The notes under the pieces were generated by a model that worked only from the letters and a program-made list of their open reading frames with translations, was not told where the DNA came from and did not search any database. A stretch of 64,000 nucleotides of DNA from Acidobacteriota bacterium (GTDB lineage: Bacteria; Acidobacteriota; Vicinamibacteria; Vicinamibacterales; CAVVIG01), in assembly GCA_040007095.1 (NCBI GenBank), contig JBDTVS010000127.1:18958-82957 (forward strand), written 5' to 3'. Below are positions 1-64,000 of this stretch, in pieces (the first letter of the stretch is position 1; each line of letters starts with the position of its first letter). The translations under genes were made by a program, and so were the position numbers.

Positions 1-723
1 GGCGTGACGGCCGGAGAGCGGGGACGTGCGAGCCTGGCGGCGCACGCGCCGTACTCGGTGGCACCGGCGCTGCTGACGGCAATTGTCGCCGCAGTCGATC
101 GCGCTGGCTTGCCCTGCAGCGTGCACGTGGCTGAATCGCCCGAGGAAGTCGAGTTTCTGCGAACCGGCGAAGGGCCCTGGCGCGCGCTGCTGGAGGATCT
201 GGGCGTGTGGAATCCCTCCTGGATCGCACCTGGCGTCAGCCCGGTGCGGTATCTGGACGACCTGGGGCTGCTGTCCCCACGTGTACTGGCCGTGCATGGG
301 GTGCAGATGAGCACCATCGATCTCGATCGTCTCGCGGCGAAGCGGACCACGCTCGTCACCTGCCCGAGAAGCAACGCATGCACCGGGGCCGGAACCCCAC
401 CGATCGAACGGTTTTACGCGTCAAAGGTGCCTATCGCGGTTGGTACGGACAGCCTGGCCAGCACTCCCGATCTGAATGTGTTTGCGGAGCTGGCGGCGAT
501 CCGCGCGCTGGCTCGCGACGTGCCCGCGTCGTTGCTGCTCGACAGTGCCACGCGTCAGGGCGCCCGGGCGTTGCGCCTCGACGCCGACTACGGCACCATC
601 GCGCCAGGCAAGCGCGCGCGGCTCATCGGCGTCACGCTGCCCCCCGGCGTGGACGATGTGGAAGAATACCTGCTATCGGGAATCCAACCGGACCAGATCG
701 CGTGGTTGACAGCCGATCGCTGA
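1..723 (+). CDS. Amidohydrolase-superfamily protein, C-terminal part (gene begins upstream of window); aminodeoxyfutalosine/nucleoside deaminase-like
   Basis: Frame open from window edge. Metal-dependent hydrolase motifs (SVHVAES, LAVHGV, AVGTDSLAS). Lies directly upstream of UbiA/UbiX/UbiE-type menaquinone genes. Confidence 0.7.
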   Translation, partial: GVTAGERGRASLAAHAPYSVAPALLTAIVAAVDRAGLPCSVHVAESPEEVEFLRTGEGPWRALLEDLGVWNPSWIAPGVSPVRYLDDLGLLSPRVLAVHGVQMSTIDLDRLAAKRTTLVTCPRSNACTGAGTPPIERFYASKVPIAVGTDSLASTPDLNVFAELAAIRALARDVPASLLLDSATRQGARALRLDADYGTIAPGKRARLIGVTLPPGVDDVEEYLLSGIQPDQIAWLTADR

Positions 724-911
724 TCGGTCCGCTCGCCGTCGGGGTGATCGTTCGCGGGGGGGCCGGCGCGAATGCACACCTGGTTGGGAGCGGCCGCCCG
801 ATCCTCTACGCGGAGCACTCGAAGCCGACCGGACCGGCGAGTGTTCCGTGATCGTGAAAGCTGATCCTGAGGACTGGGATCACTGGAAGCGAGGCACTCC
901 GGAAATCCGAC

Positions 912-1766
912 ATGTTCAGGCGTCTTGGCGTATACCTGTCGTTCGTTCGATTCAGCCACTCGGTGTTTGCGCTGCCATTCGCGCTTGCCGGCGCGCTCCT
1001 GGCCGCGCGCCATGTTGAGGTGACGCGATCGTCCATCCTGTGGATCCTGGCGGCGATGGTCATGGCGCGAAGCGCCGCGATGGGATTCAATCGGCTCGTC
1101 GACGCCAGGATCGACGCCTTGAATCCGCGGACCGCCGGCCGCGAGCTGCCGCGTGGCGCGATGAGTCTGCGCGAGGCGGCCGCGTTTGTCGTCGCGACGT
1201 CGGCGGCGTTCGTCTTTGCGGCCTGGCGTCTGAACACGCTCTGCTTCGTCCTGTCGCCAGTGGCTCTTGCCATCGTCTTCTGGTATTCGCTCGCGAAGCG
1301 ATTCACGACCTGGACGCAGCTGTTTCTGGGTCTGGCGATGGCGGTGGCTCCCGTGGGCGGATGGCTGGCGGTGGGCGGCCGCGGCGGATGGGAGCCCTGG
1401 ATTCTGGCGCTGGCGATCGGCGCCTGGGTCGGAGGCTTCGACGTCTTGTACGCGTGCCAGGATTTGGAGTTCGACCGTGCGCACGGCTTGCGTTCGATTC
1501 CGGTCCGATTCGGTGTGCCGGCGTCGTTGACGATCTCGCGCGCGATGCACCTGGTCGCGATCCTCTGTCTCATGGCCCTGGCATGGGTGACCACGCTGCC
1601 ACGCGTCTACGAGCTGGGGGTGGTCGTCATCGCCGTGCTGCTGTGCTACGAGCAGTCGCTCGTCTCGGCCGACGACCTGTCGCAGGTGAAGCGCGCCTTC
1701 GATTTGAACGGCTATGTCGGCATCCTGTATCTGATCGTGCTCGCGGTGTCCATCTATGTCCAGTGA
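912..1766 (+). CDS. UbiA-family aromatic prenyltransferase (MqnP/4-hydroxybenzoate polyprenyltransferase-like)
   Basis: 284 aa polytopic membrane protein. UbiA Asp-rich motifs NRLVDARIDALNPRTAGRELP and YACQDLEFD. 11-nt overlap with ubiX. Confidence 0.85.
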   Translation: MFRRLGVYLSFVRFSHSVFALPFALAGALLAARHVEVTRSSILWILAAMVMARSAAMGFNRLVDARIDALNPRTAGRELPRGAMSLREAAAFVVATSAAFVFAAWRLNTLCFVLSPVALAIVFWYSLAKRFTTWTQLFLGLAMAVAPVGGWLAVGGRGGWEPWILALAIGAWVGGFDVLYACQDLEFDRAHGLRSIPVRFGVPASLTISRAMHLVAILCLMALAWVTTLPRVYELGVVVIAVLLCYEQSLVSADDLSQVKRAFDLNGYVGILYLIVLAVSIYVQ

Positions 1767-2394
1767 CGGGTATGGTCAGAGCGTGTCCAGCAAATCGATC
1801 GCGCTGGCAATTACCGGCGCCAGCGGGGCGATCTACGCGGCGCGGACCCTGGCGGCGCTGCTGGCGCGAGGCGTGGACGTGGAACTGGTGGTGTCGGACT
1901 ACGGCCGTCGCCTGCTGCGTGACGAGCTCGGCGACGGCGCCGCCCTCGAGAACCTGCTGCCGTATCTGTCGGCCAAATACGGGCCGGACGTCAGCCGAGC
2001 GCGGCTGACGGTTCATAGCAACCGGGACCTCGGCGCGACGATTGCGAGCGGCAGCCACCGGTGCGGCGGCATGGCCATCGTGCCGTGCTCGATGAAGACG
2101 CTGGCCGGTGTGGCCCACGGCTTGTCACGAAGCCTGGTCGAGCGTGCCGCCGACGTGATGCTGAAGGAGCGGCGTCCGCTGGTCATCGTGCCGCGCGAAA
2201 CACCGATGAGCCTGCCGCAGCTCAAGAACATGGTGCTGTGCGCCGAGGCTGGCGCGATTCTGCTGCCGGCGATGCCGGCCTTCTATCAACTCCCGCGGAC
2301 GCTCGACGATCTGGCGGACTTCATGGCCGGCAAGATTCTCGGCGCGCTCGGATTCGATCACGAGCTGTTTCCGCCCTGGACCGGGCAAGTGTGA
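1756..2394 (+). CDS. ubiX: Flavin prenyltransferase UbiX
   Basis: 212 aa. IALAITGASGAIYA flavoprotein start and MAIVPCSMKTLAGVAHG. Stop overlaps the next start (GTGA at 2391-2394). Confidence 0.9.
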   Translation: MSSDGYGQSVSSKSIALAITGASGAIYAARTLAALLARGVDVELVVSDYGRRLLRDELGDGAALENLLPYLSAKYGPDVSRARLTVHSNRDLGATIASGSHRCGGMAIVPCSMKTLAGVAHGLSRSLVERAADVMLKERRPLVIVPRETPMSLPQLKNMVLCAEAGAILLPAMPAFYQLPRTLDDLADFMAGKILGALGFDHELFPPWTGQV

Positions 2395-3104
2395 TCGGCG
2401 CGCCTGACAAGTCTGCCGGTCGCATCGAAGGCATGTTCGATGCGATTGCGGGCCGGTACGACCTGCTCAACCACGTCTTGAGCGTCGGGATTGACCGGTC
2501 CTGGAGAAAGCGTGCGATCCGCGCGCTCCACTTGACCGGGAGCGAACGGTTGCTCGACCTGTGCACCGGCACCGCCGACCTGGCCATCGAAGCCCGCCGT
2601 GCAGATCCGCCGGCTGCTCGCGTGGTCGGCGTGGACTTCTCCGACGCCATGCTGCGAGTGGGCCGGGACAAACTGTCCCGTGCGCGGCTCGATCCGGCGA
2701 TCGCGCTCGTGCGCGGCGACGCGATGTCGATTCCGGTGGCGACCCGGGCCGTCGATGGTGTGACGATTGCGTTCGGCCTTCGCAACGTCGAACAGCCCGA
2801 CGTCGCCTGCCGCGAGATGCACCGGGTGCTCCGACGGGGCGGTCGGCTCGCGATTCTCGAGTTTGCGATTCCCACCAGTCCCCTGATCCGCGCCGGCTAT
2901 CTCGCGTATTTCCGCTTCGTGCTCCCGCGAATCGGTCGACTCGTCTCGCGTCATAACGCCGCCTACGAGTATCTGCCGGCGTCGGTGGCGGCGTTCGAAA
3001 CGCCCGACCAGCTCGTGAAAATTCTGCGACAGAGTGGATTCACCGACATACGTGCCGTCCCATTGACCTTCGGCGTCGTCTATCTGTATACAGCCCGGAG
3101 CTGA
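2391..3104 (+). CDS. ubiE: Demethylmenaquinone/ubiquinone C-methyltransferase UbiE/MenG
   Basis: FDAIAGRYDLLNHVLSVG, SAM-binding LLDLCTGTADLA, FGLRNV. GTG 2391 is the proposed start, with ATG 2433 as alternative. The upstream part of the long track ORF (from 2061) overlaps ubiX out of frame. Confidence 0.9.
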   Translation: MIGAPDKSAGRIEGMFDAIAGRYDLLNHVLSVGIDRSWRKRAIRALHLTGSERLLDLCTGTADLAIEARRADPPAARVVGVDFSDAMLRVGRDKLSRARLDPAIALVRGDAMSIPVATRAVDGVTIAFGLRNVEQPDVACREMHRVLRRGGRLAILEFAIPTSPLIRAGYLAYFRFVLPRIGRLVSRHNAAYEYLPASVAAFETPDQLVKILRQSGFTDIRAVPLTFGVVYLYTARS

Positions 3105-3166
3105 GCCTTACTAATCCCTGAGCCCCAATCTCCAAGCCCTGCTGCTATAATTCTTGTAACTCTCTG

Positions 3167-4138
3167 ATGTATCTAGATTTCGAGGACTACCGACCAGATA
3201 TCCAGCCGATCGGACGCGCCATCTCGTGGCGCGAGGGTGTCCTGGTGTCGATCATCGTCCACCTGGCGATGATCATTCTCTTGCTCGTGGCTCCGCAGTT
3301 GTTCCCCTTCAATCCCGACACGGCTCGGAAGGAGGCGGTGCCGCCCGACCAGCACGATGCTCCGCGGTTCGTGTTCGTGCAGCCTCGTCTCGACATGCCG
3401 GCGTTGCGACCGCCAGATCGCGGGCCGGCGTCGGACAAAGATCGGTTGGCACGCGCGCCTGAACGGGCGAAGAAGCCGACCGATCCGCTGCCGTTCTCGC
3501 GCGGAAACACCCCCGAGCCTGTTGAAAGCGTGGCACCGCCCGTGGCGCGCGGCACGGGTCCCGCGCCCGACCCGGCGCAAGGTCAGCCGCTCGAAAAGAG
3601 TCCAGAGAGCCAAAACAGCGCCTCGACCGAGGTGCCGGAATCGCCCTCGGCGCTGAGGTTTCCGACCACACGTCCGCCGGTTGCGCAAAACGGTGCAAAT
3701 GGCCGGTCCGTGGCGCCCGGGGGCGGCCTCGGTGACGCGCTGAGGAACCTGCAGCGGTTCGTGCAGCGCGACACGTTCGAGAATCCGCAGGGTGGCGGCG
3801 GGCAGTTCGGGCCGGAGATTCAGTTCGACACCAAAGGCGTCGAGTTCGGGCCGTGGGTTCGGCGTTTCATCGCGCAGGTCAAACGCAACTGGCTGCCGAT
3901 GATTCCGTATTCCGCGATGATGTACAAGGGGCACGTCGTCGTGACGTTCAACGTGCACAAGGACGGATCGCTGACCGAGGTGTCGGTGGTTGGACCCTGT
4001 CCGGTCGACGCGTTCAACACCGCCGCGTTTGGCGCCCTGAAGGCGTCGAATCCCACCGAGCCGCTGCCGCGGGAGTACCCGACCGATGCCGCGTTTTTTA
4101 CGGTGACATTTTTTTACAACGAAACGCCGCCGCGTTGA
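3167..4138 (+). CDS. TonB-family energy transducer
   Basis: N-terminal TM helix (VLVSIIVHLAMIILLLVAPQLF), long Pro/Ala-rich linker, C-terminal TonB-like domain (KGHVVVTFNVHKDGSLTEVSVV...ALKASNPTEPLP). Confidence 0.7.
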   Translation: MYLDFEDYRPDIQPIGRAISWREGVLVSIIVHLAMIILLLVAPQLFPFNPDTARKEAVPPDQHDAPRFVFVQPRLDMPALRPPDRGPASDKDRLARAPERAKKPTDPLPFSRGNTPEPVESVAPPVARGTGPAPDPAQGQPLEKSPESQNSASTEVPESPSALRFPTTRPPVAQNGANGRSVAPGGGLGDALRNLQRFVQRDTFENPQGGGGQFGPEIQFDTKGVEFGPWVRRFIAQVKRNWLPMIPYSAMMYKGHVVVTFNVHKDGSLTEVSVVGPCPVDAFNTAAFGALKASNPTEPLPREYPTDAAFFTVTFFYNETPPR

Positions 4139-4318
4139 CCCGATGACCCCAATGGGCCATCGCCATTACCCCATCACCCCATTACCATGATGTCCCGTCA
4201 GGCTCCTGAGAGACGTCGGTGACCCGATCGCAGCAGAGCGGTCTGCTGATCTTCCTGTTGGTCTTCATTGCTTACGTCATGCTCCGGCTCCGGTGAAGTC
4301 CCCCAGAAGCCCTGACTT

Positions 4319-5272
4319 TTGAGCGCCAAGTTCTTTGTCGCCATCCTCGGACCGACGGCTACGGGCAAGAGCGCGCTCGGGCTCGCGCTGGCGGAGCGCT
4401 ATCGCGGCGAGATCGTCAATTGCGACTCGACCGCCGTCTATCGCGGCTTCGATATCGGCACCGACAAGGTGCCTCCCGGGGAGCAGCGAGGCATTCCCCA
4501 CCACCTCATCGATATCGTCGAGCCGACCGCCGAGTACACCGCGGCGCAATACGCCCACGACGCGTCGGCGGTGATCCGCGACATCGATCGCCGGGGCGGT
4601 TTGGCCATTCTCGTCGGCGGAACGGGCTTCTATTTCCGGGCGCTGACCCGGGGCCTGTTTCCCGGCCCCGGCCGGAACGCCGTCTTGCGGGGGCGTCTCG
4701 AATCGATCGTCGCCCGGCGGGGCGCCGCGGCGCTGCATCGAATGCTGGCGCGTGTCGACGCGGCATCGGCCCTCAGAATTCAGCCCCGCGATCTCAAGCG
4801 GATGGTGCGCGCCCTGGAAGTGTTCTTTCTCACCGGCCGTCCGCTCACGGCGCACTTCGCGGACACCATCGCGCCGCTGCCGGAGTTCGACGTCCTCGCG
4901 ATTGGCGTGCGCCTCCCGGCGCCGCAGATCGCCGAACGGGTTCTCCGACGCGTCGACGAACAGTTCGATCGCGGATTGCTCGACGAGATGCGCGGCCTGC
5001 TGGCGCAGGGGGTGCCGGAGACCGCGCGGCCGTTTGGCGGTCTCGTCTATCGCCAGGTCCTCGAGCATTTGCACGGTGTCCGCGACGAGGCGGCGACTCG
5101 TGCGCTCGTCGTGCAGGAGAACCGGCGCTACGCGCGGCGTCAGTTGATCTGGTTTCGCAAAGAGCCTAATCTACTCTGGCTCGACGGACCCGGCGAATCG
5201 CCGTCGACGATTGCCGCCGCCGATCACCTGATCGAACAACGCCGGGCGCAAACTTGGAACTCAAAACTTTGA
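4319..5272 (+). CDS. miaA: tRNA dimethylallyltransferase MiaA
   Basis: P-loop GPTATGKSALGLALA, CDSTAVYRGFDIGTDK, HHLIDIVEP. TTG start. Confidence 0.9.
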   Translation: MSAKFFVAILGPTATGKSALGLALAERYRGEIVNCDSTAVYRGFDIGTDKVPPGEQRGIPHHLIDIVEPTAEYTAAQYAHDASAVIRDIDRRGGLAILVGGTGFYFRALTRGLFPGPGRNAVLRGRLESIVARRGAAALHRMLARVDAASALRIQPRDLKRMVRALEVFFLTGRPLTAHFADTIAPLPEFDVLAIGVRLPAPQIAERVLRRVDEQFDRGLLDEMRGLLAQGVPETARPFGGLVYRQVLEHLHGVRDEAATRALVVQENRRYARRQLIWFRKEPNLLWLDGPGESPSTIAAADHLIEQRRAQTWNSKL

Positions 5273-5416
5273 ACTTAGGGCCCCGGCGGGATGCATCGGC
5301 GACCACAGTGGCAGCTTTGTTTCCGCCAGGGTCCTTAGAACTCAAGACGTACAACCAAGCACCGCTCGGTCAGTCTGAAATTCCCGTGTTTCTTCTAAGT
5401 TCCGAGTTTTGAGTTC
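5256..5416. repeat. Inverted repeat GAACTCAAAACTTTGAACTTAG / CTAAGTTCCGAGTTTTGAGTTC spanning the miaA-deoB gap
   Basis: 22-nt arms with 2 mismatches at 5257-5278 and 5395-5416. A third partial copy CTTAGAACTCAAG lies at 5334-5346. Confidence 0.8.
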
Positions 5417-6587
5417 TACCTTTACAAGAGTCATCGTCATCGTCATGGACAGCGTCGGCATCGGCGAGTTGCCCGACGCGTCGGCCTATGGCGATCAGGG
5501 CAGCGATACGCTCGGCAACATCGCTCGACAGGTGACGCTTCACGTCCCCACGCTGCGTCGCCTCGGGTTGGGACGGGTGGCGAAGATCGGCGGATCGCCT
5601 CCCCCGGATTCGCCCGCCGCGGCAGTCGGCCGTATGGCGGAAGCCTCCGCCGGCAAGGATTCGGTCACCGGCCACTGGGAAATGATGGGCATCGTGCTCG
5701 ACCGGCCGTTTCCGGTATTCCCCAACGGATTTCCGCCGGCAATCATCGACGAGTTTTCCCGACAAACGGGCCGTGGTGTTCTGGGCAACACCGCGGCATC
5801 CGGCACCGAGATCATCGAAGCGCTGGGTCCCCAGCATTTGAACACCGGTGCGCTGATCGTATACACGTCCGCCGACAGCGTGTTCCAGATTGCGGCGCAC
5901 GAAGACATCGTCCCGATTGCCGAACTGTATCGCGCGTGCGAGATCGCCTACAGCCTCGTCGTCGCCGGGCTCGGCGTCGGGCGGGTGATTGCACGCCCCT
6001 TCGTCGGCGCGCCAGGCCGCTTCAAGCGAACGGCCAACCGTCACGACTACGCGCTGGCGCCGATCGGCGAAACCCTGCTGGACCGGGTCAAAGGCGCGGG
6101 GCTGCCCGTCGTCGCCATCGGCAAGATCGAGGACTTGTTCGCCGGCCGTGGGACCACCCTCGCCATCCATACCGCGAGCGACGACGACGGGATGAACCAT
6201 CTCGAGAAGCAGCTGTCCGTTCTCGAGCGCGGATTTCTGTTCGCGAACCTGGTCGATTTCGATACCCTGTACGGCCATCGCAACGACGTCCAAGGCTATG
6301 CGATGAATCTGGAGCGCTTCGATGCTCGGCTGGCGCAGCTGCTGCCGACGCTTCGCGCAGACGATGTGCTGATGGTGACGGCCGATCATGGCAACGATCC
6401 GACGACAGCGAGCACCGATCATGCCCGGGAGTACGTGCCGTTGCTGGTGGCGGGACCGCGCGTCCGCGCTGGAGTCGATTTGGGCACGCGCGGGACATTC
6501 GCCGATCTCGGGCAGACGATCGCCGAGGTCTTTGGCGTCGGCCCGCTGCGGCACGGCACGAGCTTCTTCCATGAGATCATCGGATAG
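5409..6587 (+). CDS. deoB: Phosphopentomutase DeoB
   Basis: VMDSVGIGELPDA, GSDTLGNI, TADHGNDPT metal-site motifs. 392 aa. TTG start. Confidence 0.9.
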   Translation: MSSTFTRVIVIVMDSVGIGELPDASAYGDQGSDTLGNIARQVTLHVPTLRRLGLGRVAKIGGSPPPDSPAAAVGRMAEASAGKDSVTGHWEMMGIVLDRPFPVFPNGFPPAIIDEFSRQTGRGVLGNTAASGTEIIEALGPQHLNTGALIVYTSADSVFQIAAHEDIVPIAELYRACEIAYSLVVAGLGVGRVIARPFVGAPGRFKRTANRHDYALAPIGETLLDRVKGAGLPVVAIGKIEDLFAGRGTTLAIHTASDDDGMNHLEKQLSVLERGFLFANLVDFDTLYGHRNDVQGYAMNLERFDARLAQLLPTLRADDVLMVTADHGNDPTTASTDHAREYVPLLVAGPRVRAGVDLGTRGTFADLGQTIAEVFGVGPLRHGTSFFHEIIG

Positions 6588-6592
6588 AGCTC

Positions 6593-7630
6593 ATGAATCT
6601 CAGACAGCAACTCGAGGCACGCGAACTGGAGACGCTGGCTCCGCAGGCAGCCAAGAGCGCGAGCTCGCGGGGGCGTCTCCGGCTCGAGGATGAAGACGAA
6701 GTCCGCCCCGCGTTTCAACGCGACCGCGATCGCATCGTCCATTGCAAGGCGTTCCGGCGGCTCAAACACAAGACCCAGGTCTTCTTTTCACCGACCGGCG
6801 ACCACTACCGGACGCGATTGACCCACACGCTCGAGGTTTCTCAAATCGCGCGCACGATCGCCAAGGTGCTCCGGCTGCACGAGGAGTTGACCGAAGCGAT
6901 TACGCTCGGTCACGATCTCGGGCACACGCCGTTCGGCCACGCCGGCGAGCGAGTGATCGACACGCTCATGCCCGGCGGCTTCAGTCACTACGAGCAGAGC
7001 CTGCGGATTGTCGACGTGTTGGAGAACGAAGGTCGCGGTCTCAACCTGACCTGGGAGGTGCGGGACGGCATTGCCAAACATTCGAAAGGGAAGTCCGGCG
7101 CCCCAATCGGCCTGTCCGGCGCGCTTCGCTCGAGCACGATGGAAGGCCAGATCATGCGGGTCGCCGATCTGATTGCTTACGTGAACCACGACATCGACGA
7201 TGCGATCCGGGCCGGGCTGCTTCGCGCCGAAGATTTGCCACCGGAACCGATCCGCGTGCTCGGCGACACCTCGTCTGCCCGCATCGGAGCGCTGGTGACG
7301 GATGTCGTGACGGAGACGCTCGCCGGCGGGATGTCGGAGATCAGGATGAGCGAACCCGTCCTGCAGGCGGTGCTCGACCTTCGAAGCTTTCTCTTCGACG
7401 CCGTGTATGAGAACGCCGTCGCGACGGCGGAATTCAGCAAGGCGGCGGGGATCCTCAGCGGTCTATGGGAGAAAGTGCGCGAGCGCGCCGACGATTTTCT
7501 CGATCGCCAGACGGTTGAGCACGAGGGGCTCGACGCTGCGGTCCGTGATTTCATCGCGGGGATGACCGATCGTTACGCGGTTCGCCTTTTCGAGGAGCTG
7601 TACATCCCAAAGCCGTGGGCGGCCGACTAG
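6593..7630 (+). CDS. dgt: dGTP triphosphohydrolase-like HD-domain protein
   Basis: FQRDRDRIVHCKAFRRLKHKTQVF and HD motif LGHDLGHTPFGHAGE. Confidence 0.85.
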   Translation: MNLRQQLEARELETLAPQAAKSASSRGRLRLEDEDEVRPAFQRDRDRIVHCKAFRRLKHKTQVFFSPTGDHYRTRLTHTLEVSQIARTIAKVLRLHEELTEAITLGHDLGHTPFGHAGERVIDTLMPGGFSHYEQSLRIVDVLENEGRGLNLTWEVRDGIAKHSKGKSGAPIGLSGALRSSTMEGQIMRVADLIAYVNHDIDDAIRAGLLRAEDLPPEPIRVLGDTSSARIGALVTDVVTETLAGGMSEIRMSEPVLQAVLDLRSFLFDAVYENAVATAEFSKAAGILSGLWEKVRERADDFLDRQTVEHEGLDAAVRDFIAGMTDRYAVRLFEELYIPKPWAAD

Positions 7631-7651
7631 ACAGGCCCTCGGACTCTCAGA

Positions 7652-8206
7652 TTGGCGCGATATCCATGGTATATTCAGGGGTTCATGTTCTCGTTGAACC
7701 TCAAGACGATCAGGGGCCCGCAGGAGTCGTTCGAGCGGGTGTACGCGCCGGAGCAGGTCGCCGTCGACGAGGACTTCCGCGTGATCGCGCCCGTCGCGCT
7801 GGCGTTCGAGATCTTCAAGGACGGCGAGCGATTCCGGCTGGCCGGCCGCGTCCAGACGTTGCTCGAGCTGCCGTGCAGCCGCTGTGTCGAGTCGTTCGCC
7901 ACGCCGGTCGACGCGCTCTTTGATCTGCGCTATCAGCCTCAGGCGGAGAACACCGGGGAAGGCGAGCTCGAGATCGCGGAAGACGACTTGACGACGGCGT
8001 TCTATCAGCACGACGAGATCGATCTCGCGCAACTGATGCGGGAGCAGTTCTACCTGTCGCTGCCGATGAAGCCGTTGTGCCGCGAGACCTGCGGCGGCCT
8101 CTGTTCCGTGTGCGGGACGAATTTGAATCGTGGCGTCTGCGCCTGCACTCACGCGTGGGAAGACCCGCGCCTGGCGGCGCTGCGCGAACTGAGAGACCGG
8201 AACTGA
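7652..8206 (+). CDS. yceD: YceD/DUF177 family protein
   Basis: 184 aa acidic protein with C-terminal Cys cluster (CRETCGGLCSVCGTNLNRGVCAC) directly upstream of rpmF, the conserved yceD-rpmF arrangement. Confidence 0.75.
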   Translation: MARYPWYIQGFMFSLNLKTIRGPQESFERVYAPEQVAVDEDFRVIAPVALAFEIFKDGERFRLAGRVQTLLELPCSRCVESFATPVDALFDLRYQPQAENTGEGELEIAEDDLTTAFYQHDEIDLAQLMREQFYLSLPMKPLCRETCGGLCSVCGTNLNRGVCACTHAWEDPRLAALRELRDRN

Positions 8207-8295
8207 GAACAACGAGTTGGTAGCGGCGATCTCTGCGTGCGTCCGGTCGCACGCCATTTTGCCTGAGCGCGCTCCGAAAGAATCAAGGACTGACG

Positions 8296-8478
8296 ATGCC
8301 GAATCCAAAACGACGACACTCCAAAACGCGTACGGCCAAGCGCCGCACGCACGACGCGCTCAAGCCGATCGGCCTCTCCGAGTGCCCGCATTGTCACGAA
8401 CAAAAGCCGCCGCATCGCGTGTGCACCAACTGCGGGTATTACAAGGGACGACAGGCCCGCGCGGTCGATGAAGAATAG
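8296..8478 (+). CDS. rpmF: 50S ribosomal protein L32
   Basis: 60 aa. MPNPKRRHSKTRTAKRRTH...CPHCHEQKPPHRVCTNCGYYKG. Confidence 0.95.
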   Translation: MPNPKRRHSKTRTAKRRTHDALKPIGLSECPHCHEQKPPHRVCTNCGYYKGRQARAVDEE

Positions 8479-8568
8479 GCGCCGCGTGACCCTCCTCAGA
8501 CAATCGGACTCGATCGGCGCCCTGGATTCGCGTGTGATACGGGGCGTCGCCGCTGACGTGTTTCGCTC

Positions 8569-9495
8569 GTGATTGCATTCGTCTTTCCCGGACAGGGTTC
8601 GCAGCGGGTCGGCATGGGCAAGGCGCTCGCGGAGGCGTCTGCGGCCGCTCGGGCCACGTTCGAAGAGGCCGACGAGGCGCTCGGCGAGCCGCTCAGTGCC
8701 CTGTGTTTCGAGGGCCCGATTGAATCCCTGACGTTGACCGAGAATGCGCAGCCGGCGCTTCTGACCGTCAGCCTGGCTGTCCATCGGTGGCTGACTTCGC
8801 AGGGACTCACGCCCGCGTTCGTCGCTGGCCACAGCGTGGGGGAATATTCCGCCAACGTCGCGGCCGGGACATTCTCATTCGCCGACGGCCTGCGCGTCGT
8901 CCGGCGGCGCGGCCAGTACATGCAGGAGGCGGTGCCGGTGGGCAGCGGGGCGATGGCCGCCATCCTCGGTCTCGACCCTGGCGAGGTCGTCCGGGCCTGC
9001 GAAGAGGCGGCGCAAGGCGACATCGTCAGCCCCGCGAATATGAACGGCGGCGGGCAGGTGGTGATTTCGGGCTCGCGCGACGCAGTGGGCCGCGCGGGCG
9101 ATCGAGCCAAGGCCCTGGGCGCCAAACGGGTGGTCCCGCTGCAGGTAAGCGCACCGTTTCACTGCGCGTTGATGCAGCCGGCGGAAGCGCGGCTGGCCCC
9201 GGAGCTTCGCGCCCTCAAGGTCTGCGATCCGAGCGTGCCGATTGTGGCCAACGTCGACGCCGAGGTGAAGCGCGATGCGGCGTCCGCCATCGAAGCCCTG
9301 GTGGCGCAGGTGTCGGCGCCGGTCCGATGGGAACAGGTCGTTCGACGCCTTGCGTCGGAAGGCGTCACCACGTATGTTGAGGTGGGTCCTGGGACGGTCC
9401 TGACCGGCCTCGTGAAGAAGATTCACCGAGAAGCGACGGTCGTGAGCGTCGGCAGTCCCGCCGATTTCGGCGCGCTGGAGGCCGTGCTGCGCTGA
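8569..9495 (+). CDS. fabD: Malonyl-CoA:ACP transacylase FabD
   Basis: VFPGQGSQRVGMG and active-site GHSVGEYSA. 308 aa. Confidence 0.95.
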   Translation: MIAFVFPGQGSQRVGMGKALAEASAAARATFEEADEALGEPLSALCFEGPIESLTLTENAQPALLTVSLAVHRWLTSQGLTPAFVAGHSVGEYSANVAAGTFSFADGLRVVRRRGQYMQEAVPVGSGAMAAILGLDPGEVVRACEEAAQGDIVSPANMNGGGQVVISGSRDAVGRAGDRAKALGAKRVVPLQVSAPFHCALMQPAEARLAPELRALKVCDPSVPIVANVDAEVKRDAASAIEALVAQVSAPVRWEQVVRRLASEGVTTYVEVGPGTVLTGLVKKIHREATVVSVGSPADFGALEAVLR

Positions 9496-9606
9496 GGTGC
9501 CAGGAATGCACCCGGTCATCCCGTCATCTGGTCATTGATTCGTTCGATGAGCCGATCGATGGCGGCTTGGCCACAATCAAATGACCACATTCACGTTCGT
9601 GTGTGC

Positions 9607-10347
9607 ATGTTCGACCTGACCGGAAAGGTGGCGCTGGTGACCGGCGCGTCGCGCGGCATCGGGCAGGCCATCGCGGGCAGGCTCGCGGCTCAGGGGGCTA
9701 CGGTGATCGCGGCCGCTCGCGGCGACCATGCGGACGCTACCGTGTCGGCGCTCACCGCGCGAGGGCTTCTTGCCCAGGCTGTCAGTCTCGACGTGACCGA
9801 CGCTGAGGCGCTGGGGCAACTGCCGGGCGAGATCGTGGAGCGCTGCGGCCGGTTGGACATCATTGTCAGTAACGCCGGAATCGCGCGCGATCAGCTGCTG
9901 ATGAGGATGAAGCGGGACGACTGGGACGCGGTCCTGGCCACCAACCTGACGCCGACCTTCGTGTTGACGCAAGCCGCTCTTCGGCCGATGCTCAAGCAGC
10001 GCGGCGGGCGGATCATCGCGATCAGCTCGGTGGTCGGGCAGACGGGAAACGCGGGGCAGAGCAACTACGCCGCGTCGAAGGCCGGGCTGATCGGCTTCGC
10101 GAAAGCGCTGGCTCGTGAGGTGGCGTCCCGGCGCATAACCGTGAACGTGGTGGCGCCGGGTCTGGTCGATACCGACATGACCCGCGCGATCGGCGAGAAA
10201 GCGCAAATCGACTGGGCGGCGCAGATTCCGCTCGGCCGTCCGGGCACACCGGATGAGATCGCCGCCGCGGTGTGCTTTCTTGCGTCGGACGAGGCAGCGT
10301 ATATTACTGGACACGTTCTGGCCGTGAACGGCGGGATGTACATGTAG
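9607..10347 (+). CDS. fabG: 3-oxoacyl-ACP reductase FabG
   Basis: SDR motifs TGASRGIG, NAG, YAASKAG. ATG at 9607 chosen inside the longer track ORF. Confidence 0.95.
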   Translation: MFDLTGKVALVTGASRGIGQAIAGRLAAQGATVIAAARGDHADATVSALTARGLLAQAVSLDVTDAEALGQLPGEIVERCGRLDIIVSNAGIARDQLLMRMKRDDWDAVLATNLTPTFVLTQAALRPMLKQRGGRIIAISSVVGQTGNAGQSNYAASKAGLIGFAKALAREVASRRITVNVVAPGLVDTDMTRAIGEKAQIDWAAQIPLGRPGTPDEIAAAVCFLASDEAAYITGHVLAVNGGMYM

Positions 10348-10353
10348 GAGGGG

Positions 10354-10599
10354 TTGATGGCCGTAGCCGACAAAGTCAAGAGCATCATCGTGGAACAACT
10401 CGGAGTGGACGAGGAAGAGGTTACACCGGACGCGTCGTTCGTGGACGACCTGGGCGCAGACTCGCTCGACACGGTCGAGCTCGTCATGGCGTTCGAGGAG
10501 GAGTTCGGGATCGAGATCCCCGACGAGGATGCTGAAAAAATCACCCGCGTGAAAGAAGCGATCGAATACATCGACGCCCACGCGAAATCCAAAAAGTAG
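10354..10599 (+). CDS. acpP: Acyl carrier protein
   Basis: 81 aa. Phosphopantetheine site [21 protein letters not shown]. Confidence 0.95.
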
Positions 10600-10629
10600 G
10601 CCGCCACACATGGGCGCTTCCGCACGCAT

Positions 10630-11883
10630 ATGGTGAACAGGCGAGTTGTCGTCACCGGCATCGGGCTCGTGTCGTCACTCGGGATCGGAACCGACGCAAA
10701 CTGGCAGGCGCTCCTCGCCGGCGAGAGCGGCGTCGGCACGATCACCAAGTTCGACGCGACCGCATTCGCGACGCAGATCGCCGGCGAGGTCAAGCATTTC
10801 GACCCGCTGCGGTTCATCGAGAAGAAAGACGTCAAGAAGATGGACGTCTTCATCCAATACGCGATCGCGGCGAGCCAGTTCGCGGTCGACGACGCCGGGC
10901 TGACGATCACGCCGGAGATGAGCCCACGGGTCGGGGTGTTCATCGCCTCCGGCATCGGCGGATTCACCACCATCGAGCGCGAGCACAAGGCGCTGCTCGA
11001 GGGTGGTCCTCGCAAGATCTCGCCGTTCTTCATTCCCTCGGCGATCATCAACCTTGCGGCGGGCCAGGTCTCGATCCGGTTCGGCGCCAGGGGGCCGAAC
11101 TCCGCCACCTGCACCGCGTGTTCCGCCTCGGCGCATGCGATTGGCGACGCCTACCAGATCATCAAGCGCGACGCCGCCGACATCATGATCGCGGGCGGAT
11201 CGGAGGCCGCGATCACGCCGATGGGGATCGGCGGGTTTGGCGCCATGCGGGCACTGTCGACGCGCAACGCCGAGCCGGCGCGGGCCAGCCGGCCCTTCGA
11301 CAAGGATCGCGACGGCTTCGTCGTCGGCGAAGGCGCCGGGGTCATGATTCTGGAGGAATACGAGGCCGCGATCCGCCGCGGCGCCAGGATTTACGCCGAG
11401 CTGGTCGGCTACGGCATGTCCGCCGACGCCTACCACATTACGGCGCCATCGGAAGACGGCGACGGCCCGTTCCGGGTGATGGGCGCGGCGCTCACGAGCG
11501 CCGGCGTCGAGCCGCGGCAGGTGGACTATATCAACGCCCACGGCACCTCCACCCCGCACGGAGACAAGGTGGAGACCCTCGCCATCCGTCGCTGCTTTGG
11601 TGAGGAAGCGAACCGTGTCGCCGTGTCCTCGACGAAATCGATGACCGGCCACCTGCTCGGTGCGGCCGGCGGCCTGGAGGCCGGCATCACGGTCCTCAGC
11701 GTTTACAAACAGATCGTGCCGCCCACCATCAACCTCGACGTGGCGGACGCCGAGTGCGATCTCGACTACGTGCCCAACACCGCGCGCAAGATGGCGATCG
11801 AGTACGCGCTGTCGAACTCGTTCGGCTTTGGCGGCACCAATGCCGCGCTGCTGTTCAAACGCTACGACCGCGACGACGTCTGA
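10630..11883 (+). CDS. fabF: 3-oxoacyl-ACP synthase II FabF
   Basis: 417 aa. Active-site Cys region ATCTACSASAHAIG, HGTSTP, GHLLGAAG. Confidence 0.95.
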   Translation: MVNRRVVVTGIGLVSSLGIGTDANWQALLAGESGVGTITKFDATAFATQIAGEVKHFDPLRFIEKKDVKKMDVFIQYAIAASQFAVDDAGLTITPEMSPRVGVFIASGIGGFTTIEREHKALLEGGPRKISPFFIPSAIINLAAGQVSIRFGARGPNSATCTACSASAHAIGDAYQIIKRDAADIMIAGGSEAAITPMGIGGFGAMRALSTRNAEPARASRPFDKDRDGFVVGEGAGVMILEEYEAAIRRGARIYAELVGYGMSADAYHITAPSEDGDGPFRVMGAALTSAGVEPRQVDYINAHGTSTPHGDKVETLAIRRCFGEEANRVAVSSTKSMTGHLLGAAGGLEAGITVLSVYKQIVPPTINLDVADAECDLDYVPNTARKMAIEYALSNSFGFGGTNAALLFKRYDRDDV

Positions 11884-11890
11884 TCCCGTG

Positions 11891-11999
11891 GTTGGGACCC
11901 GGAAAGAAACAAAGATGCCATCCCGAGCGCCGATGCTTGGTACCTTTGTTTCTTTCCGGGCCCTTACCTGGTGCCTGGGCACCGTAACCTCGTCCCAAC
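11891..11999. repeat. Nested hairpin element downstream of fabF
   Basis: Perfect 17-bp arms CCCGGAAAGAAACAAAG (11898-11914) and CTTTGTTTCTTTCCGGG (11944-11960). Outer pair GTTGGGAC/GTCCCAAC (11891-98 and 11992-99). Confidence 0.8.
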
Positions 12000-12048
12000 G
12001 GCCAGGCGACCCGGCGGTTCGCCCGATGACCAGCGGTCCAGTAACCAC

Positions 12049-12837
12049 ATGAAGATTGCGGTCTGTCTCAAGCACGTTCTCGCACGCGACAGCCAGCCGC
12101 GCCTCGACGACGGCAGAACCTGGATCCGCGAGTCGGACGCATCCTATGAAATGAACGAGCCGGACGCCTATGCGCTCGAGGAGGCGCTGCGGCTCAAAGA
12201 AAAGCGCGGGGGCGAAGTCGTCGTGTGCTCGGCTGGGCCCGCGCGCGTGGCGCAGGTGATTCGTGAAGCGCTGGCTCGTGGCGCCGACCGGGCGATCCAT
12301 GTCGAGGGCGACGCCCTCGACCGTGCCGATGCGTCGGTGGTGGCGGCGGCGCTGGCCGGCGCCATGCGCGATGAGCAGTTCGACCTGATCCTCACCGGCC
12401 TGCAGTCCGACGATCAGGGGCTGGCGCAGACCGGCGTCATCCTCGCGGAGCGTCTCGGGCTCTCCCACGCGACCATTGTCATGGAAGTCGACCTGGCCGA
12501 TCGGCCGGAGGCGGGATCGACGGCGACCGTTCGGGTCAAGCGGGAGCTCGAAGGCGGGTGGTTTCAATGGGTCGCGATGCCGTTGCCGGCGCTGCTGACG
12601 ATTCAAAGCGGGATCAATCAGTTGCGCTATGCGACGCTCAAAGGCATCATGGCGGCGAAGAAGAAGGAAATCCGCAAGGTATCGGCGGCTGCGAACGCGG
12701 CGGCTTCGGCCACGCAGAAGATTGTTGGTCTCTATGTGCCCGAGAAGGCAAAGCAGACCCAGATTATCGGCGGCTCACCCGCCGAGGCGGCCAAAGAACT
12801 GGTGCGCCGGCTGCGCGAGGATGCTCGGGTCATTTGA
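12049..12837 (+). CDS. etfB: Electron transfer flavoprotein beta subunit
   Basis: MKIAVCLKHV start and LRYATLKGIMAAKKKEI recognition-loop region. ATG 12049 inside the longer track ORF. Confidence 0.85.
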   Translation: MKIAVCLKHVLARDSQPRLDDGRTWIRESDASYEMNEPDAYALEEALRLKEKRGGEVVVCSAGPARVAQVIREALARGADRAIHVEGDALDRADASVVAAALAGAMRDEQFDLILTGLQSDDQGLAQTGVILAERLGLSHATIVMEVDLADRPEAGSTATVRVKRELEGGWFQWVAMPLPALLTIQSGINQLRYATLKGIMAAKKKEIRKVSAAANAAASATQKIVGLYVPEKAKQTQIIGGSPAEAAKELVRRLREDARVI

Positions 12838-12852
12838 ACCACGATGGATGGC

Positions 12853-12962
12853 TTTGAACCATAACGATCACCAGGCACACAAAGAAATCTCTGTTCGCGG
12901 TGATTCGCCTGGCAGAGATTCTGTGATCGAGCTTTGTGATCTTTGTGCGCTTTGTGGTTAAC
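12853..12962. repeat. CACAAAG word-repeat palindromic element (etfB-etfA gap)
   Basis: GAACCATAACGATCACCAGGCACACAAAG...GCTTTGTGATCTTTGTGCGCTTTGTGGTTAA. Related copy at 34698-34727. Confidence 0.7.
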
Positions 12963-12985
12963 AGGTTTGTGTCTCTCGTCATCGG

Positions 12986-13960
12986 ATGCCGAACATGATC
13001 TTAGTGGTCGCGGAGCAACGTGGCGGGACTCTGAATCGCGCGAGCTGGGAGACCATCGCCGCGGCGCAGCAGATTGGCGCGGGGACGGACATCGCGGTCG
13101 CGGTCGTCGGCGCCGACGTCGCTGCGGTTGCGGGAGAGCTGGCGGCAGCCGACGTCCGCGAAGTGCTTACGATCGACCATCCCGCCCTCGACCTGTACAC
13201 GTCCGACGGCTACACCGCGGCACTTCAGCAGTTGATTGAGCAGCTCTCGCCGTCCATGGTGCTGCTGCCCCACACCTACCAGACCCGCGACTTTGCACCA
13301 AAGCTGGCGGCTCGTCTCGATCGGGCACTCGTGACCGATGTGACCGGGATCAAGACGGCCGCGGGCGAGTTGGCGTTCGTGCGCCCGATGTTTCAGGGCA
13401 AGCTGACCGCCGACGTCGTGCCGCTTGGGCCGCCGCCGCATCTTGTCACGTGTCAGATTGGCGCCTTCCGCGCGGACCGGGCCGTCAGAGGCCAGTCGAC
13501 TGCGGCGATTCGCGCCATTGCCATCGACCTCGATCGTTCGCAGATACGCCAGCATCCGGAAGCGCCGTTTCAGGAAGCGAAACAAGCGGTCGATCTCTCG
13601 CAGGCGGAGCGGATTGTCTCCGTGGGCCGGGGGATCAAGGGCCAGGAGCATCTCCCGATCGCGCAGGCGCTTGCCGACGCGCTTGGTGCCGAGCTCGCCG
13701 CGTCGCGTCCGATCTGCGATGCGGGCTGGTTGCCGATGGAGCGCCAGGTCGGCAGCTCCGGTCAGACGGTCGCCCCGAAGCTGTACCTCGCGCTCGGGAT
13801 TTCCGGGGCGATCCAGCACCTGGTCGGCATCAAGGGTTCGCATACGATTGTGGCGATCAACAAGGACGCCGATGCGCCGATCTTCGAAGTCGCCGACTAC
13901 GGCATCGTCGGCGACCTGTTCGAAATCGTGCCGGCCCTGCTGGCGGCACTGAAAGCATGA
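12986..13960 (+). CDS. etfA: Electron transfer flavoprotein alpha subunit
   Basis: C-terminal FAD-binding signature [13 protein letters not shown]...[30 protein letters not shown]. Confidence 0.85.
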
Positions 13961-14044
13961 CGACACTCACCACGGAGCGCGCCGGGGCCCGCAGCCTGTG
14001 CAGCTGTGCTCTGGGGGTGCCGCAGTCCTCGCGTTGAGCGTTTC

Positions 14045-15877
14045 ATGGCCACGCTCGTTCTCTGGCTGCTTGTTGTCGTCTTCCTGGGGGTCTTCGCAGC
14101 CCAGGTCGCCGCGCGCGTCCGCCTGATTGCGGCTGCCCCCAATACCTTCGCGCTGGATCGGCTCGGGTTCCGGATTCAACGGGTGCTGCTCGACGTCGTG
14201 CTGCAGCGCGCGACGATCGCCGAGCGTCCGGTCGCCGGCGTTGCGCACGCGCTCGTCTTCTGGGGATTCCTCGCGTTTGGCGGCTACACGGCCGCGGAGT
14301 TTCTCAAGGGTCTGGGCATCGTCGATCTGACGCAGACCGGGTGGTTTGCGCTCTATCGATCGGTGCTGAGCGTCTTTGCGGGAGGCGTGCTCGCCGGCAT
14401 CGTCTACCTGCTGGTTCGGCGCGCCTTGGTCCGCCCTGTTGCGCTGGGCTCGAAGGTGTCGGTGGAATCGATCGTGATCGGTCTGTTCATCGTCATCTTG
14501 ATGACGACGTTTCTGCTCACCTACCGATGGGCGGACGCGAGCGCCGCCGGCCGCGTCAACTGGTGGGTGCACGCAATCGTGATTCTTGCGTTTCTTGCGC
14601 TAATCCCGTCGTCGAAGCATTTCCACCTGTTGCTCTCGCCGATCACCGTATTTCTGCGTTCACCGGTTCTCGGGAACGTGCCCAATCTTGATTTCGAAAA
14701 AGAAGAAGTCGGTCTCGAGACCGTCAAGGATCTCGGCAGCAAGAGCGTCCTGGACGCGCTCACCTGCGTCGAGTGTGGACGCTGCCAGGTGAATTGTCCG
14801 GCGTGGGCGTCCGGCAAGGAGTTGAACCCGAAGCTGATCGTTCTGCAAACGCAGGCGGCGCTGCTCGCCGGGGACCGCGAGAAGAAGCTCGCGGAGGTCT
14901 ACACCGAGAAGGCCCTCTGGCAGTGCACGACCTGCGGCGCCTGCGAGAACCAATGTCCCGTGGGCATCGAGCATCTCCCGATTCTCCTCGGCGCCCGGCG
15001 CGGCCTCGTATCCAATGGCGACGCGCCCGACAGCCTCGGCGGCGTCTACAACCACCTCGAGCGGCGAGGCAATATCTGGGGCCTCGGCTACGATCAACGC
15101 CAGAAATTCGTCGACTCCGCCGCTCTCGAGATATTCGATCCCGCCAGGCACGACGTCCTGGTCTGGCTGGGATGTGCCGGTGCATTCGAAGCCGACTACC
15201 AGAAATCCATGCGATCGCTGTTCGAGATCCTGCGTGGCCGGGGCGTGCGTTTCGGCGTGTTGTCGAAGGAGCGCTGCACCGGCGATCCCGCCAAGCGCAC
15301 CGGGAACGAGTACATGTTCCAGGAACTGGCGACCGGCAACATCGCGGATCTGAAGGCGGCCGGACCGAAGAAGATTCTGACGTCGTGTCCGCATTGCGTG
15401 AAGACCATCGGCGACGACTACCGGCGATTCGGCTACGACGTGGAGATCGTGCACTCGGCGGTGTTTGTCGACGAACTGCTGCGAGATAGTCGGATCGCGA
15501 CCGCCGCCTCGGAGCGCGTGACGTTCCACGACCCGTGCTACCTTGGCCGCTACGCGGGGAAGGTCGACGAGCCGCGCCGACTGCTGATGAGCCGTGGCGC
15601 CGAGATTGCCGAACCGGAGCGCAATCGCGAGAATCCTTTTTGCTGCGGTGCCGGCGGCGGCCTGCTGTTCGCCGACAAGGAAGAAGAGCCTGGCTCCCGC
15701 ATCAGCGATGTCCGGTTTGCACAGCTGCGCGCGACAGGTGCGGACACCGTCGTGACGGCATGTCCGTTCTGTTCGATCATGTTGAAGGGCGCGCACGCCA
15801 GTGCTGGCGCGGAGGGTGGGGAAGTCCGGTTCGTCGACCTGATGACCTACGTCAACGATCGGTTGAACCAGACGTGA
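14045..15877 (+). CDS. Membrane-bound Fe-S oxidoreductase (HdrD/GlpC/DsrK-like, ETF-associated)
   Basis: Hydrophobic multi-helix N-terminus. Two 4Fe-4S motifs (CVECGRCQVNCP, CTTCGACENQCP). Two Cys-rich CCG-type segments (SCPHC, FCCGAGGG, ACPFC). Immediately downstream of etfBA. Confidence 0.8.
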   Translation: MATLVLWLLVVVFLGVFAAQVAARVRLIAAAPNTFALDRLGFRIQRVLLDVVLQRATIAERPVAGVAHALVFWGFLAFGGYTAAEFLKGLGIVDLTQTGWFALYRSVLSVFAGGVLAGIVYLLVRRALVRPVALGSKVSVESIVIGLFIVILMTTFLLTYRWADASAAGRVNWWVHAIVILAFLALIPSSKHFHLLLSPITVFLRSPVLGNVPNLDFEKEEVGLETVKDLGSKSVLDALTCVECGRCQVNCPAWASGKELNPKLIVLQTQAALLAGDREKKLAEVYTEKALWQCTTCGACENQCPVGIEHLPILLGARRGLVSNGDAPDSLGGVYNHLERRGNIWGLGYDQRQKFVDSAALEIFDPARHDVLVWLGCAGAFEADYQKSMRSLFEILRGRGVRFGVLSKERCTGDPAKRTGNEYMFQELATGNIADLKAAGPKKILTSCPHCVKTIGDDYRRFGYDVEIVHSAVFVDELLRDSRIATAASERVTFHDPCYLGRYAGKVDEPRRLLMSRGAEIAEPERNRENPFCCGAGGGLLFADKEEEPGSRISDVRFAQLRATGADTVVTACPFCSIMLKGAHASAGAEGGEVRFVDLMTYVNDRLNQT

Positions 15878-16554
15878 GCGACCGAGACTGGCGCGCCTCC
15901 CGCCGCAAGCGCGTCGAGGCGGCTGCGATTGCCGTCGTCGGCTACCGGCTGGTCGCAATGCTGGCGTCGACGCTTCGCTGGCGGGAGGAGGGGCTGGAGC
16001 ACCTCGAGCGGGTGCTCGCCGGAGGCCGGCAGCCGATTATGGCGTTCTGGCACGGTCGCATCCTGCCCGCGACCTACTATTTTCGACGCCGCGGTATCGT
16101 GGTCATTACGAGCGAGAACTTCGATGGGGAGTGGATCGCAGGTATCATCCGGCGATTCGGCTATGGCACGGCGCGGGGGTCGACCTCGCGGGGAGCGCGC
16201 AAGGCGTTGCACCAATTGACTCGCGACATGGCGGCGGGGAAGCCGGCCGCGTTCACGCTTGACGGTCCGCGCGGTCCGGCGGGCGTCGCGCAACCGGGAG
16301 CGGTCTGGCTCGCGAAAGTGACCGGCAATCCTGTTCTGCCATTTCACATCGAGACCGATCGCCACTGGACACTTGAAAGTTGGGACCGCACGCAGATTCC
16401 CAAGCCGTTTGCGCACGCGTCGATCGTCGTCGGTGCGCCGATCGACGTGCCGCGCCGCGCCGACGACGCAGGCATCGAAAGCGCGCGCGTGATGCTGCAG
16501 GATCGGCTGCGTGCGCTCGAACACCGGGCCCTCGAGTTATGTCGCTCATTCTGA
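15874..16554 (+). CDS. DUF374 / lysophospholipid-acyltransferase-like protein
   Basis: FWHGRILPATYYFRRRGIVVITSENFDGEWIAGIIRRFGYGTARGSTSRGARKAL. GTGA start/stop overlap with the upstream gene. Confidence 0.7.
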   Translation: MSDRDWRASRRKRVEAAAIAVVGYRLVAMLASTLRWREEGLEHLERVLAGGRQPIMAFWHGRILPATYYFRRRGIVVITSENFDGEWIAGIIRRFGYGTARGSTSRGARKALHQLTRDMAAGKPAAFTLDGPRGPAGVAQPGAVWLAKVTGNPVLPFHIETDRHWTLESWDRTQIPKPFAHASIVVGAPIDVPRRADDAGIESARVMLQDRLRALEHRALELCRSF

Positions 16555-17567
16555 TTTCGTCCGAACACTTCGCCGATCACCAGACGCCGCCCGGCCATCC
16601 CGAGCGCTCGGAACGCGCGGAGGTGATGGACGTCGTCGCGTCCCACTGGCGCGACGGCGGTGGGGAAGTCGTGGCGCCGCGCCAGGCGACTCACGAACAG
16701 CTGGCCAGAGTGCACGACGCCGAATACTTGCACCGCATCGCCGAGACCGCCGGGCAGGCGATCGCGCTCGACCCGGACACCTACACCTCGACCGACACCT
16801 ACGAGGTCGCGCAGCTTGCCGCCGGAGCGGCGGTCGATGCGGTCGAGCGCGTCATGGGTGGGCCCCATACGATAGCCATGGCGCTCGTCAGGCCGCCTGG
16901 TCATCATGCCGAGCGCAGCCGCGCGATGGGATTCTGCTTCTACAACAACATCGCGGTCGCTGCCGTGCACGCGCGCACGCTTGGCGCGCAGCGCGTGGCG
17001 ATTGTCGACTACGACGTGCATCACGGCAACGGCACGCAGCACATGTTCGAGTCGAATCCGAACGTGTTGTACATCTCGACCCACCAGTATCCGTTCTATC
17101 CGGGCACCGGCGCGGTGGATGAGACCGGTGTCGGTGCGGGGACAGGTTTTACCGTGAATCTGCCGATCGAGGCGGGGGCGGTCGACGAGGACTACCAGAC
17201 GGCATTCCAGGATGTCGTGGTTCCGGTGCTGCGGCAGTTCAAGCCGGACCTCCTGCTCGTGTCGGCGGGCTTCGACGCGCACGAACGCGATCCCCTCGCG
17301 AACATGCGAGTGAGCACCGAGGCGTTCGCGGCGATGACCATGGAATTGCGGAAGGTGGCGGCCGAGTGCTGCAGCGAACGCATGATGCTCGTGACTGAAG
17401 GCGGCTACGACTTGCGCGCGCTGACCGCGTCGCTCGAGACCGTCGTCAAGACCCTCTCCGGTCCCCTCGCGCCTGCGCGCTGGCCCGCCAGCGGGCTGAA
17501 GTCCAGCCGCGGACGCCTCTCGGCCGAGGCGGCCAAGCGCGCGCTCAAGCCATTCTGGCGACTGTGA
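16539..17567 (+). CDS. Histone-deacetylase-family (AcuC/HDAC-like) deacetylase
   Basis: RPPGHHAE, DYDVHHGNGTQ, SAGFDAHERDPL. 16-nt overlap with the DUF374 gene. Confidence 0.85.
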   Translation: MSLILISSEHFADHQTPPGHPERSERAEVMDVVASHWRDGGGEVVAPRQATHEQLARVHDAEYLHRIAETAGQAIALDPDTYTSTDTYEVAQLAAGAAVDAVERVMGGPHTIAMALVRPPGHHAERSRAMGFCFYNNIAVAAVHARTLGAQRVAIVDYDVHHGNGTQHMFESNPNVLYISTHQYPFYPGTGAVDETGVGAGTGFTVNLPIEAGAVDEDYQTAFQDVVVPVLRQFKPDLLLVSAGFDAHERDPLANMRVSTEAFAAMTMELRKVAAECCSERMMLVTEGGYDLRALTASLETVVKTLSGPLAPARWPASGLKSSRGRLSAEAAKRALKPFWRL

Positions 17568-17718
17568 CGCGGTCGTCGGACTGAAACTCAAGGCCGTTCT
17601 GAAATTCGATCGATTCGGATGGCACGTCGTGTCCGCCTTCCGCCTGCGCGGAAGCTGGTCGGGCGGACCTCGATCGCCTCGAGCGGCCGGTGGTAACGGT
17701 TAGAATAGACGCGACCCC

Positions 17719-20250
17719 ATGACCGAATATTCGCCACAGGCTCTGGATAAGAAGTGGCAGGAGCAATGGACGAGCGGCCGCGCGTTCGAGGTGACCGAGG
17801 ATTCCGCGCGTCCGAAGTACTACTGCCTCGAGATGTTCGCGTACCCTTCCGGCCACGCCCACGTCGGCCACGTCAGGAACTACATCATCGGCGACGTGAT
17901 GGCGCGCACCAAGCGGCTCAGAGGTTTCAACGTGCTGCACCCTTTCGGGTGGGACGCGTTCGGCCTGCCCGCGGAGAACGCCGCCATCAAGACCGGCACG
18001 CACCCGGAAACCTCGACGCTGGGCAACATCAGCCACATGAAGGGGCAGCTGCAGCGCCTGGGCATCAGCTATGCGTGGGATCGCGAGATCGCGACCTGCC
18101 TGCCCGAGTATTACAAGTTCAACCAGTGGATTTTCCTGAAGATGTTCGAGCGCGGTCTCGCCTACCGCCGCCGCTCGAGCGTCAACTGGTGTCCGAGCTG
18201 CAACACCGTGCTGGCCAACGAACAGGTGGTCGATGGGGCCTGCTGGCGGTGCGGCACGATGGTCGTGACTCGCGATCTCGAACAGTGGTTCTTCCGGATT
18301 ACCGCGTATGCCGACGCACTGTTGGAGGGCCTCACGACGCTGACGGACTGGCCCGAGAAGGTCGTCGTGATGCAGCGGAACTGGATCGGACGATCCGAAG
18401 GCGCGCGCCTCTCCTTCCCGGTCGCCGGCGGCGATCCGATCGAAGTCTTCACCACGCGCATCGACACCATCTACGGCGCCACCTTCGTGCTGCTGGCGCC
18501 AGAGCATCGGTCTGTCGAGCGGTTCGCCGCTGAGAGTCCCGACCCCGCGGCGTTTCGCGAGCGCGTCAGGACGTTCCGCGCCCTCGATCGCCACGCCCGG
18601 CTAACGGGCGATATCGTCAAGGAAGGCTTCGATACCGGCCGCAAGGCGATCAACCCGTTCACCGGCGAGGACGTGCCGATCTGGATCGCGAATTTCGTCC
18701 TCGCCGAATACGGGACAGGCGCGATCATGGCCGTTCCCGCGCACGACCAGCGCGACTTCGAGTTCGCGCGCAAATATGGATTGCCGATCCGCGTCGTTGT
18801 GCAGAGCGGTGTGCAGACCGGTGTCACGCCGATATCGGTCGAGACGATGACGGAGGCGTCAGCCAACTATGGACGGCTGGTCGATTCGGCGCAGTACACC
18901 GGTGAGCAGGCGCCGGCGGTGCTGACGCGAATGATCCGCGACGCGGAATCGCGAGGCCTGGGCACCGGCGAGATCCAATACCGTTTGAAGGACTGGGGCA
19001 TCTCTCGGCAGCGCTATTGGGGCACGCCGATCCCAATCATCTACTGCGAGAAAGACGGCGTCGTGCCGGTACCCTACGACCAGCTGCCGGTGGCGCTGCC
19101 GAGGGTGACGACGTTCACGGGTCGAGGTGATTCGCCGTTGGCCCAGGTGCCGGAGTTCGTCAACGCGATTTGTCCCACTTGCGGCGGTCCCGCACGCCGC
19201 GAGACCGACACGATGGACACGTTCGTCGACTCATCGTGGTACTTCCTGCGGTTTTGCGACCCGGGAAATGCCGGTCTGCCGTTCGACCCGGCCAACGCCG
19301 CGTACTGGATGCCCGTCGATTTCTACAGCGGGGGCGTCGAGCATGCGATTCTGCACCTGTTGTACTCGCGCTTCTTCACGCGCGTGCTGCACGATGTCGG
19401 CCTGATCGAGTTTGACGAGCCCTTCAAGCGCCTGCTGACCCAGGGCATGGTGCTGAAGGAAGGCGCCGTCATGTCCAAGTCGAAGGGCAACGTCGTCGAT
19501 CCCGACGACATGCTGGCCAAGTATGGGGCCGACGCACTGCGTCTCTACGTCATGTTCGTGGCGCCGCCGGAGAAAGAGGTCGAGTGGAGCGACGCCGGAC
19601 TTGAGGGCAGCTTCCGCTTCCTCGTGCGTGTATGGCGGCTGGTCGATCACTGGGCCGAGACGATCGGTGGCAAGGGAGTGCTTGCGTGCGGTGACGATGG
19701 CAATGACGCCGAACGGGGCGTGCGCAGAAAAACGCACGAGACCATTCGAAGGGTCACGGCCGACATCGAAGAGCGCATGCACCTCAATACCGCCGTCTCG
19801 TCGCTGATGGAACTCGTCAACGCGCTGTATGCATTCAGCGAGGGGACCGTTCACGGCACCCCGGGGCGGCATGCCGCCGGTGAAGGCGTCGACCGCCCGC
19901 AGACGGTCAGCGCGCTGCGCGAGGCGATCGGCGCGCTGGTGTTGATGCTCTCGCCGTTCGCGCCCCACGCCGCCGAGGAAATGTGGCAGATGATCGGCAA
20001 TTCCGGAGGCCTGGCGCAAGCCACCTGGCCGACCTTCGATCCGGCCGTGGCACGCGCCGATGTGGTGGTCGTGCCGGTCCAGATCAACGGCAAAGTGCGC
20101 GCGAGGCTGACCGTGCCTTCGGACATCCCGGAAGATCAGTTGCGCGAGCTGGCGTTGGCGGACGCTGCGGTGATCGCTCACATCGCCGGCAAGACGATTC
20201 TGAAGGTGGTGTTCGCGAAGGGGCCGCTGCTGTCGATCGTCGTCCGTTGA
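17719..20250 (+). CDS. leuS: Leucyl-tRNA synthetase
   Basis: 843 aa. HIGH-type motif [10 protein letters not shown] and KMSKS-type VMSKSKGN. Confidence 0.97.
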
Positions 20251-20270
20251 GGCGCGAAGGACCATTCATC

Positions 20271-20819
20271 ATGCACATCAAGCTTCGGCGCCTTCTGCCG
20301 TTACTCCTCACTCTCGTGTCTGTCGGCATCACCCCAGGATGCGGGTACGCCCTGGCCGGCCGCGGGTCGTTTCTGCCGGACTACATCCGGACGATCGGCG
20401 TGCCGACGTTCGCCAACCGCACCACCGTCTTCAACCTGGAGACGAATCTGACGCAGAAGGTCCGCGCCGAGTTCATCGGCCGCGGCAAGTATCGCATCCT
20501 CCCAGACAGCACCGAGGTTGACGCACTGCTGGTCGGCGATATCCTCTCGGCGACCTTGACGCCGGTCAGCTTTACCGCCAACCAGCTGGCGTCGCGCTAC
20601 GCGCTCACGGTCTCGGCGCGTATCGAGCTGCGCGATCTGCGTGAGAACAAGGTGTTGTGGGAGAGCTCGAGCCTGATCTTCCGCCAGGAGTACGAGCCGA
20701 AAACCGGTGGCAACCCGCAGGATGTGTCGGCGTTCTTCGGCCAGGACGCCAATGCGCTCGAGCGCATGAGCGCCGACTTCGCACGGACGATCGTCAGCTC
20801 GATTCTCGAGGCGTTTTGA
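20271..20819 (+). CDS. lptE: LptE-like LPS-assembly lipoprotein
   Basis: Signal/lipobox-like N-terminus (LLTLVSVGITPGC). About 180 aa. Occupies the conserved leuS-lptE-holA position. Confidence 0.55.
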   Translation: MHIKLRRLLPLLLTLVSVGITPGCGYALAGRGSFLPDYIRTIGVPTFANRTTVFNLETNLTQKVRAEFIGRGKYRILPDSTEVDALLVGDILSATLTPVSFTANQLASRYALTVSARIELRDLRENKVLWESSSLIFRQEYEPKTGGNPQDVSAFFGQDANALERMSADFARTIVSSILEAF

Positions 20820-21811
20820 TCGCGACGCCTGCCACCGTTCGCGCGCAGCTCAACGCCGGCCGACCGGACCTTGTCTACCTCCTCCAGGGCGAGGATGACG
20901 TCGAGAAATCTGAGCTGGCGTCGGAGTTTGCCCTCCTCGTCGAGGAAGGGCTCGGCGCCTTCAATGTCGACCGCGTTCACGCCGGCGACATGACGACCGG
21001 CGATCGGCTCGCCGCGGGCGTCTCGTCGGTCGTCGCCGCGGCGCGGACGATGCCGATGATGTCTCCCTGGCGGGTAGTGATCGTGCTCCAGGCGGAACTG
21101 ATGCTGGTGCCGAAGCGCGAGAGCGAGGCGGCGGCCCGCGCGCTCCAGGAACTCGAAACCTATCTCCAGAGCCCCGAGCGCCAGACGGTCCTCGTGCTGG
21201 TGGCGACGGCGGCGGTCGACCGTCGCAGCCGTCTCTATAAGATCCTGACCAAGCAGGCGACGCTCGTCGACTGCGGCGTCCTCGAAGATCAGGCCGACGC
21301 CGAGCGTTGGGTGCAGGCGAGGGTGGCGCGGGCGCGGGTCGCCATCGAGCCCGCGGCGGCCCGGCTGCTCGCCACACGCGCGGGCACGGATTTGAAGCGT
21401 CTGCGCGGCGATCTGGACCGGCTGCTGCTGTACGCGCTCGGCCAGTCCACGATCACCGTAGACGATGTGAAGCAGGTTGCCGGACCGGCGACGCTGCAGG
21501 ACGACTGGGCGATGACGAATGCGATCGAGCAGGGCCGAACGGCGGAGGCGCTTCGGCAGCTGGCGCTGACGTTGGACGAGGGGGCCCCGCCCGAAAAAGT
21601 CCTCGGTCAGCTGGCGTGGCTGGTGCGAACGAAATTTCCCGCGATCGCCCCCGGACACCTGGCCGCGGCCGTGGAATCGGTCTTTCGAACCGACCTCGAC
21701 CTCAAGCGATCGGCGGGCGCCCCCCGGATTCTGCTCGAGCGGCTGGTCGTGGAACTCGGCGACCGGCGTCAGCCGCCGGCGGCGATGCGCGTCGTCAGGC
21801 GGGATTTGTAG
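20816..21811 (+). CDS. holA: DNA polymerase III delta subunit HolA
   Basis: About 330 aa following lptE. TTG start overlapping the lptE stop. Delta-subunit-like pattern (VYLLQGEDDVEK, LDRLLLYA). Confidence 0.75.
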   Translation: MIATPATVRAQLNAGRPDLVYLLQGEDDVEKSELASEFALLVEEGLGAFNVDRVHAGDMTTGDRLAAGVSSVVAAARTMPMMSPWRVVIVLQAELMLVPKRESEAAARALQELETYLQSPERQTVLVLVATAAVDRRSRLYKILTKQATLVDCGVLEDQADAERWVQARVARARVAIEPAAARLLATRAGTDLKRLRGDLDRLLLYALGQSTITVDDVKQVAGPATLQDDWAMTNAIEQGRTAEALRQLALTLDEGAPPEKVLGQLAWLVRTKFPAIAPGHLAAAVESVFRTDLDLKRSAGAPRILLERLVVELGDRRQPPAAMRVVRRDL

Positions 21812-22032
21812 CGCCCGGCCGCGTTGCGATGAATAATCCCCTTGCTCGCCATCTTGTCGATGAGCGAAGTGGTTTGCTTCAACGCGGATTTGGCGGCGCC
21901 GATGTCTTTTCCGTCGATGGCGGCGCGGATGCTCTTGAGCGCTCCACGCAGCCGCGATCGGAATTGTCGATTGCGTTCGCGATTTTTCAGGCTTTGACGG
22001 TGCGCTTTGAGCGCGGATTCATGACTGGCCAA
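21769..22032 (-). CDS. rpsT: 30S ribosomal protein S20
   Basis: HESALKAHRQSLKNRERNRQFRSRLR...KGIIHRNAAGRYKSRL. TTG start at 22032, 11 nt downstream of a GGAGG. Confidence 0.9.
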   Translation of the reverse strand: MASHESALKAHRQSLKNRERNRQFRSRLRGALKSIRAAIDGKDIGAAKSALKQTTSLIDKMASKGIIHRNAAGRYKSRLTTRIAAGG

Positions 22033-22077
22033 GACGTTTGATACCTCCGGAACCCCTAATCCTACCATAGGAACCTC

Positions 22078-22857
22078 GTGTCTTTATCCGTGCAGCACTT
22101 CACGCGGACGTATGTCGGCAGCGGCGGGTCGGCCTTTACTGCCGTGGCCGATCTGTCGTTCGAAGTGTCCGGCGGCGAGATCGTCGGGCTGATCGGTCCC
22201 AATGGAGCGGGCAAGACGACCACGCTCCGTTCGATGGCCGGCATCCTCCGGCCCACGGCGGGTCACATCAGCATCGACGGCCACGACATCGTCGACGACG
22301 CGGTGGCCGCCAAGCGGGTGCTGGCGTTCATGCCGGACGAGCCGCATCTGTTCGAGTACCTGACCGTGGCCGAGCACTTGCGGCTGATCGCCAGGCTCTT
22401 CGCCGTGGAGGACTTCGAACCGCGCGCCAGGGCGCTCCTGGAGGAATTGGAGCTGACAGGAAAAGAACGATCGCTGCCGGGCGAATTGTCGCGCGGCATG
22501 CGGCAGAAGGTGGTGATCGCCTGCGGTCTGGTCCGCCCGGCGTCGACGCTGCTGTTCGACGAGCCCCTGACCGGTCTCGATCCGGTCGGCATCAGGCGGA
22601 TGCGTCAGACGATCGTCGACCGCGCCAGGGCCGGCGCATGCGTGCTCCTTTCGTCGCACCTCCTGCACCTGGTCGAGGAAGTCTGCACCCGGGTGATCAT
22701 CATGGACCGCGGACGAAAAGTGGCCGACGGCACCGTCGCGGAACTGGCGTCGCGCGCCGATCTCCAGGCGGCCGGATCGAACCTCGAGCAAATCTTCCTG
22801 CAGGTCACCGGACAGAATGGCGACGATCGCAAGGTCCATTCTGAATCCGAATCGTGA
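22078..22857 (+). CDS. ABC transporter ATP-binding protein
   Basis: Walker A GPNGAGKTT, signature LSRGMRQK, Walker B LLFDEP. Confidence 0.9.
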   Translation: MSLSVQHFTRTYVGSGGSAFTAVADLSFEVSGGEIVGLIGPNGAGKTTTLRSMAGILRPTAGHISIDGHDIVDDAVAAKRVLAFMPDEPHLFEYLTVAEHLRLIARLFAVEDFEPRARALLEELELTGKERSLPGELSRGMRQKVVIACGLVRPASTLLFDEPLTGLDPVGIRRMRQTIVDRARAGACVLLSSHLLHLVEEVCTRVIIMDRGRKVADGTVAELASRADLQAAGSNLEQIFLQVTGQNGDDRKVHSESES

Positions 22858-22870
22858 CGCCCGAAGTCCG

Positions 22871-24592
22871 ATGCTGAGCGCGAGCCTTTACATCATCATC
22901 TGCACCGCGAGGAATCGCCTGCTGATGCGTGTGCGACGGCTTCGCGAGCCGCGCTATCTGATTGGCGCCATTGCCGGCGCGGCGTATTTCTACTTTGCCG
23001 TGTTTCGGCGGATGGGGCGAGGCGGCGGGCGCGGCCGCTCGTCGTTTTCACCGTCGGCCCTGCTGGCCAGGTACGGAGGGGCCGCGGGCTTTGCTGGCGT
23101 GGGGTTGCTCCTGTTGGCCGCGCTCGCCTGGATTGTGCCGGCCGAGAGCGGACTGCTGGCGTTCAGCGAAGCCGAGACACACCTGCTGGTACCGGCGCCC
23201 GTGACGCGACGTCAGTTGTTGGTCTATCGCCTGCTGCGCTCGCAGCTGCCGCTGTTGTTCGGTGCCGCGATCTCGGCGGTATTCGTGCCCCTGGCAGCAG
23301 AACGGCGGCTTCGATTCGGCGTCGGGATGTTCACGTTGCTGGTCACGGCGCGTGTGTATTTCACGGGCGTCACGCGAGCCCGCGCGCGGCTGGCGGCGTC
23401 GAGCGCGGCGGAGCGCAGCGTGGCATGGGCGCCGCTCGCATTCCTTTTAGGCGCCATCACGATCGTGATCGTCTCCATCGTGCGTGTCCATGGCCTGCTC
23501 CCGCTCGACACGCCCGAAGGCCTGTTGTCGACTGTCGGGCGGGCGATCGGGACCTGGCCGTCCGCACTGGTGCTATGGCCGTTCACCGCGGTGATGCGGC
23601 CGCTGTTTGCGCCGTCCGACGCCGAATTCTTCGTAGGACTGGCCCTGGCGTTGGTCGTCCTTGGTTGCACCGTCGAATGGGTGTTGTGGGGCGACGGCGT
23701 GTTTCAACAAGCGCCGGACAACGTCCCGGAGCCGACAATGGGGCGTCGGGGATCGGTCCAGGCGGCGCGTGCGCGAAACGTCGGATGGACGCTGGGGTTG
23801 TCGGGACGGCTGGACACGGTGTTTCTCTGGAAGAACGCGATGCAGTCGCTGCGGAGCACGAATCTCGTGTCGGTGCTGCCGATTGCAGGTACGGCCATCC
23901 TGGTTGGAGTGGCGTTCGCCACCGCCAGGATGTCGGCGACCAACCAACGGGCCCCCGCCGCGGCGCTTGCGATTGGCTCATTGTTCATGGCAGCGTTCGC
24001 GGCGTTGCTCGGGCCTCAAATGGTTCGGAGCGACATGCGCGGCGACCTGCAGCATCTGGACGTCCTCAAGACCTGGCCCGTGAAGCCTGCGGTCGTGATT
24101 CGAGGACAGCTGCTCTGGCCAACCTTGGCGCTGACGCTGTGGGTGTGGTTCGCGCTCGGGTGCGCCACGGCATTTTCGGCCGCGGCCTTTCCCTCACTCG
24201 CGGTCGGCGTGCGCTTGTCGCTGTCCGCGGCCGCCCTCGTGCTGGCCCCGGCGCTGGTGGCTGCGCAGTTGACCGTTCACAATGCCGTGGCCGTCCTGTT
24301 CCCGGCGTGGATTCCCTCCGGTTCCCAACGGGCCCGCGGCCTCGATGCGATGGGTCAGCGGCTGATTCTCCTGGCTGGCGTCATTATCGTGCTCGTCGTG
24401 ATGATCGGCCCGGGCGCGATTGCCGGCGGTATCCTGACGTTCGCGTTCTACCGGGTGATGGGACCCGTGAGCATCGTGCCGGCGGCCGCCGTCTGCGTGG
24501 CGGTCGTCGCGGTCGAAATTGCGATCCTTACGGAGTTGCTGGGAGCCGCCTACGACCGCATTGATCTGCCGCAGGTGGAACGATCGGAATGA
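22871..24592 (+). CDS. Large polytopic membrane protein, putative ABC-exporter membrane partner
   Basis: About 570 aa, almost entirely hydrophobic helices. Abuts or overlaps the ATPase gene (alternative start 22817). My reading is that it resembles the putative-ABC-exporter membrane family. Confidence 0.6.
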   Translation: MLSASLYIIICTARNRLLMRVRRLREPRYLIGAIAGAAYFYFAVFRRMGRGGGRGRSSFSPSALLARYGGAAGFAGVGLLLLAALAWIVPAESGLLAFSEAETHLLVPAPVTRRQLLVYRLLRSQLPLLFGAAISAVFVPLAAERRLRFGVGMFTLLVTARVYFTGVTRARARLAASSAAERSVAWAPLAFLLGAITIVIVSIVRVHGLLPLDTPEGLLSTVGRAIGTWPSALVLWPFTAVMRPLFAPSDAEFFVGLALALVVLGCTVEWVLWGDGVFQQAPDNVPEPTMGRRGSVQAARARNVGWTLGLSGRLDTVFLWKNAMQSLRSTNLVSVLPIAGTAILVGVAFATARMSATNQRAPAAALAIGSLFMAAFAALLGPQMVRSDMRGDLQHLDVLKTWPVKPAVVIRGQLLWPTLALTLWVWFALGCATAFSAAAFPSLAVGVRLSLSAAALVLAPALVAAQLTVHNAVAVLFPAWIPSGSQRARGLDAMGQRLILLAGVIIVLVVMIGPGAIAGGILTFAFYRVMGPVSIVPAAAVCVAVVAVEIAILTELLGAAYDRIDLPQVERSE

Positions 24593-24708
24593 AGCAGTTC
24601 GAACAAATACGACGTGTCACGCAGAGTGCGCGGGGCACGCAGAGAATGTGTGAGGTGTGACAGCGCTCTGGAAACAGGAGGTCGCTGGACGTTACGTGGT
24701 GCGCGCTG

Positions 24709-25479
24709 CTAACGAGCGACGACTTCGTAGGACCCGCTCGATGGTTTGGTATTCGAGAACTTCAGCACCGCGCGGCCGTCGACGACATCGGTCGACTTGT
24801 AGATCGTCAGGCCGAGCGGCTCCATGCGCACGGGGGGAGCCGCAAGGCCGTTGACGCGGGCGACGTACTGGCGGGTTTCGACATAGGGCGGGACGCTCTG
24901 ACCGTGCCGATCTACCGCTCCAGGGCCGGCGTTGTACGCCGCCAGCGCGAGTTGCTCGTCGTTGTCGTAACGATCCAGCAGGTGCCGCAGGTAGGCCACA
25001 CCTGCCCGGATGTTTTCCTCCGGGTTCAGCGGATCTTTCACGCCGAACTGCCGGATCGTCGCCGGCATCAGCTGCATCAGGCCAAGCGCGCCCTTGGTCG
25101 ATTTTGCAAAAGGGTTGAACGCTGATTCGACCTGCACCACCGCGCGCACCAGGTCGGGCCGGACCGCGTTCAGGCGCGCGTGCTCGGCGATGAGCTGGTC
25201 GTACTCCCGGCCTCGTGCGGGCGCGACCGGCCGAGTCGTCCTCACAGACGCCGCCTGCGGAACGACGTACGTGTAATTCGTGCCGCCTGCCGGGCGGTTG
25301 GACAGCACCAGGTGTCCGTTCGCGTCGCGCCAGGTATAGATCTGCGCGTGCGCCGGCGCCGCCAGGGCGAGGCAAGACATCGCCCACAGGACACAACGCG
25401 CCGTCACCAATCTGCCAGCTCGGCTGTTCGATGGGCTGAGTCCGTGATGGGCCTGGAATGCGGCATCATTGCTCTGCAT
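24709..25479 (-). CDS. Lytic transglycosylase (SLT domain) with DUF4124-like N-terminus
   Basis: Signal peptide. IYTWRDANGHLVLSN. SLT catalytic region ESAFNPFAKSTKGALGLMQLMP...AYNAGPGAV. Confidence 0.85.
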   Translation of the reverse strand: MQSNDAAFQAHHGLSPSNSRAGRLVTARCVLWAMSCLALAAPAHAQIYTWRDANGHLVLSNRPAGGTNYTYVVPQAASVRTTRPVAPARGREYDQLIAEHARLNAVRPDLVRAVVQVESAFNPFAKSTKGALGLMQLMPATIRQFGVKDPLNPEENIRAGVAYLRHLLDRYDNDEQLALAAYNAGPGAVDRHGQSVPPYVETRQYVARVNGLAAPPVRMEPLGLTIYKSTDVVDGRAVLKFSNTKPSSGSYEVVAR

Positions 25480-25786
25480 CTATAACGACATCAACATTTT
25501 ACCGTATCGGCACGCCCTGCGGACAACAACAGTGACGACCTTCTCCTCTCGGTAGTAATCGACGAGTTCGGTGGGTAGTCCAATGACCCCGGTCGCGGTG
25601 CGGGGGGGACAGGGCAGCGCGGTTGCTCGGTTCCGGGCTGGTTGGTTCAGACCGATCGGTCGCATGCCGGGACGTCGGCTCATCAGCACGGGCGACATCT
25701 CGCGCCGTGGGGGGATGGGGATTGTAGTCGGAGGCGCGGTCGGCGTATTCTCGCTTCGCATCACATCCCTAAAAAGGCAGGCCCTC

Positions 25787-26806
25787 ATGCGCAAGTTCGC
25801 TCACGTTCTTTCGGTCTCCGCTGCCGCCGGCGTGTTCACGTCTGGTCTCGCGTTCGCTCAAGCGCCGGCGCCCGCGCCGGCAAAGGTCGGGGTCACCGGC
25901 CTGATGCACGCGATTCACTCCACCAATGACGTGGAGAAGACGCTGGCCTTCTATCAGGCCGTGTTCGGCGTCGGCGGCCAGGTGCGCCCCTTCGCGAGCA
26001 CCGGCCCGCAGATCCTGACCAACTCGCCGGGCGCAACGTTGCGCGTGGCCATGACGCAGCTCAAGGGCGCCTTCAATTTCGAGCTGACCGAGTTCGGCAA
26101 TATCGAGCGTCAGATGAACAAGCAGCCGGACATCGCCGACCCAGGCGCGCCGATGATGAAGATTGTCGTCCGCGACATCGACGCGGTCGTCGCGGCCGCG
26201 AAGAAGGTCAACGCGCCGATCATCACCAAGTCGGGCGCGCCGGTGACCGTGCCGACCTCGCTCGGCAATGCGAAGGCGATCATCATGCGCGACCCCGACG
26301 GCTATTTCGTCGAAGCGATTCAGGGAACGCCCGCCGCGGACTCGCCGGAGGGCGCCATCCTGGGCGCGGTCATGGGGCTCACCGTCGGCGACGTGGACGA
26401 GACGCTGAAGTACTGGAACGGCGTCCTTGGCAACGAGTTCACCGCCGACGCGAAGTTCTCGAGCGACACCGCGATGCTCGACCTCCTGGGCCTGCCGAAA
26501 GGCGCGTCGTACCGCATGGCCGGCGGGCTGATCTCGGGCAGCAAAGCGCGTATGGAGTTCATCGAGATCAAGGGCGTGCCTCGGAAGCCGTTCGACCTGC
26601 GGGTCACCGACGCCAATGCATCCGGCATGGCGCTTCGCGTCGGGCACATCCGCGACCTGCTCGCGAAGATCAAGGCGAGCGGGGGTCGCGTCCTGTCGCG
26701 GGACGGCGAGTTGGTCGAGTGGAGCGCCACCGTCCGTAATGTGTTCGTGAAGGATCCCAACGGCCTGAATCTCGAGCTCGTGGGCAGCGCTGATCCCAAT
26801 CAGTAG
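25787..26806 (+). CDS. Secreted VOC/glyoxalase-fold protein
   Basis: Signal peptide MRKFAHVLSVSAAAGVFTSGLAFA. Repeated VOC-like modules (HAIHSTNDVEKTLAFYQAVFG, DPDGYFVEAI, KDPNGLNLELV). Confidence 0.6.
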   Translation: MRKFAHVLSVSAAAGVFTSGLAFAQAPAPAPAKVGVTGLMHAIHSTNDVEKTLAFYQAVFGVGGQVRPFASTGPQILTNSPGATLRVAMTQLKGAFNFELTEFGNIERQMNKQPDIADPGAPMMKIVVRDIDAVVAAAKKVNAPIITKSGAPVTVPTSLGNAKAIIMRDPDGYFVEAIQGTPAADSPEGAILGAVMGLTVGDVDETLKYWNGVLGNEFTADAKFSSDTAMLDLLGLPKGASYRMAGGLISGSKARMEFIEIKGVPRKPFDLRVTDANASGMALRVGHIRDLLAKIKASGGRVLSRDGELVEWSATVRNVFVKDPNGLNLELVGSADPNQ

Positions 26807-26842
26807 CCACCGTTGGCGGCGCGTAAAAGCGTGGGGCCATTT

Positions 26843-26915
26843 ACCGCCGAGCTCGCCGAGTTCACCGAGAAAGATCCTCAATGTTTTTCTCGGTGTGCTC
26901 GGTGTGCTCGGTGGT
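26843..26915. repeat. 30-bp imperfect inverted repeat (word-repeat hairpin) between convergent genes
   Basis: ACCGCCGAGCTCGCCGAGTTCACCGAGAAA ... TTTCTCGGTGTGCTCGGTGTGCTCGGTGGT. 25 of 30 positions complementary, 13-nt spacer. Confidence 0.8.
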
Positions 26916-27017
26916 TCGTTTGACTGAGACGGTGCCCATCAGGCGTACCATGACGACCCGGACGCTGGACGCGGCTGGAAAGCGGTCAAGATTGGACCAA
27001 CCCTGGCCTGACGGAGA

Positions 27018-29654
27018 CTACCCGAGCAGCTTCGACACTACTGTTTCGCTGGCGCGAAGCATCTCGTCGATCTTCTCGGGCTGCTTCCCACCCGCCTCGG
27101 CAAAATCCGGGCGCCCCCCCCCGCCACCCCCGACCAGCGGGGCGATTTCTTTGACAATCTGACCGGCCTTGATGCGTGCGGTGAGATCGGCAGTGACGGC
27201 GACGACGATCTGGACCTTGCCGCCGTTCTCCGACGCAAGCACGACGACGCCGCTCTTGATTTGGCTCTTCAAAGAATCCGCGAGGCCCCGGAGGGCATCC
27301 TTGTCCAGACCGTTGACCTTCCGTCTCGCGAGCCTGACGCCGTTGACGTCAATCACCCCGTCGCCTTCCGTCGGCGTCCCGCCGCCGAGCGCCAGCTTCG
27401 TCTTGAGCTGAGTGGACTCGCGAAGCAGCCGCTTGTTGTCCGCCAACAGCTTGCCGATCGTCTCGACCGCCTGATCCTCCGTGACGTGCAGCGCGCCGAC
27501 CAGCCGGGCCAGCGACGCTCGCTGCTGCTGCGCCCACCCCAGCGCACCCGAACCGGTGACGGCCTCGATCCGGCGCACGCCGGCGGCGACGCCGGCCTCG
27601 GCGAGTATCGCGAAAAAGCCGATGTCGCCGGTGGCGCGAACGTGCGTGCCGCCGCACAATTCCATGCTGAAGCCGGGCACGCTGACCACGCGCACCGTGT
27701 CGCCGTACCTCTCGCCGAAGAGGGCCATGGCTCCTGCGGCCATCGCCTCGTGAGTGGGCCGCTCCTCAGTGTCGACCGTCGTATTACGACGAATCTGCTC
27801 GTTGACGATGCGCTCGATCCGCTCCTGCTCGTCGGCCGTCACCGGCTGAAAATGGACAAAATCGAACCGCAGCCGATCTGGCGCGACGAGCGACCCCGCC
27901 TGTTTGACGTGGCTGCCCAGCACCTCCCGAAGCGCCGCGTGCAGCAGGTGCGTCGCGGTGTGGTTGCGCCTGGTGGCGTCGCGCACGTGCGCGTCGACCT
28001 CGGCGGTGACGATGTCGCCGATATGAAGAGTGCCGCGCCTCACTTGCACCTGGTGTGCCCGTGGCCTGTTTGCCGGGATGCGAAGCACCCCTTGGACAAG
28101 GGCGTCAGCGCCGTCGGCCGCGATTCTGCCGGTGTCGGACACCTGCCCGCCTGACTCGACGTAAAAGGGCGTCTCCTGCAGCGAGACAAACCCGACGGCA
28201 CCTTCCGTCAATTCCGGGACCGGGCTCTTGGCGGCGTCGAACAGCTGGACGATCGGCACCGCCGACAGTTGTGTCGCGGCGTAGCCGCGAAACGTGTCTT
28301 CGGTCTGTGCAAACAGCGGGTCTAGAGCGCCGACCCACGGCGTGGCCGCGGCGCCGCTGTCGAACGCACTTTTCGCGCGTGCCTTGCCGCGCTGGCCTTC
28401 CATCGCTTGTTCGAACGCGTCGCGGTCGACGGTCAAATCCTGAGTCGCCGCGGTGTCTTCGATGAAGTCATAGGGCAGACCAAACGTATCGTAGAGGCGG
28501 AAGGCCGCGGCCCCCGACAACACGCGGTCGGACGACTCGAGGGCCTTGGCAATTTCCAGCTCGAGCCGCGGCAGGCCGTCGGTCAGCACCGTGTCGAAGC
28601 GGCGCTCTTCCGCGAGGATCGCCTGCTCAATCATGCGGCGATTCGCACGCACGGTGGGATACGCGTCGCCCATCTCTCGATCGAGCACGGCGACGAGCCG
28701 GTGGAGGAACGGCTCGGTGATGCCGAGGTGCTTGCCGTGGCGCATCGCGCGGCGCATGATTTTCCGCAGGACATAGCCGCGCCACTCGTTGGCAGGCATG
28801 ACGCCGTCCGCGATCAGGAACGTGGTCGCGCGAATGTGGTCGGCCACGACCCGCATCGACACGTCTTCGGCCCCATGCGAGCCGGCATACGCGCGCCCCG
28901 CGAGCCGCTCGATGTCGGCGAGGATGGGCGTGAAGACGTCGGTGTCGTAGTTGGAATTCTTCCGCTGGAGGACGGCCGCGATGCGCTCCAGACCCATGCC
29001 GGTGTCGATCGACGGTGCGGGCAGTGGCGTGAGCGTGCCGTCGGCGCTGCGCTCGAACTCCATGAACACGTTGTTCCAGATCTCGATTTCGGGATCCTGG
29101 CCGGTCCCGCGAACGTAATAGATCTCCGAACAGCGTCCGCAGGGGCCGGTGTCGCCCATCTGCCAGAAGTTGTCGTCGAGACCGAGCTCGAGAATCCGAT
29201 CGGCGGGGACGTATTGTTTCCAGAGCTCGTAGGCCTCCTCGTCACGCGGAATGCCGCGCTCGCCTTTGAAGATCGACGGCACCAGTTTGTCCGGCGGCAT
29301 CTGCCAGACATCAGTCAGAAGCTCCCAGGCGAAACGGATGGCGTCTTTCTTGAAATAGTCGCCGAAGGAAAAATTTCCGAGCATCTCGAAGAACGTGTGA
29401 TGGCGCAGCGACGGTCCGACGTTGTCGAGGTCGTTGTGTTTGCCGCTGACCCGCATGCATTTCTGCGACGTCGTGGCGCGGGTGTAGTCGCGCTTCTCAC
29501 GGCCGAGGAACAGCTCCTTGAACTGGTTCATCCCGGCGTTGGTGAACAGCAGCGTCGGGTCGTCGGCGGGAACCAGTGACGAACTGGGTGCGATGCGATG
29601 CCCCTGCTGTTCGAAGTACTTCAGAAAAGATGTGCGGATCTCGTTCGAGGTCAT
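27018..29654 (-). CDS. alaS: Alanyl-tRNA synthetase
   Basis: 878 aa. FTNAGMNQFK, HHTFFEMLGNFSFGDYFK, editing-domain HTATHLLH, C-terminal GGGGGG motif. Confidence 0.97.
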   Translation of the reverse strand: MTSNEIRTSFLKYFEQQGHRIAPSSSLVPADDPTLLFTNAGMNQFKELFLGREKRDYTRATTSQKCMRVSGKHNDLDNVGPSLRHHTFFEMLGNFSFGDYFKKDAIRFAWELLTDVWQMPPDKLVPSIFKGERGIPRDEEAYELWKQYVPADRILELGLDDNFWQMGDTGPCGRCSEIYYVRGTGQDPEIEIWNNVFMEFERSADGTLTPLPAPSIDTGMGLERIAAVLQRKNSNYDTDVFTPILADIERLAGRAYAGSHGAEDVSMRVVADHIRATTFLIADGVMPANEWRGYVLRKIMRRAMRHGKHLGITEPFLHRLVAVLDREMGDAYPTVRANRRMIEQAILAEERRFDTVLTDGLPRLELEIAKALESSDRVLSGAAAFRLYDTFGLPYDFIEDTAATQDLTVDRDAFEQAMEGQRGKARAKSAFDSGAAATPWVGALDPLFAQTEDTFRGYAATQLSAVPIVQLFDAAKSPVPELTEGAVGFVSLQETPFYVESGGQVSDTGRIAADGADALVQGVLRIPANRPRAHQVQVRRGTLHIGDIVTAEVDAHVRDATRRNHTATHLLHAALREVLGSHVKQAGSLVAPDRLRFDFVHFQPVTADEQERIERIVNEQIRRNTTVDTEERPTHEAMAAGAMALFGERYGDTVRVVSVPGFSMELCGGTHVRATGDIGFFAILAEAGVAAGVRRIEAVTGSGALGWAQQQRASLARLVGALHVTEDQAVETIGKLLADNKRLLRESTQLKTKLALGGGTPTEGDGVIDVNGVRLARRKVNGLDKDALRGLADSLKSQIKSGVVVLASENGGKVQIVVAVTADLTARIKAGQIVKEIAPLVGGGGGGRPDFAEAGGKQPEKIDEMLRASETVVSKLLG

Positions 29655-29777
29655 GGCTCTGTATTCTAGTGGAGCGCCATCACGCCGTCGCGCGGACCAG
29701 GAGTGGCGTCGCGCGTTGGTGTGTGCGTCCGGGGCAGATAAGTCACAGCCGCAGGCGGCCGCTGCGGGTCCGGCGCA

Positions 29778-30236
29778 TCACCGGGACTGGCTCCTCGCGC
29801 GCAGCGCTCGCATCACCTCGTCAGGGCCGAATCCCTGCCCGATCAAGTATCGGAAGAGGCGGCCGAGTTCGGCTTTGTCGCTGATGCGATCCCGCCCGCG
29901 AAGCCGTTTGGCCAGAGACGCCTCGATCAGCACCTCCGGATCGATCGATTCGAATACCTCGTCGGTTGCCCGCCGCGCCACGGCGCGCGCGATCCCGGCC
30001 TGCTCGATCTGACGCAGAATGCGCAGCCGACCCCGCCGCTTGACGGAGGTCTGCGTCCGCGCGATAGCGGCCGCCACGCGCACATCGTCGATCGCCCGCT
30101 CGGCCAGCAGGCGCGCGACGGCCGAGTCGATGTCGTCGGCCGCGTGTTCACGGCGCGCCAGCCTCTGCCGGACCTGTGCCTCGGACAGCTCGCGGCGCGC
30201 CAGCATCCGAAGGGCGTCGACGTAGGCGTTGGCCAT
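29778..30236 (-). CDS. recX: Recombination regulator RecX
   Basis: MANAYVDALRMLARRELSEAQVRQRLAR and repeated helical modules. Located next to alaS. ATG 30236 chosen inside the longer track ORF. Confidence 0.8.
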   Translation of the reverse strand: MANAYVDALRMLARRELSEAQVRQRLARREHAADDIDSAVARLLAERAIDDVRVAAAIARTQTSVKRRGRLRILRQIEQAGIARAVARRATDEVFESIDPEVLIEASLAKRLRGRDRISDKAELGRLFRYLIGQGFGPDEVMRALRARSQSR

Positions 30237-30319
30237 GGTGTTCCGATCGCTGCACCGGCGGCAAGACGGGCGCCGCCCGTGCTCCGTGCTCATTACCCCG
30301 CGTCGTACGGGGGGTTGGT

Positions 30320-31465
30320 TCAGTCTCTGAACCGCGTGATTTCCATCTTCCCGGCCGCCGACTTCGCCATCTGGTCGCGGCTCAGGCCTGAGGTGGTGGA
30401 GATCCCCTGAACCCGCAGCTTGAATTCGTCGACGTTGGACGCCCAGCGGAGCGCCTCGTCGTGGGAGACGAGGCCCTGCTCGAACAGGCCGAAGATTGAC
30501 TGATCGAAGGTCTGCATCCCGTACTGCGAGGTGCCGGCGGCGATCGCCTCAGCGATCAGGTGCGTCTTGTCCTTGTCCACGATGCAGTCGCGAATGAACG
30601 GCGTCGTGATCATGACCTCGACTGCGGGCACCCGGCCGCGGCCGTCGTGTCGTGGCATCAGTCGCTGAGACACCACGCCCTTGAGCACGCTGGCCAGCTG
30701 CAGGCGAATCTGTTTCTGTTGGTGCGGTGGGAACACGCCGATGATGCGGTTGATCGTCTCGGTCGCGTCGATGGTGTGCAGCGTCGAGAACACGAGGTGG
30801 CCGGTTTCGGCCGCAAGCAGGCCGGTCTCAATCGTTTCGAAGTCGCGCATTTCACCCACCAGGATGACGTCAGGGTCCTGCCGCAGCGCGCTCCGCAGCG
30901 CGTGTGCGAAGGAGCTCGTATCCACCGACACCTCTCGCTGGTTGATGATTGATTTCACGTCGCGGTGGAGGAACTCGACCGGATCCTCGATGGTCATCAC
31001 GTGCGCCGCCCGCGTGCGGTTGACGTGGTCGATCATGGCGGCGAGCGTCGTGCTCTTGCCGCTGCCGGTCGTACCGGTGACGAGCACGAGACCGCGCTCT
31101 TCTTCGGCGAGGGCCTTGATGACAGCGGGCAAGCCGAGCTCGTCCACCGTCTTGATTTTCGCCGGGATGACTCGGAACACCAGTCCGACGGTGCCGCGCT
31201 GTTGAAACGCGTTGCAACGGAACCGTCCGACGCCCGGAACGCTGTAGGCGAGGTCCATCTCCCACACTTCGGCGAATTTCTGACGCTGCGCGGGCGACAG
31301 GATCGCCGAAGTTGCGGCGACGATGTCTTCCTGGTCGAGCCGCGTCGCGTCGGCGACCGGCACGAGAGCGCCGCCGAGGCGCATCATGGGCATGCCGCCG
31401 ACCTTCAGGTGCAGATCGGACGCCCCGCTCTCGACCGCGATCTTCAGAAGGTCGTTGACGTGCAT
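30320..31465 (-). CDS. pilT: Type IV pilus retraction ATPase PilT
   Basis: 381 aa. Walker A GTTGSGKST, Walker B region ILVGEMRD, PilT-type N-terminus SDLHLKVG. Confidence 0.9.
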   Translation of the reverse strand: MHVNDLLKIAVESGASDLHLKVGGMPMMRLGGALVPVADATRLDQEDIVAATSAILSPAQRQKFAEVWEMDLAYSVPGVGRFRCNAFQQRGTVGLVFRVIPAKIKTVDELGLPAVIKALAEEERGLVLVTGTTGSGKSTTLAAMIDHVNRTRAAHVMTIEDPVEFLHRDVKSIINQREVSVDTSSFAHALRSALRQDPDVILVGEMRDFETIETGLLAAETGHLVFSTLHTIDATETINRIIGVFPPHQQKQIRLQLASVLKGVVSQRLMPRHDGRGRVPAVEVMITTPFIRDCIVDKDKTHLIAEAIAAGTSQYGMQTFDQSIFGLFEQGLVSHDEALRWASNVDEFKLRVQGISTTSGLSRDQMAKSAAGKMEITRFRD

Positions 31466-31475
31466 TGCGTCGATT

Positions 31476-32441
31476 CTACTGAGCTTCGCCGCAGAATGGA
31501 CACCGATCGGAGCGGGCGTGCAGCGGCTTGCGGCACTGCCAGCAAAAGCGGGGCTGGGGGCTTTCCCGCGCTCTCAGTCGCGTTTGAATGTCGTGCACGT
31601 CGTGGGACTCGCTCGCGCTCGATGTCGCCGGCCGCCGGCCGCCTTTCGCGGCCGCGGCCAGCACGTCGTCCAGAAGATCGCTCGCGCGTTGGTAACGGGC
31701 GTGGATGTCCGGCGCCATCGCCTTCATGATGATGTCGTTGATGGACTTGGGGATCTTGGGATTCTTCAGTCGCGGCGGCGTCAGCAGCTCGCCGCGCATC
31801 AGCCGATCGAGATCGGCGGGGGAGGGCGTGTCGTACGGCAGGAGGCCGGTAAACATCTGATACATGGTCACGCCGACCGAATAGAGGTCCGACGCAAAGA
31901 CGGCTTTGCCCTGGAACTGTTCGGGCGCCATGTACGGAGGGCTGCCGATGACGGTCGTGCCATGCGCCGCGATTTCCAGGAAGCGAGACGTGCCGAAGTC
32001 GGCGACTTTCAGCATGCCGTTCTCCGTGATCAGCACGTTCGACGGTCGCAAGTCGCGATGCAGCACGCCCTGACGATGGGCGTGGTCGACGGCGTTGCAG
32101 ATCTGGCAGGTGTAGTCGAGCGCCAGTCCCAGCGCCAGGGCGCCGTCGCGAGAGAGGATCGCTTCCAGGGTCTCGCCCGACACCAGCTCCATCACGATAA
32201 AGAAGACGTTCTCCTGCTTCTCGGCCGTCAGGATGGTGACGATGTTCGGGTGGTTGAGACTGGCGAGCAGGCGCGGCTCGCGCAGGAGTTCCCCGAAATC
32301 AACGCCTTGCTTGTGCGGAACCTTCAGCGCGACTTTCTTGTCGATCCACGTGTCCTCGGCGAGATAGACGGTGCCGAAGCCGCCGCTGCCGATCGTCGAC
32401 AGCACCTTGTATTTCCCCACGACCTGGCCCCGAAAAAACAC
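31476..32441 (-). CDS. Ser/Thr protein kinase with C-terminal zinc ribbon
   Basis: VALKV Lys, catalytic loop HRDLRPSNVL, DFG, APE. C-terminal CWQC...CPFC. Confidence 0.9.
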   Translation of the reverse strand: MFFRGQVVGKYKVLSTIGSGGFGTVYLAEDTWIDKKVALKVPHKQGVDFGELLREPRLLASLNHPNIVTILTAEKQENVFFIVMELVSGETLEAILSRDGALALGLALDYTCQICNAVDHAHRQGVLHRDLRPSNVLITENGMLKVADFGTSRFLEIAAHGTTVIGSPPYMAPEQFQGKAVFASDLYSVGVTMYQMFTGLLPYDTPSPADLDRLMRGELLTPPRLKNPKIPKSINDIIMKAMAPDIHARYQRASDLLDDVLAAAAKGGRRPATSSASESHDVHDIQTRLRARESPQPRFCWQCRKPLHARSDRCPFCGEAQ

Positions 32442-32456
32442 GCGGCGAGTATAGCA

Positions 32457-32611
32457 GCCCGTGGTGAGAGTCTGGCTGCATTCGACGAGCGAGGCATCCC
32501 CGCCGGCGGCGTTGCTCCTCGCTTAAATACTCCCGGTATTCTCGGTCGTCGCGCCTTGCCGGACGGGGCGCCTCGCCCGTCTCGGTGCGACGCCAGACTC
32601 TCACCACGGGC
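32457..32611 (+). repeat. Structured intergenic repeat, copy A (about 155 bp, terminal inverted repeats)
   Basis: CCGTGGTGAGAGTCTGGC...GCCAGACTCTCACCACGG termini. Interior is homologous to copy B at 40563-40760. Confidence 0.85.
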
Positions 32612-32724
32612 TGCCAGCAGCCCTGGGTAACGCCCGCGCCGCCTGCCGGCGCGCTGACCAGCACCTCATGCCGATATTTGCACACGACCGCCCCGGCAGG
32701 GGAAAATGAGGCAGAGAGAACCGC

Positions 32725-33843
32725 ATGAAGATTACCAACCAGACGCTTCCGAGTTCGCCCGCCCAGCCACTCGACCCGCGCCACCTGGAGTTCGGCCGGA
32801 TGTTCACCCCGAACTTCTTCGTGAGCGACTACAAGAACGGCGCATGGTGCAATCCGCGCATCCAGCCCGTCGAGCCGTTCTCGTTGCACCCCGCCTCGCT
32901 GGTGTTTCATTACGCCCAGACGGTCTTCGAGGGACTGAAGGCATTCCGTCAGCACGACGGCCGCATCGTCCTGTTCAGACCCGAGATGAACGCCAAGCGG
33001 TTCCAACTGTCGGCCGCGCGTTTGAGCATTCCGCCGGTCGACGATGAATTCTTCGTCCGGGCCATTCGCGAGCTGGTGCAAAACGAGCGGCACTTTCTGC
33101 CGGGGGAGCCGGGTTGCCTCTACATTCGGCCGACGGCGATGGGCGTGGATGCCACACTCGGCGTCAAGAGCGCGAGCGAGTTCATTTTCTTCATCCTGAC
33201 GCTGCCGTCGGGCGGCTATTTCAAAGGCGCTGGCGAGGGACCGGGTGCGATTGACGTGCTGGTCAGTACGTCCGTGGTTCGCACGACTCCGGGGTTGATG
33301 GGCAGCGTAAAGGCCGGCGCGAACTACGCGGGCACGCTCACGATTACCGAGCACGCCAAGACCGTCGGCTGTTCTCAGGTGCTGTTCCTCGATTCCCACC
33401 ATCACCAGTTCATCGAGGAAATGGGCGGGATGAACATCATGTTCGTACAGGGGAACCTGCTGCGGACGCCGCCGCTCACGGACACGATTCTGCGCGGAGT
33501 GACCCGCGATTCGCTGTTGGTCCTGGCGAGGGAACAGGGTCTCGATGTCAGCGAGGCGCCGATCACGATTGACGAGGTCGTGGCCGGAGTCAAGGACGGC
33601 AGCATTGGCGAGATGTTCGCCTGCGGCACCGCGGCCGTCGTCATCGGCATCAGGAGCCTGCAGTTCGAAGACGGATCGTCCATTCGCACGACCGGCTGTC
33701 CCGGCCCCACGACCCGGCGGCTCTACGACGCGTTGACCGGCGTGCAGTACGGCCGCCTGCCGGACCGACACGGCTGGCTCAACGTAGTATGTGCCGCGGA
33801 TGCCGACGCCGGCACGCCGGTCGGCCTCGCGGCCAGTCGCTAG
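32725..33843 (+). CDS. ilvE: Branched-chain amino acid aminotransferase
   Basis: 372 aa class IV aminotransferase. GSVKAGANYAG Lys region and EEMGGMNIMFV. Confidence 0.9.
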   Translation: MKITNQTLPSSPAQPLDPRHLEFGRMFTPNFFVSDYKNGAWCNPRIQPVEPFSLHPASLVFHYAQTVFEGLKAFRQHDGRIVLFRPEMNAKRFQLSAARLSIPPVDDEFFVRAIRELVQNERHFLPGEPGCLYIRPTAMGVDATLGVKSASEFIFFILTLPSGGYFKGAGEGPGAIDVLVSTSVVRTTPGLMGSVKAGANYAGTLTITEHAKTVGCSQVLFLDSHHHQFIEEMGGMNIMFVQGNLLRTPPLTDTILRGVTRDSLLVLAREQGLDVSEAPITIDEVVAGVKDGSIGEMFACGTAAVVIGIRSLQFEDGSSIRTTGCPGPTTRRLYDALTGVQYGRLPDRHGWLNVVCAADADAGTPVGLAASR

Positions 33844-33887
33844 TGGGCGAGGGGCGATGCATGCGTCGCCCCTCCCGATGCTGACGC

Positions 33888-34643
33888 GTGCACCGATTTT
33901 TTGCGCCCTCCCTGGACCCCGGCGACGAGACGGCGATCCTGCCGCGCGAGGAAGGCGAGCACCTGACCCGCGTGCTGCGTTTGACCGCCGGGGACACGGT
34001 GGCGGTCTTCGACGGCCGCGGTCATGAATTTCTCGCGCGCGTGATCGGGTCGGTCGTCGATGCCGAGCGGCGCCGGGCGATTTCGGTGCAGCTGCTGTCC
34101 CGCATCGAGCCTGCCGCCGAACCCGCGGTTGCGCTCACGCTCGTTCAAGCCGTCCTCAAAGCCGACAAGATGGACGATATCGTCCGCGACGCCGTCATGC
34201 TCGGCGCAGCTGCGATTCATCCGATCATCACAAACCGGACGGAGGTCACCGTCGCGGCAGTGATGCGGGGGGCACGCCTCGACAGGTGGCGTCGCGTGGC
34301 GCTGGCGTCCGTCAAACAGTCGCGCCGCGCCACGCTGCCGGAGATTCGCATGCCCCTGGGATTCGAAGATTTTCTGGACGAGCCGCCGACGGCGCTCCGT
34401 TTGATGCTCGTGGAGCCGTCGGCATCGGCGGATGTCGAATCGATCGGCGCGCTTCGTGACCACCCGATACCGGGAGATGCCGCGGTGCTGGTCGGGCCGG
34501 AAGGGGGCTGGACGCAGGAAGAGTGCGCGATGGCCCGGGCGCGGGGCGTCCGACTGATCTGCCTTGGCCACCGGACTCTGCGCGCGGACGCGGCGCCGAT
34601 CGCGGCGATCAGCGTCCTGCAGTTCCTCTGGAACGATCTGTAG
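33888..34643 (+). CDS. rsmE: 16S rRNA (uracil1498-N3)-methyltransferase RsmE
   Basis: MHRFFAPSL...EEGEHLTRVLRL N-terminus and SPOUT motif LVGPEGGWTQEE. Confidence 0.85.
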   Translation: MHRFFAPSLDPGDETAILPREEGEHLTRVLRLTAGDTVAVFDGRGHEFLARVIGSVVDAERRRAISVQLLSRIEPAAEPAVALTLVQAVLKADKMDDIVRDAVMLGAAAIHPIITNRTEVTVAAVMRGARLDRWRRVALASVKQSRRATLPEIRMPLGFEDFLDEPPTALRLMLVEPSASADVESIGALRDHPIPGDAAVLVGPEGGWTQEECAMARARGVRLICLGHRTLRADAAPIAAISVLQFLWNDL

Positions 34644-34697
34644 TCTGGCGGTGCGTCTCGGGGCGCACACCCGGCACGAATAAACCGCGAGTATTCT

Positions 34698-34727
34698 GAA
34701 CCACAAAGATCACAAAGCACACGAAGG
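34698..34727. repeat. CACAAAG word-repeat element, second locus
   Basis: GAACCACAAAGATCACAAAGCACACGAAGG closely matches the reverse complement of 12930-12960. Confidence 0.7.
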
Positions 34728-34777
34728 CTGTTGTTTCGTCTACACCGCTTGTCGAAACCAGCGTGGTTGAAACCGCT

Positions 34778-36628
34778 CTATCGGGTGGAGATCTTGAAAT
34801 CGTGCGTCTTGATGTCGCCTTCGCCCAGTGTCAATCGCGCCGCGGCGACTCGATGCTCGTCGAGGAAGGCCGGTTCGAACCACTCGCCCTGTTCGGCCGG
34901 ATCGACGGTGACCAGGTAATAGTTGCCGGGCGGGAGGCTGCGGATCTGGAACTTGCCGTTCTGGTCGGGTCGTGCGGTCGCGATCTGCCGCGCGAGCGGC
35001 CGCCACAAGTCCGGATCGACTCCGAAAGCGAGCACGGTGAAATCGGTCACGGGCTGGCCCTGCTCGTTTGTGACCGTCCCGTTGATTTCCTGGTGTTTGT
35101 TCGTGAAGACCACCCTGACATTGTCCAGGGCCTGTCCGCTGCGAAGCTCGATCGGCGTGTCGACGACGTCCCGATTGGTGACCAGAACCGACTTCAGCGT
35201 CCATCCGTTCAGCTGACCCGCCGAGCGAATCCAGTGGGAGCCCGCGGACACGCCCTCGAGTGTGAAGTTGCCGTCCTTGTCGACCCGCGCGTTGGGGTTT
35301 GGCCCCAGCGTGCCACTCGTTTCAGCTGACGGCGCCGTGACGCGTACGCGGCTGAAGTCTGGTGGGTCCGTCCCTTCGAACGACACCGTTCCTGAGATCG
35401 ATGCGCCGGGGAAGAGAATCACGGGAATGTCCGTCACATCGCCGCTCGCGACGGTCAACGGCTGTACGGCGAACAGCGGAGGGTCGGTGTCCGTGCCTCT
35501 CGCCCGGAGCATGTAACGGCCAGGCGGGACGTTGCCGATGGAAAAGCGCCCTTCCCAATTGATTCGGCTGTTGAAGTTGACGCCCGGCTGGCCGCGCCCG
35601 CCCACGCCGCTGCCCCCTTCGGGCGCCAGACTCACCTGTCCGCTGTAGGTGATCGACCCGTCGGCGCTCGTGACCGCGCCGGACACCTGGGCGGTACGGA
35701 CCAGCAGCAGATTGAACGTGACGTCGAGCAGTTCCTGACCGACTCCCACCGTGACGGCCCGCGACTCGTTGATCGAGCCGACGCCCGGATAGTACGTCGG
35801 CGCGTACGCTTTCTGCAGTTCGTCGCTGACGCCGAAATCCAGGAACCCTCCGGGCGGGCCATTCTGTCCGCCGCGGCCGCCGACCAGCGCGCCGCGGCCG
35901 CCTCCGCCACGACCGCCGGGTCCGGCCACCCCCCGGCCGACGGCCCCGCCGCGGGCGCCGAAGTTGAAGTTCTGGGTGAGCGCATTGACGTAGTAGTCGC
36001 CGGGGTTCAAACCCCACACGCGGTACGCACCTTGGTCGTCGGTCTGCGCTCCTCCGGCCGGCACGAGCTGGCGCTCGCCTTGCGCGTACTGATACCGCAT
36101 CACGCGTACGGAAGCACCCGGCATCGGGTCACCGAGCTCGTCGTAGATGCGCCCCGCGATCACGCTCCCTCGTGGCAGACGAAACTCGATCCCCTCCAAC
36201 TGCTGTCCGTCGCCCAGCTGCAGGGGCGTGCCCGCCTGCAGCGGCCGGCGCTGCCCGTAGGACAGCGAGATGAAGCCCGTTTTCGAGACGTTCAGCGTGT
36301 AGCGACCGGCCGGCAGTTCGGTGAGCTCGAACACGCCGTTGTCGTCGGTCAGCGTGCCCCGACCCTCCGGCAACTGCGGTGCGCTGACAGAGGCACGGGC
36401 CCGCCGGACCGGCTTGCCGTCGTTGGCCGCGAGCACCCGGCCGGTGATCTTTCCGCTCGGCGGCGGCGGGGTGTTCTGCTGACCGGCCGGCGTGTCACGC
36501 GGGGGCGCCTCTCCCGGGCGGGAGCTTTGTGCCGACAAAACACAGACGCAGAGGACGACGATGAAGCCGGCGAACAGCCGATATTCCACGCCGGGGCCGC
36601 CGAAGCCTGAGCGCGACAGCCAGGGCAT
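34778..36628 (-). CDS. Secreted carboxypeptidase-regulatory-like domain repeat protein
   Basis: Signal peptide after ATG 36628. Repeated modules such as GRVLAANDGKPV...DDNGVFELTELPAGRYTLNVSKTGF and LPPGNYYLVTV. Confidence 0.75.
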   Translation of the reverse strand: MPWLSRSGFGGPGVEYRLFAGFIVVLCVCVLSAQSSRPGEAPPRDTPAGQQNTPPPPSGKITGRVLAANDGKPVRRARASVSAPQLPEGRGTLTDDNGVFELTELPAGRYTLNVSKTGFISLSYGQRRPLQAGTPLQLGDGQQLEGIEFRLPRGSVIAGRIYDELGDPMPGASVRVMRYQYAQGERQLVPAGGAQTDDQGAYRVWGLNPGDYYVNALTQNFNFGARGGAVGRGVAGPGGRGGGGRGALVGGRGGQNGPPGGFLDFGVSDELQKAYAPTYYPGVGSINESRAVTVGVGQELLDVTFNLLLVRTAQVSGAVTSADGSITYSGQVSLAPEGGSGVGGRGQPGVNFNSRINWEGRFSIGNVPPGRYMLRARGTDTDPPLFAVQPLTVASGDVTDIPVILFPGASISGTVSFEGTDPPDFSRVRVTAPSAETSGTLGPNPNARVDKDGNFTLEGVSAGSHWIRSAGQLNGWTLKSVLVTNRDVVDTPIELRSGQALDNVRVVFTNKHQEINGTVTNEQGQPVTDFTVLAFGVDPDLWRPLARQIATARPDQNGKFQIRSLPPGNYYLVTVDPAEQGEWFEPAFLDEHRVAAARLTLGEGDIKTHDFKISTR

Positions 36629-36696
36629 TCTCCGCGGTCCGAGCGTGCGCTCCGTCGACACACGGTCGCTCTTCACCGGCGGAACCACCGGTGACA

Positions 36697-37527
36697 TCAC
36701 ACTTTTTTCAGCGTCAGGCAGATCCACTCGTCCTCCTGCTGCCGTTGGTCAAGCGCCGCACTCGAGAACGCCGCGCGCACCCCGGACTCTTCGCCGGCCA
36801 GAATCCCGCTCAGGACCAGCGTTCCGCCCGCCGGGGCGGCCGACAGCAGCAGATTGGCCGCGCGAACCAGGTCGGCGCCTGTCAGGTTCGCCACGACCAG
36901 TTCGGCCGTGGGCAGAGTGCCGCTGGTGAGATCCGCTACCGCAAACGTCGCGTGCCGGGCGCCGGGATTGAGCGCCAGGTTGTCGTTCGCCGATTGGATC
37001 GCGTCCGCGTCGCAATCGATGCCGTGCACCTGGAGGGAGCCGAGCCGCGCGGCGGCAATCGCCAGGATTCCCGATCCGGTGCCCACGTCGAGGACCCGCC
37101 TCTGGCGAAGATCCAGGGTCTGAATCGCGGCGAGACACAGGCGGGTCGTGGCGTGATGTCCGGTGCCGAAGCCCATCGAGGGCTCGATCACGATCTCCAC
37201 CGGGTCGAAAGATCCGGCCGGCAAGGGGAGGGAGGAGGCATTCAGAAACCGGGAATGAGGAACGATTCTGATCCGGCCGACGACTATCGGCGTGAGGCTC
37301 TGCTGCGACCGAATGGCCCAGTCCTCGTCAGAGACATCGAGGGCCGCCACGACTGTCTGAGGCCCAGCCAACGCGGCCAGAGCGGCGTCGCGCTGCTCCC
37401 GCGTGGCAAAGAAGACCCGCACGCCCCGCTCGCGCTCTTCGATCGCCGTCGGCGCGAAGTCGTCGAGCGCGGCGAGCAGGAGATCGCCCGCCTCGATAAT
37501 GTCCAGCGCAGGCCAGTGACGTACCAC
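36697..37527 (-). CDS. prmA: Ribosomal protein L11 methyltransferase PrmA
   Basis: FGTGHHATTRLCL, VLDVGTGSGILAIAAARLG. Directly downstream of dnaJ. Confidence 0.8.
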   Translation of the reverse strand: MVRHWPALDIIEAGDLLLAALDDFAPTAIEERERGVRVFFATREQRDAALAALAGPQTVVAALDVSDEDWAIRSQQSLTPIVVGRIRIVPHSRFLNASSLPLPAGSFDPVEIVIEPSMGFGTGHHATTRLCLAAIQTLDLRQRRVLDVGTGSGILAIAAARLGSLQVHGIDCDADAIQSANDNLALNPGARHATFAVADLTSGTLPTAELVVANLTGADLVRAANLLLSAAPAGGTLVLSGILAGEESGVRAAFSSAALDQRQQEDEWICLTLKKV

Positions 37528-37530
37528 CGA

Positions 37531-39185
<1,655 letters not shown>

Positions 39186-39299
39186 AGACTCTCTCGTCAG
39201 TCGGTCAATATCGTCATGTTGATCGCGTGGTCACGGCGGGATTTATCGACGCTCGAATCACCAACCGACCAGATGATCACATGCATATGTGTTCGTGAA

Positions 39300-40343
39300 T
39301 TAGTTGGGATCGCGAAGCATGCGCGCGACCGCCTGTGCTGCCGCGTCGACGACGGCAATCACCCGGGAGTAGCGCATCCGCGTCGGTCCGATCACGCCGA
39401 TGGTCGTTCCGGTTCCCTCGGCATCGGTATAGGTCGAAGCGATCAGACTGAAGGATCGAAGGCTCGGGCTGGGATGCTCCGCGCCAATCACCACCGTCAG
39501 GCCCGGGCCGTCGATGCACTCGTTGAGCAGAAGGACCAGCCGTTGCTTTTCCTCAATCATCTGAACCAGCGCCTGCAACGTGCTCATCGTGACGCCCTGC
39601 CCATCGTCGAGCAGCAGGGCGGTGCCTTCGACGAACAGCACCCGATCGTCCTCCAGATTCTCGAATGTCGAGGTCGCCAGGCGCATCGCCCGGGCAAAGA
39701 GCGTGTCGTACAGCGATCGTTCTTCGTCAATGCGCTCGAGTACGGCCTGGCGCGCCCGAGACAACGGGAGGCCGGCGAACTCGGCGTTCAGGTAGTTCGA
39801 CGCCTGTCGGAGATCGTCGGCGGTCAGGGTCTCGCTGATTTCGATGACCTTCTGCAGCACCTGACTGCCTCGCGCGACGATCACGACCAGCACGCGATTC
39901 GAACCGAGCGAGACGAATTCCACCCGGTCGAACACCGCGGAGCCCTGCGCGGGCGGCAGCGCGAAGCCGACGAGCCGCGAGGCTTGAGATACGACGCGCG
40001 ATGCCTGCGATAACACCGAATCCGAGAACGGGCTCGTGCGCTCCCGACGCAGCCGTGCTTCGACCGCGTCCGCGGTTCGGGTCGATCGCTTCGATTCGAG
40101 CAGCATGTCGACGTAGAACCGATAGCCGCGGTCGGTCGGGATCCGGCCGGCCGACGTGTGCGGCTGCTGCACGAACCCGGCGTCCTCGAGGCGGGCGAGG
40201 ATGTTGCGCACGGTCGCCGACGAGACACCGAGTCCGGCGGCGGAGACGAGCAGCGAAGAGGCGACGGGCTCGCCCGTGGTGATGTACTCGCGAATCAGCG
40301 CGGCCAAGACGCGCTTCGAGCGATCGAGAGTGTCCTGGTTCAT
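39300..40343 (-). CDS. hrcA: Heat-inducible transcription repressor HrcA
   Basis: LAALIREYITTGEPVASS winged-helix N-terminus and GRIPTDRGYRFYVD. Preceded by a CIRCE element. ATG 40343 chosen. Confidence 0.93.
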   Translation of the reverse strand: MNQDTLDRSKRVLAALIREYITTGEPVASSLLVSAAGLGVSSATVRNILARLEDAGFVQQPHTSAGRIPTDRGYRFYVDMLLESKRSTRTADAVEARLRRERTSPFSDSVLSQASRVVSQASRLVGFALPPAQGSAVFDRVEFVSLGSNRVLVVIVARGSQVLQKVIEISETLTADDLRQASNYLNAEFAGLPLSRARQAVLERIDEERSLYDTLFARAMRLATSTFENLEDDRVLFVEGTALLLDDGQGVTMSTLQALVQMIEEKQRLVLLLNECIDGPGLTVVIGAEHPSPSLRSFSLIASTYTDAEGTGTTIGVIGPTRMRYSRVIAVVDAAAQAVARMLRDPN

Positions 40344-40392
40344 GTGAATCGTCGCGTCCGGCCGCGTGACCTGTACCGATGGAACACAGTAC

Positions 40393-40419
40393 TTAGCAGT
40401 CACGAACCCAGACTGCTAA
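40393..40419 (-). promoter_or_regulatory. CIRCE operator (HrcA binding site)
   Basis: Perfect inverted repeat TTAGCAGTC-N9-GACTGCTAA about 50 nt upstream of the hrcA ATG. It is a one-base-per-arm variant of the consensus TTAGCACTC-N9-GAGTGCTAA. Confidence 0.85.
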
Positions 40420-40422
40420 GCC

Positions 40423-40428
40423 ATTATA
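40423..40428 (-). promoter_or_regulatory. Candidate -10 box of hrcA operon promoter
   Basis: TATAAT on the minus strand 3 nt upstream of CIRCE. No well-spaced -35 hexamer was seen. Confidence 0.4.
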
Positions 40429-40562
40429 CGTCGAGCCGGTTCAATTCTACGTGACCTTCGCGTCGCCGTTGAACACGAAGAGAGCCCGCGCGATCTCGAG
40501 GGCCGCCACGCACCGCAGAAACCCGCCAACGCTGTATGACGCAGCATACGGCAAACCCAGCG

Positions 40563-40760
40563 GCCGGTGGTAAAAGTCTGACTGCATTCGACGGGCGATG
40601 CATCCCCGTCGGCTGCGTTGCTCCTCGCTCGAATACTCCCGGTATTCTCGGTCGCCCCCACCCCAACGCGCTGGGAAACGCGTCGGGGGCCCCGGGGTCG
40701 CGCCTTGCCCGCGGGGCGCCTCGCCGTCTCGATGCGACGCCAGACTTTCACCACGGGCGG
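40563..40760 (+). repeat. Structured intergenic repeat, copy B (about 198 bp, with an extra ~40 bp internal insert)
   Basis: GGTGGTAAAAGTCTGAC...GCCAGACTTTCACCACGG termini. Shares CTGCATTCGACG, GCGTTGCTCCTCGCT, AATACTCCCGGTATTCTCGGTCG and GCGCCTTGCC blocks with copy A. Confidence 0.85.
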
Positions 40761-40849
40761 TCAGTGAAGCTTCGCCTCAAACCGACCAGCAAGAACGGAC
40801 CAGGTGCGGCGAATCCTCACTAGCCGGAGAAGCCCCAAGACCACGGATC

Positions 40850-42178
40850 TCAGGCCGTCACGCCGGCGCGAGATGCAAGCTGACGCGCGCTCCGTCGGGC
40901 TTCTGCCGCGACCTCCAGGCGGTCGACGCGGACCGGCGCGAACTCGTCCACCAGCACCTCGCCGTCGACGATCGTCGTGCGCACGTCGCTCCCGCGGGCC
41001 GAATACACCAGCGTCGAGTAGGGATCGGGCCCGGGCGCGAGGTGGGGTCGATCGCGATCGACCACGATTACGTCGGCGAGCTTCCCCGGTTCGATCGATC
41101 CGATGGCGGCGCCGAGGCCGAGCGTCCGGGCCCCGTTACGGGTGGCCATCCACACGACCTCGCGAGCGGCGAGGATGCCCGGGTGCCGTCGCGTCGCCTG
41201 AAGGATCGCTGCGAGCCGCATTTCCTCGAACATGTCGAGGCGGTTATTGCACGCCGCGCCGTCCGATCCGAGCGAGACCGTGATCCCACGTGCGAGCATT
41301 TCAGGCACCGGGGCCACGCCGGATCCCAACTTCAAATTGGATCCTGGGCAATGCATCACCTTGACGTCGTGTTCGGCGAGCAGGCGTTGTTCGTCGTCGT
41401 CTACCCAGACGCAGTGCGCGGCGCATAGCCGCGGCGACGCCAACTGGAGGCTCGCCAGGTATTCCACGTTGCTCATCCCGCCCGAGATGTCCTTCACAAT
41501 GGCGATTTCCTCACGCGACTCCGACGCGTGAGTATGCACGAGCGTGCCATCGGCGGACGACAAGGCCGCCACCGCCTCCAGTAACTCCCGCGAACAGGAC
41601 ACGGCAAAGCGCGGCGCGAATGCCGCCCGCAGCCGTCCGTTCGAGGCCCCATCCCAGCGCGCATGGATGGCGACGCTCTCGTCGATGGACGCCCGTGTGT
41701 GCTCCCGCAGCCGCGCAGGCACCTCGGTCGCCCCGTCCATCATGCACTTGCCGATCGTCGCGCGCAGCCCGCTCTCCGCCACGGCTTCGAATACCACATC
41801 CGTATCGTGAACCGTCTCCATCGTCAGGACGGTGGTGGTGCCGCTCGCGAGAAGCTCGGTCGTCGCCAGGCGCGCGGCCGCGCGCAGCGATGCCGGCGAG
41901 TGCGCCGCTTCCATCGGCCATACCCGCTTCCGCAGCCAGTCCATGAGCGGCAAATCGTCCGCGTAGCCGCGAAACAGCGTCTGACACAGGTGGATATGCG
42001 TTTGGATGAGACCGGGCAGCACATAACCGCCGCGCGCGTCGATGATGCGATCGTGAGGTTCGGCGATTGCCGGTGCTACCGCGGCGATGCGGCCGTCGCG
42101 GATCGAGACGTCACCCTGTATGACGTCGAACCGGTCGTTCATGGTGATCACGATACCGCCGCGGATCAGGATCGACAT
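40850..42178 (-). CDS. Amidohydrolase, MTA/SAH-deaminase / chlorohydrolase-like
   Basis: 442 aa. PGLIQTHIHLCQT, HTHASES, SLGSDGAACNN metal-ligand motifs. Confidence 0.8.
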   Translation of the reverse strand: MSILIRGGIVITMNDRFDVIQGDVSIRDGRIAAVAPAIAEPHDRIIDARGGYVLPGLIQTHIHLCQTLFRGYADDLPLMDWLRKRVWPMEAAHSPASLRAAARLATTELLASGTTTVLTMETVHDTDVVFEAVAESGLRATIGKCMMDGATEVPARLREHTRASIDESVAIHARWDGASNGRLRAAFAPRFAVSCSRELLEAVAALSSADGTLVHTHASESREEIAIVKDISGGMSNVEYLASLQLASPRLCAAHCVWVDDDEQRLLAEHDVKVMHCPGSNLKLGSGVAPVPEMLARGITVSLGSDGAACNNRLDMFEEMRLAAILQATRRHPGILAAREVVWMATRNGARTLGLGAAIGSIEPGKLADVIVVDRDRPHLAPGPDPYSTLVYSARGSDVRTTIVDGEVLVDEFAPVRVDRLEVAAEARRSARQLASRAGVTA

Positions 42179-42321
42179 GGTCGAGCACCGTGAATCAGGA
42201 AATCACGAAGAGCCAAAGCGCCCACACGCAACTCAGTACGCGAATTCTCAGGTGTGAAGTCTCAAGTCTGCCTTGTTCGGACAGACTTCAGGCTTTCCAG
42301 CGCCCGGCCCGCGAATTCACG

Positions 42322-43164
42322 CTAGGCCCGGGTTCTCAGCCCCGGCGGTTCCCACTGCATCGAGAGCTTCTCGGTGTCACGGCCGGTGAGCTTGCCGTGC
42401 TTCACGGCGATCAGCTCCGCGAGGATGCTGACGGCGATCTCCTGGGGTGTGACCGCGCCGATGTCCAGGCCGATCGGCGCATGCACGCGCTTCAGACATT
42501 CAGCGGGGACGCCGTCCTGCTGCAGGGCTTCGTAAATGCGGGCGACTTTCGCGCGGCTCCCGATCAATCCGAGATATCGGAGGTCCCGGGGCGCGAGCGC
42601 GCGCAGCGCCTCGAGGTCGTTCGTGTGTCCGCGCGTGACGATGACGACGTAGGCGTGCGGCGGCAATTCGGTGCGCGCAATCCAGGTCGGGATGTCTTCG
42701 GCGACGACCGCGGCCACAGCCGGAAACCGCTCTCGGCTCGCGAACTTCTCGCGATCGTCCACCACGTGGACCTCGAAGCCGACGGCGTGCGCCAGGGTGG
42801 CCAGTTCGGTGCCGACATGGCCCGCACCGATCACGTAGAGCTCGGGCGAGGGCTCAATCGGCTCGATGTAGACGTCCATTTGCCCGCCGCACACCAGTCC
42901 GGTCTCCTGGGCGAAGTCGTCCGACAGCTCATAGTGCACCAGCTGCGCCTTGCGTGCAGTGATGGCTTCCCGCGCCTTCCAGAACGCGTCGTTTTCGTAG
43001 CAGCCGCCGCCGATCGTGCCGACCATCCGTCCATCGCCAAACACCAGCATCTTGGCGCCGACCCGCTGCGGCGTGGAGCCGGTGGTTGACACGATCGTCA
43101 CGAGCGCGGCCGCTTCGCCGCGACCCAGCGCGTCGGAGACGGCGGTGAATACTTCCTTGTTCAC
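42322..43164 (-). CDS. XdhC/CoxI-family accessory protein
   Basis: N-terminal ALVTIVSTTGSTPQRVGAKMLV and Rossmann-like VIGAGHVG. Confidence 0.8.
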   Translation of the reverse strand: MNKEVFTAVSDALGRGEAAALVTIVSTTGSTPQRVGAKMLVFGDGRMVGTIGGGCYENDAFWKAREAITARKAQLVHYELSDDFAQETGLVCGGQMDVYIEPIEPSPELYVIGAGHVGTELATLAHAVGFEVHVVDDREKFASRERFPAVAAVVAEDIPTWIARTELPPHAYVVIVTRGHTNDLEALRALAPRDLRYLGLIGSRAKVARIYEALQQDGVPAECLKRVHAPIGLDIGAVTPQEIAVSILAELIAVKHGKLTGRDTEKLSMQWEPPGLRTRA

Positions 43165-43199
43165 GCTCGTTGATTATACGGGGTCTCAGTTGGGCCGGT

Positions 43200-43433
43200 G
43201 GGGCAGGCGACAGGAGTGGGGCAGGTCGGGCAGGGTCGGGCAGGTGAGGCGTCTAGGCGGGTGGGACGCAACAGGGCGGAATTGCTGTTCAGCTGGGGAA
43301 ACAGGTTACAGGTCGTCGCCCACTCAATCGACCTTGCTCCTGTCTTACCGGCGCAACCTGCCATACCCGCCCGATCGGCCGACGTGCCCACGCGCCCGAG
43401 CCGCCCGACCTGCCCGACCTGCCCGACCTGCCC
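43200..43433. repeat. Inverted tandem 9-mer arrays flanking about 155 bp (MITE-like)
   Basis: Left arm GGGCAGGTCGGGCAGGGTCGGGCAGGT (about 43219-43245). Right arm CCCGACCTG x3 (43404-43430), the near-exact reverse complement. Confidence 0.8.
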
Positions 43434-45802
43434 TACTTATGCAATTCGCACAGCTGCGTTGGTTCCGTGCCCACCATGAAGGGGTCGTGGTGGGTAACCG
43501 GACATCTGGGCGTGGCGAGCTTGCCGGTCTCGACGTCGACGTCGGCGAACGTGATCCCGTCGGGGACCTCGAACTCCTGGCTCGAATGCCCGGCCAGAGC
43601 CCTCAGCATGAATTGCGTCCAGATCGGCAGCGCCGCCTGCGCACCCGTCAGCCCGACGGGCTGGTTGTCGTCGAAGCCAACCCAGACGACGGTGAGCAGC
43701 TCCGGCGTGAAGCCGACAAACCAGGCATCGCGCAGATCGTTGGTGGTGCCTGTTTTGCCCGCCGCGTCCAGCGTAAAGCCGGCCGCGCGAACGCCGCCGA
43801 CCCCGGCAGCCGTCCCCTCGTTGATCACGTCGCGCATCATGTCGGTGACGAGGAATGCCGTCTCCGCGCGCGCGACCCGGCGTAGCGGCGCGGCGGCGCT
43901 CTTGGTGACGTTCTTGCCTCCGCTCGTGATTTTCTGGATGTGCTTCAACGGGCGGATGCGGCCCTGGTTGGGAAACAGGGTGTACGCGGTCGCAATCTCA
44001 TACGGCGTCGCCTCGAACACGCCAAGCGCAATCGAGGGGTACGGCTTCGGCGCGCTGCCAACGCCAAGTCGCTTCCAGAAATCCGACACGCGGCCGTAGC
44101 CAACCGACTGCGCGACGTGAATCGTCGCGAGGTTGCGCGAATGCGCCAACGCATGTCGATAGGTGACCGGGCCGTCGTAGGTCTTTTCGAAGTTCTCGGG
44201 CGTCCAGATCTGGTCGTCGAACTCGAACGTCTCCGGATCGTCGAGCGCGATGGTGGCCGGCGTGATGTCGGTGCGCCCGTCTCGGGCGGCTTGCTCGAAC
44301 GCGGTGAGATAGACGAACGGCTTGAACACCGAGCCCGGCTGCCGCCGCGAGGCGATCACGCGGTTGTACTGCGACTGGTTGTAGGACCGGCCGCCGACAA
44401 ACGCCAGGATCTCGCCGGTCTGCGGGTCAATGGCGATCAGCGCCGCTTCGGCCCGGCCGCGGCGCTTGCGCCGCGCCAGCAGTTCGTCCACATGCGTCAG
44501 ACCGCTTCGCACGGCGTCCTGGGCGAGCCGCTGCAGATGGAGGTCGAGGGTCGTCATCACATCGACGGCCTGGGTCGTTTTCGTCGTCAGACCGGGATAG
44601 TCTTCGGCGAGCGTCTGGCCGACGAAGTCGACGAAATAGGGCGCCTCGGCTTCCAGCGCGCGCTCGACGACTGCCAGCGGCTCTTTCAACGCGTGCTGGG
44701 CCGCGGGCGCCGTGATGTAACCCTCGTCCAGCATGGCCTGGATGACCAGGTTGCGCCGATCCCGGCAGCGCGCGGGATTGTTGAACGGCGACAGCGCGGA
44801 CGGTGACTGGATGACCCCGGCAATCGTCGCGGCCTCGGCAATCGACAGGTTGCTGACATCTTTGCCGAAGAACAGCCGCGAGGCCTCGGCCACGCCGACG
44901 ATCGCGAACGAGCCCCGCTGGCCGAGTGGCACGTCGTTCAGGTACATCTCAAGAATTTCGTCCTTCGAGGCGCGCCGCGACAGCACGATCGCCAGAAACT
45001 GCTCGAGCAGCTTCCGCTTGAGTGAGCGTTCGCGCGCCGACTGCAGCGACATGCCCTCGAAGGTCGGCAGGAAGACGTTTCTGACCAGCTGCTGGGTCAG
45101 CGTGCTGGCTCCGCCGCGATCACGGCGGCCCCTGGCATACGAGAACATGGCGCTGACGATGCCGATCGGATCGACGCCGGGATGGGAATAGAAGCGGCGG
45201 TCTTCGATGGACAGCACCGCATGCACCATCACGGGCGGCACGACCACGAGCGCGACTGGCCGGCGCTTCTCCCGTTCGCCGCTGACGAGCGACGTCAGGA
45301 CCGGTGTGTCGAGGACGACCCGCTCGCTGGCCTGCTTGCCGACTTCCAGCTGCTCGACGTGATCGGGCGTGCGCGGCGGCCTTCCTTTCGGCGCCGTGCG
45401 CGCCGGCGGTCCCGGGCGTTGAAACGCGACACGCACGATCTGACCTTTGAGGTCGGGACTGCGCGGCATGATCGTGACCGCGCCGGCGCCGATCGAGAAC
45501 TGGCCGGGCTTGTCGGGGCGCGTGCGCTCTGCATAGCCGATGTCGTTCAGGCGATCCACGAGCTGGCGTTCGGTGAGCGACTGGCCCTGCCTGAGCTCCA
45601 GGGGGCGTGCGAACACGCGGGGCAGCACACGATCGCGCTCGCCGTGAAGCCGACCGTCGATGAGGTGCGCGAAGCTGACGTAGTAGTACGCGGCCGCGGC
45701 GATCAGCAGGGCAGTGGGCACCGCGGCGACGGCCGCAGCAATCCGTACCCAGCGGAGCCGCCACCACGATGCGATCCGCACCTTCAGTCGGACTTTCCTC
45801 AT
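43433..45802 (-). CDS. mrcA: Class A penicillin-binding protein (PBP1A-type transglycosylase/transpeptidase)
   Basis: N-terminal TM anchor. GT51 motifs SIEDRRFYSHPGVD and GASTLTQQLVRN. Transpeptidase motifs SVFKP and KTGTT. Confidence 0.93.
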   Translation of the reverse strand: MRKVRLKVRIASWWRLRWVRIAAAVAAVPTALLIAAAAYYYVSFAHLIDGRLHGERDRVLPRVFARPLELRQGQSLTERQLVDRLNDIGYAERTRPDKPGQFSIGAGAVTIMPRSPDLKGQIVRVAFQRPGPPARTAPKGRPPRTPDHVEQLEVGKQASERVVLDTPVLTSLVSGEREKRRPVALVVVPPVMVHAVLSIEDRRFYSHPGVDPIGIVSAMFSYARGRRDRGGASTLTQQLVRNVFLPTFEGMSLQSARERSLKRKLLEQFLAIVLSRRASKDEILEMYLNDVPLGQRGSFAIVGVAEASRLFFGKDVSNLSIAEAATIAGVIQSPSALSPFNNPARCRDRRNLVIQAMLDEGYITAPAAQHALKEPLAVVERALEAEAPYFVDFVGQTLAEDYPGLTTKTTQAVDVMTTLDLHLQRLAQDAVRSGLTHVDELLARRKRRGRAEAALIAIDPQTGEILAFVGGRSYNQSQYNRVIASRRQPGSVFKPFVYLTAFEQAARDGRTDITPATIALDDPETFEFDDQIWTPENFEKTYDGPVTYRHALAHSRNLATIHVAQSVGYGRVSDFWKRLGVGSAPKPYPSIALGVFEATPYEIATAYTLFPNQGRIRPLKHIQKITSGGKNVTKSAAAPLRRVARAETAFLVTDMMRDVINEGTAAGVGGVRAAGFTLDAAGKTGTTNDLRDAWFVGFTPELLTVVWVGFDDNQPVGLTGAQAALPIWTQFMLRALAGHSSQEFEVPDGITFADVDVETGKLATPRCPVTHHDPFMVGTEPTQLCELHK

Positions 45803-45908
45803 GCCACGCCATTCACTCGCGAACGTCCGAGACTCGCCGCCAGCGACCAGCTCGCAACGCCGGCAGGCCGCCCTGCCGGGTTCGCATTGCCGTGTTCGCG
45901 GCCCGTCA

Positions 45909-47570
45909 TCAAATCGTCACGACCCAGTGCTGGCGCATGTCGAGCGGCAGTTCGTCGCGCAGCCGATCGAGGAGCGCCGGGCCGTACTGATTCAGCAAGG
46001 AGACGAAGCCGATCGCGCGTTCCTGCGGGTGACCGCCGGGGAATGCGAGCGCCCGCGTGTGCATGAACTGGCGGCGGAGCGTGTCGTGGCGGCGCTTCGC
46101 AGCCTGGATCATCTTGCCGTGGAACGTCTCGAGGTCGTGCTGCATGCGTCCCATGGTCGAGCGCGCGGCGCCTTCGAGCGTGGGATCGATGGCGGAGACG
46201 GCGAGCATCACCTGCGCCATCTGGGCGGAGATCGCCTCCCGCGCGGCACTGAACGAGGTGTCCACTGTTGGCGGAATCTGCGTTTCGAGCAGCGCGTTCA
46301 ACACCGACTCGTCCTGCGCGTGCAGCGCTTCGAAGGGCGGCTGGTATTTGGTGAGAAAACGAATCGACGCCGAGTCCAGCACCGTGGCCGAGGCCCGCAG
46401 ATATACGAGCGGCATCGGCACGCCAAAGTGGGCGTAAATGTCCTTCAGCTGGCCGAGATACGCGAGCTCGTTGGGTCCGGCGACATAACAGGCGGTCGGA
46501 AACAGCGTGTCCTGCACGATCGGCCGCAGCAGGACTCCCGGACTGAATCCGTCGGGCCGGGCGCCGGCCTCCTTGACCAGGTCATCGATCGTGTGGCGCT
46601 GATCGCCCACGACCAGACCGTCGCCCTGCCGGCGAATCAACCGGCGGCCGCCGTCGAGGCGGAACAGGCCCACGCCGTCGTCCTGCGCATGAACCTGGGC
46701 GTGATAACCGCGCGCCACCATGTCGGCGCCTGCCGCCGAGGCGAGGCGCGCCGTCTGACCGGCCGTCGCCAGCTCGCGGACGAAGACCCCTGACGCGAGC
46801 GTCTTGGCCGCCCGATCCGACGCGTCGTAGACGATCAGGCCGTGCGGGCCGAGCACCCGCTCGAGCCACCGCGCGAACGCGTCGGCCATGCCGTTCCCGT
46901 CTGCATAGGCGCGGCGCAGATCGTCGAGGAGGGCCGGCGTGAACTCCGTGGCTGGCAGAATCTGTGCGAGCTCGTCGATGGTCGCGTGAATCGAATCGTC
47001 CAGCGTGACCTGCGCGACGGGGGATGGATCGGCGGACGAGCGAGGGGGAAGGCCCACCGCACGCGGTTCGAGCTGTGCGTCGAACACCGTACACGAGCGG
47101 ACTTCGTCCCAATCGTGGTCCTCACCCTCGACCCAGAACACCGCGACAGCCGGCACCTGGTGTTGTCGCGATACCTCGTCGGCGAGCTTGAGCGCCGTCA
47201 GGGCCTTCAGCAGCGTGAACAGCGGACCGCCGAAGAGTCCCGCCTGCTGTCCGGTCAGGATGGCGACGGCCCGCGCATCGTGCAGTCGCGACGCGGCCTC
47301 AATCGCCGGGGCGGGCGCCTGCCGCCGCTGTTGTTGCGCCGCGACGATCGAGGCGATCGCGTGGCGGTCGCGCGGATGCGCTTGCGCGCGGGCGAGCGCA
47401 TCCGCCCAGTCGGCCTGATCGGCCGGATCGCCATTGAAGAACGTCGCCACGGATCGAAAATCGTAGGCGTAGTCGGCGGCGAGTCGACGAATCCAGGGAA
47501 AGCGTCGAACGTCGACCGGCATCCGGGTGGAGGTTTCTAAGGGAGAAGAGCTCGGAGCGTTGTGTGACAC
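45909..47570 (-). CDS. bshC: Bacillithiol biosynthesis cysteine-adding enzyme BshC
   Basis: 553 aa. LTGQQAGLFGGPLFTLLKALTALKLA motif and length typical of BshC. Confidence 0.8.
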   Translation of the reverse strand: MSHNAPSSSPLETSTRMPVDVRRFPWIRRLAADYAYDFRSVATFFNGDPADQADWADALARAQAHPRDRHAIASIVAAQQQRRQAPAPAIEAASRLHDARAVAILTGQQAGLFGGPLFTLLKALTALKLADEVSRQHQVPAVAVFWVEGEDHDWDEVRSCTVFDAQLEPRAVGLPPRSSADPSPVAQVTLDDSIHATIDELAQILPATEFTPALLDDLRRAYADGNGMADAFARWLERVLGPHGLIVYDASDRAAKTLASGVFVRELATAGQTARLASAAGADMVARGYHAQVHAQDDGVGLFRLDGGRRLIRRQGDGLVVGDQRHTIDDLVKEAGARPDGFSPGVLLRPIVQDTLFPTACYVAGPNELAYLGQLKDIYAHFGVPMPLVYLRASATVLDSASIRFLTKYQPPFEALHAQDESVLNALLETQIPPTVDTSFSAAREAISAQMAQVMLAVSAIDPTLEGAARSTMGRMQHDLETFHGKMIQAAKRRHDTLRRQFMHTRALAFPGGHPQERAIGFVSLLNQYGPALLDRLRDELPLDMRQHWVVTI

Positions 47571-48457
47571 TAAAACGCTACTCTCTCAGACGGCCGCAAA
47601 GGCTGTCAACCATTACCGATGTCCAATGCTGGGTCAGCGTCGAAGTCACCACCGACTTCGCCGAGCGCACCGAGCTAGCAAAGGCGTGGTTTCGGTGCTT
47701 GTCAGCTGCCGGTCGGGAGAAGTGCCCGGGCACGGCGAGCCGACCGGAGGGAGCCGCCGCGTCGGCCCGGCGTTCGGGGGCTCAAATGACGCGTCACGGT
47801 GAATAAATTCAACCTGGCGGCGTCTTTGTTCGCGCGGCGTTGACTCGGTGCCGCCGCGTCGTTGCGGCCGCCACCGCTGTTCGGTCTCGAGATCGGGTCG
47901 CGGGCCTGCTTCGGGCAACGCCGTACCAATGGGTCAGACCAGGCGCGAGCAGGGCTGCCAAGAAGGGTGGGAGTGGCGCACTCGTCACCGCGGCCACGCC
48001 GACAATCAGTGCAGGCCCACCGCTTCCGCATACGAATTCACGCGCACGTCTTGCCGGCGTTCTTCGCATCGCCCCTGTGGCCCACTGCATCGCGTCCGCG
48101 GTCGTTCGCGGGTCATGAATATTTATACACTCGGCCGGATACTCGTGTTACGATGAACGCACCTTCCAGAGGAGTTGTTCCCTGCATACAGATGCCGTTT
48201 GGCGCCTCCTGACGCGGTGGAACGAATCCGGGTCGGCGTCGACACGGGGCCGCTCTCCTGGTCGCGGGGGCGGCGGTCTGAAGACGCGGGAGCGACGCGC
48301 CCGGGGATCGCGTGGAGCCGCTGCTGGACCCTGGGTCGTGAGATCCCGCGACCGCGATGTGGTCTGATTTGTGAAAGAGCCCGGGATGAGCCATCGGCCG
48401 GGATCGCGAGGCCCGCGAGCGGGCTGTATCGTTTTGGACTCGGTGACTGAGCAAAAA

Positions 48458-49591
48458 ATGCACACGGAAGCAGTCTTGGCGCTCGAAGACGGAACCTGGT
48501 ATCGCGGCGTCCCCGCGGGCGCGGAAGGTGTGGCCGGCGGGGAAGTCGTGTTCAACACCAGCATGACCGGCTATCAAGAGGTATTGACCGATCCGTCCTA
48601 CGCCGGCCAGATCGTGACGATGACGTGCCCGGAAATCGGCAATTACGGCGTCTCGAACGGCGATCTCGAATCGCGGGCGCCGCATGTCGCCGGCTTCATC
48701 GTCCGCGAGCAGTCCCCGGTCGCCAGCAACTGGCGAGCCTCCGGTACCCTGCGCGAATACCTGGTGGCGAACCGGATCGTCGCGATTGCCGACATCGACA
48801 CGCGCGCCTTGACCCGCCGGCTGCGGTCGGGCGGCGTGATGCGCGGGGTGATCGCCACCGGCGAGCAGCTCGATCCCGCGGCGCTCGTCGAACACGCCAG
48901 GGCCCTGCCGAAGATGGAGGGATCCGATCTCGTGTGCGGCGTGACGTCGCCCGAGGCGTTCGACTGGCCGGCGGAGGATCCCGATGAGTTCGGCATGACG
49001 CCGTCGCGGCAGCCGACTCGCCGGTTGCGGATCGCCGCCTACGATTTCGGCATGAAACGGAACATCCTCCGGCGCTTGAGCGCGCACGGCTGTGATGTCC
49101 GGGTGTATCCGGCGCACACGCCCGCGGCCACCCTCCTGGCCACCGCGCCCGATGGCGTCTTTCTGAGCAACGGACCCGGCGATCCGGCGGTGTTGACGTA
49201 TGCCATTGACAACGCGCGCACGCTCGTCGAAGCAGACGTGCCGACCTTTGGCATCTGCCTCGGCCATCAGGTGCTCGGCCTCGCGATGGGTGGGTCGACG
49301 TTCAAGCTGAAGTTCGGGCACCGCGGCGCGAATCATCCCGTGAAGAAGCTCGACACGGGGAAGATCGAAATCACCTCGCAGAACCACGGCTTCGCGGTCG
49401 ATCCCGACTCGCTGCCGGCGGACGTGGCCGTGACGCACCGCAACCTCTATGACGGCACCGTCGAAGGGCTGCGGCATCGAACGCGGCCGGTGTTTTCGGT
49501 GCAATACCACCCGGAGGCCTCGCCCGGACCGCACGACGCGGACTATCTGTTCGACGACTTCATCACGCTCATTGAAGGGGCGAGAGGCTAG
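48458..49591 (+). CDS. carA: Carbamoyl-phosphate synthase small subunit
   Basis: N-terminal LEDGTWYRG...[17 protein letters not shown]. Glutaminase region FGICLGHQ and HGFAV. ATG 48458 chosen inside the longer track ORF. Confidence 0.95.
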
Positions 49592-49600
49592 ATCGCGAAG

Positions 49601-52600
49601 ATGCCAAAACGCACCGATATCAAGCGTGTGCTGGTCATCGGCTCGGGGCCGATTGTCATCGGGCAAGCCTGCGAATTCGACTATTCCGGTTCGCAAGCGT
49701 GCAAGGCGCTGCGAGCGGAAGGTCTCGAGGTCGTGCTGGTCAACAGCAATCCGGCGACGATCATGACCGACCCGGACCTGGCCGATCGCACCTACGTCGA
49801 GCCGCTCACGCCGGAGGTGCTCGCCGCGATCATCGAGCGCGAGCGTCCCGATGCCATTCTGCCGACCGTCGGCGGCCAAACCGCGCTGAATCTTGCCGTC
49901 GATCTGGCGGCTGCCGGCACGCTCGCGAAGTACAACGTCAAGTTGATCGGCGCTTCGATCGAGGCGATCAAGATCGCCGAGGATCGGCTGCTCTTCAAAG
50001 ACGCGATGCGCGCGATCGGCCTCGATGTGCCACAAAGCGGTGTGGCCACGAGCGTGGCGGGCGCGATGGATCTTGCCCGGACGTTGGGGTTTCCGATCGT
50101 GATTCGGCCGTCGTTCACGCTTGGCGGCATCGGCGGCGGCATCGCCTACAACGTCGAGGAGTTCCGCGAACTGGCCGAACGCGGGATCGAGCTCAGCCCC
50201 GTCCATCAGATTCTCGTCGAGGAGTCGGTGATCGGCTGGAAGGAGTTCGAGCTCGAAGTGATGCGCGATGTCGCGGACAACTTCGTGGTCATCTGCTCGA
50301 TCGAGAACATCGATCCGATGGGCGTTCACACCGGCGACAGCATCACCGTCGCGCCGATCCTGACGCTGAGCGACAAGGAATACCAGCGGATGCGCGACGC
50401 TGCGCGCCTGATCATTCGCAAGGTCGGCGTCGAGACCGGCGGATCCAACATCCAGTTCGCCGTGAATCCGGCCAACGGGCGCATGGTCGTCATCGAGATG
50501 AACCCGCGCGTGTCGCGCTCGTCGGCGTTGGCGTCCAAGGCCACCGGATTTCCGATCGCCAAGATCGCCGCGAAGCTGGCGCTCGGCTATCACCTCGACG
50601 AAATTCCCAACGACATCACCCGCCTCACGCCGGCATCGTTCGAGCCGACGATCGACTACGTCGTCGTCAAGATTCCGCGGTGGAACTTCGAGAAGTTCCC
50701 GCAGGCCGACCGGACGCTGACCACCCAGATGAAGTCGGTCGGCGAAGTGATGGCGATCGGCCGGACCTTCAAGGAAGCGTTCATGAAGGCGGTCCAGTCG
50801 CTCGAGCTCGGCGCCAGCGGGCTGCTGTTCAGCGGCGTCGACCGCGACCGTGCCGCCGGCGCGGACGCGGAAGACGATGCCGGGCTGCAGAAGCACCTCG
50901 CCGTGCCTCACGACCGGCGCATGTGGGATCTGTTTCGCGCGATCGATCGCGGTTGGTCGATCGAGCGTCTCCACGCCGTCACCCGCTTCGACCCGTGGTT
51001 CTTGCAGCAGTTTACCGAGATCGCCGATCTGCGCTGGCGGACCGCTGCCGAGGGCCTCGAGGGGCTGTCGCCCGACCGGATGCGGCAGATGAAGCGCGCC
51101 GGCTTCGGCGACGCCGAGCTCGCGCTCGCGTTGAACACCGACGAGGCCACCGTGCGCGCCCGGCGTCTCGCACAGGGGCTGCGGCCGGTGTACAAGCGCG
51201 TCGACACCTGTGCGGCTGAGTTCGAGTCGTTCACTCCGTACATGTACAGCTCATACGAGCCGACGTGCGAGTCGAACCCGAACGGCCGCGACAAGGTCGT
51301 CATTCTCGGGAGCGGACCGAATCGGATTGGTCAGGGGATCGAGTTCGATTACTGCTGCTGTCATGCGGCGTTCGCCCTCCGCGAGGAACACCTCGAGACG
51401 GTGATGATCAACTGCAACCCCGAAACCGTCTCGACCGACTACGATACAGCCGACCGGCTCTATTTCCAGCCGCTCACCTTCGAAGACGTGATGGCGGTCA
51501 TCGAGACGGAGCGTTCGGCGGGTGGCGAGGTGTCGGTGCTGGTGCAGTTCGGCGGCCAGACCCCGCTGAAGCTCGCGCTGGCGTTGCAGGAAGCCGGCGT
51601 GAGAATTCTCGGCACGTCGCCCGACTCGATCGACCTGGCGGAAGATCGCCAGCGCTTCGCGGCGCTCCTCTCGGAAATGGATATTCCGCAGCCGGCGAGC
51701 GGCATCGCCACGTCGCGCGAGGAAGCGCGGGAAGTGGCCGCGGCAATCGGATTCCCCGTCGTCGTCCGCCCGTCCTATGTGCTCGGCGGACGCGCGATGG
51801 CGATTGTGTACGACGTGTCGACGCTCGATCGCTACATGACGCACGCCGTGGACGCCTCGCCCGGACATCCGATCCTGGTGGACCGGTTTCTCGAAGATGC
51901 GTTCGAGTTCGACGTGGACGCCGTCGCCGACGCGACCGGAGCCGTCGTCATCGGCGGCATCATGGAGCACATCGAGGAAGCCGGTATCCACTCCGGCGAC
52001 AGCTCCTGCGTGGTGCCGCCGTTCCTTTGCCCCGAGCGGCACCTGACGACGATTCGCGAGTACACCCGGCGCATCGCCCGCGCCTTGAAGGTCATCGGCC
52101 TGATGAACGTGCAGTTCGCCACCAAGGACGATGTGGTGTACGTCCTCGAGGTGAACCCGCGCGCCTCTCGTACCGTGCCGTATCTGTCGAAGGCCACCGG
52201 CATCTCCCTGGCCAAGGTGGCCGCCAAGGTGATGGCCGGGCGGACGCTGGCGCAACTCGGCCTCACCGCCGACCTCGAGGTCGCTGGCGTTTTCGTCAAG
52301 AGCCCCGTGTTCCCGTTCGTCCGCTTCCCGGGCGTCGACACGATCCTTGGACCCGAGATGAAGTCGACCGGCGAAGTGATGGGCGGTGCTTCCAGCTTCG
52401 GCGTCGCGTTCGCCAAGGCACAGCTGTCCGTCGGCCAGCGGTTGCCCGAGCGGGGCACGGCGTTTGTCAGCGTGAACAATCACGACAAGCCGAACCTGTT
52501 GCCGATTGCGCGCGATCTATCGGCGCTCGGATTTCAGTTGATCGCCAGCCGTGGGACCGCCGCGTATCTGCGCGAGCACGGCCTGCCGGTCGAGGTCGTG

Positions 52601-52867
52601 TTCAAAGTCAACGAGGGACGGCCGAATATCGCGGACGAGATCGTCAACAGGAAGGTCGATCTGATCGTGAATACACCGCTCGGCCGCGAATCGTTTTTCG
52701 ACGATCGTGCCGTCCGCCGCGCGGCGATGCTGCACCAGGTGCCGTGCATCACGACGTTGACCGGTGCGGCGGCGGCGGTCAGCGCCATCCGCGCGCTGCG
52801 TCAGCACGGCGTCGGCGTGCGCGCGCTGCAGGACTACTACGCCGGAGTCGCCGCCGGCGGCGTCTGA
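49601..52867 (+). CDS. carB: Carbamoyl-phosphate synthase large subunit
   Basis: 1088 aa. Duplicated ATP-grasp halves ([21 protein letters not shown] and [19 protein letters not shown]). MGS-like C-terminus. Confidence 0.97.
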
Positions 52868-53167
52868 GCCTTCAGGTCGGGCCGCCTCTCAGTCTTGGGG
52901 CGCGTTCTGCGGCGTCACGAGGCTCACCAACGAGTCGTCACGAAACAGGACCGCACACTGTCCAGAAAAACCTCAGCCTGAACGTAGTGTCCGGCTTCGG
53001 CCGGACCGCCGCCTCGTTCGCCGCTTCCCGTCGCTTCCAGTCGCGAGTCGTACGCCGAGAACGCAAGAATTGCCGCTGACCGCAAGCGGCGAGCGCGCAG
53101 TTCTCTCACACTCGTCTGAGGGCGACACCATGCCTCAAACGCGAAGTCCTTTCGAACCAATGGCTTC

Positions 53168-55564
53168 GTGCGCCGAAGCCTCTTCCGCTGGGGCTGCGAC
53201 GCTCGTTGCATCTCTTACGTCGTGCAAATCGTTGCTGCCGTCCCGGCCATCGGGCTGATCGCCGGCTCCGCCCTCGGCTACCTCCTTCCTGATCTTCCTT
53301 TCCGAATCGCCGTTGTCCTGCTCATCGCCGTGCTCGTCGCCGGCGTATGGGCGTGGCGTGCTGCGAGCAGCGTCGGCCTTGCGATCGCCGTCGGCACCGG
53401 GTTTTTCATCGGGGCAGCTCTGCTGTCTGCGGCCGCGTGGCGCGACGCGTGGCGGCCGCCTCTACGGATCGCGTTCGAGGATCTCGCGCGACGCGAACGT
53501 AGACTGGCCGCACAGGAAGGCAGGCGGCTGCCTGAAGACGACGAGGCTTTTGCGGTGGTGATGGGCACGCTGGGGACGGACGCCGCAGTCACGCCGACGG
53601 GCGTGTCCCTGAACGTCACGGTCGATGCCATTCAGTCGTACGGGGCCCGCGGAACGAATCAATCCTTTGCGGCGACCACGCCGGTTTCCGGAGGTGTTCA
53701 GGCCACCGTCGCCGGCGCAATCGGCCCCGAGCGTGCCGGCCAATGGCGCGCCGGCCGTCGCGTCCGCCTGCCGATCCAGCTTCATCGTCCGGCCCGGTAT
53801 CTCGATCCCGATGTCCCCGACGGGGAGCGCGCGCTGGCCCGACGCGGGACGACGCTGGTCGGCACCGTGAAAAGCGGAGCGCTGGTCGAGCTGATCGCGC
53901 GGGGATCGTGGGTTGACGAAGCGACCGCCGCGCTTCGCGCCGCGTCGCGACGCGCGATCGGCCAGGCTGTCGGTCCGTGGAGTCTTCGGTCTGCGGCGAT
54001 CGTTGACGCCATCGTGATCGGAGATCGTGCGGGGCTGGACGACGAAGTCCAACGACGGTTGCAGGAAGCAGGCACGTATCACGTGATCGCGATTTCGGGC
54101 GGCAACATCGCGATTCTCGCGGGCCTGATGCTCAGCGCGTTTCGTCTCGCTGGCTTCCTGGGTCGAACGGCGATGCTGGCGGCCATCGCGGTGCTGGTCG
54201 CCTACGATCGGCTCGTCGGCGGCGGGGCATCGGTCGACCGCGCGACACTGACCGCCGTCCTGTATTTTTCGGCGAGGGTGATCGATCAGCGGGGCCCGCC
54301 GCTCAACGCGCTGGGGTTCGTGGCCGTGTGTCTCGTGGCGGCCCGGCCGCTGTCTGTGCTCGACCCCGCGTTCGTGCTCACCTTCGGCGCGACGCTGGCC
54401 ATCGTGTGGATCGCGCCGTCTGTTCGCGCATGGCGAGTCCCGTCCCTGGTTGCGCCCGCGGCATCCATGCTGGCCGCCTCGGCCGCTACAGAGCTGATGT
54501 TGCTGCCCGTCGGCGCGTTGGCATTTGCGCGCGTGACGTTCGCGGGTCTGGTGTTGAACTTCGCAGCGATTCCGCTGATGGCGATCGTGCAGGTGGCAGG
54601 GATGGCGCTCGTACCGGTCTCGCTGGTGTCGACCCGAGCCTCCGGGCTGCTCGGGCGAGTGGCGCATGTCGCGGCGGAGGGCCTGGTCCGCAGTGCTGAG
54701 CTGGTCGAGTATCTGCCGGCCCTTTCCTTTCGTGTCGCTCCGCCCAGCTGGTGGGTCGTCGTCGCCTACTACGCGGCGATTGTCGCGTTGATCTTCTGGT
54801 GGCGGCGCCCGCGTTTACGTGTTGCCGCCCTTGGCGCGGCGGCCGGCGCCGCGATTTGGATCGTCGGCCAGCCATGGGCGTTCGCGGCGGGGCGCGGCGA
54901 CGGTCGGCTGCACCTGACGTTTCTCGACGTCGGGCAGGGCGACGCGGCGTTGATTCGGTTTCCGCGCGGCGCCGCCGTTCTCGTGGACGCCGGCGGGTTG
55001 ACCGGGTCGCGCTTCGACCTCGGCGACCGCGTCGTCGCACCGGTGCTGAGGATTCTGGGGGTGAGGCGGCTCGACGCCGTGGTGTTGACCCACGGCGATC
55101 CCGACCACGTGGGCGGCTTTCCGTCGGTGATTCGCGAGTTTCGGCCCCGTCAGGTGTGGGAGGGCATTGTGGTGCCGCGGTTCGAGCCGCTGCGCGCCCT
55201 GCAGCTCGGGGCCCAGGCGGTTGGCTCGACATGGCTCAATGTCAAAACCGGGGACCGTGCGTTCTTCGACGAGGTGGAGCTCGTGGTACGACATCCGGGC
55301 TTGCCGGACTGGGAGCGGCAGCGAGTCCGAAACGACGATTCGATTGTCATCGAACTCCGATGGCATGACGTCTCGGCGCTGCTGACCGGCGACATCGGCA
55401 GAGCCGTCGAACGCACGTTGTCGGCGGAACTGTCCCGGACCCCGATTCGCATCGTCAAGGTTCCACACCATGGCAGCGGAAATAGAATCTCTGGAAGTGC
55501 TAGCGAACACGGGGTTTGCTATTCGAAGGACGCTACGATTGCAGGGCCACGCTACACCGCATAA
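53168..55564 (+). CDS. comEC: ComEC/Rec2 DNA-uptake channel protein, C-terminus replaced at an insertion junction (probably disrupted)
   Basis: Polytopic competence core. MBL motifs LTHGDPDHVGG and VKVPHHGS. After HHGS (about 55480) the tail GNRISGSASEHGVCYSKDATIAGPRYTA has no ComEC character and the DNA becomes AT-richer. Confidence 0.8.
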   Translation: MRRSLFRWGCDARCISYVVQIVAAVPAIGLIAGSALGYLLPDLPFRIAVVLLIAVLVAGVWAWRAASSVGLAIAVGTGFFIGAALLSAAAWRDAWRPPLRIAFEDLARRERRLAAQEGRRLPEDDEAFAVVMGTLGTDAAVTPTGVSLNVTVDAIQSYGARGTNQSFAATTPVSGGVQATVAGAIGPERAGQWRAGRRVRLPIQLHRPARYLDPDVPDGERALARRGTTLVGTVKSGALVELIARGSWVDEATAALRAASRRAIGQAVGPWSLRSAAIVDAIVIGDRAGLDDEVQRRLQEAGTYHVIAISGGNIAILAGLMLSAFRLAGFLGRTAMLAAIAVLVAYDRLVGGGASVDRATLTAVLYFSARVIDQRGPPLNALGFVAVCLVAARPLSVLDPAFVLTFGATLAIVWIAPSVRAWRVPSLVAPAASMLAASAATELMLLPVGALAFARVTFAGLVLNFAAIPLMAIVQVAGMALVPVSLVSTRASGLLGRVAHVAAEGLVRSAELVEYLPALSFRVAPPSWWVVVAYYAAIVALIFWWRRPRLRVAALGAAAGAAIWIVGQPWAFAAGRGDGRLHLTFLDVGQGDAALIRFPRGAAVLVDAGGLTGSRFDLGDRVVAPVLRILGVRRLDAVVLTHGDPDHVGGFPSVIREFRPRQVWEGIVVPRFEPLRALQLGAQAVGSTWLNVKTGDRAFFDEVELVVRHPGLPDWERQRVRNDDSIVIELRWHDVSALLTGDIGRAVERTLSAELSRTPIRIVKVPHHGSGNRISGSASEHGVCYSKDATIAGPRYTA

Positions 55565-55576
55565 ACACGCATAGTT

Positions 55577-56317
55577 TTGCAAGGTCGCGCGGACCCGATG
55601 GGCACAAAAACAGTCACAATGGATACAATCGCTCTGGCGATGGCCCACAGAAATCGGCTCCCTGAACCGAAGCGCTTTCAATCTGTTGTTGAATGGCAGT
55701 TTCCGCGTGCTCATCGATATTTTGACGACTGTGGCAAATTGATCGCAGTCATCGAGCAGGCATTCCCGGGGCTCATCTGTCAGGGAATGTCGCCGGACGG
55801 ATTTCGCTTCGTGGGCTCGTCGCATGGAATCACCGCCGCACATTTTTACTGGGAGAAGGCCTCCGTTTCGCAGGTTGGCAAGGGTGACGCCGGGCTTGCT
55901 GACGCCACGGTTCGTTTCTGGTCGCTTGTGCAGGCGGGCTTAGGGATTTCAAGCGTTAGTCGACTTGGTCACCGAACCTGGCTCCTGTATGAAACCAACA
56001 CGCAAGCGGATGCGAATCACTGGCTCAGCGGTTTCAGGTTTCTAGCGTTTGATCGCGAGGGAGGGGACGTGCTGGGCACCCCTGACGCTGGCGGCTCGGT
56101 AATACGGACCAAGCTTGAGGTCGGAGGGCGACGCTTGCGGCTTGAGGTGAACGCGGGCACTGCCAGCATCAATCAAAAACAAGTGCACGGCGTATTCGTC
56201 GACGCTGACATTGTGCTTGAGCCGCTGGACTCTACAGAGAATCTGGGCGAATTCGTTTCGTGGAACGGAACGTTCATTCGTGAAAACATCGAACCTTGGT
56301 TTCGGGGAAAGAAATAA
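55577..56317 (+). CDS. Hypothetical protein, TIGR04255-like by my reading
   Basis: 246 aa (TTG 55577; ATG alternatives at 55598 and 55619). N-terminal LPEPKRFQSVVEWQF...IAVIEQAFPGL resembles the uncharacterised TIGR04255 family. First gene inside the junction. Confidence 0.4.
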   Translation: MQGRADPMGTKTVTMDTIALAMAHRNRLPEPKRFQSVVEWQFPRAHRYFDDCGKLIAVIEQAFPGLICQGMSPDGFRFVGSSHGITAAHFYWEKASVSQVGKGDAGLADATVRFWSLVQAGLGISSVSRLGHRTWLLYETNTQADANHWLSGFRFLAFDREGGDVLGTPDAGGSVIRTKLEVGGRRLRLEVNAGTASINQKQVHGVFVDADIVLEPLDSTENLGEFVSWNGTFIRENIEPWFRGKK

Positions 56318-56320
56318 AAG

Positions 56321-56749
56321 ATGGCGAATCAGGGATCGGCTGCAGTCTTCAATTTTCCACGGCGTGACACTTCCGCTCCATCCGACGTGTCCGCGCCTGT
56401 TTCGTCGCCCACAAGGTTGACCGGCGCAACCGCGCCGGACTTTCAGCCGACGGTGGCGAGCCAGTCGAGCGCCGCCCGGCCCGTTCAACTGGCAACGATC
56501 CAGAATCTCGGGAACGGTCATGTTTTGGTTCATCCGCTATACGTGAGCATCGATCAGTCCGGTGATGAATGGTTTGCGATGTCGCACGACTTGGGTTTGG
56601 TGGGTCGCGGAGAATCGGATCTCGATGCGATCGACGACCTGCGCGCTAGCATTCGAGAGTTATGGGAATCGCTCACCGAAATGCGGGACAACCTCGGACC
56701 ACTGCTTCGTGACCAGCTCAGATTTCTCGAGCGACTTTCGGGTGTGTGA
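56321..56749 (+). CDS. HicB/UPF0150-fold antitoxin-like protein with disordered N-terminus
   Basis: Starts 3 nt after the upstream stop. Low-complexity S/P/A N-terminus, then VSIDQSGDEWFAMSHDLGLVGRGESDLDAIDDLRASIRELWESL. Confidence 0.5.
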   Translation: MANQGSAAVFNFPRRDTSAPSDVSAPVSSPTRLTGATAPDFQPTVASQSSAARPVQLATIQNLGNGHVLVHPLYVSIDQSGDEWFAMSHDLGLVGRGESDLDAIDDLRASIRELWESLTEMRDNLGPLLRDQLRFLERLSGV

Positions 56750-56752
56750 TCA

Positions 56753-57034
56753 GTGCCGCTGACCGTCCGGGAGTTCGAGATAGTCATCGGCAAACTGCAC
56801 ATGGTGGCGCGCGAAAGTAAACACAGGTTTGTCTGGCTAGAGCACGAGGGGAAGAAGATCCTTTACACGGAGCGCTCGCACGGTCGAGGCGATATCGGTC
56901 GCGTCGAACACGCCATCCGGCGGCAGCTTAAGGTGAACTCTGCCCAGTTTCGTGATCTCGTCAACTGTCCAATGACGAGAGAGTTGTACATCGAACATCT
57001 GAAGAAGATCGGCGCGATCGACGCCGACAACTGA
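56753..57034 (+). CDS. HicA/YcfA-like putative toxin
   Basis: GTG start 3 nt after the upstream stop. 93 aa. FEIVIGKLHMVARESKHRFVWLEHEGKKILYTERSHGRGDIGRVEHAIRRQLKV matches the HicA layout but lacks the canonical GSH. Confidence 0.4.
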   Translation: MPLTVREFEIVIGKLHMVARESKHRFVWLEHEGKKILYTERSHGRGDIGRVEHAIRRQLKVNSAQFRDLVNCPMTRELYIEHLKKIGAIDADN

Positions 57035-57141
57035 GTAACGCTCCTCAAATTTCGACGGCTAGGGTAGCTCCCGAAGAGTCGGTCTCCGTCCGACCTGCCG
57101 TCGATTCCTCCTACCCCACGGAGCTGCTTACGGAGGGCAGG

Positions 57142-57786
57142 ATGCCAAGTGGTCACGACGAACGTAAGCGTGCTGGGTCCGGCGAGTACGTCTTTGTCGG
57201 CACCAACGCGGTGGTCCGCACCACATTCCTGAACACCGTCTTCACGCACGCGCGCTTTGTGTTTGATGAGCTCCTCGCTCTGAAGGGTCATGTCTCAACG
57301 GAAGACTTCGACCCACTAACTGGTGAGACTCGAGTGTTGTTGTTGGCCTGGGCCTACAAGTGGGGGCTCACTGATCAATGGGCTTTGGATATGGCTCGGG
57401 CGACGTTGGCATGGCACATCGATAACCCAGATGATCCCCCGAGTTGGTGGCACGGCGTCCGTTCTGACGGCGGTTGGATTCCTACTGCCTGGCCGACTTT
57501 GACCTGGGACCCGATGAAGGATCGTGAGGACGTATTCAAGCGGCAACGGGTGAAGGCCTACATTGCGGAGGTTCGCGCTTTCGCTGAGAGCAACGGCTTC
57601 ATCCGGACACCGCAGAAGCCGCAACTCTTCCAGCACTGCCGATGGGTGGTGCATTACCAGATCGAACGCTTGAGTTACGCAGATATCGAGGCCCGGTACG
57701 GAAATGACGACCACGACCGCATATCAACGATCGAAAAAGCGGTGCGCTCGACGGCTCGTCTCGCCGGGTTGACACTCCGGAAGTAG
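57142..57786 (+). CDS. Hypothetical Trp-rich protein with C-terminal HTH-like segment
   Basis: ATG preceded by GGAGGGCAGG. 214 aa. C-terminal LSYADIEARYG...STIEKAVRSTARLAGLTL resembles a sigma-70 region 4 / LuxR-type HTH. Confidence 0.5.
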   Translation: MPSGHDERKRAGSGEYVFVGTNAVVRTTFLNTVFTHARFVFDELLALKGHVSTEDFDPLTGETRVLLLAWAYKWGLTDQWALDMARATLAWHIDNPDDPPSWWHGVRSDGGWIPTAWPTLTWDPMKDREDVFKRQRVKAYIAEVRAFAESNGFIRTPQKPQLFQHCRWVVHYQIERLSYADIEARYGNDDHDRISTIEKAVRSTARLAGLTLRK

Positions 57787-57844
57787 AACGCGCAGTTTCT
57801 GCTTCCGTGATGTTCTGCTCGCTGTGCGCGAAACTGCACGAATC

Positions 57845-58054
57845 ATGTTGCAGTCACAACAGCCGAACGTCCATGCCCTCCTAATTCGCACTCGCGACGT
57901 CGCAACCATCCTCGGGGTTTCAGAACGGCAAGTTCAGCTTTGGACCCGTGCTGGCCAGCTACATCCGGTGCGAATCCCTGGGATTCGGGCCACTCGGTTC
58001 CAGCGGTCAGAGGTTGAGGCGCTCGCCGCGACGTGGTGCGAAGCCGCGTCGTGA
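57845..58054 (+). CDS. Excisionase/AlpA-family HTH DNA-binding protein
   Basis: LIRTRDVATILGVSERQVQLWTRAGQLHPVRIPGIRATRFQRSEVEAL, an HTH_17/excisionase-like pattern. Alternative start at 57824. Confidence 0.7.
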   Translation: MLQSQQPNVHALLIRTRDVATILGVSERQVQLWTRAGQLHPVRIPGIRATRFQRSEVEALAATWCEAAS

Positions 58055-58479
58055 GCGCTGTTCCTGAGCGCCAACTCCCGAATAACCAAGCTGCAGAACG
58101 CTCGGTTCTCGCGGCGATCCTGATGGACACCAAGGCCATCATCGTCGCGATGGCCATCATCGTCGCGATGGCCATCATCGTCGCCGAGGACTTCTGGAGG
58201 ACGCATCACCAGTGGCTCTTCGCCGCGATGCTTCGAATTCATCATCGCGGGCTGCGGATCGACCTGGTGACGTTGCGTGAAGAGCTGTCCCCGGCGCGAC
58301 TCGACGAGATCGGTTTGGCGTACATCACGGCGCTGATCGATGGTGTGCCGCTCGGAAACGTCGACCAGCACGCGCGGATCGTGAAGTCGATCCGCCGCGA
58401 CGATGCCTCACACGTGAACGACGAACAACCTGAACCACGGGTAGCGGGCGATCCGACGCGGAAGGACGCGGCGGCGTAA
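58051..58479 (+). CDS. DnaB-helicase N-terminal-domain-only protein
   Basis: LPNNQAAERSVLAAILMD...EDFWRTHHQWLFAAMLRIHHRGLRIDLVTLREEL...IGLAYITALIDGVP matches the DnaB N-domain. No helicase domain. GTGA overlap with the upstream gene. Confidence 0.7.
   Translation: MSAVPERQLPNNQAAERSVLAAILMDTKAIIVAMAIIVAMAIIVAEDFWRTHHQWLFAAMLRIHHRGLRIDLVTLREELSPARLDEIGLAYITALIDGVPLGNVDQHARIVKSIRRDDASHVNDEQPEPRVAGDPTRKDAAA
58135..58185 (+). repeat. In-frame 18-bp tandem repeat (2.8 copies) inside the DnaB-N gene
   Basis: GCCATCATCGTCGCGATG twice, followed by GCCATCATCGTCGCC. Encodes AIIVAMAIIVAMAIIVA. Confidence 0.95.
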
Positions 58480-58543
58480 CTAACACATGAACGCCCGCAC
58501 GGGGCAAACCGGCGGGCGTTCTTTTCGATGGGGGACGGCGACG

Positions 58544-58831
58544 ATGGGGAATTGGAATATACGCAATCGAGGCGCTCACGTCAAATTGCGCACAGCGATT
58601 GCGACCTGGCGCGGCAACCTGATTGACCTCGACATCGTCTGCGACGACAAACGGCAGGCGGTCGAGCAGCGCGTTGAAGAACTGCGGCTGGCGGTTCGTG
58701 AACGCGACCGCGCCGCCAAGCACCTCGAATACTTGATCGAGATGCACGACGAGCGCGAGGCCGTCGCCGAATGGTTCGGCCCAGAGATCGCGGCGCAATT
58801 CGTGGTGAGCCTACAAGGCTCCGCGTTATGA
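58544..58831 (+). CDS. Hypothetical protein
   Basis: Track ORF 58487..58831. ATG 58544 has a G-rich upstream stretch. Stop overlaps the primase ATG (ATGA). No recognisable family. Confidence 0.4.
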   Translation: MGNWNIRNRGAHVKLRTAIATWRGNLIDLDIVCDDKRQAVEQRVEELRLAVRERDRAAKHLEYLIEMHDEREAVAEWFGPEIAAQFVVSLQGSAL

Positions 58832-61128
58832 ACGGCGACACGCTGCGAGCGCGGGAATTCATCGCGGCCGTCTTTGACGGCGTTGACGGATTTCTGAACG
58901 TCCGCACGCTGCCACCTGTCGAGCAGACATTTGTGCCGATCGCGGACTTCGATGCCCTGGAGGCGTTTGTGAAGTCACGACGGGATCGCAACGCGTACAT
59001 CGGCGCTGCGGCTCGTGTCAGCAACACCGATGGATCGCTCGCCGGTTGTGGTGCGTTACCGGCGGTGTTCGCGGATCTCGACTTCAAGGACTTCGCGAAT
59101 GAGGGAGAGGCCCGCCGCCAACTCGAGGCTTCACCGTTGGCGCCAAGCGTCGTGATTCAGAGCGGGGGCGGACTCCAGCCCTGGTGGTTACTCAGGGAGC
59201 CGATTGATCTCCAGCGCGAGGCCCCTAACGCTAAGTCGCTCCTTCGGCGAATTGCGATTTCGCTCCATGCCGACATGGCGGCGGCGGAACCCGCACGCAT
59301 CCTGCGGCTACCGAATACGCAGAACTTCAAATACCTGCCACCCAGGCGCGTGAAGGTGGAGGTATTCGAGCCTGGCCGCCGGTACAACCTCGGCGATTTC
59401 GAGGAGTACCTTCCCGAGGCACCACGACCAGTTCCGCCGTCGCGATCTGTCTCGTCACCGACAGATCCAGATCGCCTCGTGCACCGCGCTCGACGCTACC
59501 TCGCGGAAACTCCTGGCGCGATTCAGGGCCAGGGTGGCGATCATCACACGTTCGTTGTCGCCTGCCGCTTGGTTCGCGACTTCGCCCTCGACGACACGAC
59601 CGCGCTCGACATCTTGCGAGACTGGAATCAGCGCTGTGTCCCCCTTTGGTCAGATCGCGAACTCGAGACAAAGATCTCGAACGCGCGAGACTACGGGAAC
59701 GGATCGATCGGTACAAAACTCAATGAATCTCAGTGCCCGGCGTTGACGACAGAGGCAGCGACCCACACGCCCGCACCACCCTCGGCGCCTCGCACGTTCA
59801 ACTTCAGCGACACCGGCAACGCTGAATACTTTGCGTGGCGACATGGCGCTGACGTGCGCTTTGATTTTCGACGCGATCGCCCACTGGTGTGGCAACAAAA
59901 CCGCTGGCGGCCGGACGGAGATGCCGAGATTCGGCGACTCGCGAAGTCGGCGATGCGTCAACGGTTTCGTGACGCGGCGGCGTTGGAGGATCCAGAAGCC
60001 CGCCGGCGTGCCGCGAAGTGGGCCACGGATAGTGAGTCGCGCACGCGGCTTGACTCGTTGCTCTATCTCGCCCAGGCCGAGCCGCCGATCGCGGATCCGG
60101 GTGACGCCTGGGATAAGCAGTCGACGTTACTCAACGCGAGCAACAGCACCGTCGACCTGACTACCGGCGTGTCGCGCCCGTCGCGACGTGAGGACCGGAT
60201 CACCTTGTGCACGGGCGCGGAATATCACCCGAGCGCCCGATCGGAACTATGGGACCACGCGCTCCGCAGCATCCTCGTCGATGACGACGTCATCGACTTT
60301 TTTCAGGTCGCGGTCGGCTATTCGGCGACTGGCGACACGAGCCGGGACTGCTGGTTTCTCGGCTGCGGATCGGGACGCAACGGGAAAGGAACGCTCTTTC
60401 AGCCTATTCGACACGCGCTCGGCGACTACGCCCTCGAACTGCCAGGGTCCGTTTTCGATCTGCGCAGCGAGCGCTCCCCGTACGAGCTCGCGTATCTGCC
60501 TGGGAAGCGCTTCGTGACCTCGTCCGAAGCTGGTGACACGCTCCGCTTGCACCACGATCGGATCAAGCAATTGAGCGGCGGCGACTCGATGAGCGCTGCG
60601 AACAAGTACGAAAAGGCGTTCGAGTTCGAGCCGGACTGCAAACTGTGGTTGGCATGCAACAAACGCCCGCGAGTCACCGATGACACAGCCGCGTTCTGGG
60701 CACGCGTGTTTCTGATCCCGTTCACGCAGTCGTTCGTCGGCAGAGAAGACCGTACGCTCCGTCCCGCGCTCGTCCAAGACCGCCGGCACCAAGCGGCCGT
60801 GCTGGCCTGGATTGTCCGAGGCGCCGTGCGCTATCACGCTGAAGGTCTGGAACCACCCGCGAGTATTCGGGCGGCGACGGCTGCATACCGGGAAGACTCG
60901 GACCCACTCGCCGCGTTCCTTGAAGAAACCTGCGACCTTGAGCCGACGGCCGAAGTCGGCGCGAAGGAGTTGTATGAGCACTACGCGCGGTGGGCCGATG
61001 CGCAGCACTTTAGCCCCAAAGAACGGCTGTCCGCGACGATGTTTGGCCGCCTCATTAGCGGTCGATTTGAACGCGAGCATACGCGGAGCGGGAAGGTCTA
61101 CAAAGGGCTCGCGAGACGGCATGTGTGA
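58828..61128 (+). CDS. Bifunctional primase-polymerase / D5-P4-family SF3 helicase
   Basis: AEP motifs AVFADLDFKD, QSGGGLQPWW, ILRLPNTQNFKY. D5_N-like FSDTGNAEYFAWRHG...WQQNRW. Walker A GCGSGRNGKGT. 766 aa. Confidence 0.85.
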   Translation: MNGDTLRAREFIAAVFDGVDGFLNVRTLPPVEQTFVPIADFDALEAFVKSRRDRNAYIGAAARVSNTDGSLAGCGALPAVFADLDFKDFANEGEARRQLEASPLAPSVVIQSGGGLQPWWLLREPIDLQREAPNAKSLLRRIAISLHADMAAAEPARILRLPNTQNFKYLPPRRVKVEVFEPGRRYNLGDFEEYLPEAPRPVPPSRSVSSPTDPDRLVHRARRYLAETPGAIQGQGGDHHTFVVACRLVRDFALDDTTALDILRDWNQRCVPLWSDRELETKISNARDYGNGSIGTKLNESQCPALTTEAATHTPAPPSAPRTFNFSDTGNAEYFAWRHGADVRFDFRRDRPLVWQQNRWRPDGDAEIRRLAKSAMRQRFRDAAALEDPEARRRAAKWATDSESRTRLDSLLYLAQAEPPIADPGDAWDKQSTLLNASNSTVDLTTGVSRPSRREDRITLCTGAEYHPSARSELWDHALRSILVDDDVIDFFQVAVGYSATGDTSRDCWFLGCGSGRNGKGTLFQPIRHALGDYALELPGSVFDLRSERSPYELAYLPGKRFVTSSEAGDTLRLHHDRIKQLSGGDSMSAANKYEKAFEFEPDCKLWLACNKRPRVTDDTAAFWARVFLIPFTQSFVGREDRTLRPALVQDRRHQAAVLAWIVRGAVRYHAEGLEPPASIRAATAAYREDSDPLAAFLEETCDLEPTAEVGAKELYEHYARWADAQHFSPKERLSATMFGRLISGRFEREHTRSGKVYKGLARRHV

Positions 61129-61239
61129 CGGGTTTACCCCAATGAATGACGGGTTTTTTGATGATTCCCTAAAGTCTCCTATGAACAGCACTTTGAAGAA
61201 GTTTACGGAAACAGCCTCAAACCCGTCACAACCCGTCAC
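61125..61239. repeat. Iteron cluster (candidate origin or packaging site)
   Basis: GTGACGGGTT at 61125-61134 and ATGACGGGTT at 61146-61155. Two tandem inverted copies AACCCGTCAC at 61220-61229 and 61230-61239. Begins at the primase-helicase stop codon. Confidence 0.5.
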
Positions 61240-61610
61240 AACTGGCGACGATGGCGGACGTCGCCCCGAGTATCACGCTTGAGCACGGCTGGGCCTGCCA
61301 AGGCTGCGGTCTCGTGAACGACGAACAGGTTATTGCTGGTAATAACCTGCCACGAGGGCAGCGCTGATGTCGTCGATGGAGTTGTGCTGGCTTGGCACCA
61401 ATCATGCCGATGGGCCGGGGATAAATGAAGGGTCCGTCGATCACCTGGTTACCATTCTGGAGGACTGTGTGTTTTTTGTCGCCAAAACGTGAATCTCTCG
61501 GGCATTAAGGCCAGGTGAGGGCAGCGGCAGTGACACGACATTACGGCGACGACCACGTTACCGACTCCGGTGACGTGCGGGTCGGTCAGTGGAAAGGACG
61601 GGGACAAACT

Positions 61611-62075
61611 GTGGCGGGAAGGCCAGGACGTAGCGGCGGACACAACAAGAAGAGCTTGCTGGAGCTCCAGGCAAGCGGTGGATTTCGAGCCGACAGGCAT
61701 GCGCATTTGCTGCCGAAGTCGCCTGTCGAGCCATCCCCGGCGGTCAATCCGCTCGATCGGTTCCTCCGACGCCGCGAAGGTGTTCAGCCTTTGATTCCAC
61801 CGGCGTCTGAAGCCGGTTGGCAGCCGACACGGGGCGACCTAGCGGCCCTGGGGACACACGGAAAGACGTTCGTCCGCTCGATGATCGTCACCTTCGAGTT
61901 CGCGGCCACCGACGGCCTCGTGCTACTCGAAGCCGGGCATGCGCTCGACGAGGTTACGCGGTGGCGTGAACGCTCGCGCAGAGAGGATGCCCACAACGCT
62001 CAAGGCTCCCGGCTCACGCTCGGCTGGCAGCGACAATTCGCGGCGCTGCTGCAGCAGTTGAAAGGTTCTCGATGA
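61611..62075 (+). CDS. Terminase small subunit-like protein (P27/Terminase_4-like)
   Basis: GTG 61611 chosen. N-terminal GRPGRSGGHNKKSLLELQASGGFRADRH resembles the GRPPK...L.GNPGKR start of P27-family TerS. ATGA coupling to the next ORF. Confidence 0.35.
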   Translation: MAGRPGRSGGHNKKSLLELQASGGFRADRHAHLLPKSPVEPSPAVNPLDRFLRRREGVQPLIPPASEAGWQPTRGDLAALGTHGKTFVRSMIVTFEFAATDGLVLLEAGHALDEVTRWRERSRREDAHNAQGSRLTLGWQRQFAALLQQLKGSR

Positions 62076-62302
62076 TGAAACCTCGACGGGCGCCGGCGGC
62101 GCCACTTTCACGCGGCGTGATCGCTATTTGCCTCGGCGGTTGGTCCGCGCTGGCACTGGAGGACTCAGACTCGGAGGCCTTCGATTTGTTCGAAACCAAC
62201 CTGGCCGGCGTCGCGCATCTGTGGCGCCTGCATGAGGCGTTCTTGTTGAGCGAGGCGGCGCGGCGCGGCATCACGCCGGCCTGGCGGCCCGATCGCACGT
62301 GA
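62072..62302 (+). CDS. Hypothetical small protein
   Basis: 76 aa. ATG overlaps the upstream stop (ATGA). No recognisable family. Confidence 0.35.
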   Translation: MMKPRRAPAAPLSRGVIAICLGGWSALALEDSDSEAFDLFETNLAGVAHLWRLHEAFLLSEAARRGITPAWRPDRT

Positions 62303-62335
62303 AATTAAACCCCATCTGAAGGAGACGAACACATT

Positions 62336-62851
62336 ATGACGACCCGAACAGAAATCGGTTCACTCCCGGTCGTGGATCAGCACCCCTTGGTGCTGGAGCA
62401 CGGAAGGAAACGTGTGCAATTAGCGACGGCCCTGACGGAGGCGCTCGCGGAGCACGGGCGACTCGTCGATTTTCGAGCACCCCTGAAACAGCAAATAGTC
62501 GCCCAACTCCTCGGCGACGGCGGTGGTCAACCGGGAGATGCGGCGGCGCGATTGACGAAGCTGGAGACCGACATATTAAGCGTCGGCAACCAGGTGGCGT
62601 CCATCAAAGAGGCCCTCGTGATCTGCGATGGGCGCCTGGTCGCAGCCCGCACGCAGGCTGAAACGGAAAGACGCGAGCAGGCGCGCAGTATTGCGCGGGA
62701 GATCGCCGGCCAAATGCAGCCGATCCTTGACAAGCTTTTGGCGCTCAACGAGCAATTGGTCGTCGTCTCGGCGGCGCGCGGCTTCGACGGTCGCTACACG
62801 CCGTTAGATCCTGGGCTGATGCTGGAATTTCGCCGTCAGCTCGGCGATTAA
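62336..62851 (+). CDS. Hypothetical coiled-coil protein
   Basis: Strong RBS (AAGGAGA about 10 nt before the ATG). 171 aa with a helical heptad-like centre. Confidence 0.6.
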   Translation: MTTRTEIGSLPVVDQHPLVLEHGRKRVQLATALTEALAEHGRLVDFRAPLKQQIVAQLLGDGGGQPGDAAARLTKLETDILSVGNQVASIKEALVICDGRLVAARTQAETERREQARSIAREIAGQMQPILDKLLALNEQLVVVSAARGFDGRYTPLDPGLMLEFRRQLGD

Positions 62852-62866
62852 CGAGGTCACAGCCAA

Positions 62867-63346
62867 GTGAACACATCGGCGTTAGTCGACGTTGGCGTGC
62901 GAGTGTTCGCGTTTCACGAGGCCGGTCACGGGTGCGTCGCCACGGCGCGGGGCGTGCAGGTCCGCTGCGTGGCAGTCGACGACGTGGCGGCTCCCGAACT
63001 CGGCCGCGTCGTGACGCGGCAGAAATTCGGCTTGATTCCCTGCGAGGATCTCGTGCTTTTTTTCCTCGCTGGCGGCGTGGCGCAAGAACGATACATGCGG
63101 TCAGTTGGGTTGAGCGATCACGATCATGGTGACGCGACTGATGTCGCCGACGCGCGGATCTTGCTCACCGAGCCTGGTGACCACCGCTATTCAGCCGCTG
63201 TCGATCGAGAGTTGGCGGTATGGCGTCGCCGCACTGAGCTCGCGGTCGCCGAGCACTGGAACTGGATTCACCGCGTGGCCGATCAACTCGTCTCTCGCCG
63301 TTGGTTGAGCGGCGACGACATCGTTCACCTGCGACGAGGAGTGTAA
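62867..63346 (+). CDS. Stand-alone FtsH-type (M41-like) zinc metallopeptidase domain
   Basis: 159 aa. FAFHEAGHGCVA (HExxH), LAGGVAQERY (compare FtsH GGRAAEE), GDATDVADA, and a C-terminal helical part like the FtsH C-terminus. No AAA module. Confidence 0.6.
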   Translation: MNTSALVDVGVRVFAFHEAGHGCVATARGVQVRCVAVDDVAAPELGRVVTRQKFGLIPCEDLVLFFLAGGVAQERYMRSVGLSDHDHGDATDVADARILLTEPGDHRYSAAVDRELAVWRRRTELAVAEHWNWIHRVADQLVSRRWLSGDDIVHLRRGV

Positions 63347-63351
63347 CCGAT

Positions 63352-63795
63352 ATGCCAGACGAAGTTCTCGACGCCAAGGCGTCGACTAAAGAAGTCGTGA
63401 CGCTCGCGCAAGCGAAAGAAAACATGGCGAAGCGCGCCGTGTGGCTCAAGGCAAATGGCCACCGACCGGTCTCGCACGAACAGCTCGACACGATCACAGA
63501 CCAGATTGCTGATGCGATTATCGCCGTCAATGTCTTCGCGCAGTCGATAAACGCGAAGAACATCGAACGCAACGAGAAGATCGCGGCGCTCGAAACAAAG
63601 GTCGCCGAACTCGAGACGCGGACGGCCGTCGACTACGTTGGTATCTGGCTCGAGAAATATTCGTACAGGAAGGGCCAGATCGTAACGCACAAGGGCACGA
63701 TCTGGTTTTGTAGGGTCGACTACACCATGGAGAAGCCTGGGACGTCGACCGACTGGCAACTGATGGTGAAAAACCAGGAGCGGCCCAACCGATGA
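63352..63795 (+). CDS. Hypothetical coiled-coil protein with CBM5/12-like C-terminal motif
   Basis: IERNEKIAALETKVAELETR coiled coil, then YRKGQIVTHKGTIWFCRVDYTMEKPGTSTDWQLMVK. Confidence 0.5.
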   Translation: MPDEVLDAKASTKEVVTLAQAKENMAKRAVWLKANGHRPVSHEQLDTITDQIADAIIAVNVFAQSINAKNIERNEKIAALETKVAELETRTAVDYVGIWLEKYSYRKGQIVTHKGTIWFCRVDYTMEKPGTSTDWQLMVKNQERPNR

Positions 63796-64000
63796 ACATC
63801 GATCAAGCGGTGGCGCAAGTTGCGCGGCAACTCGACGGCATCTGCGCAGCACGGCTCGATGCGTTCGAGCTCTCGCTCATCGAATGCGGCGTCAACCCCA
63901 ATGGTGGCGCCGACGTCTCAGGCCCACCACCTGGTGAGCTGCCCGCCGGCGTCTGTTGGAAACGGCTGCCCTTCGATGAGGCGGTCGCCCTCCAGAGAGC
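63792..64000 (+). CDS. Hypothetical protein, N-terminal part (runs off window)
   Basis: ATGA overlap with the upstream stop. My translation (MNIDQAVAQVARQLDGICAARLDAFELSLIECG...) stays open to position 64000. Confidence 0.4.
   Translation, partial: MNIDQAVAQVARQLDGICAARLDAFELSLIECGVNPNGGADVSGPPPGELPAGVCWKRLPFDEAVALQR

Follow-up and report, generated by a model that had tools for sequence, protein, structure and literature searches.

A probable phage-related integrative island at the His-His-Gly-Ser codons of comEC in a member of the Acidobacteriota

Mobile elements that occupy competence genes constitute the main evidence for a conflict between natural transformation and integrated parasites and, to our knowledge, almost all examples of such occupation come from cultured pathogens. 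The closest described systems are the streptococcal prophages Phi1207.3 (Tn1207.3) and Phi10394.4 and the element Tn1207.1, which integrate site-specifically within comEC/celB (PMC4260502; review PMC12378983). Insertion of a mobile element into comEC is already known in streptococci, and the present case adds an island from Acidobacteriota. Like the streptococcal elements, this island appears to be phage-related and site-specific, and it resides inside the coding sequence of comEC, a gene essential for DNA uptake. However, the streptococcal elements are found in Firmicutes, span 52–59 kb (7.2 kb in the case of Tn1207.1), carry resistance genes and have a GA dinucleotide as their integration site, whereas the present island is linked to a tyrosine integrase, its core covers ~12 nt or more, its target consists of the HHGS codons, and the attP of its family is able to copy ~27 nt of the target. 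In the ‘active lysogeny’ of Listeria, a prophage in comK (A118/phi10403S type) inactivates the competence gene, which is restored on excision (PMC7397523). There, too, a prophage occupies a competence gene, but the target is the regulator comK, with demonstrated reversible non-lytic excision, whereas here it is the DNA channel gene, with reversibility a possibility. AbaR-type islands and other elements are known in comM, and prophages in comFA, comGA and pilQ, and the occupation of transformation genes is interpreted as protection from chromosomal curing (PMC12378983; PMC11441513, PMC4774983, PMC12637031). These cases follow the same general strategy but involve other genes, hosts and recombinases, and the AbaR islands are transposons. 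In gene content, the present element resembles P4-like satellites and phage-inducible chromosomal islands, as an apparently small island with an integrase, an excisionase/AlpA-type helix-turn-helix (HTH) protein and a P4-family primase; relatives of the island also encode a small terminase, and no full set of structural genes is obvious in them.

In the window, that is, the whole 64-kb stretch of DNA analysed here, the comEC ORF occupies positions 53168..55564 of the + strand (ORF list of the window) and encodes a protein of 798 aa with DUF4131, Competence and Lactamase_B domains (Pfam) and the motifs LTHGDPDHVGG and VKVPHHGS. The host-derived 5′ part comprises 770 codons (53168..55477, + strand), as delimited by Pfam, orthologue alignment, upstream synteny and TIGR00361, and retains the N-terminal DUF4131/OB region, the competence channel domain and the first ~3/4 of the metallo-beta-lactamase (MBL) nuclease domain, up to HHGS; carB is located upstream, the same arrangement as in locus L082. 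When the protein is aligned with 10 orthologues (61–88% identity), homology ceases exactly after HHGS (residue 770, nt 55477), where the orthologues read LTSSTPEFVRAIAPRVAVVSAGRANHFGHPVPEVLERYR..GAEVFRTDQDGAVTV.., whereas the window ComEC reads GNRISGSASEHGVCYSKDATIAGPRYTA followed by a stop; aligned as DNA with its two closest orthologues, the gene loses identity between 55477 and 55478. Among the best 120 homologues, the window ComEC is the only one to lack the C-terminal tail, the other 119 carrying 75–91 conserved residues past HHGS, apart from one with 251 (median 79 aa). What replaces the tail is an island-encoded read-through of 28 unrelated codons plus stop, fused to the truncated ComEC (55478..55564, + strand; ORF and orthologue alignment), with a GC3 of 0.45 and, by reading of the sequence, no similarity to the tails of orthologues or to the attP read-through of L090, an unintegrated relative of the island.

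Profile searches are consistent with this picture. With TIGR00361, the truncated protein reaches 176.3 bits, short of the 190.05 cut-off, and covers profile positions 17–613 of 663, compared with 241.8 bits and positions 15–663 for an intact orthologue (P0002). PF03772 matches with 158 bits over profile positions 2–269 of 270, identifying the competence channel domain, and the Lactamase_B match ends at profile position 173 of 196, leaving the C-terminal MBL nuclease domain incomplete; in solved structures, the ComEC nuclease domains run ~66 residues beyond HHGS. The window gene is a truncated member of the ComEC/Rec2 family (TIGR00361 equivalog; PF03772 plus MBL). In the NCBI annotation, it passes as an ordinary ComEC/Rec2 family protein, which carries a practical warning for annotation. 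Another comEC, that of L009 (38% identical overall, 86% in the C-terminus), was considered as a possible recombination scar and rejected, its divergence being due to frameshifts in a long-read assembly; the same artefact is found in L029.

The loss of homology coincides with a step in nucleotide composition. GC content is 0.6575 over 1–55477 versus 0.606 over 55478–64000; the 1-kb windows of the host part average 0.657 (sd 0.016), and the first two kilobases of the island have 0.566 and 0.572. The maximum-likelihood GC change point falls at 55220, with a 2-lnL interval (55117–55485) that takes in the junction and a log-likelihood gain of 40.5, and GC3 amounts to 0.79–0.86 in carB and comEC versus 0.60–0.77 in the island ORFs. 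A preliminary description of this DNA had recognized the comEC ORF with its competence core and both MBL motifs, a tail without equivalent of the ComEC C-terminus, AT-richer DNA from the junction onwards and phage/plasmid-type genes on one strand downstream. The first is confirmed by the ORF, Pfam and motif analyses, and the second by the orthologue alignment, no relative among the best 120 homologues ending in such a tail; the composition step proved real in the 1-kb windows, the change-point interval and the GC3 drop, and the plausible downstream ORFs are, indeed, all on the + strand, with a P4-family primase and an HTH protein of excisionase type among their products.

The left 8.5 kb of the integrated island extends from 55478 to 64000 (+ strand), as judged from the GC/GC3 shift, the ORFs and the missing host downstream genes: MazG, DUF1844, MBL, RibF and CysS, normally located 3′ of comEC (~25 orthologous loci), are absent from the 64-kb window. 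The first island ORF (55577..56317, + strand; 246 aa from TTG, with a probable start at ATG 55598) has no Pfam or PHROG match, and neither have the ORFs at 56321–56749 and 56753–57034, which were considered as a HicB/HicA pair, a designation we do not claim. Next comes an excisionase-type HTH protein of 76 aa (57824..58054, + strand), recognized by Pfam HTH_17 (38.9 bits, above the cut-off of 27) and by homologues beside integrases; it scores 25.0 bits against TIGR01764 ‘excise’, below the cut-off of 28.8, and is 49–55% identical to small HTH proteins encoded directly upstream of the L002 and L086 integrases and to one in L090. By sequence, it is a candidate recombination directionality factor. 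It is followed by a protein of 148 aa consisting only of a DnaB N-terminal domain (58033..58479, + strand; PF00772, E=2.9e-20), the gene of which contains an 18-nt tandem repeat at 58134–58184, and by a phage/plasmid primase-helicase of 766 aa (58828..61128, + strand; MEP7308204.1), an exact match to P0121. The latter has D5_N (PF08706), DUF5906 (PF19263) and Pox_D5 domains (Pfam), matches the PHROG DNA primase (E=4.9e-99) and belongs to the P4 family (TIGR01613, 205.9 bits, above the cut-off of 108.7). Finally, an ORF at 63301..63795 (+ strand) has a tail-fibre- or portal-like C-terminal segment (PHROG, E=1e-5 to 5e-4) and is 30% identical over 109 aa to an L090 ORF ending at 2340, the fourth gene after the small terminase.

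The window stops inside the island, and the far junction of this genome (attR and the comEC remnant) lies beyond base 64000; tblastn searches of the window yielded neither an integrase nor a displaced comEC 3′ fragment. The preliminary description had proposed to look for an integrase further downstream, and the NCBI contig of 99,419 bp, from an Acidobacteriota metagenome-assembled genome (MAG), encodes ComEC (MEP7308197.1), the primase (MEP7308204.1) and, 20 protein accessions past ComEC, a site-specific tyrosine integrase of 378 aa (MEP7308217.1, P0195); ComEC and the integrase were assigned to one contig from the shared contig size and the accession series. From the order of accessions, we infer that the integrase gene lies beyond 64000 in this genome. 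The protein carries the PF00589 catalytic domain of tyrosine integrases, and the catalytic R-K-H-R-H-Y residues (R224, K247, H309, R312, H335 and Y344) are invariant in 12/12 aligned integrases. A scan of viral contigs with the primase, the first island ORF or the L002 integrase found nothing, and one with the integrase alignment found relatives at 24–29% identity only. In a metagenome scan with the L002 integrase, a single locus was retrieved, L083, adjoining tRNA-Ala and not comEC; a sister clade of integrases, exemplified by P0207 on a 5.35-Mb contig, is likewise linked to tRNA-Ala.

The proposal of the preliminary description that the junction reflects a site-specific mobile insertion into the 3′ part of comEC gains support from related islands, through displaced comEC fragments at three loci and the attP of L090. 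Integrases akin to P0195 are encoded beside comEC fragments in L002 (~50% identity), L086/L087 (P0186, 59%) and L088 (P0197, 71%), and the contig of P0184 (integrase 51%), available without DNA sequence, has a matching gene order. At the three sequenced loci, the end of the integrase gene is followed, after 21–24 nt, by an intact, in-frame comEC 3′ fragment with the HHGS codons CAYCAYGGMAGC at its start. Further 3′ comes the (PDDEXK_3)-MazG-(DUF1844)-MBL-RibF-CysS array (DUF1844 not detected in L086/L087), of which the MazG-to-CysS block is the one also present 3′ of intact comEC. By contrast with these islands, L090 is unintegrated: its integrase is 77% identical to P0195, and element genes flank the attP TCAAGGTGCCACATCACGGCAGCCTGAC on both sides. 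No terminal overlap was found in L090, leaving its circularity unproven. No family member has both junctions on one contig, attL being seen in the window, attR in L002, L086/L087 and L088, and attP in L090 alone. The window primase also has relatives in L084, a P4-like island inserted at a different site, and in L085, a fragment of a phage; both were set aside, having only the primase in common with the island and no flanking comEC pieces.

The attL core in the window, CACCATGGCAGC (55466..55477, + strand), corresponds to the codons His-His-Gly-Ser and is the last stretch in common with intact comEC. The 12-mer CAYCAYGGMAGC, which opens the comEC fragments of the three sequenced loci, occurs once in the window (+ strand searched) and is also found inside the L090 attP, which mimics ~27 nt of the comEC site and the right arm of which matches the left end of the window island. 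The match (blastn, window 55563–55618 versus L090 12115–12169, 78.6%) includes a conserved block, GGACCCGATGGGCACAAAAACAGTCACA (55591..55618, + strand; blastn and alignment), located ~114 nt right of the core; L090 has an almost identical block, ~115 nt to the right of its attP core. The proteins encoded from this block diverge completely past MGTK(T/A)VT, and the block could represent either an arm-type site of the integrase or a conserved translation start (ATG 55598 of the first island gene); no convincing arm-type repeats were found around the junction. Taken together, these observations make it very probable that 55477/55478 is the attL of a phage-related integrative island, inserted by a tyrosine integrase at the HHGS codons of comEC. 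Under the mechanism that we propose, the island attP, carrying a copy of the comEC stretch, would recombine with the chromosomal site and split comEC into a 770-codon 5′ piece joined to 28 island codons, as seen in the window, and a 3′ fragment of ~80 codons, which would come to lie at the opposite end of the island, immediately past the integrase, as seen in the relatives; the attR of this island would bear the CAYCAYGGNAGC core. The predicted order from attL is genes of unknown function, the excisionase-like HTH protein, DnaB_N, the P4-type primase, packaging- or tail-like genes, the integrase and attR, although in L090 two further genes separate the integrase from attP, and genes may likewise follow the integrase here. 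The island probably measures ~17–18 kb with ~20 genes, an L090-derived estimate that is rough because the islands have little sequence in common beyond int, xis, att and one late gene.

It is unlikely, but worth weighing, that the attL is genuine but belongs to a complete temperate prophage of 35–45 kb and not to a small island or satellite. The ~35 kb of the contig outside the window (both sides together) would offer space, the phage-like contig L085 encodes a relative of the primase alongside a prohead protease and a large terminase, and L090 has a small terminase and tape-measure-like genes. Nevertheless, only 20 protein accessions lead from ComEC to the integrase, and in L090 a stretch of 16.3 kb is enough for a replication module, the small terminase, the integrase and attP, with no capsid or large-terminase family recognized and only a weak portal-like match; the element has the look of an island with ~20 genes and not of a full-size prophage. 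Much less probable is non-specific damage, in which the end of comEC was lost by deletion or illegitimate recombination beside foreign DNA, irreversibly and without an att site. A single junction is visible, and the 28-codon tail is an arbitrary sequence; yet the breakpoint is a recurrent att core, mimicked by the attP of an unintegrated relative, and related integrases have intact comEC 3′ fragments beside them. Finally, we give hardly any credence to a chimera, in which a host contig that stopped within comEC would have been fused by the metagenome assembler with an unrelated contig of phage or plasmid origin. The DNA does come from a MAG, and breaks within the island in several related contigs indicate a region that is hard to assemble, but a random misjoin would not yield a break at the same 12 nt that open the comEC fragments at three sequenced loci, an integrase of that very clade on the same contig and a left arm that matches, at equal spacing from the core, the right arm of the attP in L090.

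With site-specific integration as the preferred reading, the consequence for the host can be considered. When the active site of this nuclease domain is mutated, transformation is severely inhibited or lost altogether (PMC8579336; PMC12455585). In the truncated ComEC, the channel and the metal-binding motifs are kept and the last quarter of the nuclease fold is gone; therefore, DNA uptake is probably lost or badly impaired, although some residual ComEC function is possible since all predicted metal ligands are retained. The integrase and the excisionase-like protein could, in principle, excise the island and rebuild comEC. Indirect hints at a comK-type switch are the excisionase-like gene and, in three relatives, comEC 3′ fragments that are intact and in frame.

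Because the target consists of the codons of an invariant active-site motif, one integrase clade can serve hosts with ComEC proteins that are only ~55–60% identical. We tentatively raise the possibility that a clade of ~380-aa tyrosine integrases in soil Acidobacteriota (Vicinamibacteria-like), with more distant relatives beside tRNA-Ala, has specialized on the codons of the invariant K-V-P-H-H-G-S motif, a target that would be near-universal in this group of Acidobacteriota and hard to mutate, and that its islands deliberately disable transformation as a safeguard against chromosomal curing, in a manner restorable on excision. The attB, attP, attL and attR sequences, the integrase clade and the candidate excisionase constitute a defined recombination system that is amenable to tests in vitro or in a surrogate host. 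With this case, the pattern of occupied competence genes comes to include uncultured Acidobacteriota from soil and the gene of the DNA channel itself and, if the tentative proposal is true, natural transformation would be active and under conflict in these bacteria.

The comEC gene at 53168..55564 (+ strand) encodes a protein of 798 aa with the DUF4131, Competence channel and metallo-beta-lactamase (MBL) domains, identical to NCBI protein MEP7308197.1 from a 99,419-bp contig of an Acidobacteriota metagenome-assembled genome (MAG). The preliminary description had placed the loss of comEC homology directly after the HHGS motif and proposed alignment with orthologues; in such an alignment (10 proteins, 61-88% identical, 825-862 aa) homology is unbroken up to VKVPHHGS, residue 770, and ends at nt 55477, so that the placement was correct to within a few bases. 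All ten orthologues continue after HHGS with a conserved tail (LTSSTPEFVRAIAPRVAVVSAGRANHFGHPVPEVLERYR..GAEVFRTDQDGAVTV..), and the window protein with 28 unrelated residues followed by a stop. Among the 120 best database homologues, the tail (median length 79 aa) is missing only from the window's own protein, and DNA identity to the two closest orthologous genes stops between 55477 and 55478. On the NCBIfam ComEC/Rec2 equivalog (cut-off 190.05 bits), an intact orthologue reaches 241.8 bits; the window protein falls short, at 176.3 bits, because it lacks profile positions 614-663. Upstream of the junction, the carB-comEC order matches that of an orthologous locus (L082). The annotated comEC start lies 18 codons upstream of the one common to all ten aligned orthologues (53168-53221), and the true start is probably near 53222.

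The GC step expected at the break is present: GC content drops from 0.6575 left of the junction to 0.606 right of it, GC3 is also lower on the right, and the support interval of the likelihood change point (55220; interval 55117-55485) takes in the junction. Host 1-kb windows have a mean GC content of 0.657 (sd 0.016), and the first two kilobases of the island 0.566 and 0.572.

In the window, there is no integrase, no tRNA gene, no displaced comEC 3' fragment and none of the genes of the (PDDEXK_3)-MazG-DUF1844-MBL-RibF-CysS block, which follows comEC in ~25 uninterrupted orthologous loci. Screening of 80 genomic loci with a ComEC C-terminus for those lacking the rest of the gene turned up an Acidobacteriota MAG contig, CAVRXZ010000030.1 (L002), in which only ComEC residues 747-837 are present. 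In front of this fragment come a small HTH gene and a tyrosine integrase, with 22 nt between the integrase stop codon and CACCACGGAAGC, the codons for HHGS. The frameshift in this integrase is probably an indel error, as in the comEC genes of the long-read MAG contigs L009 (7737-10195) and L029 (7629-10228), where tblastn matches split over several frames indicate indel errors. A search with the L002 integrase recovered, within a clade of ~380-aa integrases, P0195 (MEP7308217.1), a 378-aa 'site-specific integrase' from a 99,419-bp Acidobacteriota MAG contig, the same contig that encodes the window primase MEP7308204.1. The accession order of ComEC (197), primase (204) and integrase (217) therefore suggests that the integrase is located ~20 genes past the truncated comEC, beyond base 64000, a position indicated by the numbering and the matching 99,419-bp contig rather than read from the DNA.

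The far junction is represented in further relatives. For two integrases related to P0195, namely, P0186 (59% identical; contigs L086 and L087) and P0197 (71% identical; L088), just 21-24 nt separate the end of the integrase gene from a comEC 3' fragment that is in frame and uninterrupted. The fragment opens with CACCATGGCAGC or CATCACGGCAGC, and the usual downstream host genes come after it. The contig encoding a further integrase, P0184, displays the same arrangement as judged by gene order only (HTH_17, integrase, 58-aa ORF, PDDEXK_3, MazG). Some of the island copies look old or decaying, because insertion sequences have invaded them, including IS21-type IstA/IstB in L002 (1746-4006) and IS110- and IS3-type transposases in the L086 island (535-9595), which also carries cargo-like genes for MerR, queuosine synthesis and aldose epimerase. 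Four of the five attR-type contigs (L002, L087, L088 and the P0184 contig; not L086) end inside the island, 0.2-13 kb from the integrase, and these assembly breaks could stem from a mixture of island-bearing and island-free populations.

The closest integrase with genomic context, P0194 (77% identical to P0195), is encoded on a 16.3-kb contig, L090 (JGI 3300072492, Ga0642625_21986; 1-16307), and has element genes on both sides: a small terminase, two tape-measure-like proteins and others to the left, and two reverse-strand ORFs followed by unknown genes, an HTH_17 protein and an AAA_25 helicase to the right. Circularly permuted, this gene order corresponds to the integrated one in the window, and L090 resembles a related element in its unintegrated state; no terminal overlap was found in the contig, leaving its circularity unproven. 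At L090 position 12016, CATCACGGCAGC occurs within TCAAGGTGCCACATCACGGCAGCCTGAC. This stretch duplicates ~27 nt of the comEC site, the DNA around it is otherwise free of comEC sequence, and we read this site, from its sequence, as a putative attP.

The 12-nt HHGS stretch is the core common to the window junction, the attR sites of L002, L086/L087 and L088, and the candidate attP of L090: in the window, host identity ends right after AGC, whereas in the attR sites it begins at the first His codon. Position 55477/55478 is very probably attL, and the site-specific insertion into the 3' part of comEC envisaged in the preliminary description is supported. In 26 intact loci the comEC site reads AAGGTN CCN CAYCAYGGNAGC CTNACNTCNAGC, near-invariant at the nucleotide level because it encodes K-V-P-H-H-G-S-L-T-S-S. 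The codon after HHGS is CTN in 26/26 intact loci, and 112 of 118 intact homologues have Leu at this residue. Of the three occupied attR sites (L002 10013-10015, L088 8271-8273, L086 11183-11185), two carry CGG (Arg) and one GGC (Gly), and the window attL has GG at this place (55478-55480). The non-CTN bases may have come in with attP or may reflect host differences; Arg and Gly are each found in one intact gene of the 118, and in these rare genes an earlier round of integration and excision could have left a scar. A 28-nt block, GGACCCGATGGGCACAAAAACAGTCACA, located ~114 nt right of the core in the window (55591-55618), recurs near-identically ~115 nt right of the core in L090 (~12142-12169), in otherwise unrelated surroundings, the proteins diverging fully after MGTK(T/A)VT; candidate roles for the block are an arm-type integrase site, an operator and a conserved translation start. 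More distant integrases in L083 and L094 (36-40% identity to the L002 integrase query) adjoin tRNA-Ala(CGC) genes (L083 2072-2147; L094 11188-11263). The comEC specificity therefore belongs to the ~380-aa clade, and the tRNA-Ala neighbourhood of these relatives suggests that this clade arose from tRNA-targeting integrases.

From 55478 to the window end, the candidate genes read as real are all on the + strand, in line with the one-strand arrangement noted earlier. They include an excisionase-type HTH protein (57824-58054, +; HTH_17, 38.9 bits), 49-55% identical to the HTH proteins of L002, L086 and L090, a DnaB N-terminal-domain protein (58033-58479, +), the P4-family primase-helicase MEP7308204.1 (58828-61128, +) and a late ORF (63301-63795, +) matching the fourth gene past the L090 small terminase; the remaining island ORFs in the window have no match to known families. 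Inside the DnaB N-terminal-domain ORF, the 18-nt unit GGCCATCATCGTCGCGAT is repeated perfectly in tandem (2.8 copies, 58134-58184), which adds a repeated AIIVAM peptide. Judging roughly from the accession count and the L090 layout, the island is probably ~17-18 kb long with ~20 genes. In L090, only the small terminase, the tape-measure-like proteins and a weak portal-like match were recognised, with neither capsid nor large terminase; a full-size prophage seems unlikely, and the island may be a small phage, a satellite or a defective element with late genes outside the window. Far less probable are a non-specific deletion of the comEC end and a chimeric assembly join: neither would account for a break at exactly the 12 nt that related elements with an integrase use, for the integrase of their clade encoded on the window's contig, or for the recurrence of the L090 attP right arm.

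The site-specific insertion leaves ComEC with its channel and earlier metal-binding motifs. Aligned solved ComEC nuclease domains (PDB chains 30bt_A and 9ic4_A) run ~66 residues past HHGS; by this measure the truncated protein lacks about a quarter of the fold, and the conserved NHFGHP segment is part of what is missing. By residue count in the alignment, S728 of the Moorella glycerini enzyme is the counterpart of the Ser in HHGS, and the paper on that enzyme regards S728 as putatively DNA-binding. Active-site mutations of the nuclease domain abolish transformation in Legionella (PMC12455585) and severely inhibit it in Bacillus (PMC8579336). Given this loss of fold and the effects of such mutations, DNA uptake is likely to be lost or strongly impaired; the excisionase-like gene and the intact 3' fragments in relatives hint that the disruption might be reversible.

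Mobile elements in competence genes are well documented, with comK, comM, comFA and comGA as targets besides comEC (PMC12378983). The streptococcal elements Phi1207.3, Phi10394.4 and Tn1207.1 also reside in comEC, but integrate at a GA dinucleotide (PMC4260502), and in Piscirickettsia IS elements have inserted into comEC. Full-text literature searches returned no report of competence-gene mobile elements in Acidobacteriota or of an integrase targeting the HHGS codons. The comEC island is a solidly supported further case of a known pattern, with a recombination system that is fully specified and testable.

Follow-up and report, generated by a model that had tools for sequence, protein, structure and literature searches.

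Does the phage-like gene block near the end of this window (the whole stretch of DNA that was analysed, 64 kb) belong to a complete prophage or to a phage satellite? The sequence comes from an uncultured soil Acidobacteriota genome (MAG), and the initial annotation had read the genes at 57824-62302 as a satellite resembling PICIs and P4. This gene block is real, but the span proved too small: the genes are part of a mobile island that measures 7-8.5 kb or more and extends from ~55,490 to beyond 64,000. Our results suggest that the island, integrated in the 3' part of comEC, is probably a phage satellite of PICI-like type or has derived from one very recently.

The comEC insertion and the left end of the island

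The features of this region are listed below (genes are labelled g where no family name applies, and related loci are referred to by L numbers).

53168-55564, + strand, comEC/rec2, the host gene, its 3' end truncated by the island
55598-56317, + strand, g1, no family match
56321-56749, + strand, g2, no family match
56753-57034, + strand, g3, no family match
57052-57121, + strand, int-alpA RNA motif (Rfam RF02996), 5' leader of the early operon
57142-57786, + strand, g4 (214 aa), first gene past the RNA leader
57824-58054, + strand, excisionase/AlpA-type HTH protein (Pfam PF12728 HTH_17, E 1.1e-9; phrog_66, E 2.1e-9)
58033-58479, + strand, stand-alone DnaB N-terminal domain protein (PF00772, E 2.9e-20; phrog_19, E 9.2e-13)
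58487-58831, + strand, g7 (114 aa), no family, its stop overlapping the primase start (ATGA)
58828-61128, + strand, primase and D5-type SF3 helicase, replication initiator (phrog_2478, E 4.9e-99; Pfam D5_N, 1.7e-18; DUF5906, Pox_D5)
61124-61240, no strand, origin of replication with two direct TGACGGGTT iterons, a spacer and two inverted iterons
61326-61349, no strand, perfect 9-bp inverted repeat, CAGGTTATT N6 AATAACCTG, in 370 bp of non-coding DNA ahead of the TerS-like gene
61611-62075, + strand, putative divergent P27/HK97-type TerS-like protein (family-level profiles, predicted fold)
62072-62302, + strand, g10 (76 aa), putative partner of the TerS-like gene
62336-62851, + strand, g11 (171 aa)
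62867-63346, + strand, g12 (159 aa), with a HEAGH motif
63352-63795, + strand, g13 (147 aa), with a C-terminal domain of ~50 aa shared with tail-fibre and portal PHROGs
63792-64000, + strand, g14 (at least 68 aa), cut by the window end

The host gene is recognised by its Competence (E 3.7e-46) and Lactamase_B (E 7.4e-15) Pfam domains. Its ComEC-like similarity ends at ~55,485-55,500, and a tblastn search with the final 230 aa aligns only up to residue ~204-209, while the ComEC proteins of Ralstonia and Xanthomonas run 89-135 codons beyond this point. At the same junction, the GC content drops from 0.68-0.69 to 0.57-0.60. The left boundary of the island is therefore placed at ~55,490 (or at 57,052, should g1-g3 form a piece of their own), and its right side continues past 64,000, the window ending in the fourteenth island gene. 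Each of the 14 visible ORFs is intact, and start codons overlap the preceding stop codons or lie close to them. Promoter and terminator scans remained at background level.

The leftmost ORFs, g1-g3, are tightly packed, low in GC and without match in Pfam, PHROG, NCBIfam or PADLOC. Past the host gene, the island of L040 opens with the int-alpA RNA, so that g1-g3 occupy here the place of attL or of the integrase in relatives; they could represent cargo or an independent piece arranged in tandem. The RNA itself scores 43.3 bits with the covariance model (gathering score 35.8; E 5.7e-8), a match that the filtered gathering run had missed. A conserved stretch of 85 nt at 57.05 kb, considered as an attP or a tRNA fragment, was dropped as such given this Rfam match. 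The motif is also present in L001 (47.7 bits, between the integrase and the gene ahead of alpA), at the left end of L040 (39.3 bits) and in L047, 9 nt past the stop of a serine recombinase, and its core has 104 exact matches in IMG/VR; its single-sequence fold is unexceptional (z -1.0). Int-alpA RNAs have been described mainly from Proteobacteria, phages and metagenomes. Like the known motif, the copy in the window exceeds the gathering threshold and is located ahead of the gene that comes before an AlpA/Xis-type gene; in contrast to its relatives, which have an integrase gene just before, this copy from an Acidobacteriota MAG has none directly upstream. The gene that follows, g4, has no family match (Pfam, PHROG, NCBIfam, PADLOC), although genes of 279 aa (L001) and 231 aa (L040) take the same place behind the RNA. 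Its position suggests a regulator.

No integrase was found in 55.5-64.0 kb, either with Pfam/PHROG or by tblastn with four integrases/recombinases, the right end being outside the window. The left end thus differs from those of L001 and L008, which carry one. In relatives, the integrase is often located at the right end, 2-4 kb past the g13 homologue, which is consistent with an integrase beyond 64,000 here.

The replication module and its origin

The early genes correspond to what had been proposed for them. The HTH gene belongs to a PHROG annotated as 'excisionase and transcriptional regulator' and its slot is held by Phage_AlpA in relatives. The DnaB N-domain gene, correctly recognised by the initial annotation, likely starts at GTG 58051, overlapping the xis stop, and contains a perfect 18-nt tandem repeat (58134-58184, 2.8 copies, 100%). 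The small ORF before the primase, g7, is indeed without family, with a weak homologue directly ahead of the primase in L005 (E 2e-4). The primase is 100% identical to NCBI MEP7308204.1, named 'phage/plasmid primase, P4 family'. The call of a prim-pol plus a D5/P4 SF3 helicase is confirmed as a primase with a D5 SF3 helicase; the N-terminal third contains a primase domain (phrog_10514, E 3.5e-8) and shares 44-69% identity with homologues carrying PriCT_1, and it does not match PF09250 (Prim-Pol).

The expected iteron cluster was also recovered directly past the primase gene. All four copies of TGACGGGTT in the 64-kb window, two on each strand, lie within 113 bp (61126-61238), compared with 0.49 copies expected by chance and none of 100 shuffles reaching four. 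A direct pair 21 nt apart is followed by an AT-richer conserved spacer of ~64 nt and by an inverted pair 10 nt apart. This design is found directly 3' of the primase stop in L005, L001, L006 and L007 as well; the window shares its iteron sequence with L026 and with L005, a phage contig that bears TerL, and the sequence is different in L001, L006 and L007. The gene order proposed initially (HTH, DnaB-N, small ORF, primase/D5 helicase, iterons, and the ORF at 61611-62075) is confirmed.

Nevertheless, the nearest relative of the primase (L005, 70% identity, same iterons) is found inside a genuine phage module of TerS, TerL and prohead protease, and consequently the replication module alone fails to discriminate between a satellite and a phage. 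The window could then show the early and replication arm of a complete temperate phage, with head, tail and lysis genes past 64,000, and the source contig (99,419 bp) does have up to ~35 kb of further sequence; in L005, moreover, TerS, TerL and prohead protease come within the next 1.9 kb. We consider this reading unlikely. TerL directly follows TerS both in L005 and in IMG/VR phage contigs, whereas five small non-TerL genes follow the TerS-like gene here.

P4-family primases are also common in islands unrelated to phages, as in L002/L003, where a methylase and GmrSD are next to the primase. Methylases and ParB_N proteins were the commonest neighbours of the primase at 31 genome loci, among the 25 of 80 families listed. 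These observations are compatible with another type of integrative replicon, plasmid-like or defence-carrying and never packaged, in which the TerS-like protein, TerS proteins being small helical DNA binders and the match being remote, would be a mere DNA-binding regulator. Such a replicon appears improbable: no island ORF gave a convincing match to a defence family (PADLOC), the fold of the TerS-like protein matches specifically HK97 TerS, and relatives link its gene to an HK97 major capsid gene and g13/g14, a virion-related context.

The TerS-like gene and the genes that follow it

The 370-bp non-coding stretch past the origin contains the inverted repeat listed above, a candidate operator or packaging site. 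It precedes the ORF at 61611-62075, registered in NCBI as a 181-aa hypothetical protein (ABJA98_22095), which had been called small-terminase-like. The protein itself matches no terminase profile at E <= 10 (Pfam, PHROGs and NCBIfam, PF05119 included), and tblastn against 50,697 phage records, an IMG/VR scan and a PDB sequence-profile search retrieved nothing. The call is sustained by its family, comprising 392 cluster representatives. Of 108 members scanned, 27 match phrog_1496 and 15 match phrog_83 (42 matches to TerS PHROGs), and three match PF05119. The family HMM retrieves a bona fide Terminase_4 ORF (~E 1e-6), and hhalign relates the family to this same protein with a probability of 83% (E 9.5e-6); the probability with the TerS of L005 is 1.3%. 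In L049, the HMM matches an ORF that lies just before a long ORF similar to TerL and overlaps it.

The AlphaFold (AF2) model of the protein (pLDDT 85.9) agrees with these profiles. In Foldseek searches, HK97 TerS (6z6e/8pop) takes PDB ranks 1-5 with probabilities of 0.98-0.99, but an E of ~0.3, a target-normalised TM-score of 0.55-0.66 and ~16% identity, and the top BFVD matches are mostly TerS. In addition, the N-terminal basic segment AGRPGRSGGHNKK presumably resembles the N-termini of P27-family TerS. We therefore regard the product as a divergent P27/HK97-type TerS-like protein, its homology being supported at the level of the family and of the predicted fold. It shares with HK97/P27 TerS (PF05119; PDB 6z6e, 8pop) the helical fold and family-level profile links, and differs in having no direct profile match and in not being beside TerL. 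A lack of similarity to terminase small-subunit profiles had been named as counting against a satellite; such similarity was found for the family and not for the protein itself.

This TerS-like gene is orphaned, as none of the next five genes (76, 171, 159, 147 and at least 68 aa) encodes TerL; a TerS without adjoining TerL is what would be expected of a satellite. The reported absence of large terminase, portal and capsid genes in the ~2 kb after 62.1 kb stands up to 64.0 kb: searches with Pfam and PHROG, and tblastn with two TerLs and three MCPs, found no homologue in 62.1-64.0 kb or in the rest of the 64-kb window. Neither were tail, holin, portal or head-tail connector genes found within the visible 8.5 kb (Pfam/PHROG, tblastn).

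The small genes downstream are partly shared with relatives. In L006 (E 0.012) and L038 (E 0.009), a weak homologue of g10 comes right behind the TerS-like gene. No convincing family match or homologue in the related loci searched was obtained for g11 and g12, whose slot in L038, L006, L040 and L045 holds a gene of 120-156 aa and the HK97 major capsid gene. The M41-like peptidase proposed for 62867-63346 (g12) was not retained: beyond the HEAGH motif, the sole profile signal was Peptidase_M50 (E 0.016 over 25 residues), no PDB sequence matched, and the single-sequence AF2 model was unusable (pLDDT 39.6). As for g13, it matches phrog_5073 (E 1.1e-5) and phrog_1289 (E 4.7e-4), weak similarities to tail-fibre and portal PHROGs that could suit a complete phage, but both are confined to its C-terminal ~50 residues. 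Its homologues come after the capsid gene in L008, L038, L040-44 and L047. The last gene, g14, is 41% identical to L008 9771-10088 and L038 5192-5494 (a metagenome scan returned three weak loci only), and is the final island gene in L008, L038 and L126, where host-like genes come next. The closure of the island by the g13/g14 pair in L008 and L038 also speaks against a complete phage.

Related islands and the place of the element among satellites

All fetched carriers of the TerS-like family (L006, L038/39, L040-44, L045) are without recognisable TerL, portal or tail genes; in L006, L038, L040-44 and L045, the TerS-like gene never adjoins TerL, which is missing from the whole of these islands. 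In L006, L038, L040-44 and L045, it is accompanied by g10-like, MCP and g13/g14-like genes; L006, L040-44 and L045 additionally encode an integrase, and a tRNA gene is located inside or next to each of these islands. Relatives with visible edges are islands of 8-11 kb carrying the TerS-like gene, g10, g13, g14, an HK97 capsid gene and, adjoining a tRNA, an integrase, and both L040 and L045, whose two edges are visible, measure ~11 kb with the integrase beside the tRNA. The capsid gene is well defined (phrog_617, E 1.4e-32; PF05065). L008 displays the MCP, g13/g14-like genes and an integrase without match to the TerS-like HMM, L047-L049, which count against a satellite, have TerL adjoining the same capsid family, and L001 presents the order int, int-alpA RNA, 279-aa gene, AlpA, primase and Terminase_4, followed by IS elements and a tRNA. 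A census of the 97 ORFs of at least 250 aa located within 8 kb 3' of the primase at 31 genome loci also favours a satellite, as none of the 25 families listed (of 80) that had two or more ORFs was of terminase, portal or capsid type. Small IMG/VR contigs showed no terminal repeats. Since the relatives carrying the orphan TerS family are all islands without recognisable TerL, portal or tail, a satellite is favoured over a complete prophage.

The copy in the window lacks the capsid gene carried by its TerS/g13/g14 relatives, the corresponding slot of L006, L038, L040-44 and L045 being taken by two unrelated ORFs. This raises the idea of a remnant, decayed or immobilised, whose ancestor was a small element encoding a capsid; it would have lost its capsid gene, perhaps its integrase too, and would no longer move. 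Decayed copies do exist elsewhere, as in L129 (capsid gene and truncated recombinase), and no integrase is visible here; as the islands of L008, L038 and L126 finish with g14, the present one may end just beyond the window without an integrase. A capsid-family profile search likewise found none from the source contig among the best 120 of 180 matches, which covers those matches only, and the right end lies beyond the window. However, the visible ORFs are all intact and tightly arranged, the origin keeps four perfect iterons, the int-alpA leader scores above the Rfam threshold, and classical PICIs need no capsid gene (PMC10085698). A remnant therefore seems rather unlikely to us, and we maintain the PICI-like satellite as the probable identity of the island.

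The comparison with known systems supports this satellite reading through the PICI blueprint and the TerS-family relatives, and likeness to P4 beyond the type of primase found no support. As in PICIs (SaPIs, E. coli EcCICFT073), a regulator of AlpA-Xis type, a primase-replicase with adjacent iteron origin and an orphan TerS-like gene follow each other in that order, tail, holin, portal and TerL genes are absent from view, and the related islands are of 8-11 kb and chromosomally integrated. Two hallmarks of PICIs were thus found, the AlpA-type regulator next to the replication module and the primase-replicase with its adjacent origin. The differences are the lack of a visible integrase, a TerS-like protein too divergent for any standard profile, an insertion inside a protein-coding gene (comEC) and the host phylum, as more than 99.9% of the PICIs detected with the PICI model of SatelliteFinder belong to Proteobacteria or Firmicutes (PMC10085698). 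The capsid morphogenesis gene cpm, without match in any island ORF (Pfam/PHROG), is facultative and missing from Type B PICIs (PMC10085698).

With cfPICIs, which encode TerL, portal, protease and head-tail connectors among 11 core components in all (PMC10085698), the relatives L006, L008, L038 and L040-45 share their own HK97-fold MCP, next to a TerS homologue except in L008. In contrast to cfPICIs, they have just the TerS-like gene, the MCP and small genes, and none of TerL, portal, major capsid, protease or head-tail adaptor/connector genes was found in the window. The satellite phage P4 resembles the island in its primase fused to a D5-type SF3 helicase, the repeat origin of that protein and an AlpA-type regulator, but its N-terminal primase domain is different, and the island has a TerS-like gene whereas P4 is not known to have a TerS of its own; psu, sid, delta and epsilon had no PHROG/Pfam match in any island ORF. 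By description, L008, L038, L040 and L045 also resemble the portal-less and tail-less 'mini' HK97-fold elements of 5-12 kb that combine a capsid gene, RepA/helicase and integrase/excisionase (bioRxiv 10.1101/2025.06.18.659913). In that study, the elements are reported without terminase or packaging genes (bioRxiv 10.1101/2025.06.18.659913), while the relatives described here carry a cryptic TerS homologue and the copy in the window is without a capsid gene.

With its own replication module and origin, a cryptic TerS gene and no capsid, portal or tail gene in view, the element most likely spreads in the particles of a helper phage. In this scenario, the int-alpA-class leader RNA would head an early operon of g4, the Xis/AlpA-type HTH gene, the DnaB-N gene, g7 and the primase-helicase. 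On induction, the Xis-type protein and an integrase located beyond the window would excise the element, and the primase/D5 helicase would recognise its own iterons (2 + 2 inverted TGACGGGTT around the AT-richer spacer 3' of the gene) and replicate the circle. The HK97/P27-type TerS, with its small partner g10, may then bind the element DNA and pass it to the large terminase of the helper, the DNA being packaged in heads and tails made by the latter.

It is possible, and we propose it only tentatively, that these islands form a large family of minimal satellites, widespread in soil, in Acidobacteriota and lineages close to them. Their virion-related genes would be limited to a cryptic TerS of HK97 type, usually a single HK97 capsid gene, and the small conserved partners g13 and g14. 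This family would stand between PICIs and cfPICIs, borrowing TerL, portal and tails from HK97-like helpers and sharing origin specificity with such phages, and the copy in the window would be a capsid-less derivative in comEC. If so, and if the same families are concerned, the 'mini HK97' elements may carry an undetected TerS and be satellites, not autonomous or encapsulin-like entities. A terminase homologue that escapes standard profiles would account for the failure of marker-based tools to detect elements of this kind, and the TerS-like family (392 representatives), together with the conserved origin, provides handles for finding elements and helpers in soil metagenomes.

Phage satellites shape gene transfer and phage defence, and with a PICI-like identity of the island this lifestyle would reach the Acidobacteriota, which are abundant in soil and hard to culture. 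Because it sits in comEC, the element is also connected with natural competence, another way in which genes are transferred. Under the tentative reading of a minimal satellite family, competence could be regained when the island excises, much as in the comK prophage switch of Listeria.

Insertion in comEC and the early operon

Up to 55 kb the GC content of the window is 0.65-0.69, and across 55-64 kb it falls to 0.57-0.64; no tRNA or tmRNA gene was found in the 64 kb. The similarity of the host ComEC to full-length ComEC ends at about 55,490, about 21-26 codons ahead of its stop, while the Ralstonia and Xanthomonas proteins continue for 89-135 further codons. This early end, which leaves 65-110 C-terminal codons absent relative to full-length homologues, indicates that the island was inserted in comEC at about 55,485-55,500 and that the 3' end of the gene was lost. 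From about 55,490 to 64,000 there are 14 ORFs (g1-g14) on one strand, with overlapping or near-touching ends, the 14th cut by the window end; the sequence was read up to 64,000, and statements on the island beyond it derive from relatives.

Main features of comEC and the island
53168-55564: host comEC (Competence E 3.7e-46, Lactamase_B E 7.4e-15)
57052-57121 (+): int-alpA RNA, Rfam RF02996 (43.3 bits, gathering score 35.8)
57824-58054: Xis-type gene, HTH_17/excisionase (HTH_17 E 1.1e-9, phrog_66 E 2.1e-9)
58033-58479: DnaB N-terminal domain protein without the helicase part (E 2.9e-20)
58828-61128: primase-helicase (D5_N, DUF5906, Pox_D5; phrog_2478 E 4.9e-99)
61126-61238: iteron region, candidate replication origin
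61611-62075 (+): TerS-like gene
62867-63346: g12
63352-63795: g13

The int-alpA RNA was missed by the default filtered gathering search of Rfam, and the lead to it was a blastn match of 57052-57136 to sequence just 3' of the serine recombinase stop in the related contig L047. A search of IMG/VR gave 104 exact matches to its 21-base core; in the core alignment, a -10-like box lies about 10 nt ahead and a start codon about 25 nt beyond, which indicates that the RNA is a 5' leader. In the window, its place ahead of g4 and the Xis-type gene marks the beginning of the early operon. In L001 the RNA separates the integrase from the gene ahead of alpA, and in L040 it sits at the element's left edge. 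In relatives, the RNA is directly preceded by attL or an integrase, so g1-g3, which separate the window RNA from comEC, may represent cargo or else a second piece in tandem. Searches for families and defence systems gave no convincing match to g1-g4, g10 and g11.

The excisionase/AlpA-like HTH and DnaB N-domain genes of the initial annotation were both recovered. The DnaB-N gene contains a perfect 18-nt tandem repeat (58134-58184, 2.8 copies) encoding (AIIVAM)n, which could be a variable linker or stem from slippage or an assembly artefact. For the small ORF before the primase (g7), L005 has a weak homologue in the corresponding position. The primase-helicase has the sequence of NCBI MEP7308204.1 (100% identity), which is encoded on a 99,419-bp contig of an Acidobacteriota MAG. 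It had been described as a prim-pol plus D5/P4 SF3 helicase: the D5 helicase stands and the first 300 residues form a primase domain (phrog_10514 E 3.5e-8), but these do not match PF09250. They align at 44-69% identity with proteins bearing PriCT_1 plus AAA_25, and the replication initiator is therefore modular.

Replication origin and primase relatives

The iteron TGACGGGTT occurs four times in the 64 kb, against a chance expectation of 0.49, and all copies fall within 61126-61238, in agreement with the iteron cluster of the initial annotation. Two direct copies 21 nt apart and two inverted copies 10 nt apart flank an AT-richer spacer of about 64 nt. The same layout is found immediately 3' of the primase stop in four relatives (L005, L001, L006 and L007), which share with the window the conserved spacer GATTCC..AAAGT ... 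TTACGGAAACAGC, whereas the iteron differs by locus (ACCGGGTT in L001, GGTGGGTT in L006, TCCGGGTT in L007). Conserved layout and spacer with varying iterons are strong comparative evidence for an origin of replication whose specificity changes along with its initiator. The iteron of the window (region 61118-61246) recurs in L005 (3602-3730) and in the Vicinamibacterales MAG locus L026 (11347-11381); L005, a TerL-bearing phage contig, also matches in iteron spacing and alignable spacer. With identical iterons, phage and island could each activate the other's origin or compete for it. The 370-bp non-coding stretch between the origin and the TerS-like gene contains a perfect inverted repeat of 9 bp around a 6-nt spacer (61326-61349).

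Gene order of related loci, with primase identity or the family through which they were found
L001 (primase 64%): integrase, int-alpA RNA, 279-aa gene, AlpA, primase, Terminase_4, 154-aa gene, IS elements, tRNA
L005 (primase 70%): primase, two genes, Terminase_4, TerL, 329-aa gene, Peptidase_S78 prohead protease
L006 (primase 66%): primase, 125-aa gene, TerS-like, g10-like, two small genes, HK97 capsid, small genes, trypsin-like gene, large serine recombinase, tRNA
L008 (primase 41%): tyrosine integrase, replication genes, capsid, g13-like, g14-like, host-like genes, tRNA
L038 (TerS-like family): Toprim/AAA_25 replicase, TerS-like, g10-like, 120-aa gene, capsid, g13-like, g14-like, host-like genes
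L040-44 (capsid family; about 11 kb): int-alpA RNA, small genes, TerS-like, capsid, g13-like, small genes, serine recombinase, tRNA
L045 (capsid family): similar to L040-44, but with a tyrosine integrase

L005 is a real phage arm. Across 31 genome loci with this primase family, ORFs of at least 250 aa within 8 kb downstream were mostly methylases, ParB_N proteins, transposases and host genes; among the 25 of 80 families listed, no terminase, portal or capsid family had two or more ORFs. In Chloroflexota/Dehalococcoidia loci (L009-L037), the large ORFs within 8 kb downstream of the primase include, in many genomes, DNA methylases (10 matches) and ParB_N proteins (6 matches) instead of phage head genes.

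The TerS-like gene

The product of 61611-62075 has no Pfam, PHROG or NCBIfam match even at E <= 10 and none among cultured phages, and a word-indexed search retrieved only two homologues. An exhaustive HMMER search with a three-sequence family profile recovered 392 cluster representatives, mostly of 115-140 aa. Among 108 members scanned, 27 matched phrog_1496 and 15 phrog_83, both annotated "terminase small subunit", and three matched Pfam Terminase_4. The family profile aligned with the L001 Terminase_4 protein in hhalign (probability 83%, E 9.5e-6), the plain HMM matched the same ORF at about 1e-6, and in L049 the HMM matched an ORF that lies just upstream of a long, TerL-similar ORF and overlaps it. 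An AlphaFold model from the 108-sequence alignment (pLDDT 85.9) had the HK97 small terminase as all of its best five PDB matches (prob 0.98-0.99, target-normalised TM-score 0.55-0.66, E about 0.3), and small terminases dominated its BFVD matches. From family profiles and predicted fold, we accept the product as a putative divergent P27/HK97-type TerS homologue, and we infer a terminase-subunit role. The small-terminase-like gene of the initial annotation is supported indirectly, through its family and fold and not through a direct profile match; a lack of profile similarity to TerS, named there as counter-evidence, applies to the protein itself at E <= 10 but not to its family, with 42 TerS-PHROG matches in 108.

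Capsid-bearing islands and the nature of the element

L040-45 were found independently, through the capsid family, and L040-44 are one element seen on 36 contigs. Together with L006, L008 and L038, they belong to a family of 8-11-kb islands (L008 1999-11725, L040 5300-16533, L045 2184-13227), most of which have a tRNA gene at one end or close to it. These islands combine a module for replication with a cryptic TerS, which went undetected in L008, a single HK97 major capsid gene (phrog_617 E 2.4e-23 in L006; phrog_617 E 1.4e-32 and PF05065 in L008), g13/g14-like genes and, where visible, an integrase. The called serine recombinase 3' ends overlap an opposite-strand tRNA gene in L006 (8492-8565) and L040 (16461-16533), probably by read-through into the attachment-site tRNA. 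The capsid family comprises at least 180 clusters at 90% identity from soil metagenomes.

A tblastn search with two TerLs was positive in 55 loci, without a match in L006, L008, L038, L040-45 or the window, and terminase, portal and tail families are absent from the precomputed Pfam lists of L006, L038 and L040-45. Ordinary TerL-bearing phage contigs have related capsids of 35-40% identity, and L047-L049 (capsid 50-53%) also carry TerL (L047 protein against HK97 TerL 6z6d, E 2e-28); the small islands therefore resemble reduced forms derived from an HK97-like phage lineage. The ~615-aa TerL of L047 (48-1898) and L048 (50-1894), on ~10-kb contigs, has a ~110-residue N-terminal extension starting in a basic, TerS-like motif, KGGRPRLSDAEKRRRGT, and may be a TerS-TerL fusion. 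On a 1.2-Mb contig, L129 (10001-14099) is a decayed island with a capsid gene and a truncated recombinase, showing that capsid-bearing elements also persist as remnants.

In the window copy, the TerS-like gene, g10, g13 and g14 keep the family order, and g11 and g12 occupy the slot of the relatives' 120-156-aa gene plus capsid gene. Neither matches the relatives' slot genes or anything elsewhere, and no protein from a contig of 99,419 bp, the length of the source contig, was among the best 120 of 180 hits of a capsid-family profile search; g12 had been read as an M41-like peptidase, for which we found only an HEAGH motif. The unmatched slot would suit a decayed remnant, the main rival, which we regard as rather unlikely. 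The ~50-aa C-terminal domain of g13, with a weak CBM_5_12 match (E 0.006), is shared with PHROG tail-fibre and portal families, where it is terminal; in relatives the g13 homologue lies directly 3' of the capsid gene, and the domain may serve in head decoration or attachment. The integrase follows the g13 homologue by 2-4 kb in L040, L045 and L006, and in L008, L038 and L126 the island genes end with g14. With late-gene order kept and the capsid slot replaced, the window copy is either a capsid-less PICI-type satellite with its integrase just past the window, or a derivative that lost parts. A complete prophage is improbable, since the lineage's true phages have TerL after TerS and the window copy does not, and since islands with visible ends are closed by the g13/g14 pair. 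A non-packaged island, to which we give equally little weight, fits poorly with a TerS-like family linked to a capsid gene.

We favour, with some reserve, a PICI-like satellite. The SatelliteFinder PICI model (PMC10085698) includes a regulator, primase-origin, TerS and integrase, and forbids tail, holin, portal and head-tail connector genes. The island has the regulator and the primase with origin, its TerS is recognized by remote homology only, no integrase was seen in its window part, and the forbidden components are absent up to 64,000. The initial claim that TerL, portal and capsid genes are lacking in the approximately 2 kb after the TerS-like gene agrees with the searches. The initial preference for a satellite over a complete prophage is favoured by the TerL-less relatives. 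Its P4-like component is not supported, as genes specific to P4-like satellites were absent from the visible island; those of cfPICI were absent too, and membership in either group fails. As a satellite, it would be excised by Xis plus an integrase beyond the window and replicate from its own iteron origin, and its TerS would hand island DNA to the TerL and virions of a helper.

Similar to the capsid-bearing relatives are the portal-less "mini" HK97 elements described in a recent preprint (bioRxiv 10.1101/2025.06.18.659913), for which no packaging genes are reported; the relatives have a cryptic TerS. A full-text literature search retrieved no relevant report of phage satellites in Acidobacteria. 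The wider island family is a more novel lead than the window element, whose excision might restore the competence gene comEC.
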